Positions 1 to 64,000 of a stretch of 64,000 nucleotides of DNA are shown here, piece after piece; within the stretch, counting starts at the first letter, position 1; each line of letters starts with the position of its first letter. The notes beneath the pieces are model-generated. The model was given only the letters and a program-made list of their open reading frames with translations, was not told the origin of the DNA and made no database searches. The position numbers and the translations under genes were made by a program. Location: positions 1-64,000 of the IMG/VR virus record IMGVR_UViG_3300037042_002125, one strand, 5' to 3'.

Positions 1-30
1 TTGATACCTTGACAAAACTATATGATTTCC

Positions 31-38
31 TATAAATA
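31..38 (+). promoter_or_regulatory. T4 late-promoter-like TATAAATA box
   Basis: Exact TATAAATA 20 nt upstream of ATG 59; related ATAAATAC boxes near 5194 and 11090 also precede genes. Confidence 0.55.
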
Positions 39-58
39 CGTTATTATAAAGGTAACGT

Positions 59-781
59 ATGGCACCATCTAAGGCATTATTGAGTGTAGAGGTATTGAGG
101 GCAATTTACGAATATGGGTTGGGGTGGTTATTAAATGTACCCCTCCAATTTATTTCGCCCAAAGGTGATAATCACCCTGTAATAATTATACCCGGTCTTG
201 GTACATCAGATGGTTCGACACACTTTATCAGACATTTTTTAACAAGTTTAGGTTACGACACTCATCCTTGGGGACTAGGTAGAAATCTGGGACCCAAGGA
301 TGGTATGGATGTACTTCTAGACAAACTAGTTGAAAGAACCGAGTATGTATCAAAGGCATCCGATGGGCAACAAGTCAGTATAATAGGATGGAGTTTGGGT
401 GGTATATACGCACGAGAGATAGCGAAAGTAATTCCCGATACAGTAAGACAAGTGATCACGCTAGGGACACCGTTCAAAGGTACCGACAGTACAAATGCTA
501 CCTTGCTATATGAATTGCTGAGCAAAGACACGAGCCACAAAGATCCCGATATATTAAGGAAAATAGCAGAACCGCCACCTGTGCCGTTTACCTCTATATA
601 TAGCAGAACAGACGGCGTAGTTCATTGGGAATCTTCTATCGAAATATCCGGCGCACAGTACGAAAATATCGAAGTACCCGGTGCATGCCATCTAGGATTA
701 GGTCATAATCCCATATCTATGTTTATTATTGCAAATAGATTATCACAGACAAAAGATAACTGGGCGCCATATAAAATCTAG
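59..781 (+). CDS. alpha/beta hydrolase (lipase/esterase-like)
   Basis: HPVIIIPG oxyanion region, GWSLG nucleophile elbow, TDGVV Asp, CHLGL His. Confidence 0.85.
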   Translation: MAPSKALLSVEVLRAIYEYGLGWLLNVPLQFISPKGDNHPVIIIPGLGTSDGSTHFIRHFLTSLGYDTHPWGLGRNLGPKDGMDVLLDKLVERTEYVSKASDGQQVSIIGWSLGGIYAREIAKVIPDTVRQVITLGTPFKGTDSTNATLLYELLSKDTSHKDPDILRKIAEPPPVPFTSIYSRTDGVVHWESSIEISGAQYENIEVPGACHLGLGHNPISMFIIANRLSQTKDNWAPYKI

Positions 782-796
782 TCCTGCGTCATTAGA

Positions 797-825
797 TTGA
801 CAAAACTTACAACTGTTGCTATAAT
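797..825 (+). promoter_or_regulatory. consensus sigma70 promoter
   Basis: TTGACA-17 bp-TATAAT with extended -10 TG. Confidence 0.9.
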
Positions 826-849
826 ACTACATTAACTAGTTAGGATAGC

Positions 850-1080
850 ATGGAAAAAGATATGTATGTACCCATGAATGAGATGAACCTACATAAAGAT
901 ATTGTTTGGACTTGTACACATCTGAATATTCCTTATTATGAAATTGCCAGAAGAGGCATTGTTATGTGGTGCGTTGATAATTTAGAGGCACACTGGACTA
1001 TGTTGGGTGGTAATAAATTTGGATTTGAAGATAGTACAGATGCATTAATGTTTAAGATACAATTCGGTTTAGGAAGTTAA
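850..1080 (+). CDS. hypothetical phage protein
   Basis: AGGA RBS, follows promoter, tight gene packing. Confidence 0.75.
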   Translation: MEKDMYVPMNEMNLHKDIVWTCTHLNIPYYEIARRGIVMWCVDNLEAHWTMLGGNKFGFEDSTDALMFKIQFGLGS

Positions 1081-1086
1081 TTCATA

Positions 1087-2256
1087 ATGATAAATGTTGC
1101 AAAGACTATTTATTTCGGATGTGATCCGACAAGTCAGTCACACGAGCTACCAGAAGCAGAAGTAATTCCGTATGGCGATTCTAACGCTGAAAGAAAGAAA
1201 CTCGAAGTAATCAGTAATCGATATTCAGATATCAAAGAATATGAAAATATACCTCTGCCGGGTTTTACACTACATAAAACTAAAAATAAGAATTATTCGA
1301 CTAGTACAAAATGGTTAGTTATTGATCCACGTGGAATACTAGTTAGCATAACTACTCAGAACCTAGAAGAGATATTACATGTAACAGGTATCATCGAAGG
1401 ACTAATACAGCAAAAGTGTGTATGGGCAAGAGAAGATTCTGATACAAAGATGAAATTAGTGCCGATAAATTCCGATACATATCTTGAAGCAATTAAAAAT
1501 ACAGAACTACTAGATTGCAAAGTAAACATGCAAGATGTATCCATAGGCGATACCGTTCTTTTGCAGAATGGTTTACAAGGCACATATTTGGGTGTAGCAT
1601 CATTATATGGTACACTGAGTAATTATACAACACCTGCCGAATATAAACCGCAGGCATTTTTACGAAGACAGATTTTAGAAATAAATTCGGACAAATTCTT
1701 TTATAATGCAGATTTAAAGATATTGAAAATTATTAAAAAAGATATTACGGGAATGTCGCGAGCTGATGCCATAAAAAGAATGAACGAAGCAATTCAACGA
1801 AAGAATTCATATTTCGGTAGTTCACAGTATGCAGCAATGACTAATTCACAGTATTTTTCAGGTGACGGTTTGATTAAATATGTATCTGATATTTCTGTTC
1901 CTAAAGTAGATATAACTCTCGAAGAAATAGATATCGTAGAGGCAGCAGTATTATTAGCAGAAGCAAGAGTACGCGAAGATATAGGCACATTAGTATTAGA
2001 GAAAACAAATAAAACTAGATATATAATAGATCTTCCATATATCTGGGGATCTACTATTCCTCCATCTAGTAAATTTAAGGTGTGTAATATAGTTGCTAAT
2101 AAAAATGCAGAAGATATTCATAAAATTACATTGGGTAAAACTAGACGATCTATATTTGCATCAGCTAAACAACAGGCTGCTGATGATTATAATCTGGCAG
2201 ATTTTAAGAAGTTCTATATAATGATCAAGCACGTAAGAAAAGAAACATACATTTAA
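1087..2256 (+). CDS. hypothetical phage protein
   Basis: 389-aa ORF in packed operon. Confidence 0.8.
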   Translation: MINVAKTIYFGCDPTSQSHELPEAEVIPYGDSNAERKKLEVISNRYSDIKEYENIPLPGFTLHKTKNKNYSTSTKWLVIDPRGILVSITTQNLEEILHVTGIIEGLIQQKCVWAREDSDTKMKLVPINSDTYLEAIKNTELLDCKVNMQDVSIGDTVLLQNGLQGTYLGVASLYGTLSNYTTPAEYKPQAFLRRQILEINSDKFFYNADLKILKIIKKDITGMSRADAIKRMNEAIQRKNSYFGSSQYAAMTNSQYFSGDGLIKYVSDISVPKVDITLEEIDIVEAAVLLAEARVREDIGTLVLEKTNKTRYIIDLPYIWGSTIPPSSKFKVCNIVANKNAEDIHKITLGKTRRSIFASAKQQAADDYNLADFKKFYIMIKHVRKETYI

Positions 2257-2264
2257 GGAAAATA

Positions 2265-2705
2265 ATGACAAAGAAAATTGATTTAAACAAGTACACTAAA
2301 TTCGTAGAAGGTGTAACAAGTAAGGCAAGTAATGATTTAACGACCTTTATGGATTCGTTAGATAGATTAGATGGAAATTTTAATACAGTCACCGATATGC
2401 ATGGGCCCGATGTTAATGTTCCTTTATTGCTTACAGCAGCAATGGGTATGTCCGGGGAAACAGGAGAATTTTCTGAAATTGTAAAGAAACTTGTATTTCA
2501 TGGTAAAGAACTTACAGTAGAGACACATCAGCATCTGCAAAAAGAATTAGGCGATGTAATTTGGTACTGGACAAATGCTTGCAGAGCATTAGGTGTAGAT
2601 CCCGATACAATTATTGCAGATAATGTAACTAAATTAGAATCACGCTACCCGGGCGGCAAGTTTGATCCATTCTATAGTGAAAATAGAAAAGATGGAGATA
2701 TTTAA
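2265..2705 (+). CDS. mazG: MazG-like nucleoside triphosphate pyrophosphohydrolase
   Basis: GETGEFSEIVKK and KELGDVIWY (ExxE/ExxD), N..KL..RYP. Confidence 0.9.
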   Translation: MTKKIDLNKYTKFVEGVTSKASNDLTTFMDSLDRLDGNFNTVTDMHGPDVNVPLLLTAAMGMSGETGEFSEIVKKLVFHGKELTVETHQHLQKELGDVIWYWTNACRALGVDPDTIIADNVTKLESRYPGGKFDPFYSENRKDGDI

Positions 2706-2707
2706 CT

Positions 2708-3019
2708 ATGGGTTACTTTAGAAAATTATCAAACAAATTTGTTAATTGGGCAACTTATTCCAACGCTATAGATTCGGGCAAGGTAGCCTCTACAGGAAAC
2801 TGGAAAAAAGGCGCCAATCTTACAAATGGCGAATTTGAGGATTCTTCGGGATTGTCATTTGTAGTGTATTCGGCAAAAAGCGGTGGCAAGATAATTCAGA
2901 CGGTAAATTATGATCGATTAATGGATACTCGAAAAACTGGTTTATATATTATTGCCAGCGAGGAAGATTTCGGTGAAGAACTTGCACAAATCATTACACG
3001 AGAAATGTTGTCACGATAA
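2708..3019 (+). CDS. hypothetical protein
   Basis: ORF coupled to neighbours. Confidence 0.7.
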   Translation: MGYFRKLSNKFVNWATYSNAIDSGKVASTGNWKKGANLTNGEFEDSSGLSFVVYSAKSGGKIIQTVNYDRLMDTRKTGLYIIASEEDFGEELAQIITREMLSR

Positions 3020-3480
3020 TGGATGTCTTGAATGAAAAATGGGCGAGTCGCCTATTAAAAATGGCTAAAGATGTGGCAGTTTGGTCTAAGGATGAGTCGA
3101 CCAAAGTCGGCGCAGTTATTACTACGTTAGATGGGTCTCCTGTCTCTTGGGGATTTAACGGTATGGCAAAAGGTATAGATGATACAGTAGCAGAACGTAA
3201 GGAACGTCCGCTTAAATATAAATGGATGTGTCATGCAGAACGCAATGCTATGGATTTATCTTCGCGTGGCGATTTAACTGATTGCGTTATGTTTGTTACA
3301 TTTTCACCGTGTACTAATTGTGCTCAATCTATTATACAGCGTGGTATTAAGACAGTTGTTATTGACGCAGATTATACCGCAGATAAATCTCCGGAAAGAT
3401 GGCAAGAAGATATGTTTGTTGCGTTAGAAATGATGAAGGAGGCAGGTGTGAAGATTTATGCATATCCTGCCGGAGGTTGA
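3019..3480 (+). CDS. dCMP deaminase
   Basis: HAERNA and PCTNC zinc motifs, SKD.STKVGA. Confidence 0.92.
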   Translation: MDVLNEKWASRLLKMAKDVAVWSKDESTKVGAVITTLDGSPVSWGFNGMAKGIDDTVAERKERPLKYKWMCHAERNAMDLSSRGDLTDCVMFVTFSPCTNCAQSIIQRGIKTVVIDADYTADKSPERWQEDMFVALEMMKEAGVKIYAYPAGG

Positions 3481-3505
3481 CTAATATAACAGGCTATAGT
3501 AAAAT
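3477..3505 (+). promoter_or_regulatory. sigma70-like promoter
   Basis: TTGACT-17 bp-TAAAAT upstream of ATG 3532. Confidence 0.7.
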
Positions 3506-3531
3506 AAACACTTATTAACAGAAAGCGTAAT

Positions 3532-3798
3532 ATGATCAAGCAAATCACAAAGGTAGAATCTCCTAACCTTAAAGAAAAAAATGCAATTCATTCCTTCCGC
3601 GTAACCATCCGTGACCGCGAACATTTTTATAAAATCGTAAACTGGTTGAATACAAATGTTGGGAAAGGTTCGGATAAGTGGACTATGGAAGGCCGTGTAT
3701 TGAAAACCATCTCTACAGGCAAGACTGTTAGTCCGAAAATTTATATTTTCCAAGAAGATTTTGACACAGGATCGGCACTGTATCTTAGTTTAATCTGA
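3532..3798 (+). CDS. hypothetical protein
   Basis: ORF after promoter, coupled to next gene. Confidence 0.7.
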   Translation: MIKQITKVESPNLKEKNAIHSFRVTIRDREHFYKIVNWLNTNVGKGSDKWTMEGRVLKTISTGKTVSPKIYIFQEDFDTGSALYLSLI

Positions 3799-4094
3799 TG
3801 GCATTATATACACCGGGTTTCGTCGTATCCGACGGCATCATTATAGGTATACCTTTTATCGAAAGTATTGATCTTCGCATTGAAGAAGGCGAAGAAATAA
3901 TTGATAAATTAAAAGGTGATGTCAAGTTTAATATAAGAACAACATCTGGAAAAGAATATACGTTGTCGATGTCTCAACATTTGGTCACATTGAAAGATTA
4001 TTCTATTCCTGCCAATGAAAAAGTATTGGGTCAGTCTATTTTAGAAAAATGGTGTCATGTTATGGAGAATAAATGTGGTAACCTTACCCGCTGA
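3798..4094 (+). CDS. hypothetical protein
   Basis: TGATG coupling. Confidence 0.7.
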   Translation: MALYTPGFVVSDGIIIGIPFIESIDLRIEEGEEIIDKLKGDVKFNIRTTSGKEYTLSMSQHLVTLKDYSIPANEKVLGQSILEKWCHVMENKCGNLTR

Positions 4095-4323
4095 TTTTGT
4101 TGCAACCAAATATACGGGATATTTCTGGAACTTAAAAGAACAGAAGCTCTACTCTATTAAGGTAGATGGCATTCTTAAGCCAATAAAGAAATATCCGCCC
4201 AATCAATGGAATCATTTTGTGGATGCATATAGAGTGTCTGTTAAAGGACATCGCCGTGCATTAATGATAGATTATCTAAAGAAACTCGTACCGTCGAATT
4301 CAGTTATACCATTGGAGAAGTAA
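4057..4323 (+). CDS. hypothetical protein (start may be slightly downstream)
   Basis: Packed ORF; GGAG inside 5' end suggests a later GTG start. Confidence 0.65.
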   Translation: MLWRINVVTLPADFVATKYTGYFWNLKEQKLYSIKVDGILKPIKKYPPNQWNHFVDAYRVSVKGHRRALMIDYLKKLVPSNSVIPLEK

Positions 4324-4566
4324 ATGAAGCAAGAAGGCAAATGCATTGTCGGTGACCCAATATCTGTTGATAGCTACACAGCAGATTGGATATCAGTAAA
4401 ATTACATCCTACCATGTTTTACCGCCGCCTAAATGAAATCCAAAAAGGATTCAAATCGGTAAAGGGGCTTTATGCCGAACTCGACATGGGACAATATGTT
4501 GTCCTACGTTTTTCTGAAAAGGATGATGTTACAGCATTCTATAAGCGACATCATATGTATGTATAA
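4324..4566 (+). CDS. hypothetical protein
   Basis: GGAG RBS, abuts neighbours. Confidence 0.7.
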   Translation: MKQEGKCIVGDPISVDSYTADWISVKLHPTMFYRRLNEIQKGFKSVKGLYAELDMGQYVVLRFSEKDDVTAFYKRHHMYV

Positions 4567-5174
4567 TGGACAAATCTCTATACACTGACGAATTTAGGAC
4601 ATTTAAGTTCTTACAGTTTTCGCCTAGTGCTGTAGACTATTATAAGAAAACGACAAAAATATTAAATGGTATACGACCGGAAGACCAGGTAGATAATCCC
4701 GATTTTGTATGGAAGTGTCGTGTCGAGTTTGTAGAGCAATTAATGGATTTTAGAGATAGCTCGCTGCATATAGTCGAGCAACCGAGTCCAAGTAGTAGTC
4801 AGGTAACATTTAAGAACGAACTTATACTACAATACGAGGATGCACGCATATACACGTTAGATAATCCCGTAATCTTCTATGGCCATCCTTTGATGCCTGC
4901 CACAAGAAGATTAGCAGAAGGAAGTGATATATCCGAGATAGAGGATGAAGACAGAATACCCAAATATTATTTATGTTCCGAAGAATATATGATTTCTGTC
5001 AATTTATTAGATAGCAGGATCTTCCCAATTTATCACCCTGGGTTGATAAGATCGGCAACAATAGAAAATTCTTTATTTACTGCTATATTTTATGATAAGG
5101 AATGGGCCGAGAAGTTCCAGAAAGCTTTAACTAAATATTTTAGAAAGAATTCTTCTACTAGCTCAGCATTATAG
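4566..5174 (+). CDS. hypothetical protein
   Basis: TAATG coupling, 202 aa. Confidence 0.75.
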   Translation: MDKSLYTDEFRTFKFLQFSPSAVDYYKKTTKILNGIRPEDQVDNPDFVWKCRVEFVEQLMDFRDSSLHIVEQPSPSSSQVTFKNELILQYEDARIYTLDNPVIFYGHPLMPATRRLAEGSDISEIEDEDRIPKYYLCSEEYMISVNLLDSRIFPIYHPGLIRSATIENSLFTAIFYDKEWAEKFQKALTKYFRKNSSTSSAL

Positions 5175-5217
5175 GGGTTGTAGTAATCTTAACATAAATA
5201 CATCAATAAGGAGTATT

Positions 5218-5466
5218 ATGCACCCTTTTCTAGATGCAAGTAAATTAACGGACGAAGAAATAATTGAACGATTAGGTCGAGCATATACATATATGAACGC
5301 TCAAGTAATGTTAGGACATAATCCTACTGTTCATAGTATCAAAGAAGTAATACAGACATTAGAGGATGTTCGTTTAGAGAGGCAACAAAAGAGTTCAGAA
5401 GATGAATTTAATAAGAAGTATCCTGATAAAAATAAGCCACTCGAATTAGGAAAATTAGATGATTAA
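5218..5466 (+). CDS. hypothetical protein
   Basis: ATAAATA box and GAG-rich RBS upstream. Confidence 0.75.
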   Translation: MHPFLDASKLTDEEIIERLGRAYTYMNAQVMLGHNPTVHSIKEVIQTLEDVRLERQQKSSEDEFNKKYPDKNKPLELGKLDD

Positions 5467-6172
5467 AAAAGGACGCCATCTTATCAAAAGTCATATGACG
5501 TTGGAATATGACTTTACAGGTATTAGGATACGAGATAGTGATCTAATACCCGTAGACTGGAAATTAACTATTGATCTTGTTGCTACCGGAAAAAAAGGTA
5601 AGGCAAAAGAACTCGTAGAATATGACGCAAGCATAACGTATCAAAAGATTTATTTTTGGTTAGATACGAATTTACCAAATATCGTAGTAGTGAATGTAAA
5701 TAATGAAGACGATCTGTATATTGCTAATTTATCGAGCAATATAATGATGTATTGCCCAGATACACCTAACGACGATATGCTTATACAGTTGTTACATTCT
5801 AAGATATCGGCATTAGCATTTCCTAATTTAATGGTGGGAGAGATACATTTAAAAGCAAGTGATACAGCACTCCAATATACATACGATTGCACAGACGGTA
5901 ATTATATACTTCCTATGACAACATCTGAGTATTATGCAGAAGGTACTACTCGCGATAAGATACCTTGGTGGATAAGAGATGACGGATTTTGTTTCGAATT
6001 TGTTAAGCCTCTTGATAATAAATTGACAGACGAAGAACTATTCAAGGATATAGTTGATCCAATGAGCGAGTTTCATCGTATTGTGACAGAAGTAGCAGAA
6101 ATACCTATGAGCATACTAAATGAGCCTGCCAGAATTGTACAGATAGAAAAATGGAAACCAAAGAAAGTTTAA
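5459..6172 (+). CDS. hypothetical phage protein
   Basis: 237-aa ORF overlapping neighbours. Confidence 0.75.
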   Translation: MIKKGRHLIKSHMTLEYDFTGIRIRDSDLIPVDWKLTIDLVATGKKGKAKELVEYDASITYQKIYFWLDTNLPNIVVVNVNNEDDLYIANLSSNIMMYCPDTPNDDMLIQLLHSKISALAFPNLMVGEIHLKASDTALQYTYDCTDGNYILPMTTSEYYAEGTTRDKIPWWIRDDGFCFEFVKPLDNKLTDEELFKDIVDPMSEFHRIVTEVAEIPMSILNEPARIVQIEKWKPKKV

Positions 6173-6684
6173 GAACTAATCTATATGGACAAGCCATACT
6201 CTCTGATACTGACCTCAGAGAGTTGCTACTCCAGGGAAAGAATATAAGTCATTTAAATGTTATATTCAATGAAGAGGTAGATTTATTCAAACAGTATCAA
6301 TCAATGTTACTGCCCGAAACTATTACATTTTTAGATGCCCCTGAGGAGAAGTTAACATTTGATGAGTTCCATCACAAATGTGCAGACGAATGGATATTTC
6401 CAATTATCTATCAGCAAATAGATGTACGTGCGTGGTTATATGATAAATGTACGACACAAGAAGAAATAAATAGAGTAGACGAAGAGTATCTACTTTACGA
6501 GGAACGAGAATTGATTATGCTACTAAGACTATTCATCTTTCTCATTGATTATATGAGAAAGAATAAATTTGTTTGGGGTGTTGGCAGAGGTAGTTCTACT
6601 AGTTCTTATATATTATATTTGATAGGTACACATCGTATTAATTCGATAAAATATAATTTAGATATAAGAGATTTTTTAAAATAG
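6151..6684 (+). CDS. short DnaE (DNA polymerase III alpha)-like fragment
   Basis: R..EE..L...GVGRGSS.SS..LYLIG.H.I.SIKY.L...FL matches DnaE palm region; ends before the PDxD catalytic motif. Confidence 0.8.
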   Translation: METKESLRTNLYGQAILSDTDLRELLLQGKNISHLNVIFNEEVDLFKQYQSMLLPETITFLDAPEEKLTFDEFHHKCADEWIFPIIYQQIDVRAWLYDKCTTQEEINRVDEEYLLYEERELIMLLRLFIFLIDYMRKNKFVWGVGRGSSTSSYILYLIGTHRINSIKYNLDIRDFLK

Positions 6685-6702
6685 TTTTTATAAGGAAAAG
6701 AT

Positions 6703-7029
6703 ATGGCTCGACATGTATCATACAGAGGTGCGACAATAGATATGGAATCTCTAAGTCGCGAAAATGAAAAGATTCCTGCAATTGGTAATATGAAGGTTAA
6801 CGCAAGGGGCGACCAAATTAATCGCGGCGTAATAACAAAAACAGCAGATCAAATAGCAAGAGATAATCATCGCGTTCAAACTATTATTACAAATACGGGG
6901 TTAAAAGGTAAACAGCCTATTGTACCCGATATTCAAATGGAAGCACCTAAGGCGCCTAAAGCAGTTAAGACACCTAAAGTAGCATCTAAAGAAACCGAGT
7001 TACCTTCTGGTGATATTATAGTAGAATAA
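6703..7029 (+). CDS. hypothetical protein
   Basis: AAGGA RBS, 108 aa. Confidence 0.75.
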   Translation: MARHVSYRGATIDMESLSRENEKIPAIGNMKVNARGDQINRGVITKTADQIARDNHRVQTIITNTGLKGKQPIVPDIQMEAPKAPKAVKTPKVASKETELPSGDIIVE

Positions 7030-7030
7030 T

Positions 7031-7204
7031 ATGGACGGCGATATCGAGGGAAATGTGAATGGTGTGAAATACACCATAGGCAAGGCCGTCTTGGAACAAC
7101 TGAAATTGCATAATATTGATGCAGTAAAAGAAGTGGAAGAAGCATTAAATACATTAATTAAAGAAGAAAGGCCTACAGATGCAAATCAAAGCAATGCCCG
7201 GTAA
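7031..7204 (+). CDS. small hypothetical protein (57 aa, below ORF-track cutoff)
   Basis: Manual translation MDGDIEGNVNGVKYTIGKAVLEQLKL...; fills the gap before GroES. Confidence 0.55.
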   Translation: MDGDIEGNVNGVKYTIGKAVLEQLKLHNIDAVKEVEEALNTLIKEERPTDANQSNAR

Positions 7205-7523
7205 AGTACTGGTAACAGATTTAGAACGCGGTTCTAGACTTATAAATGGAATTATTATTCCAGATGATAATGGTAAGAGCGAAGGCATTCGCCCTCGCTG
7301 GGGCCGGGTATATTCGATTGGCGAAGGTATCGATGAAATTTCTGTTGGACAATGGATATTGGTCGAGAATGGTCGCTGGACTCGCATGTTAAAGATAAGA
7401 GAAGACGATGGCACCTATATACAGGTATGGGGTGTAGAATGGCCTAAGTCTGTTATGCTTGTATCGGACGAAGATCCTGATATGAATATATTTTCTGAAT
7501 TTACCACATCACACGCATTTTAG
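7179..7523 (+). CDS. groES: GroES-like co-chaperonin
   Basis: IKAMPGKVLV..GIIIPD..GRVYSIGEG..VGQWIL pattern of Cpn10. Confidence 0.8.
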   Translation: MQIKAMPGKVLVTDLERGSRLINGIIIPDDNGKSEGIRPRWGRVYSIGEGIDEISVGQWILVENGRWTRMLKIREDDGTYIQVWGVEWPKSVMLVSDEDPDMNIFSEFTTSHAF

Positions 7524-7543
7524 GCCTGCATTAGCCGAAAGTC

Positions 7544-7572
7544 TTGCATAGCATGCCTTACTATGCTATTAT
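7544..7572 (+). promoter_or_regulatory. sigma70-like promoter
   Basis: TTGCAT-17 bp-TATTAT with TG extension. Confidence 0.55.
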
Positions 7573-7593
7573 TTGTCAATTAAGAAAGAACAT

Positions 7594-8532
7594 ATGAAGA
7601 ATCTGTGGACAGAAGTATATAGACCCAAGACGATAGGAGACTATGTCTTCAAAGATCAAAAACAAAAGAAACAAATAGAGAAGTGGATAGAGAGTGGTGC
7701 ACTTCCACATATCTTGTTGTCAGGGTCTCCGGGTACGGGTAAATCAACCTTAGTGAAAGTTCTGTTAAATGAACTAGGCGTAGATCCTTTTGATGTATTA
7801 GAAGTAAACGCATCTAGGGATAACGGTGTAGATTTTATTAGAGATACTATTACTCGATTTTCTGAAACAATGGGTGTGGGAGATATAAAGTATATATTTC
7901 TAGATGAAGCAGACGGTCTTTCGGCGCCAGCACAGGGTATTTTGAGAGGCACATTAGAAAAGTATGCAGGATCTGTAAGATTCTTACTTACATGTAATCA
8001 TCCACACAAGATTATAGATGCGATTAAATCCAGATGTGAAATTGGTCGTATGCATATAGAGAAATTAGATACAAGCGAATTTTATATGCGATTGGTTAAT
8101 GTGCTGGATAAAGAAAACGTCGAAATTGACCCAGATGCATTAGAAGCTATAGTACAGAAGACATATCCCGACCTACGCCGCGGGATTAGCATGATTCAGG
8201 CTAATTCCTTCAATGGAAAGCTAAATTCTCCCGACGCAGACTCTGAGGTTGTATCCGATTACAAGACTGATATGGTAGTGTTATTCAAGGCAGGTAGATA
8301 TACAGATGCTCGTAAGCTGATATGCGAAAAAATCAGTAAAGACGAATATGATGATGTATATACATTCATGTATAAGAATTTAGAAATTTGGAGTGAAAAT
8401 GATATAGAACAGAGTAGACTGATTATTGCAATTAGAAATGGATTAATCAATCATACTATGTGTTCTGATATTGAATTAAATCTTAGTGCAACTTTATGTG
8501 AACTTGAAATGATTTCGAAAGGTATTTTATGA
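7594..8532 (+). CDS. sliding clamp loader (RFC small subunit / T4 gp44-like AAA+)
   Basis: WTEVYRP, GSPGTGKS Walker A, LDEAD Walker B, SRC motif; ATG 7594 preferred to TTG 7573. Confidence 0.93.
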   Translation: MKNLWTEVYRPKTIGDYVFKDQKQKKQIEKWIESGALPHILLSGSPGTGKSTLVKVLLNELGVDPFDVLEVNASRDNGVDFIRDTITRFSETMGVGDIKYIFLDEADGLSAPAQGILRGTLEKYAGSVRFLLTCNHPHKIIDAIKSRCEIGRMHIEKLDTSEFYMRLVNVLDKENVEIDPDALEAIVQKTYPDLRRGISMIQANSFNGKLNSPDADSEVVSDYKTDMVVLFKAGRYTDARKLICEKISKDEYDDVYTFMYKNLEIWSENDIEQSRLIIAIRNGLINHTMCSDIELNLSATLCELEMISKGIL

Positions 8533-8885
8533 GTAAAGAAAAAGTTTTTATCGTGTTATCTCACAAACATAATTTAAAGAAGGGTTCTAGAACAGAGTGG
8601 GAAGTTGCAGAATCTGTAGAATTTGTTAATCAGTTAAGAAATAAGCATATCACTATGTCTAGCGCAATCGGCGATTATCTTAATAGAAAGATGATAAGCG
8701 GCGAAAGTAAAGGAATGGGCGATTATGCAAAGTTCGAAGAATATGTATGGAAGAAGTATTCTAAGCAAATGACAGAACTCGAGACTGCCTATAATGCATT
8801 ACGTGTTCCAGAAATTGTCATACCCGAAACAATGATTACTGATTCTTTCGGTAACGTAAGACCACATACGGTATTTGATATATGA
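8529..8885 (+). CDS. hypothetical protein
   Basis: ATGA coupling. Confidence 0.75.
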   Translation: MSKEKVFIVLSHKHNLKKGSRTEWEVAESVEFVNQLRNKHITMSSAIGDYLNRKMISGESKGMGDYAKFEEYVWKKYSKQMTELETAYNALRVPEIVIPETMITDSFGNVRPHTVFDI

Positions 8886-9487
8886 TTAAAGAGAAGATTA
8901 TCTTAACAGATTGCGACGGAGTACTCTGCAACTGGAACGACGGTTTTAATAAGTTCATGGAAGATAAAGGTATGCCACAATTACCCAATACGGATGATCA
9001 ATATCTATTATCGAAAAGGCACAATATTACTTCTGCATATGCTACAGAACTCGTCAGGGAATTTAATGAAGGCCCGAGTATTGCTGATTTGGAACCATTT
9101 GCTGATTCCGTAGAATATGTAGCCCGACTCTCAGATAAAGGTTTTAGATTTATTGTTGTCACAAGTCTTAGTGATGCGCCACATGCCCATTATTATAGAT
9201 CAAAGAATCTGCACAGTATTTTCGGTAGTCATGTATTTAAAGAAATCAATTGTATTGAAATGGGTGCAAGCAAAGCGCATATTTTAAAAAATTGGCAAGA
9301 TACGGGATATTTCTGGATTGAAGATCACATGCGTCAGGCAGAGGCTGGATATGAAGCTGGCCTACAAACAGTATTAATTAGACATCCATATAACGCACAT
9401 TACACAACTGATTTATTTCCAACAGTAAGTTACGAAAGACCGTGGGAAGAAATATATAATATGGTATGTAAGGAGTATAATTTATAA
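8882..9487 (+). CDS. HAD-family phosphatase (5'(3')-deoxyribonucleotidase-like)
   Basis: DCDGV motif I, VVTS, K, IEDH. Confidence 0.85.
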   Translation: MIKEKIILTDCDGVLCNWNDGFNKFMEDKGMPQLPNTDDQYLLSKRHNITSAYATELVREFNEGPSIADLEPFADSVEYVARLSDKGFRFIVVTSLSDAPHAHYYRSKNLHSIFGSHVFKEINCIEMGASKAHILKNWQDTGYFWIEDHMRQAEAGYEAGLQTVLIRHPYNAHYTTDLFPTVSYERPWEEIYNMVCKEYNL

Positions 9488-10212
9488 TGCTTATAAACGT
9501 ATTTTCATTGCATCGCACTGGATCTACCTGGTGGGCACATTATATTAAAAATCAATACCCTGGTAGTAAAATATATAATGAAATATTTAATCAGCTATGG
9601 TATTTTACTATTAATGAGAACGGAAGTTTTACATGGCACAACGAATATAGCGACGGATGCTTCTGGAGAGCACCAAATGCTTCCTGCACAGAAATTGTGC
9701 ATAATTACAGAGAACTTGCAACCAAGGATAATCTTAGATTCGACAGATGGTTAAAATTCTTAGAATTATCTACAGATACAATTATTTGCCATACTCATCT
9801 TTCACCCCTACAAGATGATAAGTATCTTACAGAATTATGCAAGATAGGTAATAAGAACTATTATGTCTATAGAGAAAATATCTTAGAGAAAATAGCATCT
9901 TTCGTAATATTAGAACATACAGGTGAATATACAGTATTTACTAAAGATAGAGCTAATATTAATGTAAAATTTACATATCCTATTATTAACATGAAATCAA
10001 CAGAATGGAAGATATATGAAATATTACATGCTAATGAATTCATAGAAAATAAATTATTTAATTATGAAAGAATTAAATATGAATTTATGCCATTCAACGA
10101 AACAATAGAGGGAATGCCACTAAAACAAAATGTGTCAGCATTCGACAGATTGTGCATTATAGATCAAGAATTAATAAAACAAATATATACAAGGACAAAA
10201 AATGGCAGGTAA
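9487..10212 (+). CDS. sulfotransferase-like protein
   Basis: N-terminal HRTGSTW 5'-PSB loop, NEIF, YREN....AS 3'-PB-like motif, KYE. Confidence 0.65.
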   Translation: MLINVFSLHRTGSTWWAHYIKNQYPGSKIYNEIFNQLWYFTINENGSFTWHNEYSDGCFWRAPNASCTEIVHNYRELATKDNLRFDRWLKFLELSTDTIICHTHLSPLQDDKYLTELCKIGNKNYYVYRENILEKIASFVILEHTGEYTVFTKDRANINVKFTYPIINMKSTEWKIYEILHANEFIENKLFNYERIKYEFMPFNETIEGMPLKQNVSAFDRLCIIDQELIKQIYTRTKNGR

Positions 10213-11056
10213 AATTTTAATAATGGGCCTACCAGGGTCTGGCAAAACAACACTCGCAATAGCACTTAAGAAGTATTTAGAAGATAATGGTACCGCAAAC
10301 AACATGTCATTATCTAATGCGATGACTACTGACATGCTTATCGGTGATTATAAGGTCACCGTTGACTGGTTCAACGCTGATGAAATTCGTAAACGCTTCA
10401 ACGACTGGGACTTCAGCCAAGACGGCCGTATCAGACAATCGCTACGCATGGCAGAGTTCGCCCTGAAATCATCAGGTGATTTTGTTATCGCTGACTTTGT
10501 TGCACCGCTAGTGGAGATGCGAAATAACTTTAAGGCAGACTGGACTATCTGGATGGATACTATCGATCAAGGTCGTTTCGATGATACAAACAAAGCATTC
10601 GTACCACCCACTATATATGACTTCCGTGTCACTGAACAGAACGCAGACAAGTGGGCCGAGTTTATTGGTACACATATTCTTGAAAATCGGCGCCGCCCAG
10701 TGTTTAATTGGCAAAAAGAAACTGTTATGCTACTAGGAAGATATCAGCCTTGGCATCAAGGGCATAGGGCATTATTTGATATTGCTATTGCTAAAACAGG
10801 GCAGGTAATTGTACAGATACGAGATTGTCAGGGTTGGAACGGTAGCAATCCTTTTACTCTTAAACAAGTGGCAGACTATATTAGACGAGATCTCGACCCC
10901 TTATATCAGGGCCAGTATGAAATACAAATTGTGCCCAACATTGTTGAAATTAATTATGGACGCGACGTGGGCTATAAAATAAACAAAATAGATCTTCCAG
11001 ATGAGATACAACAAATATCTGCTACTAAAATTCGTAAGGATATGGGTATAGAATAA
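10202..11056 (+). CDS. cysC: adenylyl-sulfate kinase-like P-loop domain fused to HxGH nucleotidyltransferase domain
   Basis: GLPGSGKT, NADEIR, DFVAP, F..P; C-terminal GRYQPWHQGH and ISATKIR. Confidence 0.8.
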   Translation: MAGKILIMGLPGSGKTTLAIALKKYLEDNGTANNMSLSNAMTTDMLIGDYKVTVDWFNADEIRKRFNDWDFSQDGRIRQSLRMAEFALKSSGDFVIADFVAPLVEMRNNFKADWTIWMDTIDQGRFDDTNKAFVPPTIYDFRVTEQNADKWAEFIGTHILENRRRPVFNWQKETVMLLGRYQPWHQGHRALFDIAIAKTGQVIVQIRDCQGWNGSNPFTLKQVADYIRRDLDPLYQGQYEIQIVPNIVEINYGRDVGYKINKIDLPDEIQQISATKIRKDMGIE

Positions 11057-11104
11057 AATTGTTGGGACGATGGCACAATGATAAATACATTAAGGGAGAA
11101 ATGT

Positions 11105-11245
11105 ATGGACTCATTTGTATATCAATGGACTAATTTAACATTAGATAAAATTTATATAGGATTTCATAAAGGGACAGAAGGTGATGGATACATTTGTTCA
11201 TCGGCATCTTCTATCTTCTGGGAAGATTTTCGTAATCCCAGTAGC
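11105..11245 (+). pseudogene. truncated GIY-YIG (Seg-like) endonuclease N-terminus
   Basis: FVYQWTN...KIYIGFHKG...DGYICSS then runs into the microsatellite (PSS x7). Confidence 0.7.
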
Positions 11246-11299
11246 CCCAGTAGCCCCAGTAGCCCCAGTAGCCCCAGTAGCCCCAGTAGCCCCAGTAGC
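11237..11299. repeat. 7 x CCCAGTAGC tandem repeat at the compositional junction
   Basis: Direct count; minus strand encodes (GAT)n collagen triplets. Confidence 0.97.
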
Positions 11300-11353
11300 C
11301 CCATCAATCCCTGCTGGCGCAGCATTGATGATTGTGTTTAGGTTTTTGGACAT
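11237..11353 (-). pseudogene. truncated 5' end of a collagen-like gene ([23 protein letters not shown]...)
   Basis: ATG at 11353 just after the previous stop; frame stops about 12 codons past the repeat, in AT-rich DNA. Confidence 0.7.
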
Positions 11354-11356
11354 GGT

Positions 11357-11731
11357 TTATTCCGGGTTTGCGGGTAATTCCACCCAAGATACTGTTGATT
11401 CATCCCATTGATATTGTTTGCCGTCCTCTGGGTAGGAGGCTGGAGGCTCCCACAAACACGATTCTTCGTTAAGCAGCCATGAGTCAAACGGTTTTGGAGC
11501 TATGAACGCATCACGGACGGCATCGTAGGTATATCCGACACCAGCGTAGTTCTTTCGGAAGTTTCCGTTGTAGCTTGTCTGTTTCCAGTTGGAATATCCA
11601 CCCGACCAATTTGTCAGGAACTCAATTCCCTTGGCCTCAGACTCAACTCCGTTGTCGAGTAATTCGTTGTTGTTCAAACAATTAACATCAACGACGATAT
11701 TGTTCGCGTCGAGTTTTGCAAAATGTGCCAT
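11357..11731 (-). CDS. tail-fibre-associated small protein
   Basis: MAHFAKLD..WKQTSYN.NFRKNYAG.GYTYD..RDAFI.PKPF.SW type usually found after Gly-rich fibre genes. Confidence 0.7.
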   Translation of the reverse strand: MAHFAKLDANNIVVDVNCLNNNELLDNGVESEAKGIEFLTNWSGGYSNWKQTSYNGNFRKNYAGVGYTYDAVRDAFIAPKPFDSWLLNEESCLWEPPASYPEDGKQYQWDESTVSWVELPANPE

Positions 11732-11739
11732 GTTGATTC

Positions 11740-14562
11740 CTAGAAAGTAATGGAGCCGTTGCCGGTCCATGTATAGATGCGATAACCACCTGATACGGTT
11801 ACCGTGGGGGAGCCTGTGGTTGCAGATGCGGCTGCATAACTGTCTGCATAACGGATGACTACTACGCCAGAACCCCCGGTTCCCCCTGTTCCTCCATTAT
11901 TAGCGCCGCCCCCACCACCACCGGTATTTGTTGTGCCGGAATATCCGTTGGCGCTTGACGAGACTGCCCCACCATTACCGCCACCACCTAACCCCCCAGT
12001 TCCCGGAGTTCCTGATGCGTAGCAGGTTCCGGCGCCGCCACCTGCATAATAAGTTGCAGTTCCAGATATAGAGGATTGTAATCCAACTCCGCCATTTCCG
12101 CCTTGTCCTGTTGATGCATTACCTCCAACAGCACCGGCGCCGCCGCCGCCACCTGATGGATATGGATTTGTACTTGCACTAGTTCCCCCGGTATTTCCTT
12201 GCCCCGATGTTCCAGCGCCGCCTGCATTAACGCCCCATGATGATCCGCCACCACCAGAACCGCCAGGTTGACCAACTCCCCCATTGCCAGTACCACCCCG
12301 GCCACCACCAATTGCAGTAATATCTGCCCAATTATTTGCACCGTCTGTAGTATCAGTCAAAATAGTTGCTGTTTGCGTGTCATTTGTACTATCTTTGTTA
12401 TAGTATAAAAATACTTTGTAACTAGTTCCCCCAGTTAATGAGACAGTTTCTGAATATATTACAGTATCACTAGTATCAGTGATAGAGAATACAATTGATG
12501 CTCCTGTTTTAGTTGCCCTAAGTCTAAATGGTGTGCTAGCGGCTAAACCTGCATAGGCGTAATTAATTAATTTTCTGGCTAATGCCGTGCCATACGCTGC
12601 ATATTGTGCATATTCTACCGCCTGTGTAAATGTATTGGCATTAGTGTTATTAAGACCAATACCTAGATATCCAGCATTAGTGGGGCGTGTTCCTGAAATT
12701 TGAACTTTGAAATCAAAGTTGGCACTAGCAGAAGTAAATATATCCGACACTACATAATTATTTGGAGATGGAGCATTAACTAACGTTAACGGAGGATGAG
12801 CTATTCCTAATGAAGAATTACTTCCATTGTTTGCCACGGTTGTAGACGAATTACCAGCACCTCCGGCTCCTATAGTAATTCTATAACCAATACCAGCAGT
12901 AACAGCAGTAGTAGTAAAATATCCACCCGCACCACCACCCCCTGATGGTTCTGCATAACCACCAGAACTGCCCCCACCTCCCGCCACGATAAGGCATTCA
13001 ACAGCAGGAGGACGCTCAACAGCTGCAACCGTCCAAGTAAATGTCCGGGTGGCAGTCTTGTTGGTAGTCGCAGTAGCAGCCGTGATGACGCTTGCTCCGC
13101 TGCTGATTGTCGTGGGTGCCCCGGTGATCTGATCGCCGCTGATGCTCACCCCCGCAGGAAGGGTGTCGGCTGAGTACGAAATCGTCCCTCCCGTTGCCGA
13201 AGCTGCAACCAGCGTGATCGCGCTCATGGCCGTGCTTTGCCCCAGTAAATAGGCGGTGCCATCAGCAGGGCTTGTCCAAGTCACCACATCGGGATTGACG
13301 GTGATTGAGAAACTGCGGTTTGTGGTCTGGTTCTGTGCGTCAACGGCCTTGATGACAAAGCTGTAGGTTGTCGAGCTTGCAGTTACAGCGTTGGTCCCGC
13401 TTATCAGGCCGGTGGAACTGTTCAGTGTGATGTTGGTTGGTAGAGAACCCGAAACGACCGAATAGGTTACTGGCGCATCACCTGTGGCAGCAAGCGTTGT
13501 GGATACCGCACCAGTCTCATAGGACGCTCCAAGGGTTCCAGCTGCCGTTGTCCAAGCGGGTATACCGCTGTACGAGATACCCGGAACTGCGATGGCCGTT
13601 GCACCGTCTGTATTGACAAGGTAGACCGGGTACGTTCCAGCGGCCACGGCTGGTGCAGTGAAGGTGATCGAGGTTGAGCTGACTACCGCCACCACGGATA
13701 CTGTGGTGAAAGGCGAGGTTCCAATCAGAAGTGAAGCCCCTGCTGCAAAGCCAGTGCCGACCAAGGTGACAGTCTCTCCACCAGCCACGTCTACGGCTGT
13801 CTCCGAACTGGGGTAGGTGATTCCCGTGATTTTGGGTACGTCTGCTCCTGCACCCGTAGCTCCAGTCGGGCCAGTAGGACCACCTGGAGTACCAGCGGCT
13901 CCAGTAGCACCAGTCAAACCCACCGTAGGCGTCTCGGCCACCTTCCAGTTGGATGTAGCGCCGATATAAACCAGCGGCACAAAGGCACCGTTGATGTTGA
14001 TGTTCAATCCAGTGCTTTCCCCCTCCACCGAACTTGCTCCAACCACCAGCACGTTATGAACCGCGCATTGGTTGGCAACGTCAAGGATTGAGATAAGAGC
14101 GCCGTCCACGCCTATAGGAAGGGTGATCGTGAATCCCCCAGCGGTTGAGTCCACCCGCACCAGATCGTTTGCCGCAGCCGTGTAGTTGGCCGTCTTGACT
14201 GCGGTTGGTGTGAGGCCGGAGCCACTTCCACCACTGCCAGCAGGGCCAGTTAAGCCGGTTGCACCTGTGGGACCTGTTACCGTAGAAGCAGCACCACCGG
14301 GTCCTGTCCAACCTGTGGGTCCTGTGACTGTGCTGGCTGCCCCGTTAGGACCTGTCCAGCCTGTGGGACCTGTTACCGTAGAAGCAGCACCACCGGGTCC
14401 TGTCCAACCTGTGGGTCCTGTGACTGTGCTGGCTGCTCCAGTGGGGCCTGTGACTGTGGAGGCTGCCCCGTTAGGACCTGTCCATCCAGTGGGACCTGTA
14501 ACCGACGGCCTGCCGTAGGTCGAAATTGCCCCAAGTCGTAAACCCGTTAAGGTTATTGCCAT
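11740..14562 (-). CDS. tail fibre/spike-like protein: collagen repeats, IPT/TIG and Ig-like domains, Gly-rich C-terminal domain
   Basis: GPT/GWT triplets, [27 protein letters not shown]...[10 protein letters not shown]. Confidence 0.8.
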
Positions 14563-14613
14563 GTTAGTTCCTTGAGCGTTAAAGTTAGAGTTACTGTTAT
14601 ACTACGGTACTAA

Positions 14614-17600
14614 TTACGGTATGAAGCGTTCTTCTAGATCGTGCAATCTTGCTTCCTGATCTTTTGCTATCTCGATCAAGAATGCCAGCAGAGGCAAGTA
14701 CGACACGGACTTCATGCCGTTTGCGTCATCCTTAACAAGCTCTGGCAATATCTTTTCAAGCTCTTGGGCGATCAAACCGTATGACTTATCCCCTGACTCT
14801 TTCCACGTAAAGGACACACCCATAAGACGTTTGATTGTCTCAATAGGATTCTGGAGCAACCGAATGTTTTCCTTATACCTTATGTCTGACGTCGTGTTCA
14901 GTATAGTTGAGTTGAGCGTGCCTGTTGATGGGTCAAACGTCAACTTGGTGCTAGACACATACGTATCTGCTTGAGTACCTGATGTTGCGCGCGTCATCCC
15001 AACGTACTGCGTAACCACAGTCGTTGTGTCGTTCGTGATCGTTACTGAGGTGCCTGCAGGACCCGTAACCGACGGCCCTGTCCAACCAGTGGGGCCTGTG
15101 ACTGTGCTGGCCGCTCCCTCAGGACCTGTCCAACCTGTGGGTCCTGTAACCGACGGCCCTGTCCAACCAGTGGGGCCTGTGACTGTGCTGGCCGCTCCCT
15201 CAGGACCTGTCCAACCTGTCGGTCCAGTAGGCCCTGTGACGGTCGATGCTGCCCCGTTGGGACCTGTCCAACCTGTGGGTCCAGTAACCGTAGAAGCAGC
15301 ACCACCGGGTCCTGTCCAACCTGTGGGTCCTGTGACGGTCGAGGCAGCACCGTTAGGTCCTGTCCAACCTGTGGGACCTGTTACCGACGGCCCTGTCCAA
15401 CCTGTAGGTCCAGTTACCGTAGAAGCCGCCCCTGTAGCGCCAGTAGGACCTGTGGGTCCTGTTACCGTAGACGCAGCCCCGTTAGGTCCAGTCCAACCTG
15501 TGGGTCCTGTGACTGTGCTGGCCGCTCCCCCGGGACCTGTCCAACCTGTGGGTCCAGTGACGGTCGAGGCTGCGCCTGTGGGTCCTGTTACCGACGGCCC
15601 AGTCCAGCCTGTAGGACCTGTAGGACCTGTGACGGATGGACCTGTCCAACCTGTAGGTCCTGTTACCGTAGAAGCAGCACCGTTAGGTCCTGTCCAACCT
15701 GTGGGACCTGTTACAGTAGACGCTGCGCCTGTGGGTCCTGTGACTGTCGATGCAGCGCCTGTAGCACCAGTGGGACCTGTGACTGTTGAGGCTGCACCAC
15801 CAGGCCCTGTCCATCCAGTGGGTCCAGTAACCGAAGGCCCTGTCCATCCAGTGGGGCCAGTTACGGATGGGCCAGTTACGGATGGGCCAGTAGGTCCTGT
15901 AATAGATACTATAGGTGTCTCAGCTACCTTCCAGTTTGTGCCGGTGCTGTTGTATACCAATACAACGTAAGCACCGCTGACGTTTGCAGACAGGCCAACT
16001 GCATCACCTTCAATGGTTTTGCCACCAGCAACCGCAATAAGCACTGGGTTCAAGCTACATTGGTTCGCAACGTCAAACAGACCAGCTCTATCACCATCTG
16101 AAGGAGAGGCTGGCAGTGTGATAGTAAACTCACCACCTGTACTATCTACTCGCACAACCTCATTCAATCCTACTGAATAAGCAGATGTCTTGATTGGAGT
16201 ATAGTTTACTTCGTAAGGACCTGTAGGGCCAGTAACTGAGGGACCTGTTGGTCCAGCAACGGTACTATCAGCTCCTGTTGGGCCAGTCAACGATGCTCCT
16301 GTTGGGCCAGTCAACGATGCTCCTGTTGGACCTGTGACAGAGGGGCCAGTCCAGCCAGTGGGACCTGTTACCGACGGACCTGTCCAACCTGTAGGTCCTG
16401 TGACTGTCGAGGCTGCCCCTGTAGCGCCAGTAGGACCAGCAACTAAGGCCACATTGTTGACGTAGAGACCAGAATTGTCTACCCTAATCCGCTCGCAGGT
16501 TCCAGCACCAAGCAACAGGGTACAGACGCAGCCAGCAGCACCGACCAAGGAGCCGATCACAGTGTTGTTAACACCTGTAGTAATCGCGTTACCCGCGTTA
16601 GCACCAATCGCTATGTTGTTACCTGTGGCGTTTGATGCGTACAAGGCGCAGCAACCGATACCGATATTATTATTACCTGTGGTGTTGCATGTTAGAGATT
16701 GAGATCCTTGAGCAATGTTGTTACAGCCTGTAGTATTACAGTAGAGCGCCGAGTATCCTTGGGCACTGTTGTTACAGCCTGTGGTGTTGGCGCATAACGC
16801 TGTGTTACCTTGAGCAATGTTGTTACAGCCTGTGGTGTTTTTCTTAAGCGCCATGTAGCCTACGGCCACGTTATTTGACCCAGCAGTGTTAGCTACTATG
16901 GCATTGTATCCAATAGCCGTGTTGTAGCATCCCGTGGTGTTACCGTATAGTGACCCATAGCCTAAGGCCACGTTACTCATGCCGTAAGTGTTAAACTTTA
17001 GAGCTTGTGATCCTATCGCCACATTAAAATGACCGGTAGTATTGCTACACAGAGTAAGACAGCCTGCCGCGAAATTGCGGCTACCTGTGGTATTCCCGTA
17101 CAGAGAACAGAAGCCGAAGGCGAAGTTACTGTAGCCAGTAGTTGTCTTGGCAAGAGCGCCTCGCCCAATTGCTACGTTATTCGAGCCATTGGTAATAGCA
17201 GCCAACGCACTAGCACCAACCCCAAAGTTATTGTAGGTGGCTGTGAGACTAGGATTACCAGTGAGTGCAACATTGTTGATGTAAAGGCCACTGTTATCAA
17301 CCCTTATACGTTCGCAGGTTCCAGCACCGAGGAGCAAGGTGCCTACACAACCTGCGGCTGCTGGTAGAGAACCAATAACAGTGTTATTGTTTCCAGTGGT
17401 TATGGCGCCACCCGCCCAGTAGCCTATGCCTATGTTACACGATCCAATCGTGTTCAGTCCGAGCGCGCAGTAGCCTTGGGCGATGTTATTGCAGCCTATT
17501 GTATTTTTGGCGAGACCGTAGGCTCCTATCGCAACGTTGTAGCTACCTGTGGTATTGCAACATAAGGCTATGAATCCGATGCTAGTATTGTATCCACCGA

Positions 17601-20283
17601 GCGTGTTGGCACGTAGTCCGAGGCAGCCTATAGCAATATTGTAGTCACCATGGGTGTTACCGTAGAGAGCCTTATTTCCTATTGCTATGTTATTACAACC
17701 AGTGGTGTTGGAGTATAACGCCATGTATCCTTGGGCGATATTGTCACTACCGTAGGTATTCTTGCAAAGGGCTGCGTACCCTATTGCAGTGTTGCTCATG
17801 CCTGTGGTGTTGGCGTAGAGTGCATTAAAACCTGACGCGAAATTATTACAACCAGTAGTGTTGCCGTAGAGTGTCTTGCAGCCGTGAGCAAAGTTGTTGC
17901 AACCAGTGGTATTCCCGTACAGAGCACAGAGGCCGAAGGCTGAGTTGTTACTGCCAGTAGTACTCTTGGCAAGAGCGCCTCGCCCAATTGCTACGTTATC
18001 ATGACCAATGGTAATAGCAGCCAACGCGCTTGTACCAATAGCCAGGTTGTTGTAGGTAGCACTTAGACTAGGATTACCAGTGAGTGCAACATTGTTGACG
18101 TAGAGACCACTGTTATCAACCCTAATCCGCTCGCAGGTTCCGGCACCTAGGAGGAGCGTACAGACGCAGCCTGCGGCTGCGGGTAGGTTTCCAATAACTG
18201 TGTTGTTAGCGCCTGTGGTTATACTCTTACCTGCAAACGCACCAATTCCGATGTTGCTACCAGCAGAATTTGCACCATAAAGAGAGCAAATTCCTATTGC
18301 AATGCTGCAACTGCCGGTGGTATTGTATCTGAGCCCATAGAATCCTATGGCAACGTTATTAGCGCCGGTGGTGTTCTTGTAGAGTGCCTTGTACCCTTGG
18401 GCAACGTTACTAGAGCCGTATATGTTACATGCAAGAGCTTGATATCCTTGAGCAAAGTTATCCCTACCTGCGGTGTTGCAATATAGGGACATGCATCCTT
18501 GGGCGAAGTTATTGCTACCAGTAGTTGTCTTGGCAAGGGCACAGACACCAATCGCAAGATTGTTAACACCTGTAGTTACTGAAGCCAACGCACCTGTACC
18601 AATAGCCAGGTTGTTGTAGGTAGCACTAAGACTAGGTGTTGCCCCCGTAGGGCCAGTGACAGAAGACCCACCTGGACCTGTCCAACCTGTGGGTCCTGTG
18701 ACTGTGCTGGCCGCTCCACCTGGACCTGTCCAACCAGTGGGACCTGTTACAGTAGACGCTGCACCAGTTGGGCCAGTGACAGTAGACGCAGCCCCTGTAG
18801 CACCAGTAGGGCCTGTTACTGTAGAATCAGCACCACCAGGTCCCGTCCAACCTGTGGGACCTGTGGCGGTGCTGGCTGCTCCAGTTGGACCTGTTACAGT
18901 AGACGCAGCCCCTGTAGCACCAGTAGGACCTGTGACGGTGCTGGCTGCTCCACCTGGACCTGTCCAACCTGTGGGACCTGTTACAGTAGACGCTGCACCA
19001 GTTGGGCCAGTTAACGACGCGCCTGTTGGGCCAGTCATGCTCGTCCACCCTTGGACAGTTGCAAGTTCAGCGTTGGTCAAGTGGTTGTATTCGTTGGCTA
19101 TCCCACCTTGCAGACCAGCAAGCAGATTGTGAGTTCCTATAGATACAGCCGTATTTGTAATGAGAGATGCGTTGATACGGACGGGCGTCCTCATCAGTGA
19201 GCATAAGCCTAGGCCAGCAGCATTTACCAGCCAAGTGAATTGATAGATGGCGACGAGTTCTTCTACAGGCGCACCGACCATTGAAAAGGAACCAAACGTT
19301 TCTGCGTAAGCTGTGGCGGTTGTAGTGAACAACGCACGACCTGGCACCCACATGAAGCACTCTTGGCCTTGAACGTTAGTACAGCACAGGTAGTAGTTGA
19401 CGTAACGATTCGAAGCAGCCGTAACTGCGGTCATTGTGCCTGCGTTGTCGTACTGGATACCACCAGCACCTGTGTACTTGAAGGGCACCAGACTACGCTG
19501 CCATTCCCAAGTGGACGCACCTGTGCGGTACATGATGGAGTAGAACAGATTCGATGTTGCGTTACCAGCAGTGACTGCAGGTAATGTTTCGTAAATGTCT
19601 TGATCGAAGATGTACGCGGTGCTAATTGCACACGTCTTATTAGCGTTGACGGCACTTGCTACTGTAGGGCCGGTAAGCACCGCACCACTAGAGTACTGAG
19701 TACCTTCTGTCAAGTGCTCGATCATCAAGTCACGCCGGGTTATCAAAACGGCATGGCGCTCCTCTGCCATAATGTACGTTGGTGTCAACCCAGAATTACG
19801 CGAGATTGTCACAATAGGTATTATGCTTGGGAGAGATAGGTCCCAAACAGTTGTGCTATATGACAACGTGCCGTCTGTTGCGTCGATGTAGATATAGTAC
19901 ATCGTTGTCGTCGCAGTTGCATTAGGCAAAGCGAGGGTCTTGCTGCCTGTTACGGTGTACTTTACGCCTGCACGATAGTAAGACCAAGGATTTGACCCAC
20001 CAGCGGTTGGTGCAATCGTGAAAGTACCGATGAATGGGGTTGTGCCCACAGCATCGGCAAAAGAAATCGTGGTTTCAGTTTGGTTCAGAAAACCGCACAT
20101 CTGAGTGTCTACGCGAGCTGCATCAGCATTTGCGCCTTGAGCTGCTGACGCGTAATCTACACCGGCTGTAGCCGCACTAAGGGCGCCAGCAGTTAACTTT
20201 GCCAAGCCACTTAGGGCTGTGTCGAGGGTTGTGTTGCCGAGGACGACTAGGCCATTTTTGGCCTTAAAAGGGACGTTTGCCAT
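14614..20283 (-). CDS. long tail fibre with collagen repeats, Cys-rich NTTG/NxAIG repeats and C-terminal intramolecular chaperone (peptidase S74)
   Basis: [28 protein letters not shown]; start placed at [11 protein letters not shown]. Confidence 0.88.
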
Positions 20284-20368
20284 TTCGCTTCCATTCCACG
20301 AAAGAGTTAAGAGAGGTCCTCTGTTACGAAGACCTCCCATAAGGACTACCTACTGATTAGATGTATAA

Positions 20369-22903
20369 TCAGACCACCAACATTGTTTTGCTGATGTTGA
20401 TAGTTGCAGACGTTGCCGCAGCCATCGTAACAATAAGACGAGCGTTACCGCCGCTAATATCGGCAGTGAAGTCGCCCAACACGCCGTTGGTTTCAAGAAC
20501 AGCGTACTCAGTCTTTGTCGTCGTCGTACCGTTATGGATCACCATTATCTCAGACACTTGGTAGTCAGTACCTTGCGTGATTTGAACAAGGTACTTGCAC
20601 GACCGGTACGTTGCAACTGCCCACGAATCAACTGCTGTAGCAGATACTGTAGCAACCGTAGCCTGGACAACGTCCTTGTTGGCGATAACTGCACCAGCAG
20701 ACAGAGATTCCAGTGTAGCGCCACCAATCGTCAGATTCTTGGCAATTGCAACACCGCCGCTAAACTGCATAGAGCCAGAAGACAGGTCGGTACTATCTGT
20801 GGTGTTAGTGAACGTCAGAGCAACCGCAGTAGTTGTACCACGACCAGTGACAGAGGCCAATGTGTCTGCCTCTGCGGTCAGGTACGTGCTAGTATCAATG
20901 CTGTACGTGTCAGCAGCAGTCTTCTTCAGGAAGCCTGCTCCTGCACCAGTCATTGCACTAGCCAAGGCCGTTATAGCTGGGCCAACGGTGTTCTTGATCG
21001 TAACGTTAGAGGCACTGTTGGCATCCCAAGAGCCGCTAAACGTAACTTCAACACCAGTGTTGGTTGCACCAGCCGTAGAAGTCGTTGCACCCAACGTACC
21101 AGAGTTAACCGTCGGCAAATCAGATGTCAACGCCATCGTGCCAGTTGCAGCCGGCATAGTGATGGTCGTCGAACCAGCAATAGCGGTCGGGACCAAGGTC
21201 GTAGAGCCAGATGTAGCTCCAGCAAACGCTACACTAAGAATGCCTGTAAGCGCCAGGTTAGCGGATGCACGATTAAGAGCGACCGACGTCGTACCGATGT
21301 TGACATTGCTATTACCTAGAACTGCACTAGGGATAGTACCGGACAAATTGCCAGCAGTCAGCGAGGTCAAGTTAGCGCCACTTACTGCGCCGAACGAGCC
21401 TGACCACGTACCGCTAGTGATTGTACCGACTGAGGTCAAGCTAGACGTAACAATCGTTGAACCGAGTGTTGTACCAGACAGGACTGCCACATTGTTGATC
21501 TTGAAGCCCTTGCCGGTAGGCACATTCCAGTCTTCACTTGATGTCCAATTTGCATTTGCAAGGTCCCAAATGATCGTCTTGTCTGTGGTGCCGAGCAACG
21601 TAATACCACCACCATCCGCTGTGATGTTGGTAGGTACTGCCACGTTACCCATCTCAATGTTCTTGTCCAACACCTTTATGGTCTGCGTATCAAGAGTTGT
21701 CGTAGTGCCCTTGACTGTCAAGTTACCGTTCACCACCGTTTCAGTGTTGGTATTACCGATGTTGACTGTATTAACGCTAGTGCCAGATGCCGCAATGTTA
21801 ACGATACCAGTTGTCAGACCAGCAGCAATGGACAGCGTACCAGTGGTCAAGCTTGCCCAAACACTTGGCGTACCAGTAGTGGTTGTGTCCACAGCCAACG
21901 TAGCCGCTGCACTGCCATTGTAGGTAGTGCCAGTGGACCAGACCAAGCCAACGCCAGCAGTCAGGCTAGCAAGATTTGATCCAAGTGCAACGCCAGAAAT
22001 GGTCGAGTTCGACAGAGCGCTGTTGGGGATGCTAGTAAAGTTAGTACCAGTCAACGTTGGTGTGTTAGACCAAGTAGGAGCAGTTGGGCTACCAACCAAA
22101 ACTTGGCTAGTAGTACCAGCAGCAAGAAACGCTGTAGTGTCAGCGCCTGATTGATACGGCAGGGAACCTGCAGCACCACCAGCAAGGTTAGTAGCCTTGG
22201 CCGCTGTACCAGATGTATCTTGGTTCAACGTCGGTACGTCAGCGGCCTGGATCGTTGACATCACCACGTTTGTGCCATTACCACGCAGGTAAGAGCCGCT
22301 TGTAACCGCCGCTGCAAACGCGTTCATTGCCAGTTGTGCGCTAACCTGACCAGAACCACCGTTTGCCAATGCCAAGGTGCCGCCAACAGTGACGGTGCCA
22401 CTTGTTGCAGTGTTAGGTGTAAGGCCTGTGGTGCCAAACGAAATGCTTGCAACACCAGTGGACGATGTCAGGTATGTGCTTGTATCCAAGCTATACGTGT
22501 CAGCAGCAGTCTTCTTGACGAAGCCTGTAGTTACGCCAGTCATCAACGTAGCTAGTGCGGAGATTGCAGGTCCCACCACGTTCTTGATCGTGACGTTCGA
22601 GGCGCTGTTGGCAGACCAAGATGCACTGAACGCTGTTTCAACCGTTGTGTTTGTTGCACCAGCGGTTGAACTAGCTGCACCCAAAGTACCATCGTTAACC
22701 GTTGAACCCAGCTGAGAAGTCAACGCAATAGTACCAGAGAGGTCTGGCATCGTCAACGTTCTGTCTGCAGACAGAGTCGTTGGGATAAGGGAAGAGGTAT
22801 AGGCGGAGTTAGCATCTTTGACTGCAGGCGTAACAAGTTGGCCTGCTGCATTGAATACTGTTACTGTTCCTATCTGCAAACTGTCTTTGATTTTGAATGA
22901 CAT
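20369..22903 (-). CDS. Thr/Ser/Gly-rich virion fibre/structural protein
   Basis: Fibre-like composition, internal ~80-aa duplication, C-terminal YRSCKYLVQ..SEIMVIHNG domain typical of large myovirus structural proteins. Confidence 0.75.
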   Translation of the reverse strand: MSFKIKDSLQIGTVTVFNAAGQLVTPAVKDANSAYTSSLIPTTLSADRTLTMPDLSGTIALTSQLGSTVNDGTLGAASSTAGATNTTVETAFSASWSANSASNVTIKNVVGPAISALATLMTGVTTGFVKKTAADTYSLDTSTYLTSSTGVASISFGTTGLTPNTATSGTVTVGGTLALANGGSGQVSAQLAMNAFAAAVTSGSYLRGNGTNVVMSTIQAADVPTLNQDTSGTAAKATNLAGGAAGSLPYQSGADTTAFLAAGTTSQVLVGSPTAPTWSNTPTLTGTNFTSIPNSALSNSTISGVALGSNLASLTAGVGLVWSTGTTYNGSAAATLAVDTTTTGTPSVWASLTTGTLSIAAGLTTGIVNIAASGTSVNTVNIGNTNTETVVNGNLTVKGTTTTLDTQTIKVLDKNIEMGNVAVPTNITADGGGITLLGTTDKTIIWDLANANWTSSEDWNVPTGKGFKINNVAVLSGTTLGSTIVTSSLTSVGTITSGTWSGSFGAVSGANLTSLTAGNLSGTIPSAVLGNSNVNIGTTSVALNRASANLALTGILSVAFAGATSGSTTLVPTAIAGSTTITMPAATGTMALTSDLPTVNSGTLGATTSTAGATNTGVEVTFSGSWDANSASNVTIKNTVGPAITALASAMTGAGAGFLKKTAADTYSIDTSTYLTAEADTLASVTGRGTTTAVALTFTNTTDSTDLSSGSMQFSGGVAIAKNLTIGGATLESLSAGAVIANKDVVQATVATVSATAVDSWAVATYRSCKYLVQITQGTDYQVSEIMVIHNGTTTTKTEYAVLETNGVLGDFTADISGGNARLIVTMAAATSATINISKTMLVV

Positions 22904-22926
22904 GGCGAATCCTTAAAAATGTTAAA

Positions 22927-23838
22927 CTAGACTAAGCGCCGAAACTTGAAAACGTAATTTGAATCTGAATCTGTAGGTGTGTTTGAATACATCTGCAATT
23001 TCAGATGGAGGGGATTTGCTGTCTCCGTTCGGTAGGTACGAAGATACAGACTTCCTTCTCCACTTGCCCCTGCCCGGTGTAATGCAATTTCGTCTGTAGG
23101 CAACGCCAGCGCGGAATTTGTGCTACCGCTATACCAACTCATAGTACCTGAGTAATATTCGTTGTTATTAGTTCCCCCAGAACTTAGATCATTTGCATAC
23201 ACTTGGACTATATAGGTACCTGTTTCAAGGTCAGTGTTGTTTATGCCTACGTCAGACCAATCAGTTGTGAGAGTCAATGCTTTAGTGAAAATCGCCACTT
23301 GATCAATGGCAGTCCCTTCGCTAAGTATCAATCCTCCGCCGTGTTGAAAAGTTCCTGTTATTTCAACATTGCCAGTTATGGTTCCCCCAGTTAGTGGTAA
23401 GGTTTCGTCTGCAATATCGTTCGTGTCCACCAACATTGAGTCAACGGTTGAACCCGGTGGCAGATTCGTGTAAACACTATCGCTCGGTAGCAAGCCATAT
23501 TTAAGCTTGGTTGATGGTTGGCATAGCAGAGAATACGAACCATTAGTAGGAGCATCGTCTTCAGTACCAAGCTCGTCCCATACGATGGTTCCACTTAAGG
23601 TATAGTTGTCAACAGGGGTTACTGTCGTAAATTTATACCTGTGAATTATTCCCGGAATAGGGGTTCCTAAAGCCAAGTCAGTTGCAGGAACATAGAGTAA
23701 GAACCCTACCTGTACATCGTATGCACCATTCCCTGTAGCGTCTGATTGATTTTCGAAAACCGCATTTGCGAAAGTATATTCACCTGGGCTACCACCTACA
23801 AAACTGTCAACGTATAAGGTTGCATTTATAGGTCTCAC
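22927..23838 (-). CDS. putative virion/tail protein
   Basis: LPLTGGTITG fibre motif; lies in the fibre cluster. Confidence 0.65.
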   Translation of the reverse strand: MRPINATLYVDSFVGGSPGEYTFANAVFENQSDATGNGAYDVQVGFLLYVPATDLALGTPIPGIIHRYKFTTVTPVDNYTLSGTIVWDELGTEDDAPTNGSYSLLCQPSTKLKYGLLPSDSVYTNLPPGSTVDSMLVDTNDIADETLPLTGGTITGNVEITGTFQHGGGLILSEGTAIDQVAIFTKALTLTTDWSDVGINNTDLETGTYIVQVYANDLSSGGTNNNEYYSGTMSWYSGSTNSALALPTDEIALHRAGASGEGSLYLRTYRTETANPLHLKLQMYSNTPTDSDSNYVFKFRRLV

Positions 23839-23853
23839 TGGAAGTACCTTTCA

Positions 23854-26124
23854 TTAAAAGTTTGCAAGAATATGTATACCAGTAGTAGACGCGGGCAATG
23901 CTCCCCATTGAAATGTACCAAAGTCACCAGCAGTATTTGTCACTATGGTAGATGCAACGACCACCAAACTATTGCCATCTTGGCGAACCGCTTGATTCGG
24001 AATGATGATGTCGTCCATGCCAGTGTCCGGACCTACACCATTGACATTTCCCTTAGGAACAGTCAGTGCATATATCGTTCCTGTTCGAGTACCTACTGCT
24101 AAGTGAATACGAATAGACATTAGCTGTGCATCTCCACCAGAAGGTGCGCTTAACGTACCACCATTGATAGAGCCAGCGCCTGCGTTATGAGCAAAGTTGA
24201 AGCCCATAGAATATGCACCATCACTGCCTGATAGGTTGCCAATTGGCGAACACGCAACCGTAAAGGTATCAGCATCATAAGAGGTTATTACCGCAACTTG
24301 GTAATCAACATTAGTGTTGTGTATGATTGCTCTATTGCCTGTAACGTGACCATGGGCAACCCTGGTGATAGTCAACGCAGAGCCAGAGCGTGTCCACGCC
24401 AAGCCGATGCGAACCGGGCTTGACGACATGCAGCTAACACCTTGACCAGTGGTAGACACCATCTGGTAGCGTGAAACAGGATTGTAGATATCGCCGCTAG
24501 TAGAGCCACCACCGGAAGGTCCAGTGGGGCCAGTGGGGCCAGCAGAGCCAGATCCAGTTGGGCCAGTAGCGCCTGCTGATCCGCCAGATCCTGTTGGGCC
24601 CGTTACTGTACTATCTGCACCTGTTGGGCCTGTTAAAGCGGGACCGGTAGACCCTGTTGGGCCAGTGACTGTAGATGCAGCACCAGTAGGTCCAGTAACT
24701 GACGGGCCAGTGGGGCCTGTTCCGCCTGGACCTGTTGGGCCTGTCGCACCGTTAACTCCTGCACCTGTTGCTCCAGTTGGCCCTGTTACTGTAGATGCGG
24801 CACCTGTTGGGCCTGTGACCGATGGACCTGTAGGTCCTGTTGAGCCGTTAGATCCAGAAGAACCAGTTGGCCCTGTTACTGTAGATGCGGCACCTGTTGG
24901 GCCTGTGACCGATGGACCTGTAGGTCCAGGAACAGTTGAGTCAGCACCAGTGGGACCTGTAAGAGAGGAACCTTGGGGACCAGTAAGAGAAGCGCCAGTA
25001 GGACCTGTTGCACCATTAACACCATCGGTACCTGTGGGTCCTGTGACTGTAGACGCAGCGCCAGTAGGACCTGTAAGAGAAGCCCCAGTTGGGCCTGTTA
25101 CTGAAGAACCTTGAGGACCTGTAAGAGATGCTCCTGTTGGACCTGTTAAAGAATTACCTTGGGGACCTGTTGGCCCAGGAGTTGTTGATGCGGCGCCAGT
25201 AGGACCAGTGACAGAGGGACCAGTAGCACCATCAATGCCAGCAGAGCCAGTTGGGCCAGTAGCACCATTTGAACCAGTAGGACCAGTTGCACCGTCAACG
25301 CCGTTCGTGCCAGCAGTGCCTGTTGGTCCTGTTACTGACGGACCCGTAGCGCCGTTCGTACCAGCGGTTCCCGTAGGACCAGTTGCACCACCAGAGCCAT
25401 AGGCACCAGTGGGGCCAGTAGCTCCATCCGTGCCGTTCGTACCAGCAGAGCCAGTGGGTCCAGTAACGCCGTCTGCTCCTGTCGATCCAGTTGGGCCAGT
25501 AGCACCGTCTGTCCCGTTCGTGCCGTCGATACCAGCAGCGCCAGTAGGACCTGTTGCTCCGGAGCCTGGACCAGTGGGGCCAGCGGTTCCGGTAGGACCA
25601 GTGGCGCCGTCTACGCCTGCAGAACCTGTGGGTCCAGTTCCACCAGGACCTGTTGGACCAGGTACGGTACTATCAGCACCAGTAGGGCCGGTTATGGATG
25701 TGCCATCATTTCCTGCTGGACCCGTAGGTCCTGGAACTGTTGACGTAGCACCAGTAGGACCAGTAGCCCCTCCGCCTGCGCCAGTAGGACCTGCAGAACC
25801 AGTTGGACCTGCCGCACCAGTTGGACCAGTGGAGCCTCCGCCTGTACCAACAGGGTCAATGAAGTCCATTGAATTCTGCTGGTATACTGGAAGACCATTT
25901 ACTGGGTCATACAATGTAACTGAATACAATTTTCCGTTTGGAATGTAGACAGTGATAGAACCTGTTGCATCTGTAGTTGTAGATCCAGTTGCACTAACAA
26001 GCAAACCTGGTTGCGTATAAATACGTGCAGGTTGATTAGACAAAGATTCATCAATTTGTGCGATGTACCCCACGTAGGGGTTATTATTGGCATCAACGAA
26101 GGTTTTGTGAAAAAGCTGTAGCAT
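23854..26124 (-). CDS. collagen-like virion protein
   Basis: About 440 aa of GPT/GAT triplets between globular ends. Confidence 0.85.
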
Positions 26125-26156
26125 GTAAATTCCTTGTTATCTGCGCTTGTATAAAA

Positions 26157-26588
26157 TTATAAAGTGACTGCGACAACTTCGCCTTTAGAACCCGCGGCGA
26201 ATACAAACTTGTATAGTGAGAACACCATCATGTTAGTCGTAATCACGTCACCAGTAGCCAAGCTACCAAGAGATTTCCAACGTCCTGTCATGATAGCAAT
26301 CAAACTTGCTTGAGTGTTGATCAGGTTTGCGTATTCCTTAGGAGCAATTGCCCCGAAAATTTCGCAAGCAACCGGCCCAAGGTTTTGGAATGTAGGCCCA
26401 ATGTTTAGGCCAACTCTATGTAAGCCTGTTCCATCCCACCATAGCTCGTTACCAGGTAGGTTTGCCTGTTGGCCTGATCCAGCTACAACACTCCCGTCAA
26501 ATAGGACCTGTAGTCTGTAGTTGGCAGGGAGAAGTCCTCCTCTCCTCTTAACCAACTGATGTGATTCGCTGTATGCGCGTGTACCCAT
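26157..26588 (-). CDS. hypothetical (possible structural) protein
   Basis: GGAG RBS, 143 aa. Confidence 0.75.
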   Translation of the reverse strand: MGTRAYSESHQLVKRRGGLLPANYRLQVLFDGSVVAGSGQQANLPGNELWWDGTGLHRVGLNIGPTFQNLGPVACEIFGAIAPKEYANLINTQASLIAIMTGRWKSLGSLATGDVITTNMMVFSLYKFVFAAGSKGEVVAVTL

Positions 26589-26617
26589 GAGATATTCTCC
26601 GGTTATCTACAATAAAA

Positions 26618-29600
26618 TTAGTCACGTCTGTTGACGAGTTTAAGCTTCTTGAATTGATCTTTTAGCTCGTCCAAGTTAGAAATGATTATTCCTGCGTCTT
26701 GCAATTGTTTAAGTACAGAGATAGCGTCGGGTTTGGAAGTAACGAAGCGAATCACTTCGTCCTCACCACCACCCTCAAGCCAGTTGATGTTCCGGCTAAT
26801 AAGTCTCTTGGCCTTAGCGTTACCTGCCTGACCCTTCTTTGGCAGCATCAGGTACAAGTTACCATCTTGGATAACAGGATATATCTTGATAATTGTCGGG
26901 TCAGCACTAGGCTTAACTTCTTCTCTGTAGAAGTTACGGATAGCCAACTTGGTGCTAAACCCAAACGCATTGAGACCAGCCTTATTAGACTTCATTGTCT
27001 CATAGATGTGTTTGAACATGCTACTTGTGTCTTTCTCGATTGTGAAGCCTTTATCTCTCCACATACGGAACAAGCGTAACAAGGCTTGGTGATATTTAAC
27101 ACGAGCAAACCAGTACTGAGGGCTGATCCGGAAGCCGAAGTTTTGCAGAGCATTTACCAAGGTAGAGTCAGTGCTATCACCACGGTACATGATTGCTAAA
27201 TGGTCATTCATGACAGTGAAGTCAAATTCGCCACTTAGGCCTTGCTCTGGCAGAACTTCCTCAACAGGTCCCTTGTTGCCTTTGCGTTTCTTGTCTTGCG
27301 GACTTTTTTCCACTGGCACAACGATAGGCGTGTCGATTGGGATTTCGCCAACTTGCTTCAGCAGTTCATTACGCATGTCGATTCCATTCGTAGTGGATCG
27401 AGTAATGACAAACACAGACATCTTTGGCACTATGACTATATCGCCATTGCTAAGGCGTACACGGATTTTCTTCTTGCCAATGCCAGTACATACACCATCA
27501 CCGAACTCTGTGTGGACGGCCCTATGCTTGATCAACAGACGTTCTTTACGGACTGCTTCCCGGAGAGCCAACCTGACTAGTTCCTTTGGATCAGTCGTGT
27601 CATTATCGACGTCCTCTTGTGGGACGTCATCCATAGAATCATCATCTTCATCCTCGCTATCATCTCCATCTTCATCAGAATCGTCAGCGTCGTCACCGGC
27701 GTCTATGTCAGTGCTTTCCATATCCTGACGGACAAACTCGTCGTAGCGGATTAGGCCAAGTTCGCTGGCATTGTAGATTTCCATTTCTGGAACATACGGT
27801 ACACGGCTGATCAGCTTTGAATCTGGTAGAAGACCCTTTGTTGGGCAAGGAACTGCTTCAACAGAGTTAGGATTATCAATAAGGTATTGAGCATAATCAT
27901 CTTTGACAATGCTTTGATACCGTTGGAACTCTTCCAAGTACACGCTGAGGTGCTCGTTGAAATCATTGTTTGCCTTGATAGAGTCAAGGGTAATGGGCGT
28001 AGGCGGAAGGTCCTCCAGGCCTGCGTAGTCTGAATTATCTGCTTCATCAAATTTTGCAGCATCGATGATCTTGGCAACTAACCGGCTGACCTTTGTAATG
28101 TCAACAGAGCGATTAACAACCAACCAGTCAAAGTAAATGTCTGTACGCAATTCCTCAGACTTCATTTGTGGTCTGTTAATACGCGAGTTACCTTGCTCCA
28201 ACGTACCAGGTGTCCAGACAGTCTCCATGCGGATTAAGCGAGACACATGCTGGAAGTTCAAACCAGTATCCATGGAGGACGAAACACCAACCATGAACAT
28301 CATGTTATCTTCGCGTTCGAAAGCTGTGCGACCTTCAATCTTGTTACCTGCCGTATAGTGAATCATCATCTGCTTGATATGCCCAGGAGCATTATCATAG
28401 ACGGCTTCCGCACTGGCTTTATATTGGGTAAATATTAAGACCTTACCGATGATCTTTTTGTCCAAATGCTCTTGGCAAATCTTGTAGATCTCTTTTGCTT
28501 TGGGGCTTACATTATCCTCAGCATCTTTTAAGAAGACTTTAGCAGCAGGGTCAGCATCTGGGGCACTAAGGAAGCGTTCAAGGCGAGCCATATAAGGCTT
28601 CAACATAGACTCAAGTTGCTCAGCTACTGTGTCATCCTTAGACTCAAGCATATCTTTCAGCTTAGGCTTTTTAGCCATAGCTTCTTCGATCAGCTTGACA
28701 GTTTCTTCTAAGATTGATTCGTAGAGAATACGTTGGTTATCACTAAGCTCGACACCAATGAAACGCTCGTGTTTAGTAGGCAGCAAGGCCGCCCACTCTT
28801 TACGTTTGGCACTGGCATAAACGCAATGCTCGTTGATCAAGTCTTTCATTGCCTTGATGCCACCAGGCTTGTATGCCAAGATCTTTTCACCTTTAGCCTC
28901 TGCTGCATAGTCCTTGATGAAGTTAGCAACGCTACCGAAGATAGTTGGGTCCAACAGAGCAACTTGAGACACAACGTCTTTAGGCGTGTCTGCAACAAAC
29001 GTACCGCTAGCAAGACGCTTCATTGGGACGTCTTGCATGAAACGTGCCACAGCACCACGACGTGCGGACTTCACATTCTTCAGGAAGTGGCACTCGTCAA
29101 TAATGACCATGTCGAACTCAAACTGTCTCATGAACTCTGCGTTCTTGAAGACCTTGATGCTCTTTGTTCCGTAAGCGACCGTATCAGTGCGGTTCTTCAT
29201 GAAGTTGAAATCGGCCAACACAATGGTGTTCTTAGGAGCATGTTCGATCAGCTTCTTCAACGCATCTTCGCCTTGGGAAGCAAACGTCGTATTAGTTACT
29301 GGAATGACATTCATGCGACCGCTTGTGAAGTACACAATGTCTTTCACATAGTTAGAGATCAGATGCGATGGGCACAAGATTATTGGCTTGAGGCAACGCT
29401 TCTTGTCCAACTCGTTAATAGTGTTGGTGATTGCCAGCGGCGTCTTTCCCCCACCTGCAGCAACCGCCCATATAGCAAATTTGGGACCACGGCGCATTCT
29501 GTTCTGCACACGGAACTGATGCGGTGCATACTTCAAATCCTTGCGGATATTTGGAAGTGCCTCAGGTTTGTACTCGGGATCAAGACCTTGGTCAAGGTAG

Positions 29601-31201
29601 GCTTCACGTTCTGTTCTGTCTGTAGCAACGATCTGGTCTCTATCTTTGGAATACTTAGCTATGATGTTGAGTACTGCCAGAACCTGACGCGTTGTGATGA
29701 CTGAGAGTTTGCTGTACATCACGTCTACGTTATTGCTCAGCAGAGCATTTGCATCCTTGACAATACGGCCAAGAAACCTCAAGCTGGCAACACCGTTAAC
29801 AGGATCTATCTGGTACACACGAGGTGTATAGTCTCCGTCGATATGGTCAAACTCCAGAAGGTCACCAAAGGCATCTGAGTGGACTACAAGAGCTGCCTTG
29901 ATAAGATCAGGGAAGCTGTTTGCTCCACGGAAACGACGGTCGATCATATCCTGATCCCATCCGCCGAGTTCGGCAGAGGTAGGACGAATCTGGAGTAAGT
30001 CGGTTCTAAGCTGCGCCGCCGCGTTAATACCAGTTAGAAGCATTGCAATGCCAGCGTCATCGCTGTCAACTGCCTTAAGCGGCAAGTTTATCAGCTTTTG
30101 CAGATGATAGGCTTTAACTGGCACGGTTGTACCCAAGTCCATTACTGTCAACGCACCTGAGGTGTTGGAGTAGACAAACTTATCGTTCAACCAGTCAGTG
30201 AACACTGGTATGTTGGCTGGCATCCGTTTCTTAGGAGCAGGGTTAGACATGTCGAAGACTTGATTACCGTTCTCGTCAAGATCTACCTTTTGTTGCCAGG
30301 TATATGAACCGTCTTCTTGCAGACCAAAGTCCATGAGACGCTGTTCATACTCTGATGCGCGATCTTCTTCTGGCAAGGTGTAGTACCGCAGGTTAATATC
30401 GACGATCATGTCGTCAATACCTACACGTGGTTTGATGTTGCTACCTTGCAGAGTCTTCTTTACGTCAGAGGTTACGGCAATAACACTGCTAACAGTGACA
30501 GGAACCTGCCCTATTTCACCGTAGATAGTCGAACCCCATTCAGACAATGAGGGGTAGAAGTTGCTGAGCTTTATTTCAAGGAACGGAGCATTGTTCAAAT
30601 ACTCTGCTTCCTTCTGGTGGATAATCCAGTTTGCCCATATAACAAAGTCGTTACCAGAGGTGTCTGCTTCGAGACTTACCAGACAATTCTTTAGGATTTC
30701 TTTGGTACGCATCGAGGTTTCGACAAACTTAATTACCTCGGCACACGGGATGATTGGGGTTTGACCAAATGGTGTTTTCTCAACGCCTATTACAGAGTTG
30801 ATCATATCCAATTTTTCTCTTAGGGGTGCGTTACCTAGAGATTGAATCAAAATTGTCTCACACTCGCTAACAGGACGAACGCCGTTGTATTTAGGAGTAT
30901 GGTAAATGACTGAGCGGAAGTGCAAATCTTTATTTGCAGAGTCCCTGCGGAGAACAGACTTGCCACGGTATGTATTGGATGCTACCTGTAGCGCACAGAA
31001 CTTCTTCATGTCCTTTGCGGGAATGCCACCAAGTTTACCTTTGGTAAACGGATACAAGATGTTCAAAGCCATAGAAGCCGCAAACTCATAGATGTTTTTA
31101 GCACCCGAGCGAGAATTCCAAAGAGAGATAAACGTATTGCTCTTCTGTGCCTTTGTCAGTTTGAACTGTTGATTGGACTTTAGGTTACTTGATGGGCGCA
31201 T
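26618..31201 (-). CDS. SNF2-family helicase/ATPase
   Basis: AGGGKT, DECH, SGT, TGLN, QGNSRINR motifs. Confidence 0.9.
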   Translation of the reverse strand: MRPSSNLKSNQQFKLTKAQKSNTFISLWNSRSGAKNIYEFAASMALNILYPFTKGKLGGIPAKDMKKFCALQVASNTYRGKSVLRRDSANKDLHFRSVIYHTPKYNGVRPVSECETILIQSLGNAPLREKLDMINSVIGVEKTPFGQTPIIPCAEVIKFVETSMRTKEILKNCLVSLEADTSGNDFVIWANWIIHQKEAEYLNNAPFLEIKLSNFYPSLSEWGSTIYGEIGQVPVTVSSVIAVTSDVKKTLQGSNIKPRVGIDDMIVDINLRYYTLPEEDRASEYEQRLMDFGLQEDGSYTWQQKVDLDENGNQVFDMSNPAPKKRMPANIPVFTDWLNDKFVYSNTSGALTVMDLGTTVPVKAYHLQKLINLPLKAVDSDDAGIAMLLTGINAAAQLRTDLLQIRPTSAELGGWDQDMIDRRFRGANSFPDLIKAALVVHSDAFGDLLEFDHIDGDYTPRVYQIDPVNGVASLRFLGRIVKDANALLSNNVDVMYSKLSVITTRQVLAVLNIIAKYSKDRDQIVATDRTEREAYLDQGLDPEYKPEALPNIRKDLKYAPHQFRVQNRMRRGPKFAIWAVAAGGGKTPLAITNTINELDKKRCLKPIILCPSHLISNYVKDIVYFTSGRMNVIPVTNTTFASQGEDALKKLIEHAPKNTIVLADFNFMKNRTDTVAYGTKSIKVFKNAEFMRQFEFDMVIIDECHFLKNVKSARRGAVARFMQDVPMKRLASGTFVADTPKDVVSQVALLDPTIFGSVANFIKDYAAEAKGEKILAYKPGGIKAMKDLINEHCVYASAKRKEWAALLPTKHERFIGVELSDNQRILYESILEETVKLIEEAMAKKPKLKDMLESKDDTVAEQLESMLKPYMARLERFLSAPDADPAAKVFLKDAEDNVSPKAKEIYKICQEHLDKKIIGKVLIFTQYKASAEAVYDNAPGHIKQMMIHYTAGNKIEGRTAFEREDNMMFMVGVSSSMDTGLNFQHVSRLIRMETVWTPGTLEQGNSRINRPQMKSEELRTDIYFDWLVVNRSVDITKVSRLVAKIIDAAKFDEADNSDYAGLEDLPPTPITLDSIKANNDFNEHLSVYLEEFQRYQSIVKDDYAQYLIDNPNSVEAVPCPTKGLLPDSKLISRVPYVPEMEIYNASELGLIRYDEFVRQDMESTDIDAGDDADDSDEDGDDSEDEDDDSMDDVPQEDVDNDTTDPKELVRLALREAVRKERLLIKHRAVHTEFGDGVCTGIGKKKIRVRLSNGDIVIVPKMSVFVITRSTTNGIDMRNELLKQVGEIPIDTPIVVPVEKSPQDKKRKGNKGPVEEVLPEQGLSGEFDFTVMNDHLAIMYRGDSTDSTLVNALQNFGFRISPQYWFARVKYHQALLRLFRMWRDKGFTIEKDTSSMFKHIYETMKSNKAGLNAFGFSTKLAIRNFYREEVKPSADPTIIKIYPVIQDGNLYLMLPKKGQAGNAKAKRLISRNINWLEGGGEDEVIRFVTSKPDAISVLKQLQDAGIIISNLDELKDQFKKLKLVNRRD

Positions 31202-31232
31202 GGTATTTACCTAGTTGAATTTATGCAATGTC

Positions 31233-31514
31233 TTACTCGGACACAATCTTGTTCCAGTACATATTCGTCTTGTCTGGAAAGTGGTTTATTAGGGCACGGC
31301 AAAGAGCTTTTGTAAACTCTGGTGTCTCATCGCTAAAGAAAACAGAGTTGTACATCTCACAAGCATGGTAGTAGTCGTCATACCCGTTACCAATGGTAGA
31401 TACGATGAACGCAACCTTTGCTTCAATCTCATTTGTTGTTTCAGAGGCGTCTAACTCACTCAACTCCTGAGTGTGTTTGGCAGCTTGTGGATGAGTGTGA
31501 AAAGATGTGAGCAT
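31233..31514 (-). CDS. hypothetical protein
   Basis: ORF on the coding strand. Confidence 0.65.
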   Translation of the reverse strand: MLTSFHTHPQAAKHTQELSELDASETTNEIEAKVAFIVSTIGNGYDDYYHACEMYNSVFFSDETPEFTKALCRALINHFPDKTNMYWNKIVSE

Positions 31515-31563
31515 GATTTAGTGTGCCTAATAAGTATATTTACATTGCATGAAATTACTGTCT

Positions 31564-32385
31564 CTAGAATATCCTTGTACGGACGTTCTCGAAACGGTGT
31601 GCCTTGATCAAAGGGAAATAAATTGTTCGGTCAATGAAGTCATCTACTTCCAATCTTGTCGCTAGTGGATCGCCTGGGACGCGCACATGGCCGTCAATGT
31701 CGATCTCAAATCCAATGCGAACACGGTACCGGTTGAGGAACCGTACCCACATACGAATACGAGGCGGGCGTACAAACTTGACGTACCTGTTGTTCGTCAT
31801 TTTGTACATGCGAGGCATGGGGGAGGTTGTTAGCCACTTCTCAAATCCGTCTGCGACGTCAGTGTCCATTGGATATAGATCAGCCCAGGAAATGAGAGTC
31901 ATTCCGTTGTCATTGCGAACGTATTCCCGGAAGGCTTTGCGAACTTTAACGCGTTCAAACAGCTTGGCTTCGTCTGCATACTGCACCAACAAAATACGCG
32001 CGTACCTGACAGCATCTTTAAAGGCTTCGTTCTCAGACACTTCCATATTGAGATCAATAGGATCAACACCCAATGTCTCGCAATCGTTCATGAAGTTCTG
32101 GATTGTGTTAGCCCAGATTTCGTTAATAGTTCCCCAGCTCTTGACTTGTGCCTTGTAGTCCTCGCCTTGAAGCATCTCATTCCAGATAGGTCTAGCGAGT
32201 TTGCTAAACGACCTTGGGTAAGCGTCTTGAAAAGGCAAACGTGCCTGGTACTTAGCAGGCACGCCAATGAGAGTCAAATCTGTCAGTTTGTCGATCGCCG
32301 AGTCAGGTTTGTTGGTGTAGCTATACGGATCAGTACGACCAGGAACTGGTAGCAGATCCGATTTTACTAACAGTTTGATTGCCAT
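31564..32385 (-). CDS. hypothetical protein (MAIKLLV start)
   Basis: Start chosen at MAIKLLVKSD, just after the upstream stop. Confidence 0.75.
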   Translation of the reverse strand: MAIKLLVKSDLLPVPGRTDPYSYTNKPDSAIDKLTDLTLIGVPAKYQARLPFQDAYPRSFSKLARPIWNEMLQGEDYKAQVKSWGTINEIWANTIQNFMNDCETLGVDPIDLNMEVSENEAFKDAVRYARILLVQYADEAKLFERVKVRKAFREYVRNDNGMTLISWADLYPMDTDVADGFEKWLTTSPMPRMYKMTNNRYVKFVRPPRIRMWVRFLNRYRVRIGFEIDIDGHVRVPGDPLATRLEVDDFIDRTIYFPLIKAHRFENVRTRIF

Positions 32386-32392
32386 GATTGTT

Positions 32393-33070
32393 TTAGTCGT
32401 TAAATATAAATTCAATCTTGGAGGCAGAACCTCCGCCAGTTACTGACAGAACATACTTCTCATCATGAGACCATTCTTTGTATCTGTCATCATAAAGCCA
32501 ACCTGCATCTGTCAAAATTTTATCGACCCCTTTAGGGGAAGTGTGAACAATCAAATGGTTATCGCCATAACGTTCACAGTTTACGCTACTGTCTGTAAAC
32601 AAGTGTATCACGTCTTTCTTAAGACGTTTTAGATCAGCAGTGTCTGCGATAACTAACAGTTTGATTGCCTTTTGATTGTTAGATGTTTCTTCATCAAGGG
32701 CAACCAAAGATTTGCCAAATACGGTGGGTCCGGAAGTCTCTATCAAACGTGCTGTGCTCTTAATTTTGTCAAGAGCTTTCTCCGCTTGCCCTTGTGTTTT
32801 AAACGTAGCATCTGGACCTGGACCAAATTGGCCGGTCTTTCCACCTTTGTCTATACTAAAGGTGCCAAGTATCCACACGCCTTCATTGAAGTCTGGACCT
32901 ATGTATCGGATAGTATCCCCAACTCGTTTCGCCTTATGTATGTCTGCAATTGATACTTCATCTCCACTCTTCTTAGCCAATTTTAGAAGAAGGTCTACAA
33001 CTGGGCCCTTAGGAGACGCCAAAGTTTGCAGACGTGCGAGTGCTTTGATTTTGAGTGGTTGGATTGACAT
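32393..33070 (-). CDS. leader-bearing multi-module hypothetical protein
   Basis: MSIQPLKIKALARLQTLA; internal STARLIETSG and AIKLLVIAD segments. Confidence 0.75.
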   Translation of the reverse strand: MSIQPLKIKALARLQTLASPKGPVVDLLLKLAKKSGDEVSIADIHKAKRVGDTIRYIGPDFNEGVWILGTFSIDKGGKTGQFGPGPDATFKTQGQAEKALDKIKSTARLIETSGPTVFGKSLVALDEETSNNQKAIKLLVIADTADLKRLKKDVIHLFTDSSVNCERYGDNHLIVHTSPKGVDKILTDAGWLYDDRYKEWSHDEKYVLSVTGGGSASKIEFIFND

Positions 33071-33105
33071 GGCGTGTTTCCTTTGTAAGTGAGAGTTATG
33101 TTGGG

Positions 33106-33588
33106 TTAAGAGTTACTGTGACTATGTCCGAAATGTTTCTGTGCTTGGGCCAAACGTGCAATACTGGGTTCGTCTTTCAGAAGTGCGTCAAGGCCGTAAT
33201 GCCTGCGTTCTGTTGGGATATGATCTGGGTGGCACCAAACGTGCCCGTGTGTCTCCCAGTTCAACGTTGGATGAAACTGCTGGGGCACAATCCCAAGGAA
33301 ATTGTGGAACTTTAGCTTGGGTTCATCATAGGTGTAGATCGGGATTTGAGTCATCTTGCCTTTGTAGCCCAACTCTTCTTCGATCTCACGCCGAGAGGCT
33401 TGCATCGGGTCTTCACCAGGTTCGATTTTGCCACCCGCTCCGCACCATAGGTTAGGATCGACTACATCCGATGATCGGTAGACCACCAGGACGTTGCCCG
33501 TGTCAGCTGCAAATATCAGGGCACCTGCTGCCTGCACTTGCTTTCCATCTTGTCCAGCGTACTGAACATTTTTTTCTTTGATTGCCAT
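33106..33588 (-). CDS. Nudix hydrolase
   Basis: GGKIEPGEDPMQASRREIEEELG Nudix box. Confidence 0.92.
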   Translation of the reverse strand: MAIKEKNVQYAGQDGKQVQAAGALIFAADTGNVLVVYRSSDVVDPNLWCGAGGKIEPGEDPMQASRREIEEELGYKGKMTQIPIYTYDEPKLKFHNFLGIVPQQFHPTLNWETHGHVWCHPDHIPTERRHYGLDALLKDEPSIARLAQAQKHFGHSHSNS

Positions 33589-33611
33589 GATGTGGTCTAT
33601 CCTTTGTTGAT

Positions 33612-33971
33612 TCAGTATCCGTTGTAGCTAACAGTCTCAAGGGCTCCAGGGCTCAAATAAACGTGGAAAGAACCACTGTAGCGGCCAAAATTACCACCCC
33701 AGGCTCCGCTATAGGTATCAGGATACTTTGGATCGCTTTTTAGATTAAGACCTTGGGGGGGTCAACTAAAAAATCAATAATCTTTTGGCGTTCTTCGTCA
33801 CTCACTTTCTTATCCGAGAATTCCCAACGCCAGTCTGCGCCTTTTGTAGAGCGTACTCTTTTGAAGGAAATCCCTTCCCCCTTTCAAAAAGGATTCAAGA
33901 TGTTTCCCACCCAGGCTTTTCATCTTAGGGGCAGCTAAAGTTTGGAGACGTGATAGTGATTTGATTGCCAT
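33612..33971 (-). pseudogene. leader-bearing ~119-aa gene broken by two compensating homopolymer indels
   Basis: MAIKSLSRLQTLAAP...; removing one base in the G5 run (~33877-33881) and adding one in the C7 run (~33755-33761) gives one open frame to TGA 33612. Confidence 0.65.
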
Positions 33972-33996
33972 GGTTGTTCCTAAAGTTAAAACTCTA

Positions 33997-34365
33997 TTAC
34001 TTTCTGGGAAAGAAATCTATGAAACTTTTGAAGGATGGGCGGTGGTCTAAATGTAATTGCATTTTTACACCTTGTGGATCCCTCCACGCATAAGCTGACC
34101 AGGCATACTCAGGTCCTTGTCCTGCTGCTCTCCCCCTCACTGGTTTGGCATTGTGTTTAGTTTGGAGAGTTTCAAGAATGATCTGCTCTTTAGCTTTAGG
34201 TACAACTACAGTGATACAATAGTCATCATCTGTTGTGTTGGTTAGCCTGCACTTTTTAACAGAAAATCTTAGATTCTTTTTTATCCAATCTTTTGCATCC
34301 TGCTCGGTAAATAAAACCTGTGCAGCCAAACTTTGGAGACGGGCGAGGGCAAGTGTCTTGATCAT
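33997..34365 (-). CDS. leader-bearing hypothetical protein
   Basis: MIKTLALARLQSLAA. Confidence 0.75.
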   Translation of the reverse strand: MIKTLALARLQSLAAQVLFTEQDAKDWIKKNLRFSVKKCRLTNTTDDDYCITVVVPKAKEQIILETLQTKHNAKPVRGRAAGQGPEYAWSAYAWRDPQGVKMQLHLDHRPSFKSFIDFFPRK

Positions 34366-34369
34366 AAGG

Positions 34370-35059
34370 TCATCCTTTTAGTGCGTCGTACATTTTCTGG
34401 CTAACCTCTCGGTAAGCCGCTGTCATTTTGTTGGCCAAATCCTTAGCGAGATTTCTCAACTCTTCGCTATGCTTGCTAACATGCTCGACCTTCACGTAGG
34501 TCTCTGTAGCCCTACGGAAGTCATGGTGATCGTTAATTATGTCCTGGGCCAAGCCCATGAACGCTGGCTTGAGGATGGTCTCGGCAATGCTTTGCGCGAT
34601 GTATTTCCTATCCTCATCAGCCTTGATATCTGTTATCAGCTCACGTACCTGGGACACCAATGTAGCAAACTGGTATACACCCTTTTGCGCTCCGCTATCA
34701 ACAAGTTGCTGCTCTGCCGCTGGCAATACGTTAACCGTCATCTGCAACAACCGCTTCTTCAGCAAGGTGATACCACCATCGTTGTTGTTCATTTCCAGCA
34801 TATTTATGATGGTCTGGCTATGCTTGCCGAAGTTGCTCTCGATTGCCCTTTGGGTTGCCTTGTTGCTGACTACCAAGGCCGTTCCAACCGTCTTAGTCTT
34901 CAACTTCGAACTAGGTCGGATCTTTATGGCCTTGGCTTCAACATCAACGACGAGGTCTTCCTTGGCCTTACGCGCCTTTCGTTCGGCCTTCGTCTCTTTC
35001 TTGTCCAACTGACTGCGCGTAAACCCACCTGCTATGTTTGATTTTTTGTGTTTAAGCAT
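34370..35059 (-). CDS. hypothetical helical protein with basic N-terminus
   Basis: 229-aa ORF. Confidence 0.75.
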   Translation of the reverse strand: MLKHKKSNIAGGFTRSQLDKKETKAERKARKAKEDLVVDVEAKAIKIRPSSKLKTKTVGTALVVSNKATQRAIESNFGKHSQTIINMLEMNNNDGGITLLKKRLLQMTVNVLPAAEQQLVDSGAQKGVYQFATLVSQVRELITDIKADEDRKYIAQSIAETILKPAFMGLAQDIINDHHDFRRATETYVKVEHVSKHSEELRNLAKDLANKMTAAYREVSQKMYDALKG

Positions 35060-35106
35060 GACGTGATTTTTTCTTGGTGTTGTGTTTAGTGTGTATCTTA
35101 TAACCG

Positions 35107-35376
35107 TTAGCCCCCGTACTTTCTTGACCCAGTTGCTTTGATTTTTATATCTGTGAACGTACCAGTGCTTTCACTGTGTATCCTTATGTAGCCAGATTCT
35201 TTATCAAGAGCATTTACCTGAGGTTCAGCGTCGTATCCTTTTGCCTTAAGAGCAGTTGCGCCTGCTTTTAATACTTGCCAAACTATTTTCCGCATGTCTT
35301 TAGGTTCTTTACCCTTTGCAGCCGTTGTCTTGAGACGAGCCAAAGCCATTTGTGCGATTTGTTTGTTCGATTTCAT
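35107..35376 (-). CDS. leader-bearing hypothetical protein
   Basis: MKSNKQIAQMALARLKTTAA. Confidence 0.75.
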   Translation of the reverse strand: MKSNKQIAQMALARLKTTAAKGKEPKDMRKIVWQVLKAGATALKAKGYDAEPQVNALDKESGYIRIHSESTGTFTDIKIKATGSRKYGG

Positions 35377-35414
35377 GATGGTGTTACCTTTAGTGATAAT
35401 TGATGTTTGAAACC

Positions 35415-35843
35415 TCAGTCGCGACTACCTTTAAAGCCAAAATCTTCTAACATAAGGATAGCAATGTTACTCATTCTCTGGACTGTAACGTTAAAAGTTA
35501 GATCTTTGTATTTTGCATTTTCTGCGTAGGCTAGTTTCTCACTTTTATCTTTAAAAGTGGCCTTAAATGTCTTCTGACAAAATTCTTTGAGTTTGGCGGC
35601 CTCCGTTGCAGCCTCATCTCTAGACTCAGTCTTGAATGTGTGGGAGAACATACTCCCAGTAACTACCCGTAATTCCTTAACAGAAACGGCTTTTGCTATA
35701 ACAACAGACAAAGCGATGAGAGCTCTCATCCTGTCTATTTCTGTTTGCATCTGTGCAATGCTTTCTTCTAAGTCAGACTTTGCAGCCGTTGTCTTGAGAC
35801 GGGCAACTGCCATACGAGCGATTTGTTTGTTTGATTTGATCAT
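35415..35843 (-). CDS. leader-bearing hypothetical protein
   Basis: MIKSNKQIARMAVARLKTTAA; start chosen by similarity to neighbour. Confidence 0.75.
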   Translation of the reverse strand: MIKSNKQIARMAVARLKTTAAKSDLEESIAQMQTEIDRMRALIALSVVIAKAVSVKELRVVTGSMFSHTFKTESRDEAATEAAKLKEFCQKTFKATFKDKSEKLAYAENAKYKDLTFNVTVQRMSNIAILMLEDFGFKGSRD

Positions 35844-35922
35844 GATGTGTTTCCAATAGTTAAAAATTAGGAATTGGGTAGGGTCCACCTTCAATAGAAA
35901 GCAGACCCCTAAACCTGTTAGA

Positions 35923-36756
35923 TCAGGCGAACGAGTGTTGATCAATCATATCGATCAGTTGCTGGATGTATTCCGGAGCGTAACCGTATGCCTTCTTGTA
36001 GTATTGGATCTGCAGTTCGCGATCAATAACACCACCAGCGGTAACGGCCATCTTGCTGCCGAATTGCTTCTCATCTTCACCCTCGAAGGCGGCCACTTCG
36101 ACCAGTTGATCGACGCCAACCTCTTCTGGTTCACCTTCACCGTCGAACGCCAGCACAGTCATCTTGGTGTTGTCATCCGAGCGGGCGACCACGTAACCGT
36201 GCATGACTTCTTCTTGGTTTTGATCAACGTAGGCAGCGAACTCACGGCACTCACCAGGAACCTTGGCGATTTGTGCCAGAGTGGGCTGACCATGTTTCTT
36301 GGCGTGAGCCAGATGTACCAACTCGCTCAAGTCTTCTTCGCCCTTGCGTACCAGGTACTTGCCAGTCGAGCCGGCCTTGATTTGCCACATAGACTTGTCT
36401 TCGGTGTCCATCAGCAAGTTGCTTGCCATTTGCTTGTAACGACCTTCGTTGGCAGCGGTTGCCGTCTCGTCGTATTCCTTGACGTCCGACTGGTAGCGGA
36501 TGAAACCAGCCAAGGTCTTGGAACCACCGGTGCGCTCCAGGCTACGGAACGAATTGGCTACAGGGGAAGCTTGTTGGCCAAACAATTTGGCAATAGCGGC
36601 TCTCACTTCTTCCTTGATCGGTGCTGTACCACTGTAGGTGATCAGAACCTTAGCCAGCGTAGGCGTAAGGACTTCGTAGTCTTGCAGGTTGACGCTGAAG
36701 GTGTTTACTTTGGCCAGCAGAGCGTCGGTATCCCAGTTTTTGAAAGATGCGGTCAT
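35923..36756 (-). CDS. putative virion structural protein
   Basis: GC-richer codon usage suggesting high expression; context. Confidence 0.6.
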   Translation of the reverse strand: MTASFKNWDTDALLAKVNTFSVNLQDYEVLTPTLAKVLITYSGTAPIKEEVRAAIAKLFGQQASPVANSFRSLERTGGSKTLAGFIRYQSDVKEYDETATAANEGRYKQMASNLLMDTEDKSMWQIKAGSTGKYLVRKGEEDLSELVHLAHAKKHGQPTLAQIAKVPGECREFAAYVDQNQEEVMHGYVVARSDDNTKMTVLAFDGEGEPEEVGVDQLVEVAAFEGEDEKQFGSKMAVTAGGVIDRELQIQYYKKAYGYAPEYIQQLIDMIDQHSFA

Positions 36757-36831
36757 GATAATTTTCCAGTACAAAAGTTAAATGATAAATGTTGTGGGTG
36801 AGTGTTGGTCTGTCTGTGGTTTAGAAAATGT

Positions 36832-37386
36832 TTAGGTCAATACATCTTCCTCCATATCCATATCCACATCGTCTTCGAGTTCTTCATCGTCTAAGTCTTC
36901 GAGACCTGACAGTTCGCCCTCTTCATCCAAGTCGTCTAAGTCGTCCAGATAAGGATCAATTCCCTGATCTTGAACAAGCAGACGATTTATGCGTGTGTCT
37001 AAATCTCCTACTGACATACCAAGTAGCTCAGCTAGATCGTTGATCATGCCGTTCGACAGGTTAGGTTCAAATAAGAAGAGCGCCAGCATAAACAGATCAA
37101 GCGTATCCCTGTGTAGATCATGATCTTCTGGATCTTCTGGATCTTCTGGATTGAAGTCATGAAGGACCTCATCTTGATACAGCAGTTCAGAAATCTTGGC
37201 CTCAAATTCATGTGGCTCAAAACCAAGAATCCTACCCAAGTAGAAAACTTGCTCGTCTGTTGGGTCAGGGAACGCGTCGAGAAAGGAGTAGATTACCGTA
37301 TCTACATCGACGTCCTTTTCAAGGGGAGGTGGTGTAGGCAGGTTTGGATTTGCCGTACTAGGCGGCAACTTGGTTTGGGCGGACAT
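36832..37386 (-). CDS. very acidic protein with an internal two-copy helical repeat
   Basis: DPTDEQVFYLGRILG vs NLSNGMINDLAELLG; D/E-rich tail. Confidence 0.75.
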   Translation of the reverse strand: MSAQTKLPPSTANPNLPTPPPLEKDVDVDTVIYSFLDAFPDPTDEQVFYLGRILGFEPHEFEAKISELLYQDEVLHDFNPEDPEDPEDHDLHRDTLDLFMLALFLFEPNLSNGMINDLAELLGMSVGDLDTRINRLLVQDQGIDPYLDDLDDLDEEGELSGLEDLDDEELEDDVDMDMEEDVLT

Positions 37387-37453
37387 ATAGGTCTCCGGAT
37401 TGATAGTGGAACATTGGACTCGAAGTCACTATTAAATTACTGTAGGCAACGAT

Positions 37454-37819
37454 TTACCGCCAACCAGAAAATTTTGATTTGGGCGCAGTAGATACAAGCA
37501 TAGTCAGAGACCTAATAGGTGGGACATATGGTCCGCTCTTCATGTGACCATGCTTGGGCCTCTTGGCATGACACTTGTCGCAGCAAGTACCTAGGTTGGC
37601 TCGGGTCGTTGTCCCACCGTCTGCTATGCGTACCAAATGGTGAACGTCATGGAAGATATTTGCCTTAGGTTGCTCAGGTGCGCCACAGAAGATGCACTTG
37701 TGACCATCCCTTTGCTTTATGATCTTGCACAAGGCAAACCACTCAGCCTTGGAGCCGTATCCATCGCGGACTATCCGTGTAACCCCGCTTGCTCTGTGTC
37801 GGAAGAATGGTTTTGCCAT
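37454..37819 (-). CDS. HNH endonuclease
   Basis: RDGHKCIFC..VHH..GG....NL..CCDKCH. Confidence 0.88.
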   Translation of the reverse strand: MAKPFFRHRASGVTRIVRDGYGSKAEWFALCKIIKQRDGHKCIFCGAPEQPKANIFHDVHHLVRIADGGTTTRANLGTCCDKCHAKRPKHGHMKSGPYVPPIRSLTMLVSTAPKSKFSGWR

Positions 37820-37825
37820 GGCCTG

Positions 37826-38203
37826 TCACTCTTTTGATTTGAGTTTTGTCTCGGCTACTGCCTGAGATTTTTGGACTTCTGCTATATCCAAGGAACGGCG
37901 CTTGTACCTTTGGAGCATTGCCTCGTCAACCGGTGTCCAATCCTTAGGCTTGTCAGCTTTCTTCATGTCAAGCTCGAACACTTTGTCCTCAAGACGGTCA
38001 GCTTCAATCTTGGTGATCTGCTTCTGTTGGGTCAAAGCTTCTTTTTGGATGTCAGCCGCATGGGCGTACCTTGCGTCAACTGTCAAGATCGCTCCAATGA
38101 TAGTTGCGGCTGCGGCTACCGTAGCCGCAGTTGCCTTCAATGGGTTCTCTTTTATAGGAGTGGGAAGGCGCTTGTGCATTTGTGAAAAGCTTAGTACGTC
38201 CAT
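37826..38203 (-). CDS. small membrane-anchored protein
   Basis: Hydrophobic ATAATVAAAATIIGAILTV followed by coiled coil; GGAG RBS. Confidence 0.65.
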   Translation of the reverse strand: MDVLSFSQMHKRLPTPIKENPLKATAATVAAAATIIGAILTVDARYAHAADIQKEALTQQKQITKIEADRLEDKVFELDMKKADKPKDWTPVDEAMLQRYKRRSLDIAEVQKSQAVAETKLKSKE

Positions 38204-38231
38204 AGAATTCTCCTTTAGTAACTGTTTTTCT

Positions 38232-39716
38232 TTAACGGATGCCCCATCTGGCATTCCACTTACCCCAACCAGTAGCAGGACTCAACGAGATTGCCACAGC
38301 ACCAGCGGCACCACGCATTTGGTTTGTACCATTAGCCGGACCAAGATTGCCGTCACCAGCCATGTGGCCTTTGATAACAAGGTTTTGCTTGAACGGTTTG
38401 ACTTCATTGTCGATTCCTGACTGTATGCTGTCTGCCAACTGAGAGTAGAAACCAGTGCGATCAACATCCAACGATATGGCCTGGCCACTAAAGTTGAACA
38501 CCTTCTCGCCCTCCGCAAGGAACTGAGCACGGAGTGTCATTACCTCCGCAAAACGCAACCAGAACTCTCGCACACTGCCAGTAGCGTTAGTCATTGTGAA
38601 GCCTGTCATCACACCTTGGGCACCATTGAAACCATCACGGCCACGGCGTAAGTATGCAAGCAAGAGTGGTGTGGTAAACAGTAGGTCCTTGCGGTGTGCA
38701 ATGGTAGTAGCACTCTTGTTTACCAAGATCCGCATGTCGTTCACTGCGCTCATGATGGACGGGTTAACAATAAAGATGCGACCGGTTTCCCTCATTTTGC
38801 CAGCAGGGTTAACCTGGTTCCAGCCTGTCCAGACAATCGTGTAGCTCTCAAGAGCAGCAGGCATGTTCAACGGTGATTGGATTACGCCTGCGTACATATA
38901 ACCGTCAGGAGTAAGTACATTGCTATTTACAGAGACTGGTGCCACCACCATGCTGTTTTCCCTGTAGACCTCGAACGTCACATACTCATAAGGTTGATCA
39001 AAAATAACATAAACAGGGATATCATTAAAGGCAAGTTCAACAACATCTTCAACTCCTTCAGGTGTAGTGTTAGGGCCAGTGACGACCAGAGATTCAAACG
39101 AGTAATAGGTCTGCCCGTTGACGGTCAAGCCCCAACGTATTTGGTAGTTCTGCCCAGACAGAGTTGGAACCATGTCAGTGGGTGTGTTGATAACGGCGCT
39201 GCCTGTGATTTTCACATCGCTGCTAAGGTTAACACCTTCATAGGAGTGGGCAACACCTGAGCTATAGACAACACCGTCACGATCAATCAAGCACCATTGG
39301 ATGTTTCCATTGGCGTAATCGAAGGGCAAGGGAAACATGAAGGACACAGAGCCTATACCAGCCTGACCTGCTTCAAGTTCACCCACCAAATCAGAGAACG
39401 CGTCAACGTTCTTGGTCTGATAGTCAGTGGCGAGATTGGAGTTGACCACTACCGCCAATGTCTTTGTGTAGATGTGCGCCTGGTCCGTGTTGACCGTTAC
39501 GTTGATACCGTAGGATTGCAGGTCAGTACCTCCCGACACCTGCAGCTCAATTACAGGTGACGACACAGATAGGACCGTCGTCGCTATCGTGTTGGGGTCT
39601 ATCTGGGTAATGGCGCCCGCGCTGATAACTTCTCCACCGACGAATACGTCTGAGAAGTCGATCTGGACTCTCCGTGTATCCTGGGGAAATTTTACGATCA
39701 CTTTACTAGATTGCAT
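38232..39716 (-). CDS. putative virion structural (neck/adaptor-like) protein
   Basis: Ig-like beta-rich N-terminal part, helical C-terminal part; context. Confidence 0.55.
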   Translation of the reverse strand: MQSSKVIVKFPQDTRRVQIDFSDVFVGGEVISAGAITQIDPNTIATTVLSVSSPVIELQVSGGTDLQSYGINVTVNTDQAHIYTKTLAVVVNSNLATDYQTKNVDAFSDLVGELEAGQAGIGSVSFMFPLPFDYANGNIQWCLIDRDGVVYSSGVAHSYEGVNLSSDVKITGSAVINTPTDMVPTLSGQNYQIRWGLTVNGQTYYSFESLVVTGPNTTPEGVEDVVELAFNDIPVYVIFDQPYEYVTFEVYRENSMVVAPVSVNSNVLTPDGYMYAGVIQSPLNMPAALESYTIVWTGWNQVNPAGKMRETGRIFIVNPSIMSAVNDMRILVNKSATTIAHRKDLLFTTPLLLAYLRRGRDGFNGAQGVMTGFTMTNATGSVREFWLRFAEVMTLRAQFLAEGEKVFNFSGQAISLDVDRTGFYSQLADSIQSGIDNEVKPFKQNLVIKGHMAGDGNLGPANGTNQMRGAAGAVAISLSPATGWGKWNARWGIR

Positions 39717-40189
39717 TGTAATTCTTTCCAAGTTAATTCATGAAAATTAGATATTCTAGTAATATGTTTAGTTTTTGGATTTACTACCCACACCCTTAAA
39801 TCAATGCCTAAACTATCTGCAGCCTTAGCTTTCATTTTGATACGTTTGAAAGTATCGAGGTCCGTTAAACCCACAGTGTACAAGCTTTTAACCTCTATAC
39901 ATATGTCTTTATTCTTGTATTTTATTCGTATGTCTGGGTAGTATAGGCTATCCTTGTTCCGTTTTGGATTGAACCACCATATTTTAGGTTGATCTCTTTT
40001 TCTAACATAAATATTCTTGGCGGGGACTTTCAACTGATTTACTAGAACGCCTAAAACATGACCTTCGTACCCTTGATAAATAAATTCCTTACCTTGCAAA
40101 CATGCAGAATGACGTAAGTATCTACTTAACAAAAATTTATCTGCAATATCTGGATCTTGACTAGGAAAATCTACACCATAGCGACGTTG
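39698..40189 (-). pseudogene. 5'-truncated PD-(D/E)xK endonuclease-like gene
   Basis: YGV..PSQ, QGYE, YYPDI, IEVKS.YT motifs; AT-rich; no convincing start. Confidence 0.65.
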
Positions 40190-40269
40190 GCATCTTCCCA
40201 CTTCTTTTCCAGCTTAGCCTTGGTGCCTTTGCCGTCTTTGACAAGTTTGTTTATGTAGGTATTTGGCAT
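40171..40269 (-). pseudogene. 32-codon partial duplicate of the 5' end of the 42218 gene
   Basis: 40190-40269 vs 42139-42218: 69/80 nt identical by manual alignment. Confidence 0.8.
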
Positions 40270-40271
40270 GG

Positions 40272-41360
40272 TTAACCCCGATTAGCTAAGTAAACGCACA
40301 GATCAAGTCTGTCCTTCCAGGTGCTCGCTATCTTTGCCAACGTGTATTTGCCCATGTCCTTGTACCACATTTTGTATTCTCCAGTGGCATCCCCTTCTCC
40401 TTCCATGTCACGCTCCAAATTCATCATAATGCTTTCACCAATATCCTTTGTGGAACGTTTGGCTAAATCATATGATACGGCTCTTCCCATGGTTGTAACG
40501 CTTAGGATGCTGCCACTGAATTCAGATTCACCAAGACCCATGTTGCTAACAGTGAACATGGCGGCAAAAAACTCCCTCTCATAGGGCTTTAGTGCTCTAT
40601 CCTTGGCTTTAAGTGCCTTTAGAGCACCGCTTGATTTTTTGACTTCACCAAACGCAGATTTGAGAAGATTGTCAAAAGCTTCCTTTGCTTGAGCTGTTGA
40701 AGAGTCTAAATCAAGAGTTATTTTTGTTACTTTAGACGTCTTGTACGGGTTAACTGTCAGATGCAGTGTATGCGGCGTACCTCGTATGCTACGCCCTTTT
40801 GCATCTTCCTCCCTTTCAATGTACACCAAAAGATTTGTGTCCTTTGCTTTGGACATCTTTATCATCAGCAAACCCTCACGAGTAGGCTCCTTAAAAGAAT
40901 ACCCCTTAAGAGACGTGCCCAAGGATTTGAGATCCATTACAGCTAAAAGCTTGTTGGCCTTAGCCACAAGTACCTGGCCTGCTTTTTGATTCTCTTCCGC
41001 GTTTGCTTGTAGAGCCTTGGCATAGGCTTTCATGGCCTTACTTGAAGCTACTTTATCAAGTTCTTTTGGCCACTCCGGTATGCTTTTTATCTTTGCAGCC
41101 AACTTCACCAAACCCTTTGCAATACCTGTTTTGTAGGTAAAAGTTGAAGGACAGTAATCACCATCAAAATCAACTTTAATATCACCAATACTTTGCGGCA
41201 TACTATATGCCGGTAGGTCATCACCCAATATTCTGTTAGTGACCCTTTCCCCCAACTTGTACATCCACTGTGAGATTTTTATCAGAAGAGAAATGTCCTC
41301 TGCAGATATAGTAGGTTTGGCCCCTAAACTTTGCAGACGTGCGAGTGCTTTGATCATCAT
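40272..41360 (-). CDS. leader-bearing hypothetical protein
   Basis: MMIKALARLQSLGA. Confidence 0.8.
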   Translation of the reverse strand: MMIKALARLQSLGAKPTISAEDISLLIKISQWMYKLGERVTNRILGDDLPAYSMPQSIGDIKVDFDGDYCPSTFTYKTGIAKGLVKLAAKIKSIPEWPKELDKVASSKAMKAYAKALQANAEENQKAGQVLVAKANKLLAVMDLKSLGTSLKGYSFKEPTREGLLMIKMSKAKDTNLLVYIEREEDAKGRSIRGTPHTLHLTVNPYKTSKVTKITLDLDSSTAQAKEAFDNLLKSAFGEVKKSSGALKALKAKDRALKPYEREFFAAMFTVSNMGLGESEFSGSILSVTTMGRAVSYDLAKRSTKDIGESIMMNLERDMEGEGDATGEYKMWYKDMGKYTLAKIASTWKDRLDLCVYLANRG

Positions 41361-41531
41361 AGTGTTTCCTTATCAATGAACTTTTTGGGATTTGGCTTTA
41401 TAGCCTGTACGGCCTTTGAACTCTTTCTTATTCAAAAGGTCTGCCTGTTTGGCTGCGTCTTGCTTGGTGAATTTCTTGGGGTTAGATCCACCTAACCAAC
41501 ACGTTACAGTTCGAGTTGACCCGCCTGTGGT

Positions 41532-42218
41532 TTATTTCCAGATTTGCCATATCCCAAATTCTTTTGGTTCTGCTGCCAAACTTTGGAGGCGAGCCAAAGC
41601 GAGTGTCTTGATTTGGGTCATGGTGTTTCCTTCTTCGGTTTCAGGTTCGGGGGTGGTCCATATTTTGGAGTAGTCGTCCATTGTGAGAACGTCTTTCTCC
41701 TTGGAGAGTTTGAGGACGGCCTCCACTACGTCGTGGAGTTCAACATCACCTTTCAGTGTCTCGCGAGCAAGCTCAAGCAAGCGTATGAACAAAGGGACAT
41801 CAACGGTTATTGTGTCGAGTGGGTCTTTTGCTGACAAGCTTACCATAGCAACATCTGCTTTCACTAAAGTTTGAAACACGCTCATAATGTGACTCCATGT
41901 ATCTGCATGACCTGCCTTGTGGACCACGTCTTCTGCCTCACGCCACTTCTGGAGCAAGAACTTCTTGTCGCCTTTACCATCTTTAATTAGCCTAGCCAAG
42001 TAGTGGTCAGGTGGTGGAGGACACATATTGGAATGAGACAACACCAAGCCTGATCCAGCAACGTGAGCCATCTTCTGGAAGATGCTCATGATATACGCCC
42101 AATCTTCTTTGTGTCCTTGTGCGGCAGCGGCTGCCTTTGCATCTTCCCATTTCTTTTCCAACTTGGCCTTGCTGCCTTTTCCCTGTTTGACAAGTTTGTT
42201 GATGTAGCTGTTGGGCAT
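41532..42218 (-). CDS. multi-module protein (two-copy helical domain, DTITVDVPLFIRLLE domain, terminal leader module)
   Basis: Internal repeat Y..KL.K.GKG.K..L..KW..A; internal MTQIKTLALARLQSLAA. Confidence 0.75.
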   Translation of the reverse strand: MPNSYINKLVKQGKGSKAKLEKKWEDAKAAAAAQGHKEDWAYIMSIFQKMAHVAGSGLVLSHSNMCPPPPDHYLARLIKDGKGDKKFLLQKWREAEDVVHKAGHADTWSHIMSVFQTLVKADVAMVSLSAKDPLDTITVDVPLFIRLLELARETLKGDVELHDVVEAVLKLSKEKDVLTMDDYSKIWTTPEPETEEGNTMTQIKTLALARLQSLAAEPKEFGIWQIWK

Positions 42219-42220
42219 GT

Positions 42221-42439
42221 TTATTTCCCAATTGAAGGGTTTACAATTATTTCGTTTAGTTGTAGAACTTTATCACTAGAGCGTGACCACAACCTGGTAC
42301 AGTCATCTAATCTCCTGCGCCTATCAAAGTCTACCTGTTGTTGGACTATACGCCTGTCTTTTATAATTCTTCGTTCTTTCAAGGCGAACGTAGCAGCGTC
42401 ATTCCGCTCGTCTTTTTGTGCTTCTGTATCCTGACCCAC
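42221..42439 (-). CDS. hypothetical protein
   Basis: Fills gap on the coding strand, GTG start. Confidence 0.45.
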   Translation of the reverse strand: MGQDTEAQKDERNDAATFALKERRIIKDRRIVQQQVDFDRRRRLDDCTRLWSRSSDKVLQLNEIIVNPSIGK

Positions 42440-42442
42440 AAG

Positions 42443-42811
42443 CTACACGTCAATGACGTCCAAATTGGACGTAACTACAAGGATGCCAGACCTAGCACAG
42501 TAATTAACCGTGGTTGAGATAGTTCCCGACTCAGGACGGAACCCACCGTATATGCCGCTTACATCGCTCCGACCGGGTGTGAAATCAAACTCGTTCAATA
42601 GAGCGTATACCTTACGACCCATCATAGGCTTACCTGCTAGAACGTGGTGCGTAAACTTGGATGGGTACGTCTTGAACGCACTGTTCTGCTTCTTGAACGG
42701 CCCTAACAAGTGAGTAAGGGCATCCATAAGAGTAGGCAGCAAGTCCTTTGCGGTGAGAGACTCACCTAGGCGTTCTGCCTGCTCTTTTGTTTTAAGTTTT
42801 CTAATTGACAT
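42443..42811 (-). CDS. hypothetical protein
   Basis: Start MSIRKL just after upstream stop. Confidence 0.7.
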   Translation of the reverse strand: MSIRKLKTKEQAERLGESLTAKDLLPTLMDALTHLLGPFKKQNSAFKTYPSKFTHHVLAGKPMMGRKVYALLNEFDFTPGRSDVSGIYGGFRPESGTISTTVNYCARSGILVVTSNLDVIDV

Positions 42812-42813
42812 AG

Positions 42814-43587
42814 TTAGGCCTTGGTAATGGTCCAAAAATCTGCAGACAAAACACGATCAGATAGATAGGCGTAAGGCATTGTGAAGTATCCCCCAAGACC
42901 CCAGTCAACACCCCAGGAGTTGCGTACTAACCCGCGTTGAGTCTCGTCATCATACCCAACGAGCAACACTGCATGGCATCCGTTGCATTTGGCCTTCGGG
43001 CCTGGCATAGGAAGCTCACCAGTGACTGCCACATCCTCAGAGTCGAATTCGTCGTAGACGTCAAAGCAGAACACAATAGGGTAACCAGACGCTAAGGTGC
43101 GCTTAACTTCCAGCATATTCTTGTCTCGGCTGACGCGGGCGTAGGCGCTTATCTTATGCTTGGCCGCCTTATCAAATACTTCGGGTGGAGGACGGATTCC
43201 TACTTTAGCAGCACGGTACGGCCATATTTCCTCCAACGGCGTACCATACTTCTCGACCACCTTGAGGCCAGTACGTATTTGCGTACCCACGTCCTTGTTG
43301 ACGGTGCGCTCTACCACGCGACCATTGTAGAACGGGAACAAACGGCTGAGATCAGAGTAGTGGTGATCGTGGTGATGCTTGATTTCCAGGTACTCCATAG
43401 CCCCAACTATTGAGTTGTAGACACAGCTACTCAAACTCGCCTGGTTCTCTACAGGAGAACAATGTGGGCGCAGATCGACCTTAGCTGGTAAGTCCTCGGC
43501 ATGTTTCAGTTTGAAGAAATCAGATGTGTGGACATATTGGTCGCGAGCGTCATGCGTGTCACGGCTGGCATTAAAACGTTCAAACAT
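42814..43587 (-). CDS. papain-like (C1A) cysteine peptidase
   Basis: LPAKVDLR, NQ....SC, GCHAVLLVGYD, RNSWG..WG..GYF. Confidence 0.92.
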   Translation of the reverse strand: MFERFNASRDTHDARDQYVHTSDFFKLKHAEDLPAKVDLRPHCSPVENQASLSSCVYNSIVGAMEYLEIKHHHDHHYSDLSRLFPFYNGRVVERTVNKDVGTQIRTGLKVVEKYGTPLEEIWPYRAAKVGIRPPPEVFDKAAKHKISAYARVSRDKNMLEVKRTLASGYPIVFCFDVYDEFDSEDVAVTGELPMPGPKAKCNGCHAVLLVGYDDETQRGLVRNSWGVDWGLGGYFTMPYAYLSDRVLSADFWTITKA

Positions 43588-43596
43588 AAAAATCCT

Positions 43597-44052
43597 TTAT
43601 AATTTACCCTTGTAACCCAATTCCTTTAATGCTTTGTCTGCATCAAGGTGTTTTGACTGTGCATACTTACGGAAGATTTCAAAGGTCTTTTTACATCCGT
43701 TTACTTCATCCTCAACAGTAGGATCTTCTTCAGAAAGCCCATCTTCCTGTATGTAGTTCAATGTCTCTAAGGCTTCTTGTACCTTACGTATTACTGCCTG
43801 TGGAAATCTTGGTACCTCAAGAGGCTTACCATCGTCACCACTTAGTGGTAAGAGTTCAAAAGATTTAACCTCTTGGTCTGTTAATTCACGTGTGTAGGTA
43901 ACAATCCCATGTCGTACCCTGTCAATACCTTCACAGTCTTTGTCATACGTGTACTCACCTTTGGGTACAGCCCCTAAACCAGGTGGTCTGTTGACAAGCC
44001 CATACCTGAACTGTTTATTTGCCAAGATTTTGTGAAGTGGTTGGATTGCCAT
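43597..44052 (-). CDS. DarA C-terminal-like domain protein
   Basis: YGLVNRPPGLGAVPKG...RHGIVTY.RELT..EV.SFEL resembles the DarA_C family. Confidence 0.7.
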   Translation of the reverse strand: MAIQPLHKILANKQFRYGLVNRPPGLGAVPKGEYTYDKDCEGIDRVRHGIVTYTRELTDQEVKSFELLPLSGDDGKPLEVPRFPQAVIRKVQEALETLNYIQEDGLSEEDPTVEDEVNGCKKTFEIFRKYAQSKHLDADKALKELGYKGKL

Positions 44053-44054
44053 TG

Positions 44055-44285
44055 TTATTCCTGGTACATTGCATCCGCTTGAACACCATTTAGAATTCCT
44101 GCAACTATTTTGGCATCTTCCTTAGAACAGGAACCTGGTGGAAAATTAAATGTCCAAGTATGGCCCTTAGACTCCCCTGATATGTGCAAAGTCATACCAG
44201 CAGTTACTTTAAGTTTTACCTTAGACATTGAAAGAGACCCTGCGGCTGTTGTAGAATGTAAACGTGCAATTGCTTTGATTGTCAT
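44055..44285 (-). CDS. leader-bearing small protein
   Basis: MTIKAIARLHSTTAA. Confidence 0.7.
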   Translation of the reverse strand: MTIKAIARLHSTTAAGSLSMSKVKLKVTAGMTLHISGESKGHTWTFNFPPGSCSKEDAKIVAGILNGVQADAMYQE

Positions 44286-44300
44286 GATTGTTCCTAAATT

Positions 44301-45152
44301 TCAATATTTCTTAGGTTCGAGGTGGGTCTTCAACTTGTTAACCAACCCCATGTCGTTCATCTTGCGAGCGCCTGTGAACACAAATGCAATGGCGAGGTTG
44401 GCTATATTTGAAGCAAGCCAAGCTACACCAAGGCCAGTAAACAAGCCTGCACCCAACAAGGTAAGCATAGTCAATCCATCTGCGCTAAGGAACAGGTCGG
44501 TCAGATCAAACTGTCCTTTGAATGCGGCTACGATCACCGCAATGTCAAAGTCAAATTGCGGGTTGCCTGTAAAGGACATTGAGAGCCATATCCAGAGCAG
44601 CAAACCTGCAAGAGCAATACCAGCCAGCTTCGTCAACAGAGGGTGGGCATGAAGAATCTCGTCGATCTTCATTGTGCCTTTTCTCAGGCCGTCAAGTGCG
44701 CCACTCTTTACCAGCGCATCAAATGCCTTGAACAGACCCTTAGGCACAAGGCTGGTAAATGCAGTGATTGCCTTCCACAATGCCTTGACATTGAATGCCA
44801 CGCCTTTGAGGAGGGCGAACACATCTTTTTGCTTGAACGCCTTAACCACTTCCTCAAAACCAACCTTGAAGTCGTTCGCAATGTCTGTCAGCAATTGCTT
44901 CAGGTCACCAAAGGCTTTTACCAGTATACCTGGGAGGCTGAAATCAAAGGCAAGGACCTCACCAACTGGCAGGCACATCTGATCCATTACCTGGCAATAG
45001 ACAGCGTAGTTGATTTCATCTGCACTGGCTATAGTAATCAGTTTAGGACCTTGTGTTAAGGCAGTCGCGAACGCGGCGCTCACTTCTGTGTTGAGCGCCA
45101 AGCGTCTCTTCAACTGATCATGGAATTGCTTCGCGTTATACGTCTGGTTCAT
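44301..45152 (-). CDS. membrane protein with C-terminal hydrophobic helices
   Basis: LAGIALAGLLLWIWL and GLTMLTLLGAGLFTGLGVAWL segments. Confidence 0.75.
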   Translation of the reverse strand: MNQTYNAKQFHDQLKRRLALNTEVSAAFATALTQGPKLITIASADEINYAVYCQVMDQMCLPVGEVLAFDFSLPGILVKAFGDLKQLLTDIANDFKVGFEEVVKAFKQKDVFALLKGVAFNVKALWKAITAFTSLVPKGLFKAFDALVKSGALDGLRKGTMKIDEILHAHPLLTKLAGIALAGLLLWIWLSMSFTGNPQFDFDIAVIVAAFKGQFDLTDLFLSADGLTMLTLLGAGLFTGLGVAWLASNIANLAIAFVFTGARKMNDMGLVNKLKTHLEPKKY

Positions 45153-45171
45153 GGTCTGTCAGTCCTTTAGA

Positions 45172-46725
45172 TTACTGAGCTTCATCTTGAATGTAATCCC
45201 AGACCTTATCTGGTATTTGTTCGAGGCTTGATGTATCCATTGAAGAATACCTGTCAACCTTCTTGACTTGAATGTAATCCCAGGCCTTATCTGGTATTTG
45301 TTCGCGGCTTGATGTATCCATTGAAGAATACCTGTCAACCTTCTTGATGTTGTTTTCCAAGAAAGCAGAAGCAAGGCGAATGTGATCGGCAGCGTCACCA
45401 ATTACCATAGCTGCCATACCCAGACCAAAATCCTCTTCTTCGTCAGAGATCCAACCAATAGCATTTTCAGCACTCAGCTCTCCCTTGAACGCATTTTTGA
45501 AGGTAAGCATACCCAAGGAATTCATCTTTGCATCTTTGCCAAGTTTTGCTTTTGGTCCCCTAGCCTTTTCAACAAGTTTGGCAACCTGTTCTACAAACTT
45601 GAGTACTTCCTCAGTACCTTTATAAAACTTTTTGTTCTTCTCGACAGCATTGAGTACCTTAGCGATACTGGCCAAGAAGTCAGCACAAGCTTCTGTAGGG
45701 CCTAAAGCCTTGGCCTTACTGTAAGCTGCCTTGAGAATCTTAGGAGCATTCTGATCTACAATTTTGTAGATTTCTGCCAAGTTATCTTCTTCGGTATCGT
45801 GCTCAAGAACATCTTCAGCAGGTTTTTTGCCTGCGTTCTTGGCAGGTTTGGATTGCTTTGCCAACTTGTTTGCCAGGTCCAAAGTGAGAGTAAACACCTT
45901 GTTAGGTCCAAGCTCTGGGCTTATCATGCGAATCTTTTTGCCGTCTGCTGATTTACGCACACCAAATTTTTCACCAGGGCCAAGGGTCAACTTAGTCCCT
46001 GCCCCAGATTTAAGAGGAAGACTTTTCCCTTTATAGATAAACCAATCATAGGCAGATTCTCCTTTGGGGGTCGCAATGGCCTGGAGGCGGGCACTTGACT
46101 CTTCTTTGATCTTGGTAGTCCTGACTACGGCTGAGTGCATGCCTTTGCCAGCTTTGTAACCTTTTTGGTCATTGTAGTCAGAGGCAAATTTATCAGCCTT
46201 TGCTTTATCAGTAAACGTCTTTAACAGATCGTAGTCAGGGCCGCCTGCCCTATCACCTTTGACCTTGTGGTAGACGTAAAAGGTAGTCGCAATGGCTTGG
46301 AGGCGGGCGAGTGCTTGAATCTGGGTCTTGATTGTAGTCATGGTATGGTCTTCCTTTGATTGTGATGCCATTGCGTTCGTGTCGTCGATGTTGACGGCGT
46401 TGATAAGTGTTACTATCCGTTGGTACCAGCCATCGCATATACCGTCGAGATAGGACGAAAGGTGTTGCATTGCCCGCAAAGCTTCTTGGCGAGACTTAGC
46501 CCCAATGAGATTGGTGTAAGCCTTACGGACATACGGCAAGGCTTTTTCATAAGGGAGAGCCTTTGATCGTCCAGCGTAATCGGTGCTACCAGGTGTGATG
46601 ATCCTTTCCAGAGAATCACCGAGGTGTTCAAGAGCTTCTAGGGCAGCAGGGAACATGCAGTCTTGCGTAGGACCCGCGGTCACAGAATTTTTCCAAGGGC
46701 TAGGTATGTTGGTATTGCTCATCAT
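45172..46725 (-). CDS. multi-module protein with two internal leader motifs
   Basis: IQALARLQAIA and SSARLQAIA; C-terminal 27-aa duplication. Confidence 0.8.
   Translation of the reverse strand: MMSNTNIPSPWKNSVTAGPTQDCMFPAALEALEHLGDSLERIITPGSTDYAGRSKALPYEKALPYVRKAYTNLIGAKSRQEALRAMQHLSSYLDGICDGWYQRIVTLINAVNIDDTNAMASQSKEDHTMTTIKTQIQALARLQAIATTFYVYHKVKGDRAGGPDYDLLKTFTDKAKADKFASDYNDQKGYKAGKGMHSAVVRTTKIKEESSARLQAIATPKGESAYDWFIYKGKSLPLKSGAGTKLTLGPGEKFGVRKSADGKKIRMISPELGPNKVFTLTLDLANKLAKQSKPAKNAGKKPAEDVLEHDTEEDNLAEIYKIVDQNAPKILKAAYSKAKALGPTEACADFLASIAKVLNAVEKNKKFYKGTEEVLKFVEQVAKLVEKARGPKAKLGKDAKMNSLGMLTFKNAFKGELSAENAIGWISDEEEDFGLGMAAMVIGDAADHIRLASAFLENNIKKVDRYSSMDTSSREQIPDKAWDYIQVKKVDRYSSMDTSSLEQIPDKVWDYIQDEAQ
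45186..45347. repeat. 81-bp tandem duplication (2 mismatches)
   Basis: 45186-45266 vs 45267-45347, in frame. Confidence 0.95.
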
Positions 46726-47987
46726 TCATTGTCCATGTTGATAATGTCAATAACGCGGCGCAGTTTCTTAGCGTCAAGACCAAATTGGTCTTGAAGGAAG
46801 TCAATGTCATTCACGCTAACTTTATTCTCAGGCGACAGGTTGGTCAAGGTAAACTTGATTACCTTAGGGTCTGTGCCTTGGTCAATCTTCATGCTAACGG
46901 TTGCCTTCTTGATCTTAGCAAAAATACCCTTAACGTCTTTGAGAAGGGAAACGGCAACCGCTTGTATGTCCTTGGCCTTAACGCCCTTCTTGAGCATAAA
47001 GTTGATTGAGCTAGGGGTGAACTCAATGCTCTCAATGCTCTGGCTAGCCTCAAATTTACCTTTAGGGTAATCATCTGGGTTGAGGTTGTGAGGTTGAGTA
47101 CCGATAGCTGTATAGATGTTTTCCATCTCCAGCATGGTACCTAGCATGGTTGCAGCTTCTTTAGAAGAAGTGACCTTACGACCCAAGGCGTATTTGCCAG
47201 GTGTGGCAAAATCATGCATCACAGTCAAGTAGTAAATTGTCTCTACTTTTGTCAAATCCTTGGTAGGTTTCAATACGCAATTGAACACAATGTAGAACTT
47301 GGGATAGATATTACCTTCGTCATCTGTGAGGCTGGTGAGTTCGAGATAGACGGCAAATGCCAAGTTGCCTTCTTTTGTCTCATACCCGTACATAAAAGTC
47401 TTGTGGGATTTGAACGTCAACTCCGGGCTAACTTGGGTGATTGTGTCTTTAATCAAGTCCTTAAAGTTCTTAGGAGTATGGCGCTCGCCAATGTCACCCA
47501 AGAAGGTAAGTGCCTTATCTAAAGAGGATTTTGCGGTACGTTGCAGGCTTTTGATTGCCTTGAGCATCTCGTTAGAACCGCGGATGCCCCTAAAGTTAAC
47601 CGACGTAGAGTTGTACAGCTTGTCTAAGTCATCGACCTTGTCTGCTATCTCGTCAACGATGGTGAAGTTCTTTCTAAGCACATCGATCTTTGGGATAACG
47701 ACCTTATCAATGATGTCTGTATTGATGGTATTTCCGCCTTTAGGTTTTCTAGGACCTTTAGGTGTGTTTACATCAATGTCAAAGATGATTGACTCGGCGG
47801 CAGTAACAGGAGATTGGACCCTTGAGAATTGCAGCTGGTATTGTTTTATCAAACCATCCAAATCCTGAAGATCATTCTCAATCCCGTCCAGATATTTTTG
47901 CACCTCTTGTAAGGACCGAAATGCACCTTCTGCAATCTCCACAATCCTGGGGACTTGTTTGATGAGGTGAAGTGGTTTAATTGACAT
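46722..47987 (-). CDS. putative virion protein
   Basis: 421 aa, MSIKPLH start, VTAA motif, context. Confidence 0.65.
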   Translation of the reverse strand: MSIKPLHLIKQVPRIVEIAEGAFRSLQEVQKYLDGIENDLQDLDGLIKQYQLQFSRVQSPVTAAESIIFDIDVNTPKGPRKPKGGNTINTDIIDKVVIPKIDVLRKNFTIVDEIADKVDDLDKLYNSTSVNFRGIRGSNEMLKAIKSLQRTAKSSLDKALTFLGDIGERHTPKNFKDLIKDTITQVSPELTFKSHKTFMYGYETKEGNLAFAVYLELTSLTDDEGNIYPKFYIVFNCVLKPTKDLTKVETIYYLTVMHDFATPGKYALGRKVTSSKEAATMLGTMLEMENIYTAIGTQPHNLNPDDYPKGKFEASQSIESIEFTPSSINFMLKKGVKAKDIQAVAVSLLKDVKGIFAKIKKATVSMKIDQGTDPKVIKFTLTNLSPENKVSVNDIDFLQDQFGLDAKKLRRVIDIINMDNE

Positions 47988-48022
47988 AGTTAGCCCTAAT
48001 GATTATTTCTATCAAAATTAAA

Positions 48023-48382
48023 TTATTTTGCGTGTGTGCCAAGATTCCTTAGGCGCATAACCGAGGAAAAGGAACTAGATGGGGCGCTGCTCTTGAAATC
48101 GGTTATCTTTCTCAATTCATCTGGACCTGTGTTGATGTCACTAGGAGGATGATTGCCTGTGTAATCCGTGTTAGGGAACGTCAACGACTCTTCTAATTCT
48201 TTGTCAGTGAAAGATTGGTTGCCTTCAAACTCAATCTCGTAACGCTCTTGGCCTTCGTCCCAACCTTCTGGATCACCGCTGTTCATATCCGGAGCGTTGC
48301 CAGTTCCTTGCCTTAAACCGTCGTTGAAATTGTGTTGCATGTTCGGGGCTTCGTCATACCCTGACAGATGTTTGATGCTCAT
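48023..48382 (-). CDS. acidic hypothetical protein
   Basis: ATGA coupling. Confidence 0.7.
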   Translation of the reverse strand: MSIKHLSGYDEAPNMQHNFNDGLRQGTGNAPDMNSGDPEGWDEGQERYEIEFEGNQSFTDKELEESLTFPNTDYTGNHPPSDINTGPDELRKITDFKSSAPSSSFSSVMRLRNLGTHAK

Positions 48383-49644
48383 GTTCTGGGTCCCTTTCCA
48401 TTGTCACGGACAAGTGTGGTGTTGCGTTGATTGAGTTGCCTGCGACGGGGGAGGTTGTGCAGGAGCTCACTAGGTTGGATGACGCGCGCGGTCACATCCC
48501 AACCAAGGACATTACGATCACGATCATTCCACCAACTAGACGATCCTACTACGAACGCCTTGCCGAATGTAGATTCCACCAGCACATCGTAGGTAGACAG
48601 TTTAGGTATGCTAGGGCTGCCGACGATTGAAACATCTTCCGTCAAGTCACGTACTTCGATCGCCGTACCGCTTGTCAGCTTAGGGAATTCAATCATTGCC
48701 GTTTCGCGGCTAAGGCCTATCTGGACTTCGAGGTGAGACCAGTAAGTCAAGTCCTGGAACTTGAGTGTGATACTGTGGACCCGTCCATCACAAAAGGCAG
48801 CAAGCAACTGATCAGAATACGGCAAAGTATCTATCTGCACTTGATCAGGTGTGACCCTCTGATCGTTGTTCCAGACTTTGAACGCGTCGAGGTAGACGAA
48901 TCCTTTTGGTAGGATAGTCTTGAACGTAACAGAGGTGGCAAAGAAGCGATTGGGAATTTCGTTTGCCTCAATAGTTCCTGTCACCGCAAAGCATTCTGGG
49001 CTATGTCCCGTGAATACTTTTCTCCAGCTGTGGAGAACAGAATATCCGCCTACAAAACCGGTACCAAAGCAAACGGTGCATTTGGAACTGGAGTAGTCGA
49101 GGATGTTTGTATCAAACATTTCGACCGCATCATCTAAAGTATCAATTTGGACAGGGCCGTTGTCACCACGTTCGCCAGGCGTACCCAAAGGAGTTCTGTC
49201 TATGTAAGGACTTTCAAGCGGTCCAACGTTGTCACCTAACAGGCTATCCTCTGAGGTTAGTTCTCCGTAGAGTTGATCATCGCGAACAAGAGGAGGAATT
49301 TTCCGTATAGGTCTCAGATCATCTCGACCGCTTGCTCTTGATCCATACGGTTGGATCTTGAACTCCATACCACCGGTCAATAAATCGTTCATAGTACCAA
49401 TAGGCATTTTCCCATCTTCACCCAGCAATGTCGTAAAAACCTTTTGGTGGGATTGGCAAGAGCAAGCGAGACCTTGAGTCAAACGATTGTAGACTAAGCT
49501 TTCGTAACCTTGGACCTTAAATACATTGTCATACTTGCGTTGCTGAACAGGCATCAAGTCTCTGATAGCTTCTTTAGCGACATCAACGGTTCTTGAATTA
49601 GGGGGTAGCAGCCTACTGTGTGTTCTTCCAGAATTAAAAGGCAT
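48379..49644 (-). CDS. putative head-completion/neck protein with Zn-binding motifs
   Basis: CSC and CTVCFGTGFVGGY motifs. Confidence 0.55.
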   Translation of the reverse strand: MPFNSGRTHSRLLPPNSRTVDVAKEAIRDLMPVQQRKYDNVFKVQGYESLVYNRLTQGLACSCQSHQKVFTTLLGEDGKMPIGTMNDLLTGGMEFKIQPYGSRASGRDDLRPIRKIPPLVRDDQLYGELTSEDSLLGDNVGPLESPYIDRTPLGTPGERGDNGPVQIDTLDDAVEMFDTNILDYSSSKCTVCFGTGFVGGYSVLHSWRKVFTGHSPECFAVTGTIEANEIPNRFFATSVTFKTILPKGFVYLDAFKVWNNDQRVTPDQVQIDTLPYSDQLLAAFCDGRVHSITLKFQDLTYWSHLEVQIGLSRETAMIEFPKLTSGTAIEVRDLTEDVSIVGSPSIPKLSTYDVLVESTFGKAFVVGSSSWWNDRDRNVLGWDVTARVIQPSELLHNLPRRRQLNQRNTTLVRDNGKGPRT

Positions 49645-49766
49645 TTCGCACCATCCTTAAGTAATTTGATTTGGCATATTGAGCAAGACTACGCCAAAAT
49701 TTGTACGCATTAAATTAAAGTTGCCGCGGGTTTGCTGTTTCACGTCCGATGGTTGTAAATAACAGT

Positions 49767-50372
49767 ATGGAACCAATAATGATAAATATCCTAAGCTGCG
49801 ATCCTGGTTCAATAAACTTTGGATTTTCGGTACTGACAGGCAGAATACAGGACGGAGAAATATCGTTCAAGGTTGTTGCGAACGGAATGTGCCCTTGTCC
49901 ATTGAAACGTGTCAAGAAAAGTAAAGACCTCCGTGATCAGCAGGTACAATTCCAACTGTGGTTTGAAAACCTGATCTTCAAACACAACATAGACGCTGTC
50001 TGTGCAGAGCGTTTTATGGCGCGAGGTCTTTTGGGACCCCTTGGTGAGTACATTGGAATCATGTTGGGCATGATGGGCTTGATCTTGATACAGAAGAATA
50101 AGAAACCTCTCAAGATATTTCCAGCAGCAACATGGAAGAACGCCGTACGCCGTAATGCAGACGACAAAGAGTTTCTGGACAAGACGTACAAGATAGCCAA
50201 GGTTCCACCACACCAACTTGACGCATCTCTAATGGGTGTGTGGACATTGTACCAAGGTTATAACAGAACAGATTTCGAGGGATTGGATCTAGTCCAAATC
50301 CGAGATAAGCTTCTTGATCAGATAGAAGCAACAAGTGAAACCAAGTTAATCAACCGTAAAATAAAGAGGTGA
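49767..50372 (+). CDS. ruvC: RuvC-like Holliday junction resolvase
   Basis: ILSCDPGSINFG, AERF, TWK, HQLDA; start uncertain (49749/49767/49779). Confidence 0.8.
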   Translation: MEPIMINILSCDPGSINFGFSVLTGRIQDGEISFKVVANGMCPCPLKRVKKSKDLRDQQVQFQLWFENLIFKHNIDAVCAERFMARGLLGPLGEYIGIMLGMMGLILIQKNKKPLKIFPAATWKNAVRRNADDKEFLDKTYKIAKVPPHQLDASLMGVWTLYQGYNRTDFEGLDLVQIRDKLLDQIEATSETKLINRKIKR

Positions 50373-50376
50373 TGCC

Positions 50377-50523
50377 ATGTTAGATAAATTTCGGAATGCT
50401 TGCCAGATAATTTGCTATGCAGTCGCGTTCTGCATTGCTCTTGGTATAGGGTTGGCTATTGTTGCATCTACTGCTACAGTTATGTACCAAAAACTTATTA
50501 CATCTTCCTTCCCATCACGTTGA
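50377..50523 (+). CDS. small membrane protein (48 aa)
   Basis: GAGG RBS; one hydrophobic helix; manual translation. Confidence 0.55.
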   Translation: MLDKFRNACQIICYAVAFCIALGIGLAIVASTATVMYQKLITSSFPSR

Positions 50524-50532
50524 GACTAAAAA

Positions 50533-50988
50533 GTGTTCTGCCCAATAGAAAAACTCGAACTAAAGGTTAACACTTGTCCCGCATGTGGCTGCATCTACAA
50601 AGGTGTAGGGGGTGCTTGCCACTTTACGACATTGACAAAGGAGAATGTAGGAGTTAAAGATATTGCCGCGGCTAGGCAAAAGAAACCGTATATGGTGCAG
50701 ACCATGGCATCAACGGCAAAACACTCTGTAACCCTTGGCGCTACTCTGTTATCTTATGCACAATACATCAAAGACAGTTTTCCAGGCAGACAAAATTCCA
50801 GTCAAACTGTAAATAAACAGGACGATACGCAATTGAGCAAAGCATTGTATGTCATTTTTGGTTTATCGCAGGAACAACAAAAATACTTCTGGGACGAATC
50901 AAGAGTAATTGAGTGGTCAAAGCGGAAAAACATAACGCTTACCATTTCAGACATACGGGCCTTACTTTTAGCCGCGTCAATATCTTGA
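50533..50988 (+). CDS. Cys-rich hypothetical protein
   Basis: N-terminal CP..CPACGC..C. Confidence 0.65.
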   Translation: MFCPIEKLELKVNTCPACGCIYKGVGGACHFTTLTKENVGVKDIAAARQKKPYMVQTMASTAKHSVTLGATLLSYAQYIKDSFPGRQNSSQTVNKQDDTQLSKALYVIFGLSQEQQKYFWDESRVIEWSKRKNITLTISDIRALLLAASIS

Positions 50989-51024
50989 CAATAACTCACT
51001 CAACTGGAAACTGGAGAAATACCC

Positions 51025-51741
51025 ATGTCACTTAGTACAAAATCTGCCCCTAAAAGAACAGTCGCGCCCGTATCTATGGTCACGTCGAAGGTCAAAAAAT
51101 TCATGAGCATTGAACAGCTCGAAGAAGTAGAAAAGGGCCCTGTGTTCGTAATCAACGCAACCTCAGGTGAACTAGGTGGCAACCTTTTGTTCAGTGTGCC
51201 TAAGTTGAACGGCAACGGACATGATCTCATCCGTGTACCCAAGACGTTCATTCCGATCGACCTGTCGATGCAGGTTAGCCGCCAGCAATTGATTGCAAGC
51301 TCTGAATTCCGTTCAACGGTAAACAAAGGGCTGATCAAGATTGCCAGCCGTGAGTATGCTAATATGCTGTTGCAGAGCGAAGATGGACGCGCAGAACAAT
51401 TGCGTATTCAGAACGAAATGAAAGCCGCTCGTATGGTGGTTGAGAATGCTGTTGTCCAAGAAGACTCGGATGATGATTACATCGAGGTGAAGGCAGCGGA
51501 GAAAGAAGCTAAGAAGGCATCTGATGCAGATACAAACACAGTAAGCATCAAGTTGAAGACGCTGGTGAATAATGCCAAGCATGAAGAGTGGGCGCAGACA
51601 AAGGTCACCACAAGCCTGCGTAACTATGGCGAATTAAGCCGCAAAGATGTTTCGTACCTGAGCAAACAGTTCAAGGACAGCCCACGTATCCGCAAATACT
51701 TGCAAGAGGTTGCCAAGGAAAAAGGGTACCTTGCTAAGTAA
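51025..51741 (+). CDS. hypothetical protein
   Basis: GGAG RBS, 238 aa. Confidence 0.8.
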   Translation: MSLSTKSAPKRTVAPVSMVTSKVKKFMSIEQLEEVEKGPVFVINATSGELGGNLLFSVPKLNGNGHDLIRVPKTFIPIDLSMQVSRQQLIASSEFRSTVNKGLIKIASREYANMLLQSEDGRAEQLRIQNEMKAARMVVENAVVQEDSDDDYIEVKAAEKEAKKASDADTNTVSIKLKTLVNNAKHEEWAQTKVTTSLRNYGELSRKDVSYLSKQFKDSPRIRKYLQEVAKEKGYLAK

Positions 51742-51762
51742 GACGATTTCCTAGTCGTAAAG

Positions 51763-51796
51763 ATGGGGCGTAGATTTACGTAAATCTACGCCCCAT
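51763..51796. terminator. 34-bp perfect palindrome between convergent genes
   Basis: ATGGGGCGTAGATTTAC|GTAAATCTACGCCCCAT. Confidence 0.75.
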
Positions 51797-51815
51797 TGTC
51801 ATGAGCAAAACAAAG

Positions 51816-52091
51816 TTAACGTTTGTGTGGAATCAAATACTCTTCACCTTCAAAGTCTCCGGGGTCTGTTGGGACTTTGTACGAGTGAGTTTCTGGAACT
51901 GGTGCTGGTTGTGCCTTATGTCTCTTGCTTGTTAAGTGTGACGAAATAGGCGGGACGCTAACCTGGGAAGTGTGGTGATCTAGAGCGGCATGCCACGCCC
52001 TACGCATGAGGTATATCTCTTTCACAGATGGGTGAGGAGAGAATTTCTTGGCAGCTATCTGACTATCTATCCAAGTATCAAAATCTGACAT
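51816..52091 (-). CDS. hypothetical protein
   Basis: AGGAG RBS downstream of rSAM gene. Confidence 0.7.
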   Translation of the reverse strand: MSDFDTWIDSQIAAKKFSPHPSVKEIYLMRRAWHAALDHHTSQVSVPPISSHLTSKRHKAQPAPVPETHSYKVPTDPGDFEGEEYLIPHKR

Positions 52092-52105
52092 GGTATCTCC
52101 TAATG

Positions 52106-53224
52106 TTATGGCATCACTTCTACGAACTCGTATACCTCACAGGTCATAATCTTCTCCCGCACAGGCGAGGATACGTTCTTGAACCATTCGAGCGGAGAGT
52201 GCCTGTCTATTTCTTGACCCATGAAACGGATTAGATCACATATTGGGTCTGTGACATTGGAACGATACGCGAGATCGCGTTCAACGTAGCCCTTATTCAA
52301 GTTCTTTAGACAATTACCTCGGCACCAAGAGTAAGCCTCACACTTGGAACATGGCATTTCAGGGGTTAGTTGGAGAGGACTTGGCTTAAGCCAGTTGTTC
52401 TGTATATCTCCCATGCACATCGCAGGATCGTACAGCATATCAGGACACGGATAGATTGCACCGCTTGGCATAACGTTTAGCAAATGTGTTGATGTGCGGC
52501 ACTGAGTTTGGCCGTCATACAAATACTGTGCTAGGTTAGGAAACACTTTGTTTCGTACAATGCCCATAATAGGAATCATGGGGTACAATACGTCAGTAGA
52601 CTCGAAGAAACGGTCGATGAGTTTGGTCAACACGGTTTTCCGTTTACTCATCGAGTCGCCTCCGTACATAGCGTCTGCGACGAATTGCCAATACATATAG
52701 TCAAAGGGTGTACTGCCACTAACCAGTTCGTCAAGTTCTTCAAACGTCGTGTCTGGGTTGCTCCACGTAACTCTTGCAGTAACCGACCCACCAATGTGGT
52801 GACGGACCTCTTTCAACTTAGCTATTACTTGACGGTAGATTCCTCTACCTCTATAGTGGTCGGTAGTGGACTCGCCGCCGTCGATTGATGCTAGAACGTT
52901 TGATAGTTTTCCTAATGCCCATACTGGCATCTTGTCTATAAGAGTAGCGTTGGTCTGAAGCTGGAAACGGAAGTGAGGGAACCTCTCCATTACCTCAAGC
53001 ATCATAGGTTTGTTGAGCGTAGGCTCACCGCCGTAGAACGTGACGTAGATGTCCTTACCGCGCAGATGCATTTTGACGAACGCCTCAAGCTGGTCCAAGC
53101 TGTACTCGATCTTTGTCTGCGAGTCACGTACATCACCAACGCCCAATGAGCAGTATGTGCATTTGAGATTGCACTTGAGCGTGGTCAGCAATTGAAGTTC
53201 TACTTTGCCGCACTGTATTGTCAT
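52106..53224 (-). CDS. radical SAM/SPASM enzyme (resembles AF0577-type putative peptide-modifying family)
   Basis: CNLKCTYC, YGGEP, C-terminal C...G.IYPC...CSKC....WCRGNC...C. Confidence 0.85.
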   Translation of the reverse strand: MTIQCGKVELQLLTTLKCNLKCTYCSLGVGDVRDSQTKIEYSLDQLEAFVKMHLRGKDIYVTFYGGEPTLNKPMMLEVMERFPHFRFQLQTNATLIDKMPVWALGKLSNVLASIDGGESTTDHYRGRGIYRQVIAKLKEVRHHIGGSVTARVTWSNPDTTFEELDELVSGSTPFDYMYWQFVADAMYGGDSMSKRKTVLTKLIDRFFESTDVLYPMIPIMGIVRNKVFPNLAQYLYDGQTQCRTSTHLLNVMPSGAIYPCPDMLYDPAMCMGDIQNNWLKPSPLQLTPEMPCSKCEAYSWCRGNCLKNLNKGYVERDLAYRSNVTDPICDLIRFMGQEIDRHSPLEWFKNVSSPVREKIMTCEVYEFVEVMP

Positions 53225-53946
53225 TGAGGTGCCTCTATTATAATGCAATGCTGTATCTCTGGAGATACAAACCTTTTTATTGTGCAGGTTGGGAACACGG
53301 CTTTTATAAATTCATCTTTGTGAAACGCCAGCATCAAGTGCTGCTCAGTCAAAGCCTCTAGTTCTTCGTTCTTCAACAACACATTAGCAGACCCAACTAA
53401 GTACCCGTACCAACGTCCTTTAAATTTGTTGCGTACACTTAGCTTCAACTTCTCTTGGAAGCCTAAACGTTTCTGCAGGAAGAAAGATAGCGGGGCTTGC
53501 GCGTCTAAGCTCAAGTAGGTAGTCATCAACACACCGCCTGGATTAAGCAGGGGCATCAACTCGTTGCCTATTGTCTCTTGCATCTCCGTTACTGCCGTTG
53601 TGGTGAATACAGAGAACACAATGATGACGTCAAACTTTTGATCAGTTACTGACGTAGGCAAAGGCTCACCTTTAACCCCCTTGAAGTTGTATACCAAATT
53701 GAAGCGGTTGTACAAATGCCAATGCGCCTCAGGGAAAGCAGCATTACCATTTTCTAATGCGGCCTGTGACACATCCAAGCAGTGATAATTCTCTGGTTTG
53801 ATGGTGCAGTTGGGATCCCGTAAAATATTCCCCCAGTTGCCACCAAAGTCCAATACCTTTTTGTCCTCCCACCAACTTAGCGGTTGCCCCAACTGGGTTG
53901 CAAAGTATGAGAAGATTGGGTAGTAATTGTGAACGTGGTTATCCAT
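53221..53946 (-). CDS. class I SAM-dependent methyltransferase
   Basis: VLDFGGNWG, LDVS, FDVI..FSVFT, LNPGG. Confidence 0.8.
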   Translation of the reverse strand: MDNHVHNYYPIFSYFATQLGQPLSWWEDKKVLDFGGNWGNILRDPNCTIKPENYHCLDVSQAALENGNAAFPEAHWHLYNRFNLVYNFKGVKGEPLPTSVTDQKFDVIIVFSVFTTTAVTEMQETIGNELMPLLNPGGVLMTTYLSLDAQAPLSFFLQKRLGFQEKLKLSVRNKFKGRWYGYLVGSANVLLKNEELEALTEQHLMLAFHKDEFIKAVFPTCTIKRFVSPEIQHCIIIEAPQ

Positions 53947-53947
53947 G

Positions 53948-55057
53948 TTAGTTCCTAAAGTCCTTGAGCTGTTCTCTTAAGCCAACTACAAATTTCCTTG
54001 CGATCGGGACAGGCATGTCCAAATACTTGCGTACCTTGTTAGCATAAGCCTTCCTGTCAATACGAGAGCACATAGAGTCGTTATCGTGGCCAAGCCACTC
54101 ACTAAACTCTTTGTTGTAAATCCCCATAAGTAAATTCAGGAACAGCTTCTTTTTGCTAGACTTTGTCTCACTCATTATGTGATCAACAGTTTGCTCTAAG
54201 TCCCTGCGCCTGTCTACGTCTATGAATTGCTCACCTTCAACCACACGCCCGTCCAAGCCTGTAACTAAGGAGTTAGCTATCAACGTAGGGCCAAATCCCA
54301 TGTCAGGTATGCGATCAGATACAAGTAACTGTCCAAGGCTGACCAGCGTACCAGCAAATGTACCATCCCTTTGCTTGGACAACCTCATACGACCGGTTGT
54401 CGTCTGCTCTTTGATCACATTCATGCCACGGTTATGTATGGCAGTCTTTGCAATGTTGAGCATGTGCAGGCTACTCTTAATAACAGGGTAAGCCTTGTAG
54501 ATAGCGTAGACACCAAACTCTAGCAAGCCTTGCCGTATATCATCTTTCCCAAGCTGACCAGACTGTGTCAAGAACAAGAATTTGCGGTTAACAAACTTCT
54601 TGCAGTACACGTCAAGGTCACGCACCACACCGTTGAGCACGGTGCTGAACTTATAAGGAGACTTAGGTGTGTACCCCTTACGGCAATAATACTTGCACCT
54701 CTTCACAAGCTTAAGTGCTAGCCCATCTTTGGATCGTAGAACACTGTTAACAAGCTTAATATCATCAGCATGTACTTCAAGTCCTTTGGCTGGTTCCTTG
54801 ATTTGATTTATGCGAGCGTAGGCGTACAGCTTTAGGTCACGCTGAATCCTGCCACTCGTTTTCAAGTTTGATCTGAAATCAATGCAGTCCTGCCCTGACC
54901 AACCCATGTTCCCTTTGAGTGTTTTGCTCAACGTAGGGCTGTCAATGATGCGGAACATGTACATCAAGACTGAATACACAATTTCGCGGCGTGATGCTTT
55001 GCTCAACAGAATGTAATCTGGATCCTGATTAGCAAGTAGTCTTCCTATGGAGTTCAT
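53948..55057 (-). CDS. possible divergent sigma-factor-like protein
   Basis: DDIRQGLL..GV.AI..AYP...IAKTAIHNRGMN resembles sigma region 2; weak. Confidence 0.4.
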   Translation of the reverse strand: MNSIGRLLANQDPDYILLSKASRREIVYSVLMYMFRIIDSPTLSKTLKGNMGWSGQDCIDFRSNLKTSGRIQRDLKLYAYARINQIKEPAKGLEVHADDIKLVNSVLRSKDGLALKLVKRCKYYCRKGYTPKSPYKFSTVLNGVVRDLDVYCKKFVNRKFLFLTQSGQLGKDDIRQGLLEFGVYAIYKAYPVIKSSLHMLNIAKTAIHNRGMNVIKEQTTTGRMRLSKQRDGTFAGTLVSLGQLLVSDRIPDMGFGPTLIANSLVTGLDGRVVEGEQFIDVDRRRDLEQTVDHIMSETKSSKKKLFLNLLMGIYNKEFSEWLGHDNDSMCSRIDRKAYANKVRKYLDMPVPIARKFVVGLREQLKDFRN

Positions 55058-55068
55058 GTAAGTAACTC

Positions 55069-55767
55069 CTATACATTAAAGACCAGCGTACCATCCAAAC
55101 GCTTCTTAGCAGAAGGCGTAACCTTAGCTGACTTTTTCGCTTTGTCAAACCATTCCTTAGGGGCTGAGTCCATGCTAGGCGGGTTGTAGTCCAACTTGGC
55201 TAACACCTTATCATCCTCCTCCATTTGGAAGTTAGGCTTGGGATCTACTAGCTTACCGGCTTTTTGCAGGCGTACCTTCCGCTTCGCAAACTCCGTTGCT
55301 GTGTATATGCTATCCCTAAGGAACGTGCCAATCATAGGCTTGTTTCGTTGCGCCTTAGCCAAATCGGAGGTCACGTACACTAGCTGTGGTGACTGGGTTG
55401 TCACATTCAAAACAAACCCGCGGTAGTAGTTGCCCAAATAGTCATTGCCAATGCAGAAGTACACAGGCATGCCAAAGTGCAACTTGACCTTCTCAAACGT
55501 CTTGGACTTTTTCAACAATGACATGAACACTCGCGTCTCTTGTGACGTGAAATCTTTGTACAGCAAAGCCAAGTTGAACAGCAGCTCTGAATTGTGACGT
55601 GCCAACAGGTACACATCAGGCGCATAACAATCAGGAGCATCTGCGAAATGCTTTCGTCCTAGCTCACTGCAAGGTTTGCCAAACTTTTGCATCCGTTTGT
55701 AATGGATGCAATCTCCGCATTTTATCCCTATAGTGGCTTTGCCAATTGGGATTATTTTTCTTGCCAT
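55069..55767 (-). CDS. Cys-motif hypothetical protein
   Basis: CGDCIHY..C..C; GAGG RBS. Confidence 0.75.
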   Translation of the reverse strand: MARKIIPIGKATIGIKCGDCIHYKRMQKFGKPCSELGRKHFADAPDCYAPDVYLLARHNSELLFNLALLYKDFTSQETRVFMSLLKKSKTFEKVKLHFGMPVYFCIGNDYLGNYYRGFVLNVTTQSPQLVYVTSDLAKAQRNKPMIGTFLRDSIYTATEFAKRKVRLQKAGKLVDPKPNFQMEEDDKVLAKLDYNPPSMDSAPKEWFDKAKKSAKVTPSAKKRLDGTLVFNV

Positions 55768-55775
55768 AAATGCCT

Positions 55776-56228
55776 CTACTTAAAGTGTGTGTTATAAAGC
55801 TTATTGACCGCAAATTCGATAAGTCTCTCTCGGGAGACGTTACCGTAGACTTTTTTAAGTTGTTTGAGTTGAAGAAGAGTCTCTCCTTTAGGTGAAATCA
55901 CTAGCACTTGTTTCTTGTTTGGATCATTCTCAGTTGCGATGCGAGCATTGCATACAACGGAAGCCAACCAAAGAAGCTTCTTGTTTTGGTCTTCGTATTT
56001 GGTGAGTAGTTCTGTAAAGGGCCTTTTTGAATAAAGTCTAAGCGCGATATTGTTAAGTGCGGTGTGGTGAGAGTCACACAGGCTAACCTGTGGTCCGTCT
56101 ACTCCCCCATACGCTCTCGGAATAATATGGTGATCTTCCCTTTGATTGGAACTGTCAAAGGGGACCTTGCATACCCAACAATATGGAAGTATTGTTGTCT
56201 GTGTAATGGAAAATTCTTGTGTTGCCAT
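55776..56228 (-). CDS. HNH endonuclease-like protein
   Basis: CWVC..HHIIPRAYGG....LCDSHH. Confidence 0.8.
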   Translation of the reverse strand: MATQEFSITQTTILPYCWVCKVPFDSSNQREDHHIIPRAYGGVDGPQVSLCDSHHTALNNIALRLYSKRPFTELLTKYEDQNKKLLWLASVVCNARIATENDPNKKQVLVISPKGETLLQLKQLKKVYGNVSRERLIEFAVNKLYNTHFK

Positions 56229-56243
56229 ATTAGGCTAAGCGAG

Positions 56244-56678
56244 TTACACGCTGATCAAGAAATCTTTTTCAAAAGTAAAGGGTTCAAATTCTTTCATGAC
56301 AAGTGTATCACTTACACTAACCAGAAAGCTTTTGTTGGTGTGGCTCAAAGGAGGAGCCTGATCAAGGAACACCAACCGGATTGGATAATCATCTAGCGTA
56401 CCTAGGTCCAAAGCACGTTGCTTGAGTGCTATACTACCTAGTCCGCCACTTAGCTCAGATATCTCATGAGTTGGACTCCACGAGCGCCCAAAGCTTGTGA
56501 ACTTTGATTGGTAAGGTCCTTGAGGAGAGAAGCCTTTCGGATAACCTCCGCCTTCATCTCCAATCCACAGAGGCACATACAAGTGATCGAAGTCAACGGA
56601 TATAGGCGCTGACATGAAAATCTCTATAAGACGCTTCTTGGTCCGCTCTGTTGGGACAGTTACTACAAGGTGCCTCAT
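56244..56678 (-). CDS. hypothetical protein
   Basis: AGGAG RBS before MRHLVV. Confidence 0.7.
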   Translation of the reverse strand: MRHLVVTVPTERTKKRLIEIFMSAPISVDFDHLYVPLWIGDEGGGYPKGFSPQGPYQSKFTSFGRSWSPTHEISELSGGLGSIALKQRALDLGTLDDYPIRLVFLDQAPPLSHTNKSFLVSVSDTLVMKEFEPFTFEKDFLISV

Positions 56679-57493
56679 TTGTAATCTCCTTGGAAGGGGA
56701 ACGTCCATGACTTCAAGATAAAGTGCCCACCTAACGTACATGCACTAAGCTTCTTAAGGTCTGCATCTGTTATAAGCCACACCCACTGAACAAATCCAAC
56801 CTTCTTGGCGTTCCCAAGCATAGTGTATGACTTGCCCGTCCTCTCCTTGAGAGTCTCTATGATGTAGTTGACAGCAGCTGGTAACTGCCTCTTGTAAGAG
56901 GAGGTTATCCAATCCATGTCAAGACCAATCACAACTTGGTTATCGAGCACAGGGTAGCCCTCAAATGATCCTGAACTCAAGTGCAGCGTCTTAAGCTTGT
57001 CACTTATGAGCATGTTCTTGGTAATAGCTATCACAGGAGCTCTTGTAGCTTTGAACTTCTTGCCCAACAGCTTCTTTACTATTACCTTCTTGAAGACCGC
57101 ATACTTCTGCAGCATCTTCTGGCCTTCCTTCTTCATGTCAATGCCGTGCATGTCTTGGAGGGTATCTTGCTCTTCTTCAGATGGGGTCAAAGGAAGATTT
57201 TTGCTCTTTTTGTACTCCATCTTCTTGCAGTCGTCCCACAGGTTGTGGACGTCGCCTGCAAGTTGGTTAACTTCTTTCTCGCCCGCATCATCAGATGCTA
57301 GGCCGTCTTTCAAACTTTGTACACCGTTATATGCCTTCTTGTAGAAGACCTTAAACGGAGCAGGCGTACTATCCACATACTTATCGAGGATCGTACATAA
57401 ACGGGTTAGGCTTTGAATCTGAAAGTTGACTGGACGCCCAGCCAATTTTTTCACACCACTCAGGAGTTGAAATAGTTTATCAGAATGTTCCAT
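56675..57493 (-). CDS. hypothetical protein
   Basis: 272-aa ORF. Confidence 0.75.
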   Translation of the reverse strand: MEHSDKLFQLLSGVKKLAGRPVNFQIQSLTRLCTILDKYVDSTPAPFKVFYKKAYNGVQSLKDGLASDDAGEKEVNQLAGDVHNLWDDCKKMEYKKSKNLPLTPSEEEQDTLQDMHGIDMKKEGQKMLQKYAVFKKVIVKKLLGKKFKATRAPVIAITKNMLISDKLKTLHLSSGSFEGYPVLDNQVVIGLDMDWITSSYKRQLPAAVNYIIETLKERTGKSYTMLGNAKKVGFVQWVWLITDADLKKLSACTLGGHFILKSWTFPFQGDYK

Positions 57494-57531
57494 GGTATCA
57501 TGTTACTCTAGTAGCCCTTAAAAACGCACAT

Positions 57532-57578
57532 ACCCTGCCAAGGTTGCCCAGAGACACTTTGGCAGGGTTAGTAGCTGA
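57532..57578 (-). terminator. hairpin downstream of H1-like gene
   Basis: ACCCTGCCAA...TTGGCAGGGT inverted repeat. Confidence 0.5.
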
Positions 57579-57601
57579 ATACGTCAAGACGTTAGCCTAG
57601 A

Positions 57602-58042
57602 CTAAATCCAGGAGTCATCATCCTTAGCAGCCTTCTTGGAAGCCTTTTTGTCACCTTTGGACTTCTTGGACTTCTTGTCAGCTTTTTCTGCCTTTGCTTT
57701 CTTAGCAGGAGGCAGGCTTGCTTTGGCAGCGACCTTCTTGGCTGCCACTTTCTTAGCAGCGACCTTCTTGGCTGCCACTTTCTTAGCAGCTACCTTCTTG
57801 GCTGCCACTTTCTTAGCAGCTACCTTCTTGGCCGGAACAGCATTGTCTTTTTTGGCCTGCTTTGCAGCAAGCTTGGCGGCCTTCCGCTCTGCTTTAGATG
57901 GCTTAGCCGCTTTTTCCGCCTTTACCTTCTTTGCCTTTACCTTCTCAGCCTTCGCTGGCTTTGCAGCCTCGTTGGTGTCCAAAGCCTTGATTGCCTTGAA
58001 CAGGGCCTTGACTTGGGTCAGGAGTTCTTTTTTGGTTGACAT
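57602..58042 (-). CDS. histone H1-like Lys/Ala-rich DNA-binding protein
   Basis: 7 KKVAA pentapeptides, very basic. Confidence 0.8.
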   Translation of the reverse strand: MSTKKELLTQVKALFKAIKALDTNEAAKPAKAEKVKAKKVKAEKAAKPSKAERKAAKLAAKQAKKDNAVPAKKVAAKKVAAKKVAAKKVAAKKVAAKKVAAKKVAAKASLPPAKKAKAEKADKKSKKSKGDKKASKKAAKDDDSWI

Positions 58043-58195
58043 ACTCTTCTCACTTCTTAAGTTATTAACTTACCACTAGCACAAATGTTATCAACGTTTT
58101 ACAGATAACCAGAGTTATGGCTTTCCGTAACTACATTATAACACAATTCTTTTTGTTGTTTAGGCACAACAATCCAGTTGTTTAGGAGCAACAAA

Positions 58196-58435
58196 TTATC
58201 TATTGGCGTTTTGTGTACTTCCTTTCCTTTCAAGATGTTTTTGGACGGCTGATACAGTGTGACGTTCGATAGTGACCCCACCTTCGATATTGGATGTCAA
58301 GTGAAGGCTATCGTCGTCAAAGCTCTGTATGTTCCCGACCAGTTTTACTCCGTTTACAAGATACACGTCAACAAGAGTTTTGTTGGACTGCAGATCGCGC
58401 AACCGGGAATTCATGATTGAATCTTTGGTCGTCAT
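58196..58435 (-). CDS. hfq: Hfq-like Sm protein
   Basis: VYLVNGVKLVGNIQSFD in exact register with E. coli IYLVNGIKLQGQIESFD; ERHTVS for YKHAIS. Confidence 0.88.
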   Translation of the reverse strand: MTTKDSIMNSRLRDLQSNKTLVDVYLVNGVKLVGNIQSFDDDSLHLTSNIEGGVTIERHTVSAVQKHLERKGSTQNANR

Positions 58436-58449
58436 ATCTTCTTTCTTCT

Positions 58450-59178
58450 TTAGAACACTGCCATGAACCTCGATCCAATAGGGGTTTTCATCTCACCCTG
58501 TAGAAGCGGCTCAGTATTAAAATACTTTGACAAATCTTCTACGCTATGCACCAAGTTGGTGTGATCGTCTGCAGGCATGTTAGTTCCTTGCAAAAGCCAA
58601 CGTATAGTAGGGTGAGCCCTACTTATGAAATTCAATATACGGTTAGGTTCAAAGTGTTCAATTCCTGTCCATACAACCAACGAGCCAGCATCCAAAGAAG
58701 CGGGATTTAAATCCCATACATCGGTATGTCCCCAGGATGAATTATTATGCGTCCTGTTATCTCTGTGGGCAGTCTCTGATACTACTAAGGCAGTTTTGTC
58801 CAAGTCAAAATAGTACCTGCTTGTCTGATCATCCTTGTATCCAATTCGGAGAGCATCAAATGCGCCTTGCATACCAAACCATGACCCAAAATAGTAAACC
58901 TTCTTCATAGGGAATTGAGCCCACAGCCACAAGTAGGCATTTGATGCCCACCGGCGACTAAGTATCTGGAAGGGGCTTAGAGCATCCAACACAGACTGTT
59001 TGAACTCTATATCCTTATGGTAGCTTTGCCTCACAAGTGATGCAACAAAATTCCCAGGAGTAGTGTCTTGTATATGTATCAGCTTGGTGCATACTGCCCT
59101 GTTACTTGCATTGTTGCTGACAAACCATTCAACTTCTAGTCCTCCGTAACACTGTACATGGTCAGCTTTGGCAGTCAT
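58450..59178 (-). CDS. methyltransferase-like protein
   Basis: YYFGSWFG, FDLD, TGIEH, DH.N, RFM pattern of phage class I MTase-like proteins. Confidence 0.55.
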   Translation of the reverse strand: MTAKADHVQCYGGLEVEWFVSNNASNRAVCTKLIHIQDTTPGNFVASLVRQSYHKDIEFKQSVLDALSPFQILSRRWASNAYLWLWAQFPMKKVYYFGSWFGMQGAFDALRIGYKDDQTSRYYFDLDKTALVVSETAHRDNRTHNNSSWGHTDVWDLNPASLDAGSLVVWTGIEHFEPNRILNFISRAHPTIRWLLQGTNMPADDHTNLVHSVEDLSKYFNTEPLLQGEMKTPIGSRFMAVF

Positions 59179-60590
59179 TTAGATGCCCCTATCTCACGTT
59201 GCTTAAGGTCCTGATCGCCTCTGTTTGACTGAACGTAGTCTTCACGCATGTCCACAGGAAAATCAAGTTGCTCCTTAGCAGTAATTGATTTGTGTAGACT
59301 GTGGCACCACTCACGCAGAGTAGGATGCACAGACGTCTTGGTACGAAGGGCCAGAACGTACTTCAACTGTGACTTGGACCAGAACATACCTGTAGGCACC
59401 TGAGTCATCATTGGGTGTGCATACTGCAACTCAAACACAGACCCAGATTGAAAGTTGGTAAGGACTACCAACTGATCGTATATGTCAAGCGCCTTACGGA
59501 ACAGATCAAAATCAACTGCCTTAAGTATCTTGTGGTAGAAATGATTGATAGCCCCAGCCCTTGCGTTGACTAGTGGCATCTGATTCTTACCATTGCGATG
59601 CCTCTGCAAATCCCTGTATGACCCAAAGTCAATGCAGCCTTGAATCCCATACCAAGTGTTATCATCATCGTTTGCCAAATACTGACCTGACCCACCTAGA
59701 TTAACTACATCACGAACGTTTGCATAGCTTGTTGAGCCGTATACCTTGCGGGTCATGTAGAACTCACGAGCAGGTGTATCACTAATCTTGCGTATAGGCT
59801 TGAATGTGTTTGGGTACCTAGCAAATAACAAATCGTTGATATAGATAGCGAGCTTACGCACCTCCAGCAACGGATGTGTAGATAACTGGGTCAGGTGGTC
59901 TCGGTATTGCCTAAGAGACATATACATGGACAAGGACGTCGTTGCGCCACACGGTAGCAACCCCCTAGCGATGTCAAAGGAGATTGCTTTGCACGTCTTA
60001 TTCCACAAAGCTTCCCTTTTCTTGTCGTACGCAAGTAAAGCAGACATCTGATCTCCGCCAAATGACGCAGAGGCCCCGCTAGGGGTATTATCGTCAGGCA
60101 TGATGCGGTCACGCTTGTCCTTGTATGCCGCCTTCACCCACGCTTCGATCTTAGGCAAGTAGGCAACGTATAGCTCGCGCCACTTTTCCACAGCGTCCTT
60201 GCTGAACTCTGACTCGGCGTAGAATGGAACCTTAGAGAAGTCTTGGTATCGTGTGCTACGTTCCTGCCCGTTGTATAAAGGATTGTCTTGCATAGCCTTA
60301 GCAGCCAGCATAGACACACCCTCAATAAACACAGGTACGTTGGCGCAGTCGGCAATTGAGGCATGTCCGTAGTCAAGGTAGTAAGTCTTGATAGCTGCCT
60401 TAATTCGCTTCTGCTTTGTGTCGGCATCGCCATCTGCCAAATCAGCTAGGCGTGCTTCGATAGGCATGTCACTGCGGCTGTACATGCTCTGCAACATAGC
60501 CAGAATCTCAGGATCATTCAGTTCGTTATGATCTGGAATGAACACATGGGGCTCTGGGTTTATAGCTAACTCAAGTTCTTTTGTTTTCAT
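59175..60590 (-). CDS. thyX: FAD-dependent thymidylate synthase (tandem-domain ThyX)
   Basis: GHASI, QERSTRY, DIARGLLP, RDLQRHR. Confidence 0.88.
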   Translation of the reverse strand: MKTKELELAINPEPHVFIPDHNELNDPEILAMLQSMYSRSDMPIEARLADLADGDADTKQKRIKAAIKTYYLDYGHASIADCANVPVFIEGVSMLAAKAMQDNPLYNGQERSTRYQDFSKVPFYAESEFSKDAVEKWRELYVAYLPKIEAWVKAAYKDKRDRIMPDDNTPSGASASFGGDQMSALLAYDKKREALWNKTCKAISFDIARGLLPCGATTSLSMYMSLRQYRDHLTQLSTHPLLEVRKLAIYINDLLFARYPNTFKPIRKISDTPAREFYMTRKVYGSTSYANVRDVVNLGGSGQYLANDDDNTWYGIQGCIDFGSYRDLQRHRNGKNQMPLVNARAGAINHFYHKILKAVDFDLFRKALDIYDQLVVLTNFQSGSVFELQYAHPMMTQVPTGMFWSKSQLKYVLALRTKTSVHPTLREWCHSLHKSITAKEQLDFPVDMREDYVQSNRGDQDLKQREIGASK

Positions 60591-60786
60591 CAGAAGTCTT
60601 TTTAGAAAAGTCAATCGTGCATTTCATGGTAGGCACATTGGCGCTTATGAACGCCAGGTAGCATACGGGGCAGACCGGGTCACCACCTATAACAGGGTGA
60701 TCGCTGTGTTTGTATGCGTGTGGGCTATATTGTTCTGTGTGCCCACACTTAGGACACGAATAGGGTTGAGGCAGTATGTAAGTCAT
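60571..60786 (-). CDS. small zinc-ribbon protein
   Basis: CPKC and CPVC. Confidence 0.7.
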   Translation of the reverse strand: MTYILPQPYSCPKCGHTEQYSPHAYKHSDHPVIGGDPVCPVCYLAFISANVPTMKCTIDFSKKTSDENKRT

Positions 60787-61148
60787 AAGGCAGGATCATC
60801 TTCCCACTTCTCTTCCGCTTTAGACTCTGGGTTTTCATCATCATCCAAATCTTCTTGCGGATCCAACTCATCATCTTCGTCTAGGTCACCATCATCGTCC
60901 TCTTGGTCATCAACTTCGTCAACAAGATCGTCCAGCAAGGACCTAAGCATCTCAAGGGCATTTTCTTTCTGCTCTTTGGTTATAGGGCTCTCGCGCATAT
61001 AGTGTACAAGAGAAGCCGCAATGCTTTCGATCTTAAGGCGCTCTAACGTGTCATCAATATCAGAGAAATCTGCATCGAACGTTTCTAGAACAGAAAGGCT
61101 ATCCATGTCGATTGCGGAAAATTCAAGCATATCGTCTGTGGTTGACAT
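60783..61148 (-). CDS. very acidic protein
   Basis: D/E-rich C-terminal half. Confidence 0.75.
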   Translation of the reverse strand: MSTTDDMLEFSAIDMDSLSVLETFDADFSDIDDTLERLKIESIAASLVHYMRESPITKEQKENALEMLRSLLDDLVDEVDDQEDDDGDLDEDDELDPQEDLDDDENPESKAEEKWEDDPAL

Positions 61149-61202
61149 AATAATTTCTTTCGAGGTTGATTGGTTGTTGTCTATACAATCCTAATTTACA
61201 AC

Positions 61203-61733
61203 CTACAGAAATATAACCTCATCTCGTATTGAGTCAGAATCGTCTGCAAGAAACCTTTTGGCTTTGCAGTAGATATCGAATGTAACCCCATCCTCTGGAT
61301 TGCATTGTAAGAAGGCCCCTGTTTTAAGATCCCGGTCGTCAAGCACCACGTACTTTTCTACTTTGTGTTCTACGATGAAGCTTCGTATCTCACCTTCTCG
61401 CGTCCTGCCCTGTACTGTAACTTCGGATGATAGATACTCGGTTGGGTCTTCTAACCAAATAGGTGTCACCGCACACAGGCCTGAGTAGGTTTCTGGAGCA
61501 TTTCTAAGTGTGCTAGTCAAAACTATCTGCGCATCGTAATCAACAGCAAGCTTGTACACCATCGCCATACCTTCACGGTCGATGAACCGATGCCATCCAG
61601 TATACCCGCCACGATAGAACTCGCCTTTAGTAGGACAGTGTTGTCGCACAATACTGCGATGAGTTACAACCACGCCCTCTATGTCAAGGAAGATCACCTT
61701 GCGATATTTATTAGGCTCAAGGACGTTAGTCAT
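61203..61733 (-). CDS. HAD-like domain protein (Swiss-Army-knife type)
   Basis: FLDIEGV, IVLTST, R..EI, YVVLDD. Confidence 0.75.
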   Translation of the reverse strand: MTNVLEPNKYRKVIFLDIEGVVVTHRSIVRQHCPTKGEFYRGGYTGWHRFIDREGMAMVYKLAVDYDAQIVLTSTLRNAPETYSGLCAVTPIWLEDPTEYLSSEVTVQGRTREGEIRSFIVEHKVEKYVVLDDRDLKTGAFLQCNPEDGVTFDIYCKAKRFLADDSDSIRDEVIFL

Positions 61734-62073
61734 GTTTAGCATCCGATGGTTCAACTTGAAGACTGACCCTAATGTTTCCAGCTTCCTCGTCTACGCTAGG
61801 AGGAACATCGCCAAAGGCACACCCAGCATAGTCACGCCAACTCATAGTGCCTTCATCGAAGTCAGTTAGGCGCTCTTCGATGTAGTCCCTGTATGGCTCG
61901 TACAAAGCCAACAAAGGTTGGAACTGCTCTAATGTAATGCAGATTCTACGAGACGGTATGCCCAATGATTCGGCTATCTCAATACTCTTGTTGGCGCCAG
62001 TATCACCCTCAACTATTAGGTCCCACTGCCAGGCCAAGTAGTCATCAAGTTTGTATCCAGGTAGGCTGCTCAT
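61726..62073 (-). CDS. hypothetical protein
   Basis: TAATG coupling. Confidence 0.7.
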   Translation of the reverse strand: MSSLPGYKLDDYLAWQWDLIVEGDTGANKSIEIAESLGIPSRRICITLEQFQPLLALYEPYRDYIEERLTDFDEGTMSWRDYAGCAFGDVPPSVDEEAGNIRVSLQVEPSDAKHD

Positions 62074-62468
62074 TATGTCAAGGTACTCACGTGGATTACA
62101 TTAAATATCGTTTGCTGGTAGTCTATCCGTACCTTATCTAAGTACTCTTGCTCAGAAGGTACAGTGACAACAAACTGTGGAGTCAGCTTGTATTCGTGGG
62201 GTGGGTTGAACCATTCGAGCGGGCCACCTTTGCGGAAGCCTTTCCCCCAGCGGTAAGCAGGAATAGGTTCAAGGACAGCCCGACCTGCATTGCGAGCAAC
62301 TGAGTCGGTGTAATTAACAATTGCATGGGAGCCTGTGTCAGTGTATAGCTCAACTCGCTCACGGTCGATAAGAGCCTGGAGCTCTTCAACTGAGTCAGCA
62401 CGGCACACACGAGTCAATTCCTCTACATGAGAGGACCTCATGTCATTTAAGAATAGGAAGAAAGGCAT
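62073..62468 (-). CDS. hypothetical protein
   Basis: GGAG RBS. Confidence 0.7.
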   Translation of the reverse strand: MPFFLFLNDMRSSHVEELTRVCRADSVEELQALIDRERVELYTDTGSHAIVNYTDSVARNAGRAVLEPIPAYRWGKGFRKGGPLEWFNPPHEYKLTPQFVVTVPSEQEYLDKVRIDYQQTIFNVIHVSTLT

Positions 62469-62511
62469 TTTGCTTCTCCAAAATTATTTTTGTTGATGTT
62501 GGTAAAAATTT

Positions 62512-62766
62512 TTACCAACTGATAATGAATTTGAGAATAGGGTCAACTCCAATCTGTGTTATGTCGTAGCCTTGGGCAACAAACAACTCAGTCAGATTAA
62601 AGTGTTGGAAGGAACTAACCTCCAAAATATCTAGAGACGTCTGATCAAGTTTGACGTACTCTTTAACCTTTGTCATGATGGTGTTGAACGCCAATATGCG
62701 GTTGACGTCATAGTCTTGTGTAACGTCCAAGGCAGCTTGCGCTGCGGGGTATTGAATGTAGCCCAT
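62512..62766 (-). CDS. hypothetical protein
   Basis: GAGG RBS. Confidence 0.7.
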   Translation of the reverse strand: MGYIQYPAAQAALDVTQDYDVNRILAFNTIMTKVKEYVKLDQTSLDILEVSSFQHFNLTELFVAQGYDITQIGVDPILKFIISW

Positions 62767-62775
62767 TGTGTGTCC

Positions 62776-62979
62776 TCAGTAAACCCCGCCGCCAGAAATG
62801 CACATAAGCCGCCTCTCGTTCAGGCCTAAGTCCATTGGAACTCTGCGGGGTGTAGCTGAAATTATTTTGGCCTTGACTTCTTCACAAGCCTTTTCTGAAT
62901 TGAACTTTGCAACAGTGGCAGTGGTGTACGGATACGGGCTAATGCTAATCAGCAACCACACAATAATCGTTTGTGTCAT
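62776..62979 (-). CDS. small secreted/membrane protein
   Basis: Hydrophobic N-terminus, F.SE.ACE..K...C. Confidence 0.65.
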   Translation of the reverse strand: MTQTIIVWLLISISPYPYTTATVAKFNSEKACEEVKAKIISATPRRVPMDLGLNERRLMCISGGGVY

Positions 62980-62988
62980 AAAAGTTCC

Positions 62989-64000
62989 TTAGTCAAGTAA
63001 GTGGATAAAGCCTTTGAGTTGCTCTGCCATGAACGCTGCGGGCTTGGCTTTGCGATGCTCCAAAGTCTTCTTCTTTGTCATGACCTCTTTCATCTGCTGT
63101 TCAAGGGCTTTGCGCTCAAGTGCCCTAAGTTGGCGTACCTTCAGGTCATAAATGAAGGCGGCCTCAGCTTGCGTGATCTTCAACTTTGCAGCAAGCCACT
63201 TTTCCAACTCGTCTTGGCTAAGTGTTTTGTCCAGCGACTCAATGATGATCTTGCGATTATCCACAGCAAGCATGAGTAGCTCTAGCTTTCGTATTTGCTT
63301 TACCGTCTCTCCAATCCAATACGAGCATGCCTTACGCTCCAAGTCTGTGCGCCACTCGACCCAGTTGGTTAAAGCCTCCGTTACAGATTGCGGTTTCATG
63401 CGGGCTTGGCCTTGCCCCTCTTTGTCCAAGTAACGCTCTGTGAAGTTCAGGATGTAGTTCTCCCGCGAACTAACTTCCTCGTCAATGCGAGTCAATAGCT
63501 TGGCGTAATCTTTTGTTGTGAGGTTGCGCCTAACGTTGACCTTGACCGTGCCGTACTTCTCGCCCTTGGTAGAATTGTCCAAAGCGGACGCTACACCGTT
63601 CATCGCGCCTAAGTTTCCTAGCAACTTCTCTACGTTGACTTTGCTATTGCCGAAGCGAGAGATAGTTATGGTCTTGGCCTTATCATCAAACACAGGGTTG
63701 CCGTACAGAGTAGCTCTGCCTGTCATACCCTTGAACATAGCAAGCCGCTCAAGCTTCTCTTCTTTAGGCGCTTCCTCGAGGCGCTCGACACCACCAAAGA
63801 GTGTGCATAGCTTCAATCCCTTATAGAGCAACTTAGCGGTGATCTCTTCACCATCATAGATTGCCTTGAGAGTCTTCAACACGCTCTTGAATGTGAAGCT
63901 TGGGATGTTGGTCTGCGCGCCAGGTGCAATACCAAAGCGTCCGTTTAGGAAAACAATGGGTAGCAAAGCTGGCAACACTACAGGCTCTTTGCCGCTGCTA
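62989..64000 (-). CDS. type IIA topoisomerase subunit A (GyrA/ParC-like), 5' part outside window
   Basis: KEPVVLPALLPIVFLNGRFGIAPG..TNIP, A..I.DLKVRQL..LE; frame open to window edge. Confidence 0.85.
   Translation of the reverse strand, partial: SSGKEPVVLPALLPIVFLNGRFGIAPGAQTNIPSFTFKSVLKTLKAIYDGEEITAKLLYKGLKLCTLFGGVERLEEAPKEEKLERLAMFKGMTGRATLYGNPVFDDKAKTITISRFGNSKVNVEKLLGNLGAMNGVASALDNSTKGEKYGTVKVNVRRNLTTKDYAKLLTRIDEEVSSRENYILNFTERYLDKEGQGQARMKPQSVTEALTNWVEWRTDLERKACSYWIGETVKQIRKLELLMLAVDNRKIIIESLDKTLSQDELEKWLAAKLKITQAEAAFIYDLKVRQLRALERKALEQQMKEVMTKKKTLEHRKAKPAAFMAEQLKGFIHLLD

What the first reader, a model, noticed from the sequence alone, without database searches (positions are those of the whole stretch)
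41373..46341. Leader modules nested in-frame inside larger ORFs, each with its own RBS
Seen: inside ORF 41532-42218, ATG 41621 follows GAAGGAAACACC. Inside ORF 45172-46725, ATG 46341 follows AAGGAAGACCATACC. Both open with the ARL leader, and the second ORF repeats ARLQAIAT ~70 aa later with near-identical DNA. ORF 32393-33070 is also a chain of modules and shares an 18-nt block (ACTAACAGTTTGATTGCC) with the start of the 32385 gene. Inference: cargo genes fuse into polyproteins whose leaders double as processing sites, or these loci yield long and short in-frame products.
Basis: partly seen in the sequence, partly recalled or inferred. Interest (0 to 1): 0.65.

Follow-up and report, generated by a model that had tools for sequence, protein, structure and literature searches.

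The report
Leader-tagged cargo genes fused in frame
In an uncultured 222-kb jumbo phage, a row of small genes that all start with the same ~20-residue "ARLQ" leader is shuffled between strains at that leader. Several of these genes are truly fused in frame into longer multi-module proteins, which most resembles the capsid-targeted injected proteins of phage T4.

Summary
ATG 41621 and ATG 46341 each follow a ribosome-binding site, open the shared ARLQ leader, and lie in frame inside ORFs 41532-42218 and 45172-46725. Contigs from another sample reproduce both junctions exactly.

The window is the start of a 222-kb jumbo myophage related to Ralstonia phiRSL1 and Burkholderia BCSR5. The leader occurs 11 times, only between 32.7 and 46.3 kb. 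It sits in front of mostly basic small modules beside the head-tail connector, and it is also found in phiRSL1, BCSR5 and metagenomic relatives.

The long ORFs are real:
- The upstream parts show purifying selection (synonymous:non-synonymous 17:0 and 12:1).
- Sister strains keep the fusions with different cargo, one with ATT instead of the internal ATG.
- Distant relatives have the same domain-leader-cargo layout with no internal Met.
- Other modules are free-standing genes elsewhere.
- Strain-to-strain homology breaks fall almost all inside leader or start blocks.

Best reading: a hypervariable cassette array of probably capsid-packaged proteins, like T4 capsid-targeting-sequence (CTS) internal proteins. 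The leader DNA serves as the recombination joint, and in-frame fusions are tolerated or used.

Two things remain inference: cleavage at internal leaders and a second, shorter product. This is a new variant of a known kind.

The parts
45172..46725 (-). ORF A, 517 aa: a chain of N-part A, leader 1, small module, leader 2, KMPT-N module and C-part
   Evidence: The same N-part A is fused in frame to three other leader-cargo versions in strains L008, L009 and X3.
46342..46725 (-). N-part A (residues 1-128). It has no leader, is acidic (pI 5.9), and its ATG overlaps the stop of the upstream gene.
   Evidence: 12 synonymous versus 1 non-synonymous change against L008/L009. It is a stand-alone 102-121-aa protein in distant relatives P0043 and P0047. 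pI.
46285..46356 (-). Ribosome-binding site AAGGAAGACCATACC (46356-46342), ATG 46341 and leader 1 (MTTIKTQIQALARLQAIAT)
   Evidence: Homology to strains breaks at 46358, 46297 and 46285.
46099..46284 (-). Small basic module (TFYVYHK...TTKIKEE)
   Evidence: In L008 it is the N-terminal module of a separate 234-aa gene that has its own leader. pI 9.6.
46060..46098 (-). Leader 2 (SSARLQAIATPKG), internal, with no ATG and no ribosome-binding site
   Evidence: D10. In X5/L006 and L008 everything downstream of 46094/46087 is replaced by other sequence.
45850..46050 (-). KMPT-N domain module (PF20294, residues 226-292)
   Evidence: E = 2e-7. It is a free-standing leader-bearing gene in BCSR5 (94 aa) and phiRSL1 ORF210.
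45186..45347 (-). 81-nt tandem duplication (98% identical) giving a repeated 27-aa C-terminus
   Evidence: D4; translation
41532..42218 (-). ORF B, 228 aa: N-part B (domains D1, D1', D2), then leader, then 9 residues and a stop
   Evidence: Variants of 270-273 aa with other cargo are in L004/L005, L006/L007 and P0030.
41622..42218 (-). N-part B (residues 1-199): two D1 repeats plus a D2 domain (DVPLFIRLLELARE...)
   Evidence: Synonymous:non-synonymous 17:0, 13:2 and 16:2 between strains. D1 followed by an internal leader is found in phiRSL1 ORF112 and BCSR5. D2-leader-cargo is found in P0031, P0035 and P0037. The AlphaFold2 (AF2) model shows helical domains.
41562..41633 (-). Ribosome-binding site GAAGGAAACACC (41633-41622), ATG 41621 and leader (MTQIKTLALARLQSLAAEPK)
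   Evidence: The sister strain has ATT in place of ATG with the same ribosome-binding site. Homology breaks at 41630 and 41620.
41373..41561 (-). Small basic cargo module interrupted by an in-frame TAA (41534-41532). The frame stays open to TGA 41375-41373.
   Evidence: read by eye. The intact paralogous module is seen in L006/P0030. The TAA is identical in X2 contigs.
32393..33070 (-). ORF C, 225 aa: leader, module 1, degenerate internal leader (STARLIETSGP, 32758-32726) and the 92-aa module (32669-32396)
   Evidence: L006/L041 has the same module 1, then STACLQSLAAP, then a different module 2. The 92-aa module is a separate gene with TAA, ribosome-binding site and ATG in L041-L043 and the 217-kb genome.
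40272..41360 (-). Leader-bearing gene, 362 aa (MMIKALARLQSLGAKP...)
   Evidence: Its homologue P0018 carries another leader version (MTAIKTQIQALSRLQ) and lies upstream of the N-part B gene in the sister genome.
44055..44285 (-). Leader-bearing gene, 76 aa (MTIKAIARLHSTTAAG...)
   Evidence: Absent in strains X3/X5/L008 and partly deleted in X4 between two start blocks.
33810..34365 (-). Two leader-bearing genes: 33997-34365 (122 aa) and 33810-33971 (53 aa)
   Evidence: Replaced by other cargo genes in L006 and L042, with breaks at 34358 and 34328.
35107..35843 (-). Two paralogous leader-bearing genes: 35107-35376 and 35415-35843 (M.KSNKQIA.MA.ARLKTTAAK)
   Evidence: D6, 71 nt at 85%
43597..44052 (-). 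DarA_C-domain protein, 151 aa, inside the cluster; no ARLQ leader
   Evidence: PF18789 E = 2e-13. phrog_1926, 'released from the phage upon host infection', E = 1.5e-13.
42814..43587 (-). Papain-family (C1) cysteine peptidase, 257 aa, inside the cluster
   Evidence: PF00112 E = 3e-15. No homologue in phiRSL1 or BCSR5.
38232..39731 (-). Head-tail connector/adaptor protein flanking the cluster
   Evidence: phrog_17327 E = 3e-55 and PF23148. 34-39% identical to phiRSL1 ORF118 and others.
39698..40274 (-). 88-nt relic of the start of N-part B (40274-40187), followed by a DUF7487/TnsA-like endonuclease ORF (40201-39698) that sister strains lack
   Evidence: D3, 85%; PF24308 E = 1.4e-14; sister gene order: 367-aa gene, N-part B gene, connector

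Best explanation
The 32-47 kb stretch is a hypervariable array of cargo cassettes in the head/neck module of a phiRSL1-like jumbo myophage.

Each cassette is one ~60-nt block followed by an unrelated, usually small and basic, module. The block holds a ribosome-binding site, an ATG and the leader M-x-I-K-x-L-A-L-A-R-L-Q-S/T-L-A-A-(P-K).

The leader is a tag found across this phage clade. It most likely directs proteins into the assembling head, and perhaps marks them for trimming, as the capsid targeting sequence (CTS) does for T4 internal proteins.

Because the leader DNA is repeated, it also acts as the homologous joint at which strains swap, delete and join cassettes.

The two nested leaders are junctions of real in-frame fusions:
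- A translated upstream gene (N-part A or N-part B) has no stop codon, so ribosomes read on through the old ribosome-binding site, ATG and leader into the next module.
- For N-part B the layout 'D1/D2 domains - leader - cargo' is ancient and usually lacks an internal Met, so the leader also works inside a protein.
- For N-part A the fusion is specific to this lineage.
- ORF 32393-33070 is a deletion that welded module 1 to a gene that is free-standing in sister strains.

Shown: the fusions are real, conserved, under purifying selection and modular, and exchange points sit at leaders.

Inferred: head targeting; cleavage or docking at internal leaders; optional extra initiation at ATG 41621 and 46341.
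For: Fusions real:
- Identical contigs in a second sample.
- Purifying selection on both upstream parts: synonymous:non-synonymous 17:0, 13:2 and 16:2 for N-part B, 12:1 for N-part A.

Fusions kept with other cargo:
- N-part B joined to three different leader-cargo tails, one starting with ATT.
- N-part A joined to four versions, all in frame.

Ancient layout:
- phiRSL1 ORF112 and the BCSR5 120734-121366 ORF have D1 followed by an internal leader.
- P0031 has two internal leaders and no internal Met; P0035 and P0037 likewise.

Modules free-standing elsewhere.

Exchange at leaders: homology breaks at 46358, 46297, 46094/46087, 41630, 41620, 34358, 34328, 33057, 32750, 32669 and 44303/44052 all lie in leader or start blocks.

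Leader found across the clade: 8 copies in BCSR5, at least 8 in phiRSL1, 9 in L038.

Head link:
- The cluster abuts the connector. In phiRSL1 a leader gene lies between the protease and the major head protein.
- A DarA_C / 'released upon infection' gene sits in the cluster.
- Leader-following modules are basic, pI 9.3-11.5, while the N-parts are acidic.
- T4 internal proteins (Ip) share only an N-terminal packaging leader and sit in a genomic hotspot (PMC9026906, PMC12373910).

The AlphaFold2 (AF2) model puts the leader in a low-confidence linker between folded domains.
Against: - There is no virion proteomics or N-terminal mapping for this phage or any relative in the papers I could reach.
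- The leaders have no consistent protease-type motif. A Glu follows at variable distance or not at all, whereas the major head protein has a conserved L/A-A-T-E-Y.
- The leader-protease complex prediction gave no verdict.
- A leader-like N-terminus also occurs after the tail-tube gene at genome position 121355, so the address may not be the head alone.
- In-frame status within one lineage is largely inherited, not repeatedly re-derived.
- Short contigs in metagenomes can be chimeric at repeats.
Confidence: 0.62

Rival explanations
1. Designed nested genes. Each long ORF is meant to give two products: the full fusion, and a shorter leader-cargo protein started at the internal ribosome-binding site and ATG. 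Examples recalled from my own knowledge are lambda C/Nu3 and T4 gp21/gp21s.
For: - Both window junctions keep a good ribosome-binding site at normal spacing.
- L006, L008, L009, P0030 and the X3 contig also keep an ATG at the junction.
- T4 gp21 has an essential internal start (PMC9026906).
Against: - The start is not conserved: ATT in four contigs of the sister strain, and no Met in P0031, P0035, P0037 or BCSR5.
- Two internal leaders in the window have no ribosome-binding site or ATG.
- The short product from ATG 41621 would be only 29 aa because of the TAA.
- The ribosome-binding site and ATG are explained simply as part of the cassette that recombined in.
Confidence: 0.3
2. True polyproteins. 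The leader is above all a cleavage site, and the head maturation protease or another protease cuts the chains into separate modules. N-terminal leaders are then just the left-over half-site.
For: - Internal leaders without starts lie exactly at module borders.
- The leader sits in a flexible linker in the AlphaFold2 (AF2) model.
- A conserved head maturation protease is present, phrog_18299 E = 1e-77.
- T4 and SPN3US head proteins lose propeptides at motif sites (PMC9026906, PMC10052503).
Against: - No conserved scissile motif shared with the major head protein.
- The invariant residues (A-x-R-L) look like one face of an amphipathic helix, that is, a docking element.
- No mass-spectrometry data exist.
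- The complex prediction gave no verdict.
- The C1 peptidase in the cluster is absent from phiRSL1 and BCSR5, which do have the leader.
Confidence: 0.35
3. The leader is a docking or sorting helix for something other than the head interior, such as neck/tail assembly, a membrane site, or recognition by the AAA-type ATPase encoded beside the major head protein. The fusions would then be neutral by-products of recombination between repeats.
For: - A leader-like start follows the tail-tube gene at 121355.
- The cluster flanks the connector rather than the major head protein in this genome.
- An ATPase gene lies next to the head genes here and in phiRSL1.
- Iyer et al. speculated that jumbo-phage AAA+ proteins load folded proteins into heads (PMC7824862).
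Against: - The basic cargo, the DarA_C gene and the T4-like hotspot behaviour fit packaged and injected proteins better.
- The conserved D1/D2-leader-cargo layout across distant phages argues against neutrality.
Confidence: 0.15
4. Artefact or mis-annotation. The long ORFs would come from assembly errors, or the upstream in-frame stretches would not be translated.
For: - The genome is a metagenomic assembly, and the repeats (the leaders) are the places where assemblers fail. Many contigs end there.
Against: - Independent samples and assemblers (Logan, JGI, ENA) give the same junctions.
- The upstream parts are under strong purifying selection and have homologues.
Confidence: 0.03

Closest known systems
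T4 / T-even internal proteins with the capsid targeting sequence (CTS) (PMC9026906; PMC12373910; Repoila 1994 as cited there)
   Same: - Otherwise unrelated, small, basic proteins share only a short N-terminal leader.
- The genes sit in a strain-variable hotspot among head genes.
- The leader can carry foreign cargo, and fusions are tolerated.
   Different: - The sequence is unrelated (about 20 aa, A-L-A-R-L-Q core, against the 10-aa T4 CTS that ends in L/I-x-E).
- No Glu cleavage motif.
- The leader also occurs inside proteins, behind conserved D1/D2 domains.
- Packaging and injection have not been shown.
Mobile regulatory cassettes (PeSL promoter-stem-loop motifs) that mediate modular shuffling in T4-type genomes (PMC2839356, PMC4122927)
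   Same: Short conserved repeats at gene starts are the joints for insertion, deletion and replacement of variable genes between close strains.
   Different: - Here the repeat is a ribosome-binding site plus coding leader, not a promoter or terminator. The promoter/terminator scan showed no enrichment.
- Recombination can therefore weld proteins in frame.
Phage P1 Dar system: DarA, Hdf and DarB packaged in the head and ejected (PMC12810830, PMC9024508)
   Same: - A DarA_C-domain gene lies in the cluster.
- A very large SNF2 helicase (1527 aa) is nearby.
- The theme of head-internal proteins co-injected with the DNA.
   Different: - Only one small domain is shared.
- No DarA hexon-binding region, Hdf or DarB methyltransferase was identified.
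- Dar proteins do not share a common leader.
Propeptide-bearing ejection proteins of phiKZ-like and SPN3US giant phages (PMC5694885, PMC10052503)
   Same: Jumbo myophage with many head-associated proteins that may carry removable N-terminal regions of variable length, including long ones.
   Different: - A different phage lineage.
- Those propeptides are defined by an S/A/G-x-E cleavage motif found by mass spectrometry. No such motif or data exist here.
In-frame nested genes in head assembly: lambda C/Nu3 (my own knowledge) and T4 gp21/gp21s (PMC9026906)
   Same: An internal ribosome-binding site and ATG lie in the same frame as a longer ORF in a head gene region.
   Different: The internal start is not conserved among strains or relatives, and two internal leaders lack a start altogether.
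Polymorphic-toxin cassette systems (Rhs, CdiA with a conserved pre-toxin motif and orphan tips; my own knowledge)
   Same: A conserved short motif marks the border between a constant N-part and swappable C-terminal modules, and spare modules lie nearby carrying the same motif.
   Different: This is a phage structural region, not a secretion system. No toxin/immunity pairs are present, and the modules are also expressed as free genes.

Membership tests
T4-type CTS / internal-protein system | Short conserved N-terminal peptide shared by otherwise unrelated proteins | tested here: met
   11 copies in the window. Apart from two paralogous gene pairs (35107/35415; the small modules of ORFs A and B), cargo modules match each other only over the leader in all-against-all BLASTP.
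T4-type CTS / internal-protein system | Genes form a strain-variable hotspot within the head gene region | tested here: met
   Cassettes differ between about-95%-identical strains. The cluster abuts the connector, and in phiRSL1 it lies next to the protease and major head protein.
T4-type CTS / internal-protein system | Leader ends in the prohead-protease cleavage motif (L/I-x-E in T4) and is removed | tested here: not met
   No Glu at a fixed position after the leader. The phiRSL1 leaders often have A/S-T-E, but this phage's do not. Removal itself is not testable here.
T4-type CTS / internal-protein system | Proteins are present in the mature head and injected | not testable with these tools
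   Uncultured phage. No proteomics for relatives in the reachable literature.
T4-type CTS / internal-protein system | Sequence homology of the leader to the T4 CTS | not tested
   No alignment to a T4 sequence was run. From the description in PMC9026906 (10 residues, processing at positions 8-10) the two differ in length and motif.
Protease-processed polyprotein | Several independently folding modules in one ORF, separated by linkers | tested here: met
   Module borders coincide with free-standing genes elsewhere. The AlphaFold2 (AF2) model shows folded domains joined by a low-pLDDT linker containing the leader.
Protease-processed polyprotein | Defined cleavage sites cut by a cognate protease | tested here: inconclusive
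   A head maturation protease is present. The leader-protease complex prediction gave no verdict. No cleavage data.
Nested in-frame genes with internal initiation | Internal ribosome-binding site and start codon in frame | tested here: met
   41633-41619 and 46356-46339
Nested in-frame genes with internal initiation | Internal start conserved in relatives | tested here: not met
   ATT in L004/L005 and two further contigs. No Met in P0031, P0035, P0037 or the BCSR5 ORF.
P1 Dar system | DarA with hexon-binding N-domain, plus Hdf and DarB partners | tested here: not met
   Only the DarA_C domain is found, in a 151-aa protein. The SNF2 helicase has no detected methyltransferase.
PeSL-type mobile regulatory cassettes | Conserved promoter-stem-loop motif flanking variable genes | tested here: not met
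   Promoter-like and terminator-like sites are not enriched (16 found against 22.6 expected; 18 against 16.6) and are not at cassette borders. The repeat here is a ribosome-binding site plus leader.

The most novel reading that the evidence does not exclude
One ~60-nt element does four jobs at once in phiRSL1-like jumbo phages: translation start, address label for loading into the head, protease or docking site, and homologous joint for cassette exchange. Because the joint is coding and frame-preserving, the phage can string injectable cargo into polyproteins behind a conserved D1/D2 'carrier' domain and release it inside the capsid or the host. This would be a previously undescribed, clade-wide packaging code that works both at the N-terminus and internally.
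Probability: 0.3. Interest if true: 0.75.

Novelty: new variant of a known kind. Interest (0 to 1): 0.6.

Why it matters
- If the ARLQ leader is a head-loading tag, it gives a simple sequence rule for listing the injected protein arsenal, probably anti-defence proteins, of a whole clade of jumbo phages. That clade includes cultured Ralstonia, Burkholderia and Achromobacter phages, where nearly all these genes are 'hypothetical'.
- It would also be a second, independent example of the T4 CTS principle. Here the tag also works inside fusion proteins, and its DNA drives cargo shuffling between strains.
- This is directly testable in phiRSL1 or BCSR5.
- It would be useful as a natural handle for packaging foreign proteins into large capsids.
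- For annotation, it warns that gene callers will both merge and split these cassettes.

Tried and rejected
- **Megablast of 40-47 kb against 50,697 phage records:** no match.
- **IMG/VR scans with both long ORFs:** no relatives.
- **A 19-column leader profile searched in BCSR5 and phiRSL1:** too short, E = 0.015-0.05 only. I replaced it with regular-expression scans of the whole genomes.
- **Pfam, PHROGs and ESM Atlas for N-part A and N-part B:** nothing.
- **Foldseek of the AlphaFold2 (AF2) model:** against PDB, nothing below E = 1. Against viral models, only uncharacterised phage proteins, including Motura, phiRSL1 ORF112 and BcepSauron.
- **Complex prediction, head protease with the first 45 residues of the 33997-34365 protein:** no verdict, so no evidence either way.
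- **Promoter/terminator scan:** no enrichment.
- **Literature:** no paper describing this leader. The phiRSL1 genome paper is not held.

Ideas considered and dropped:
- An alternative genetic code for the TAA at 41532. Nothing in the genome calls for it, and it is a single nonsense codon in one paralogue.
- The C1 peptidase as the general leader protease. It is absent from phiRSL1 and BCSR5.
- An apparent 'leader fused to N-part B' joint in run X4. It turned out to be an effect of the laid stretch ending at 41300, and it reflects the sister gene order.

Full report
**Observation**

- On the minus strand, ORF 41532-42218 (228 aa) contains GAAGGAAACACC (41633-41622), then ATG 41621 and MTQIKTLALARLQSLAAEPK.
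- ORF 45172-46725 (517 aa) contains AAGGAAGACCATACC (46356-46342), then ATG 46341 and MTTIKTQIQALARLQAIAT.
- ARLQAIAT recurs 72 codons later, with 22 of 23 nucleotides identical.
- The 18-nt block occurs twice, at 32366-32383 and 32652-32669; 0.02 copies are expected by chance.
- A six-frame scan of the whole genome finds the leader core only between 32.7 and 46.3 kb, always on the minus strand. There are 11 copies counting the ARLH variant at 44267. Nine have a ribosome-binding site of the type (A)GGAAAC, then 3-6 nt, then ATG. Two are internal without any start.
- One addition: the leader at 41621 is followed after 28 codons by TAA (41534-41532). The same frame then runs open for 52 more codons to 41373.

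**Context**

- The window is the first 64 kb of a single 222,078-bp contig.
- Its connector, major head protein, sheath, head protease and a 1527-aa SNF2 helicase are 33-53% identical to those of Ralstonia phage phiRSL1. The connector also matches Burkholderia BCSR5 and BcepSauron and Achromobacter Motura at 34-39%.
- It is therefore an uncultured phiRSL1-like jumbo myophage. It is found in sediment and lake-water metagenomes of several studies.
- The leader cluster flanks the head-tail connector (38232-39731).
- The cluster also holds a DarA_C-domain protein (PF18789, E = 2e-13; phrog_1926 'released from the phage upon host infection') and a papain-family peptidase.

**The leader is a feature of the whole clade**

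- BCSR5 has eight genes starting MKIEAAARL(K/Q)A..LLAAPK.
- phiRSL1 has ORF111, 120, 123, 124, 127, 133 and 210 starting M..I.AA..RL.AT(E). ORF133 lies between the head protease and the major head protein.
- A more distant metagenomic relative (L038) has nine.
- Evidence: - The shared core is A-x-R-L, often followed by A-A-P-K.
- I found no paper that describes it.

**Are the long ORFs real?**

- Contigs of another sample and study (X2) match 41300-43017 and 46244-46800 without a single difference. Only contigs, not raw reads, were available.
- Between strains about 95% identical, the upstream parts show almost only synonymous changes. N-part B: 17:0, 13:2 and 16:2. N-part A: 12:1.
- Both upstream parts are therefore translated in the annotated frame. 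With no stop codon, translation must continue into the leader and cargo.

**Locus B (41373-42218)**

- N-part B is made of two D1 repeats and a D2 domain (DVPLFIRLLELARE...).
- Sister strains keep N-part B and the linker PEPETEE but carry other tails:
  - ATT-NIKALSRLQSLSALSPQK plus a 60-aa cargo (273 aa; four contigs from four samples).
  - ATG-INTQALARLQTLAKDE plus an intact small beta-alpha module (270 aa).
  - Evidence: - phiRSL1 ORF112 and a BCSR5 ORF are D1, then an internal leader, then cargo. The BCSR5 leader has no Met.
- Metagenomic relatives at 42-59% identity show D1D2-leader-cargo-leader-cargo (P0031) and D2-leader-cargo (P0035, P0037), all without an internal Met.
- This layout is therefore old, and the leader works inside a protein.
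- An AlphaFold2 (AF2) model of the 270-aa form (mean pLDDT 71) shows helical D1, D1' and D2, a low-confidence linker (residues 190-212) that holds the leader, and a small beta-beta-beta-alpha-beta cargo.
- In the window itself the cargo is cut short by the TAA. It looks like a decaying paralogue.

**Locus A (45172-46725)**

- N-part A is a free-standing 102-121-aa protein in distant relatives.
- In every strain of this lineage it runs in frame into a ribosome-binding site, ATG and leader, but the tail differs:
  - Leader plus small module plus leader 2 plus KMPT-N plus C-part in the window.
  - Another leader plus a 190-aa cargo in L008.
  - A 3-nt shorter leader in L009.
  - A further leader in a short X3 contig.
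  - Evidence: - In L008 the small module heads its own 234-aa gene.
- The KMPT-N module is a separate leader-bearing gene in BCSR5 and phiRSL1.

**Locus C (32393-33070)**

- L006/L041 has the same module 1, then the internal leader STACLQSLAAP, then a different module 2.
- The window's second module is a separate 92-aa gene (TAA, ribosome-binding site, ATG-GCA-ATC-AAA) in four strains.
- The window has AAAAG where the free-standing 92-aa gene carries its ATG.

**Exchange points**

- Homology between the window and the strain contigs ends at 46358, 46297, 46094/46087, 41630, 41620, 34358, 34328, 33057, 32750, 32669 and 44303/44052. All of these lie in leader or start blocks.
- The repeated block of ribosome-binding site plus leader is thus the joint for cassette swap, loss and fusion.
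- This is functionally like the mobile regulatory cassettes of T4-type phages (PMC2839356, PMC4122927), except that here the joint is coding.
- Promoter-like and terminator-like sites are not enriched.

**What the leader does (inference)**

The closest model is the T4 capsid targeting sequence (CTS). T4 internal proteins (Ip) share only an N-terminal leader that loads them into the prohead, are basic, are injected, and lie in a strain-variable hotspot (PMC9026906, PMC12373910).

In favour:
- The position among head and neck genes.
- The DarA_C gene in the cluster.
- The basic character of ten of the eleven leader-following modules (pI 9.3-11.5) against acidic N-parts.

Against, or open:
- No fixed Glu-type cleavage motif is present, although the major head protein has a conserved L/A-A-T-E-Y.
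- There are no proteomics data.
- A leader-like start lies after the tail-tube gene at 121355.
- The leader-protease complex prediction gave no verdict.

**Long product, short product or cleavage**

- The long products are close to certain.
- A second product from ATG 46341 is possible. From ATG 41621 it would be only 29 aa.
- The internal start is not conserved, so I read the ribosome-binding site and ATG mainly as the footprint of a free-standing cassette recombined in.
- Cleavage or docking at internal leaders is plausible but untested.

**Verdict**

It is a new variant of a known kind: CTS-like tagged cargo in a shuffling hotspot. It has two unusual features. The tag also sits inside conserved fusion proteins, and its DNA is the recombination joint.

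Noticed in passing
window 41373-41534 (minus strand): An in-frame TAA (41534-41532) cuts the small cargo module nine residues after the leader. The remaining 52 codons are still open and resemble intact modules in L006/P0030. The TAA is identical in a second sample, so this looks like a recently pseudogenised cargo.
   Followed up: partly
window 39698-40274: An 88-nt relic (85% identical) of the start of N-part B sits right after the 362-aa gene, which is the gene order seen in sister strains. It is followed by a DUF7487/TnsA-like endonuclease ORF that the sister strains lack. This suggests a homing-endonuclease-type insertion linked to the local rearrangement.
   Followed up: partly
window 45186-45347: A perfect-register 81-nt tandem duplication (98% identical) doubles the last 27 residues of the 517-aa ORF.
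   Followed up: no
window 42791-42821, 44032-44062, 47967-47997 and others: A second family of shared gene starts: a ribosome-binding site plus M-(A/S)-I-(K/Q/R), often followed by P-L-H. It occurs on genes without the ARLQ core (the DarA_C protein, the 421-aa protein, the 122-aa protein, NUDIX). About half of all such starts in the genome lie between 32 and 48 kb.
   Followed up: partly
genome 121355 (+), outside the window (locus L011): The 125-aa gene after the tail-tube gene starts MAIKQATRLKTVALSTE. This is leader-like but lies in the tail module.
   Followed up: no
window 42814-43587: A papain-family (C1) cysteine peptidase is encoded inside the cargo cluster. It is conserved in the sister strains but has no homologue in phiRSL1 or BCSR5, and it carries no leader.
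   Followed up: partly
window 1-26000: There is a sharp change in composition. Bases 1-10 kb are 34-37% GC with plus-strand genes. Bases 12-26 kb are 47-57% GC with giant minus-strand ORFs that look like tail fibres (Peptidase_S74 chaperone, collagen repeats, Gly-rich and Ig-like domains).
   Followed up: partly
L006 2-649 and L008 2992-3696: The variant 234-aa protein ends with a leader-like AIARLQELVA followed by 14 residues and a stop. This is a leader at the C-terminal end with no cargo, like the window's ORF B.
   Followed up: no
window 44301-45152: This 283-aa protein in the cluster has a long hydrophobic, probably membrane-spanning, C-terminal half. No family was assigned.
   Followed up: no
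L006 5611-6231: The sister strain carries an extra 206-aa gene between the 125-aa gene and the HNH endonuclease gene. The window lacks it.
   Followed up: no

What the first reader, a model, noticed from the sequence alone, without database searches (positions are those of the whole stretch)
51816..53946. Phage-encoded radical SAM/SPASM enzyme coupled to a methyltransferase
Seen: the MTase stop overlaps the rSAM start (ATGA), SPASM cysteines appear complete, and a 91-aa ORF follows. Established: SPASM enzymes typically modify peptides or proteins. Inference: a phage post-translational modification pathway. The substrate is unknown; candidates are the 91-aa ORF, the Cys-rich fibre repeats or host proteins.
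Basis: partly seen in the sequence, partly recalled or inferred. Interest (0 to 1): 0.6.

Follow-up and report, generated by a model that had tools for sequence, protein, structure and literature searches.

The report
Host-derived radical SAM cassette in jumbo phage
A large freshwater phage carries a working radical SAM/SPASM enzyme taken from its probable Comamonadaceae host, together with a small fast-evolving phage-only protein; its link to the neighbouring methyltransferase is not conserved, and its substrate is unknown.

Summary
On the minus strand lie a 241-aa class I methyltransferase (53221-53946), a 372-aa radical SAM/SPASM enzyme (52106-53224) and a 91-aa ORF (51816-52091). The methyltransferase stop and the rSAM start overlap as ATGA, and all seven SPASM cysteines are present.

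The proposed methyltransferase-rSAM pathway is not supported by conservation:
- A syntenic sister phage has the methyltransferase but neither the rSAM nor the 91-aa ORF.
- About 1000 bacterial orthologues (57-75% identity) are stand-alone genes with no methyltransferase and no conserved neighbour. They occur in 15 of 301 sampled Burkholderiales genomes.

The phage gene nests inside a Comamonadaceae clade, has phage-like base composition, and is under strong purifying selection (dN/dS 0.04-0.1). It has no peptide-recognition (RRE) domain. Its fold resembles anaerobic sulfatase maturase and CteB, and it falls below the cut-off of its nearest family, TIGR04084.

Deeper viral relatives (41-52% identity) sit beside thymidine-hypermodification genes: an amino acid:DNA transferase in both, and a 5-hmdU DNA kinase in one. 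Another relative sits beside a PP-loop ATPase and an acetyltransferase, whose homologues occur 45 kb away in this phage.

The substrate remains open. A nucleobase adduct, the 91-aa ORF and a host protein are all possible.

The parts
53221..53946 (-). Class I SAM-dependent methyltransferase, 241 aa. It predates the cassette and is present alone in the sister phage.
   Evidence: Pfam Methyltransf_12. AF2 model pLDDT 95; its nearest PDB folds are small-molecule and natural-product methyltransferases at TM about 0.5. The sister-phage copy is 66% identical and has no rSAM beside it.
53221..53224 (-). ATGA overlap of the methyltransferase stop and the rSAM start
   Evidence: Read directly from the sequence. 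A GAGG Shine-Dalgarno lies at 53232-53235.
52106..53224 (-). Radical SAM/SPASM enzyme, 372 aa, without an RRE, with an anSME-like fold
   Evidence: Family and homology searches. Alignment. AF2 model pLDDT 93 and fold search. Phylogenetic tree. dN/dS 0.04-0.10.
53150..53173 (-). CX3CX2C motif (C18, C22, C25) that binds the SAM-cleaving [4Fe-4S] cluster
   Evidence: Nearly invariant in alignment A1.
52238..52501 (-). SPASM region (residues 242-329) with seven invariant cysteines for two auxiliary Fe-S clusters
   Evidence: TIGR04085 domain hit at residues 242-310. Invariant columns in alignment A1.
51816..52091 (-). 91-aa ORF found only in this phage lineage: part-variable N-terminal part, hypervariable middle, near-invariant C-terminal 24 residues
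   Evidence: AGGAG Shine-Dalgarno. Only three homologues among 5.8 billion proteins, all in close phage relatives. Codon-level variation analysis.
51763..51796 (.). 34-nt perfect palindrome, a bidirectional terminator between the cassette and the convergent 238-aa gene
   Evidence: The sister phage has an analogous hairpin directly after its methyltransferase.

Best explanation
SHOWN.
- A 1.4-kb two-gene cassette (rSAM/SPASM enzyme plus a 91-aa phage-only ORF) lies between an older methyltransferase gene and a terminator. It sits in the DNA-metabolism module of a roughly 222-kb jumbo phage from freshwater lakes and sediments.
- The rSAM gene came from a Comamonadaceae-type (Burkholderiales) bacterium. 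There its orthologue is a stand-alone, patchily distributed gene.
- In the phage the gene has taken on phage base composition and is under strong purifying selection, so it is a working auxiliary enzyme.
- The ATGA coupling to the methyltransferase is a lineage-specific result of where the cassette sits. It is not a conserved partnership.

INFERRED MECHANISM.
- The N-terminal [4Fe-4S] cluster (C18/C22/C25) cleaves SAM reductively to a 5'-deoxyadenosyl radical, which abstracts a hydrogen from the substrate.
- Two SPASM auxiliary clusters (seven Cys, so one iron may be open) handle electron transfer or substrate ligation, as in anSME and CteB.
- Orthologues 57-75% identical work in bacteria without the methyltransferase, without the 91-aa ORF and without any fixed neighbour. 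The enzyme therefore most likely acts on a substrate that already exists in the host cell and is not encoded beside it.

MY BEST GUESS FOR THE SUBSTRATE CLASS (about 0.3 on its own): a modified nucleobase, such as an amino-acid adduct, in nucleic acid.
- Two of the more distant relatives sit in viral replication-gene contexts with an amino acid:DNA transferase (plus a 5-hmdU DNA kinase in one). A third relative, of unknown origin, sits with a PP-loop ATPase and a GNAT acetyltransferase.
- The methyltransferase could then add a later methyl group. The precedent is the rSAM MnmL plus methyltransferase MnmM pair, which acts on cmnm5U in tRNA.

The confidence of 0.55 is for the shown part together with the inference of a shared, non-adjacent substrate. 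The nucleobase guess alone is about 0.3.
For: Origin and independence of the parts:
- The phage rSAM groups with L012, and the pair nests in a Rhodoferax/Polaromonas/Ramlibacter clade (SH-aLRT 97) inside the Betaproteobacteria.
- Bacterial orthologues are 57-75% identical and share no neighbour across the 12 loci analysed. They were found in 15 of 301 sampled Burkholderiales genomes.
- The sister phage has the methyltransferase only. The methyltransferase was not found in three rSAM-positive bacterial genomes, and the 91-aa ORF was not found in five.

Function retained in the phage:
- GC3 is 54% in the phage gene, the same as its neighbours, against 75-95% in bacterial orthologues.
- dN/dS is 0.04-0.10 among phage variants.
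- All family-invariant residues are kept.

Enzyme type:
- There is no RRE: the CX3CX2C motif starts at residue 18 and the first strand at residue 7.
- The best PDB folds are anSME 4k36, CteB 5wgg/5why and ChlB 9gm3, at TM 0.6-0.7.

Nucleic-acid lead:
- L038 (50-52% identity; an IMG/VR viral contig) reads PolA | rSAM | ligase | nuclease | ADDT (PF18724) | SNF2 | P-loop kinase | HMUDK_hel (E 3e-43).
- L032 (41% identity) has ADDT two bases upstream of the rSAM, followed by a SAM-synthetase fragment.
- L033 (43% identity) reads rSAM | PP-loop ATPase-like | GNAT with overlapping stops and starts. Homologues of these last two genes, and of another rSAM in L033, lie at 97-104 kb in this same phage.
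- rSAM enzymes are known parts of thymidine-hypermodification clusters (PMC8989533).
- The MnmL/MnmM precedent is described in bioRxiv 10.1101/2023.12.21.572861 and 10.64898/2026.05.18.725915.
Against: - This phage has no detectable ADDT, HMUDK_hel, aGPT-Pplase3 or HMUD2, and no tblastn match to the L038 or L032 versions.
- The bacterial orthologues sit among ordinary chromosomal genes such as gyrB, mutL and hemN. Bacteria are not known to hypermodify thymidine.
- All family members are acidic to neutral (pI 4.9-6.7), which is unusual for enzymes that bind nucleic acid.
- MnmC(o) is over its cut-off in 11 of 15 rSAM-positive genomes against 190 of 301 overall. There is therefore no sign that the enzyme replaces MnmC.
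- The M6 gp53 isomerase belongs to a different, SPL-like rSAM group (PMC8989533).
- Insertion here and deletion in the sister phage cannot be told apart without an outgroup phage.
- The tree was built with a quick search, and its deep branches are long.
Confidence: 0.55

Rival explanations
1. RiPP-like pathway. The 91-aa ORF is the precursor, the rSAM modifies its near-invariant C-terminal 24 residues (for example a C-C or C-O crosslink, or an epimerisation), and the methyltransferase may methylate the product.
For: - The rSAM and the ORF appear and disappear together as one indel.
- The two genes are 14 nt apart and the ORF has its own strong Shine-Dalgarno.
- The C-terminal 24 codons show 1 non-synonymous and 3 synonymous-only variable columns. 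The middle 22 codons show 10 non-synonymous columns plus indels.
- SPASM enzymes are mostly peptide maturases, and the nearest folds include CteB, ChlB and SuiB.
Against: - The enzyme has no RRE.
- Orthologues 57-75% identical have no such peptide beside them. The ORF has no homologue in five orthologue-bearing genomes or anywhere outside this phage group.
- The ORF has no cysteine and lies downstream of the enzyme.
- All phage variants are 94-98% identical at the nucleotide level, so the co-occurrence counts as a single lineage.
Confidence: 0.25
2. An anSME-like protein-modifying enzyme that acts on a host or phage protein encoded elsewhere, for example by oxidising a Cys or Ser side chain or crosslinking a structural protein.
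For: - The best structural matches are anaerobic sulfatase maturase chains, which also lack an RRE and act on proteins encoded elsewhere.
- The stand-alone position of the bacterial orthologues fits a substrate encoded at another locus.
Against: - TIGR03942 scores 58.8 bits against a cut-off of 349.
- No candidate substrate was identified.
- The Cys-rich 1908-aa fibre gene is more than 30 kb away and nothing links it to the enzyme.
Confidence: 0.15
3. A small-molecule or cofactor enzyme: an auxiliary metabolic gene acting on a metabolite, with the methyltransferase as an unrelated or loosely related tailoring enzyme.
For: - The methyltransferase fold is closest to natural-product and sugar methyltransferases. 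Its bacterial homologues lie in glycosyltransferase clusters.
- SPASM or twitch enzymes such as BlsE and DesII appear among the fold hits.
- The acidic pI fits a metabolic enzyme.
Against: - No biosynthetic neighbours are conserved in bacteria.
- No riboswitch was found near eight bacterial loci.
- The viral relatives sit in DNA-modification contexts instead.
Confidence: 0.15

Closest known systems
TIGR04084 (AF0577-family radical SAM/SPASM proteins; function unknown; found in archaea, some bacteria and the eukaryote Carpediemonas)
   Same: It is the best NCBIfam match (E 1.2e-45, covering residues 12-313). Length and rSAM+SPASM architecture are the same, there is no N-terminal RRE, and the seven SPASM cysteines are the same.
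   Different: The score of 156 bits is below the curated cut-off of 225. Identity is only 25-33%. The window protein belongs to a separate, compact clade of Betaproteobacteria and phages.
Anaerobic sulfatase-maturating enzyme (anSME, PDB 4k36-4k39) and the sactisynthase CteB (5wgg/5why)
   Same: Three-cluster rSAM/SPASM fold at TM 0.6-0.7. Like anSME, it has no RRE and no substrate gene beside it.
   Different: About 20% identity. TIGR03942 and TIGR03974 score far below their cut-offs. CteB has an RRE and a Cys-rich peptide substrate.
Phage thymidine-hypermodification clusters (5-HMUDK + amino acid:DNA transferase + tailoring enzymes, including the rSAM isomerase M6 gp53)
   Same: Relatives of the window rSAM at 41-52% identity lie beside an ADDT (L032) or within about 2 kb of one and about 4-5 kb of the 5-hmdU DNA kinase genes (L038) in two viral-type contigs. 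The window gene also sits in a DNA-metabolism module with ThyX, topoisomerase II, RuvC and HNH genes.
   Different: The window phage has no detectable ADDT or HMUDK. M6 gp53 is SPL-like, not a SPASM enzyme (PMC8989533).
MnmL (YtqA/YhcC) radical SAM enzyme + MnmM methyltransferase of tRNA mnm5s2U synthesis
   Same: An rSAM gene beside a class I methyltransferase. Their substrate, cmnm5U, is the RNA counterpart of the glycinyl-thymidine made by amino acid:DNA transferases (PMC8989533; bioRxiv 10.1101/2023.12.21.572861).
   Different: This is an analogy only. MnmL is not a SPASM enzyme and its family was not among the 25 best NCBIfam matches shown; the methyltransferase matched no NCBIfam family at all. 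There is no phyletic complementarity with MnmC.

Membership tests
Radical SAM superfamily (PF04055) | CX3CX2C motif for the SAM-binding [4Fe-4S] cluster, and a GGE SAM-binding motif | tested here: met
   C18, C22 and C25 are present and G65-G66-E67-P68 is conserved. Pfam E 3.2e-13, 50.6 bits against a cut-off of 29.5.
SPASM domain (TIGR04085 / PF13186) | Seven-cysteine motif CX9-15GX4C ... CX2CX5CX3C ... C | tested here: met
   C242-X12-G255-X4-C260; C292-X2-C295-X5-C301-X3-C305; C329. The cysteines are invariant in 50 sequences and G255 is nearly so. TIGR04085 scores 38.2 bits against a cut-off of 27.
TIGR04084 (rSAM_AF0577) | Whole-protein score over the curated cut-off of 225 bits | tested here: not met
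   156 bits. It is the nearest family, but the protein is not a member.
Anaerobic sulfatase maturase (TIGR03942) | Score over the cut-off of 349 bits | tested here: not met
   58.8 bits. The similarity is in fold only.
RiPP radical SAM maturases | N-terminal RiPP recognition element (RRE/PqqD-like domain) | tested here: not met
   The radical SAM motif begins at residue 18. The AF2 model has only one strand before it. Matches to RRE-bearing maturase models start at model positions 71-116, that is, after their RRE regions.
RiPP radical SAM maturases | A precursor peptide gene next to the enzyme, conserved across the enzyme's orthologues | tested here: inconclusive
   A 91-aa ORF accompanies the rSAM in this one phage lineage. 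It is missing beside all bacterial orthologues and from five of their genomes.
Thymidine hypermodification system | 5-hmdU DNA kinase and amino acid:DNA transferase (aGPT-Pplase) in the same genome | tested here: not met
   PF18724, PF18723, PF18746 and PF18747 give no match in the 222-kb record, which is 93% complete. tblastn with the L038 and L032 proteins also finds nothing. The feature is met in the relatives: both genes in L038 and the transferase in L032.
Prokaryotic viperins (pVip) | Full-length match to the pVip models | tested here: not met
   Only the N-terminal rSAM core (residues 15-142) matches, at 42 bits.
MnmL/MnmM-type tRNA xnm5U pathway | Phyletic complementarity with MnmC(o) | tested here: not met
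   MnmC_Cterm is over its cut-off in 11 of 15 rSAM-positive genomes against 190 of 301 overall.

The most novel reading that the evidence does not exclude
This compact clade is a new kind of SPASM radical SAM enzyme that reshapes amino-acid-type adducts on nucleobases. It would act on DNA in phages that carry an amino acid:DNA transferase and perhaps on RNA in Betaproteobacteria. In the window phage it would work with the adjacent methyltransferase and the distant GNAT/PP-loop ATPase/rSAM cluster (97-104 kb) to build a DNA hypermodification, without the known kinase and transferase entry steps.
Probability: 0.15. Interest if true: 0.8.

Novelty: new member of a known kind. Interest (0 to 1): 0.5.

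Why it matters
- The tidy reading, a phage RiPP operon with a coupled methyltransferase, rests on an adjacency that one indel created.
- The enzyme belongs to an uncharacterised, strongly conserved rSAM/SPASM clade shared by freshwater Betaproteobacteria and their phages. The phage copy has been kept under strong selection, so it does something useful during infection.
- Relatives of this clade lie next to thymidine-hypermodification genes. This gives a concrete, testable lead to new DNA-modification chemistry by a SPASM-type enzyme. So far only an SPL-like rSAM, M6 gp53, is known to take part in such pathways.
- The culturable bacteria Thauera aromatica and Chromobacterium sp. ASV23 carry the orthologue, so its function can be studied without isolating the phage.

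Tried and rejected
- Complex prediction of the rSAM with the 91-aa ORF: no verdict (score 0.00; the partner's own fold was uncertain). This is not evidence either way.
- RaSEA (the archaeosine rSAM) as the identity of TIGR04084: dropped. NCBI names RaSEA separately (seen in PMC7465815) and no such family was among the top matches.
- MnmC replacement: no complementarity.
- FNR-box search upstream of 13 orthologues: only two weak two-mismatch hits and no pattern.
- Rfam scan of eight bacterial loci: no riboswitch near the gene.
- PADLOC: only generic rSAM-core matches to pVip.
- GenBank phages: no nucleotide match, and only two weak protein matches for the window rSAM. P0249 finds rSAM pairs in SPN3US-type jumbo phages at about 24% identity, too distant to use.
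- Searches for more relatives of this phage returned nothing new: viral contigs with the rSAM, the methyltransferase and the 238-aa neighbour, and metagenome contigs with the 238-aa neighbour. The direction of the indel (insertion or deletion) therefore stays open.
- Read laying on four lake and sediment runs: the cassette is present and no contig skips it. No RNA run holds it, so expression is untested.
I repeated the step from the stored alignment file.
Full report
WHAT IS THERE

The window is the first 64 kb of a 222,078-bp IMG/VR virus record that is estimated to be 93% complete. Three minus-strand genes match the finding:
- A 241-aa class I SAM methyltransferase at 53221-53946. Pfam Methyltransf_12 scores 37.6 bits against a cut-off of 30.
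- A 372-aa radical SAM/SPASM protein at 52106-53224. Pfam Radical_SAM gives E 3.2e-13, and the SPASM domain TIGR04085 scores 38.2 bits against a cut-off of 27.
- A 91-aa ORF at 51816-52091 with no family match.

- The rSAM ATG (53224-53222) overlaps the methyltransferase TGA (53223-53221) as ATGA. A GAGG Shine-Dalgarno lies 7 nt upstream.
- The small ORF begins 14 nt after the rSAM stop, behind an AGGAG.
- A 34-nt perfect palindrome (51763-51796) follows it. It ends both this gene string and the convergent 238-aa gene.
- The CX3CX2C cysteines (C18, C22, C25) are nearly invariant. The seven SPASM cysteines (C242, C260, C292, C295, C301, C305, C329) are invariant across 50 homologues down to 24% identity.

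THE PAIR IS NOT CONSERVED

The methyltransferase occurs without the rSAM:
- Its closest relatives, apart from near-identical sibling contigs, are 66% identical proteins on two contigs, L023 and L024.
- L023 is a syntenic relative of this phage. The upstream 369-aa gene, the methyltransferase, the convergent 238-aa gene, the 151-aa gene, the RuvC-like gene and the 421-aa gene all match in the same order.
- In L023 the methyltransferase stop is followed within 85 bp by a terminator hairpin and the convergent gene. There is no rSAM and no small ORF.
- The rSAM and the 91-aa ORF therefore form one 1.4-kb indel.

The rSAM occurs without the methyltransferase:
- It has about 1000 homologues. A 99% identical sibling (L011) has the same three genes.
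- An 83% identical copy (L012) has an unrelated 98-aa ORF upstream.
- Bacterial proteins of about 395 aa follow at 67-75% identity among the listed hits, and Gallionellaceae and Novimethylophilus orthologues at 57-62%. They come from Rhodoferax, Polaromonas, Ramlibacter, Rubrivivax, Thauera and Chromobacterium.
- In 12 bacterial loci the only protein shared by all is the rSAM itself. Neighbours include hemN and FNR-type regulators, an AmmeMemoRadiSam set, gyrB, mutL, an MFS transporter and an aminotransferase.
- The methyltransferase was not found in three of these genomes. Its own bacterial relatives (about 40% identity) lie elsewhere, for example in a glycosyltransferase cluster.
- The orthologue was found in 15 of 301 sampled Burkholderiales genomes.

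ORIGIN AND SELECTION

- A maximum-likelihood tree (quick search) places the window protein with L012. The pair sits inside a clade holding Rhodoferax, Polaromonas and Ramlibacter sequences (SH-aLRT 97). That clade sits inside the wider betaproteobacterial group. This indicates capture from a Comamonadaceae-type host.
- The habitat fits. The DNA is found in lake-water and sediment metagenomes from at least 12 studies.
- The transfer is not recent. The phage gene has 47% GC and a GC3 of 54%, like its neighbours. Bacterial orthologues have a GC3 of 75-95%.
- Among four phage variants the rSAM has dN/dS of 0.04-0.10, similar to the neighbouring 238-aa gene. It is therefore a working gene.
- The variable 23-aa N-terminal extension of the bacterial proteins is absent in the phage.

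THE 91-AA ORF

- It has only three homologues among 5.8 billion proteins, all next to the rSAM in close relatives of this phage.
- It has no match in five bacterial genomes that carry the orthologue.
- It evolves much faster than the rSAM: 80-92% protein identity against 98-99%, and dN/dS of 0.25-1.1. It has in-frame indels in a hypervariable middle.
- Its C-terminal 24 codons show 1 non-synonymous and 3 synonymous-only variable columns. It is a real, phage-specific protein with a constrained tail.
- It has no cysteine.
- All variants come from phages 94-98% identical at the nucleotide level. Its linkage to the rSAM therefore counts as a single lineage.

WHAT KIND OF ENZYME

- The nearest family is TIGR04084 (AF0577 family, function unknown) at 156 bits, below the cut-off of 225. 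Every characterised maturase model scores far below its cut-off.
- In a library clustered at 50% identity the clade is compact: a handful of clusters at 35-59% identity, then TIGR04084-type proteins at about 30%.
- The AF2 model (pLDDT 93) shows an rSAM barrel, a SPASM domain and C-terminal helices, with nothing before the barrel.
- The best PDB matches are anSME, CteB, ChlB and SuiB at TM 0.55-0.70.
- It is therefore an RRE-less, anSME-like three-cluster enzyme.
- The methyltransferase model (pLDDT 95) resembles generic small-molecule class I methyltransferases at TM about 0.5, which does not settle its substrate.

A LEAD FROM DEEPER RELATIVES

- The next branches below the bacterial clade lead mostly to viral-type contigs.
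- L038, an IMG/VR viral contig, carries a homologue 50-52% identical to the window rSAM. [quoted passage not shown]
- L032 carries a 41% identical homologue. It has clamp-loader and primase genes, and an ADDT gene ends two bases before the rSAM. A SAM-synthetase fragment follows. The two ADDT proteins are only 33% identical, so these are separate lineages.
- These genes make amino-acid-modified thymidine in phage DNA, and rSAM enzymes are known tailoring parts of such clusters (PMC8989533, PMC5889632). The characterised one, M6 gp53, is SPL-like rather than a SPASM enzyme.
- L033, a contig of 28% GC and unknown origin, carries a 43% identical homologue. This rSAM is translationally coupled to a 304-aa protein with an SGGxDS PP-loop motif and then to a GNAT acetyltransferase. 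Three more rSAM genes, an ATP-grasp gene and a sulfotransferase-like gene lie upstream.
- Homologues of the PP-loop protein, the GNAT and one of those rSAMs lie together at 97-104 kb in this same phage. A B12-type rSAM and a second PP-loop-like gene lie with them.

Limits of this lead:
- The window phage has no detectable ADDT, HMUDK, aGPT-Pplase3 or HMUD2.
- The bacterial orthologues are ordinary chromosomal genes.
- The whole family is acidic, with pI 4.9-6.7.
- I tested one specific version of the idea: that the bacterial enzyme replaces the oxygen-dependent MnmC step on cmnm5U in tRNA, as the rSAM MnmL does together with the methyltransferase MnmM (bioRxiv 10.1101/2023.12.21.572861; 10.64898/2026.05.18.725915). 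MnmC(o) is over its cut-off in 11 of 15 rSAM-positive genomes against 190 of 301 overall. There is no complementarity.

VERDICT

With good confidence:
- This is a host-derived, selectively maintained rSAM/SPASM auxiliary gene that travels with a phage-only small protein.
- It lies next to a methyltransferase, but that adjacency is not a conserved partnership.
- The enzyme is not a member of any characterised family.

With low confidence:
- My preferred substrate class is a modified nucleobase in nucleic acid (about 0.3).
- The rivals are a RiPP-like reaction on the 91-aa protein (0.25), an anSME-like reaction on another protein (0.15), and a small molecule (0.15).

The complex prediction for the rSAM and the ORF gave no verdict. 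No RNA data exist for this locus.

Noticed in passing
Same virus record, outside the window: G000 97,000-104,500 (L107:5068-12486): A second cluster reads GNAT | 339-aa rSAM | 524-aa B12-binding-type rSAM | 277-aa PP-loop-like protein (SGGVDSE motif) | 292 aa | 235 aa | 325-aa second PP-loop-like protein | 186 aa | GNAT. Homologues of three of these genes lie next to a 43% identical relative of the window rSAM in L033. The two loci of this phage may therefore serve one pathway.
   Followed up: partly
L038:2023-10594 and L032:5181-7238: In two viral-type contigs, SPASM-type rSAM genes of this clade sit beside (L032) or about 1.7 kb from (L038) an amino acid:DNA transferase gene. L038 also has 5-hmdU DNA kinase genes. 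L032 has a 42-aa SAM-synthetase N-terminal fragment right after the rSAM. I found no report of a SPASM-type rSAM in this setting in the papers I read.
   Followed up: partly
window 1-11000 versus 12000-26000: There are strong composition shifts: 34-37% GC in the first 10 kb (all plus-strand ORFs), 47-57% GC at 12-26 kb (very large minus-strand ORFs), and about 45% GC elsewhere.
   Followed up: no
window 14614-20340 (-): A 1908-aa Gly-rich protein carries 45 cysteines, many in NTTGCNN-type repeats. Nothing links the protein to the rSAM.
   Followed up: partly
window 57602-58042 (-): A 146-aa Lys/Ala-rich protein has seven tandem AAKKV repeats and resembles histone H1. It has no family match.
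   Followed up: no
window 59175-60614 (-): A 479-aa homologue of flavin-dependent thymidylate synthase ThyX (PF02511, E 3.5e-14). The profile is 191 positions long, so the protein must carry large extra parts. It lies 5 kb from the cassette.
   Followed up: no
L012:48-344: The 83% identical rSAM copy on this 54% GC contig is preceded by a 98-aa ORF with no match in the window phage. This is a third, unresolved context for the gene.
   Followed up: partly
L002:3084-4853: A group II intron with a reverse transcriptase lies a few kb from one bacterial orthologue. It is incidental.
   Followed up: no
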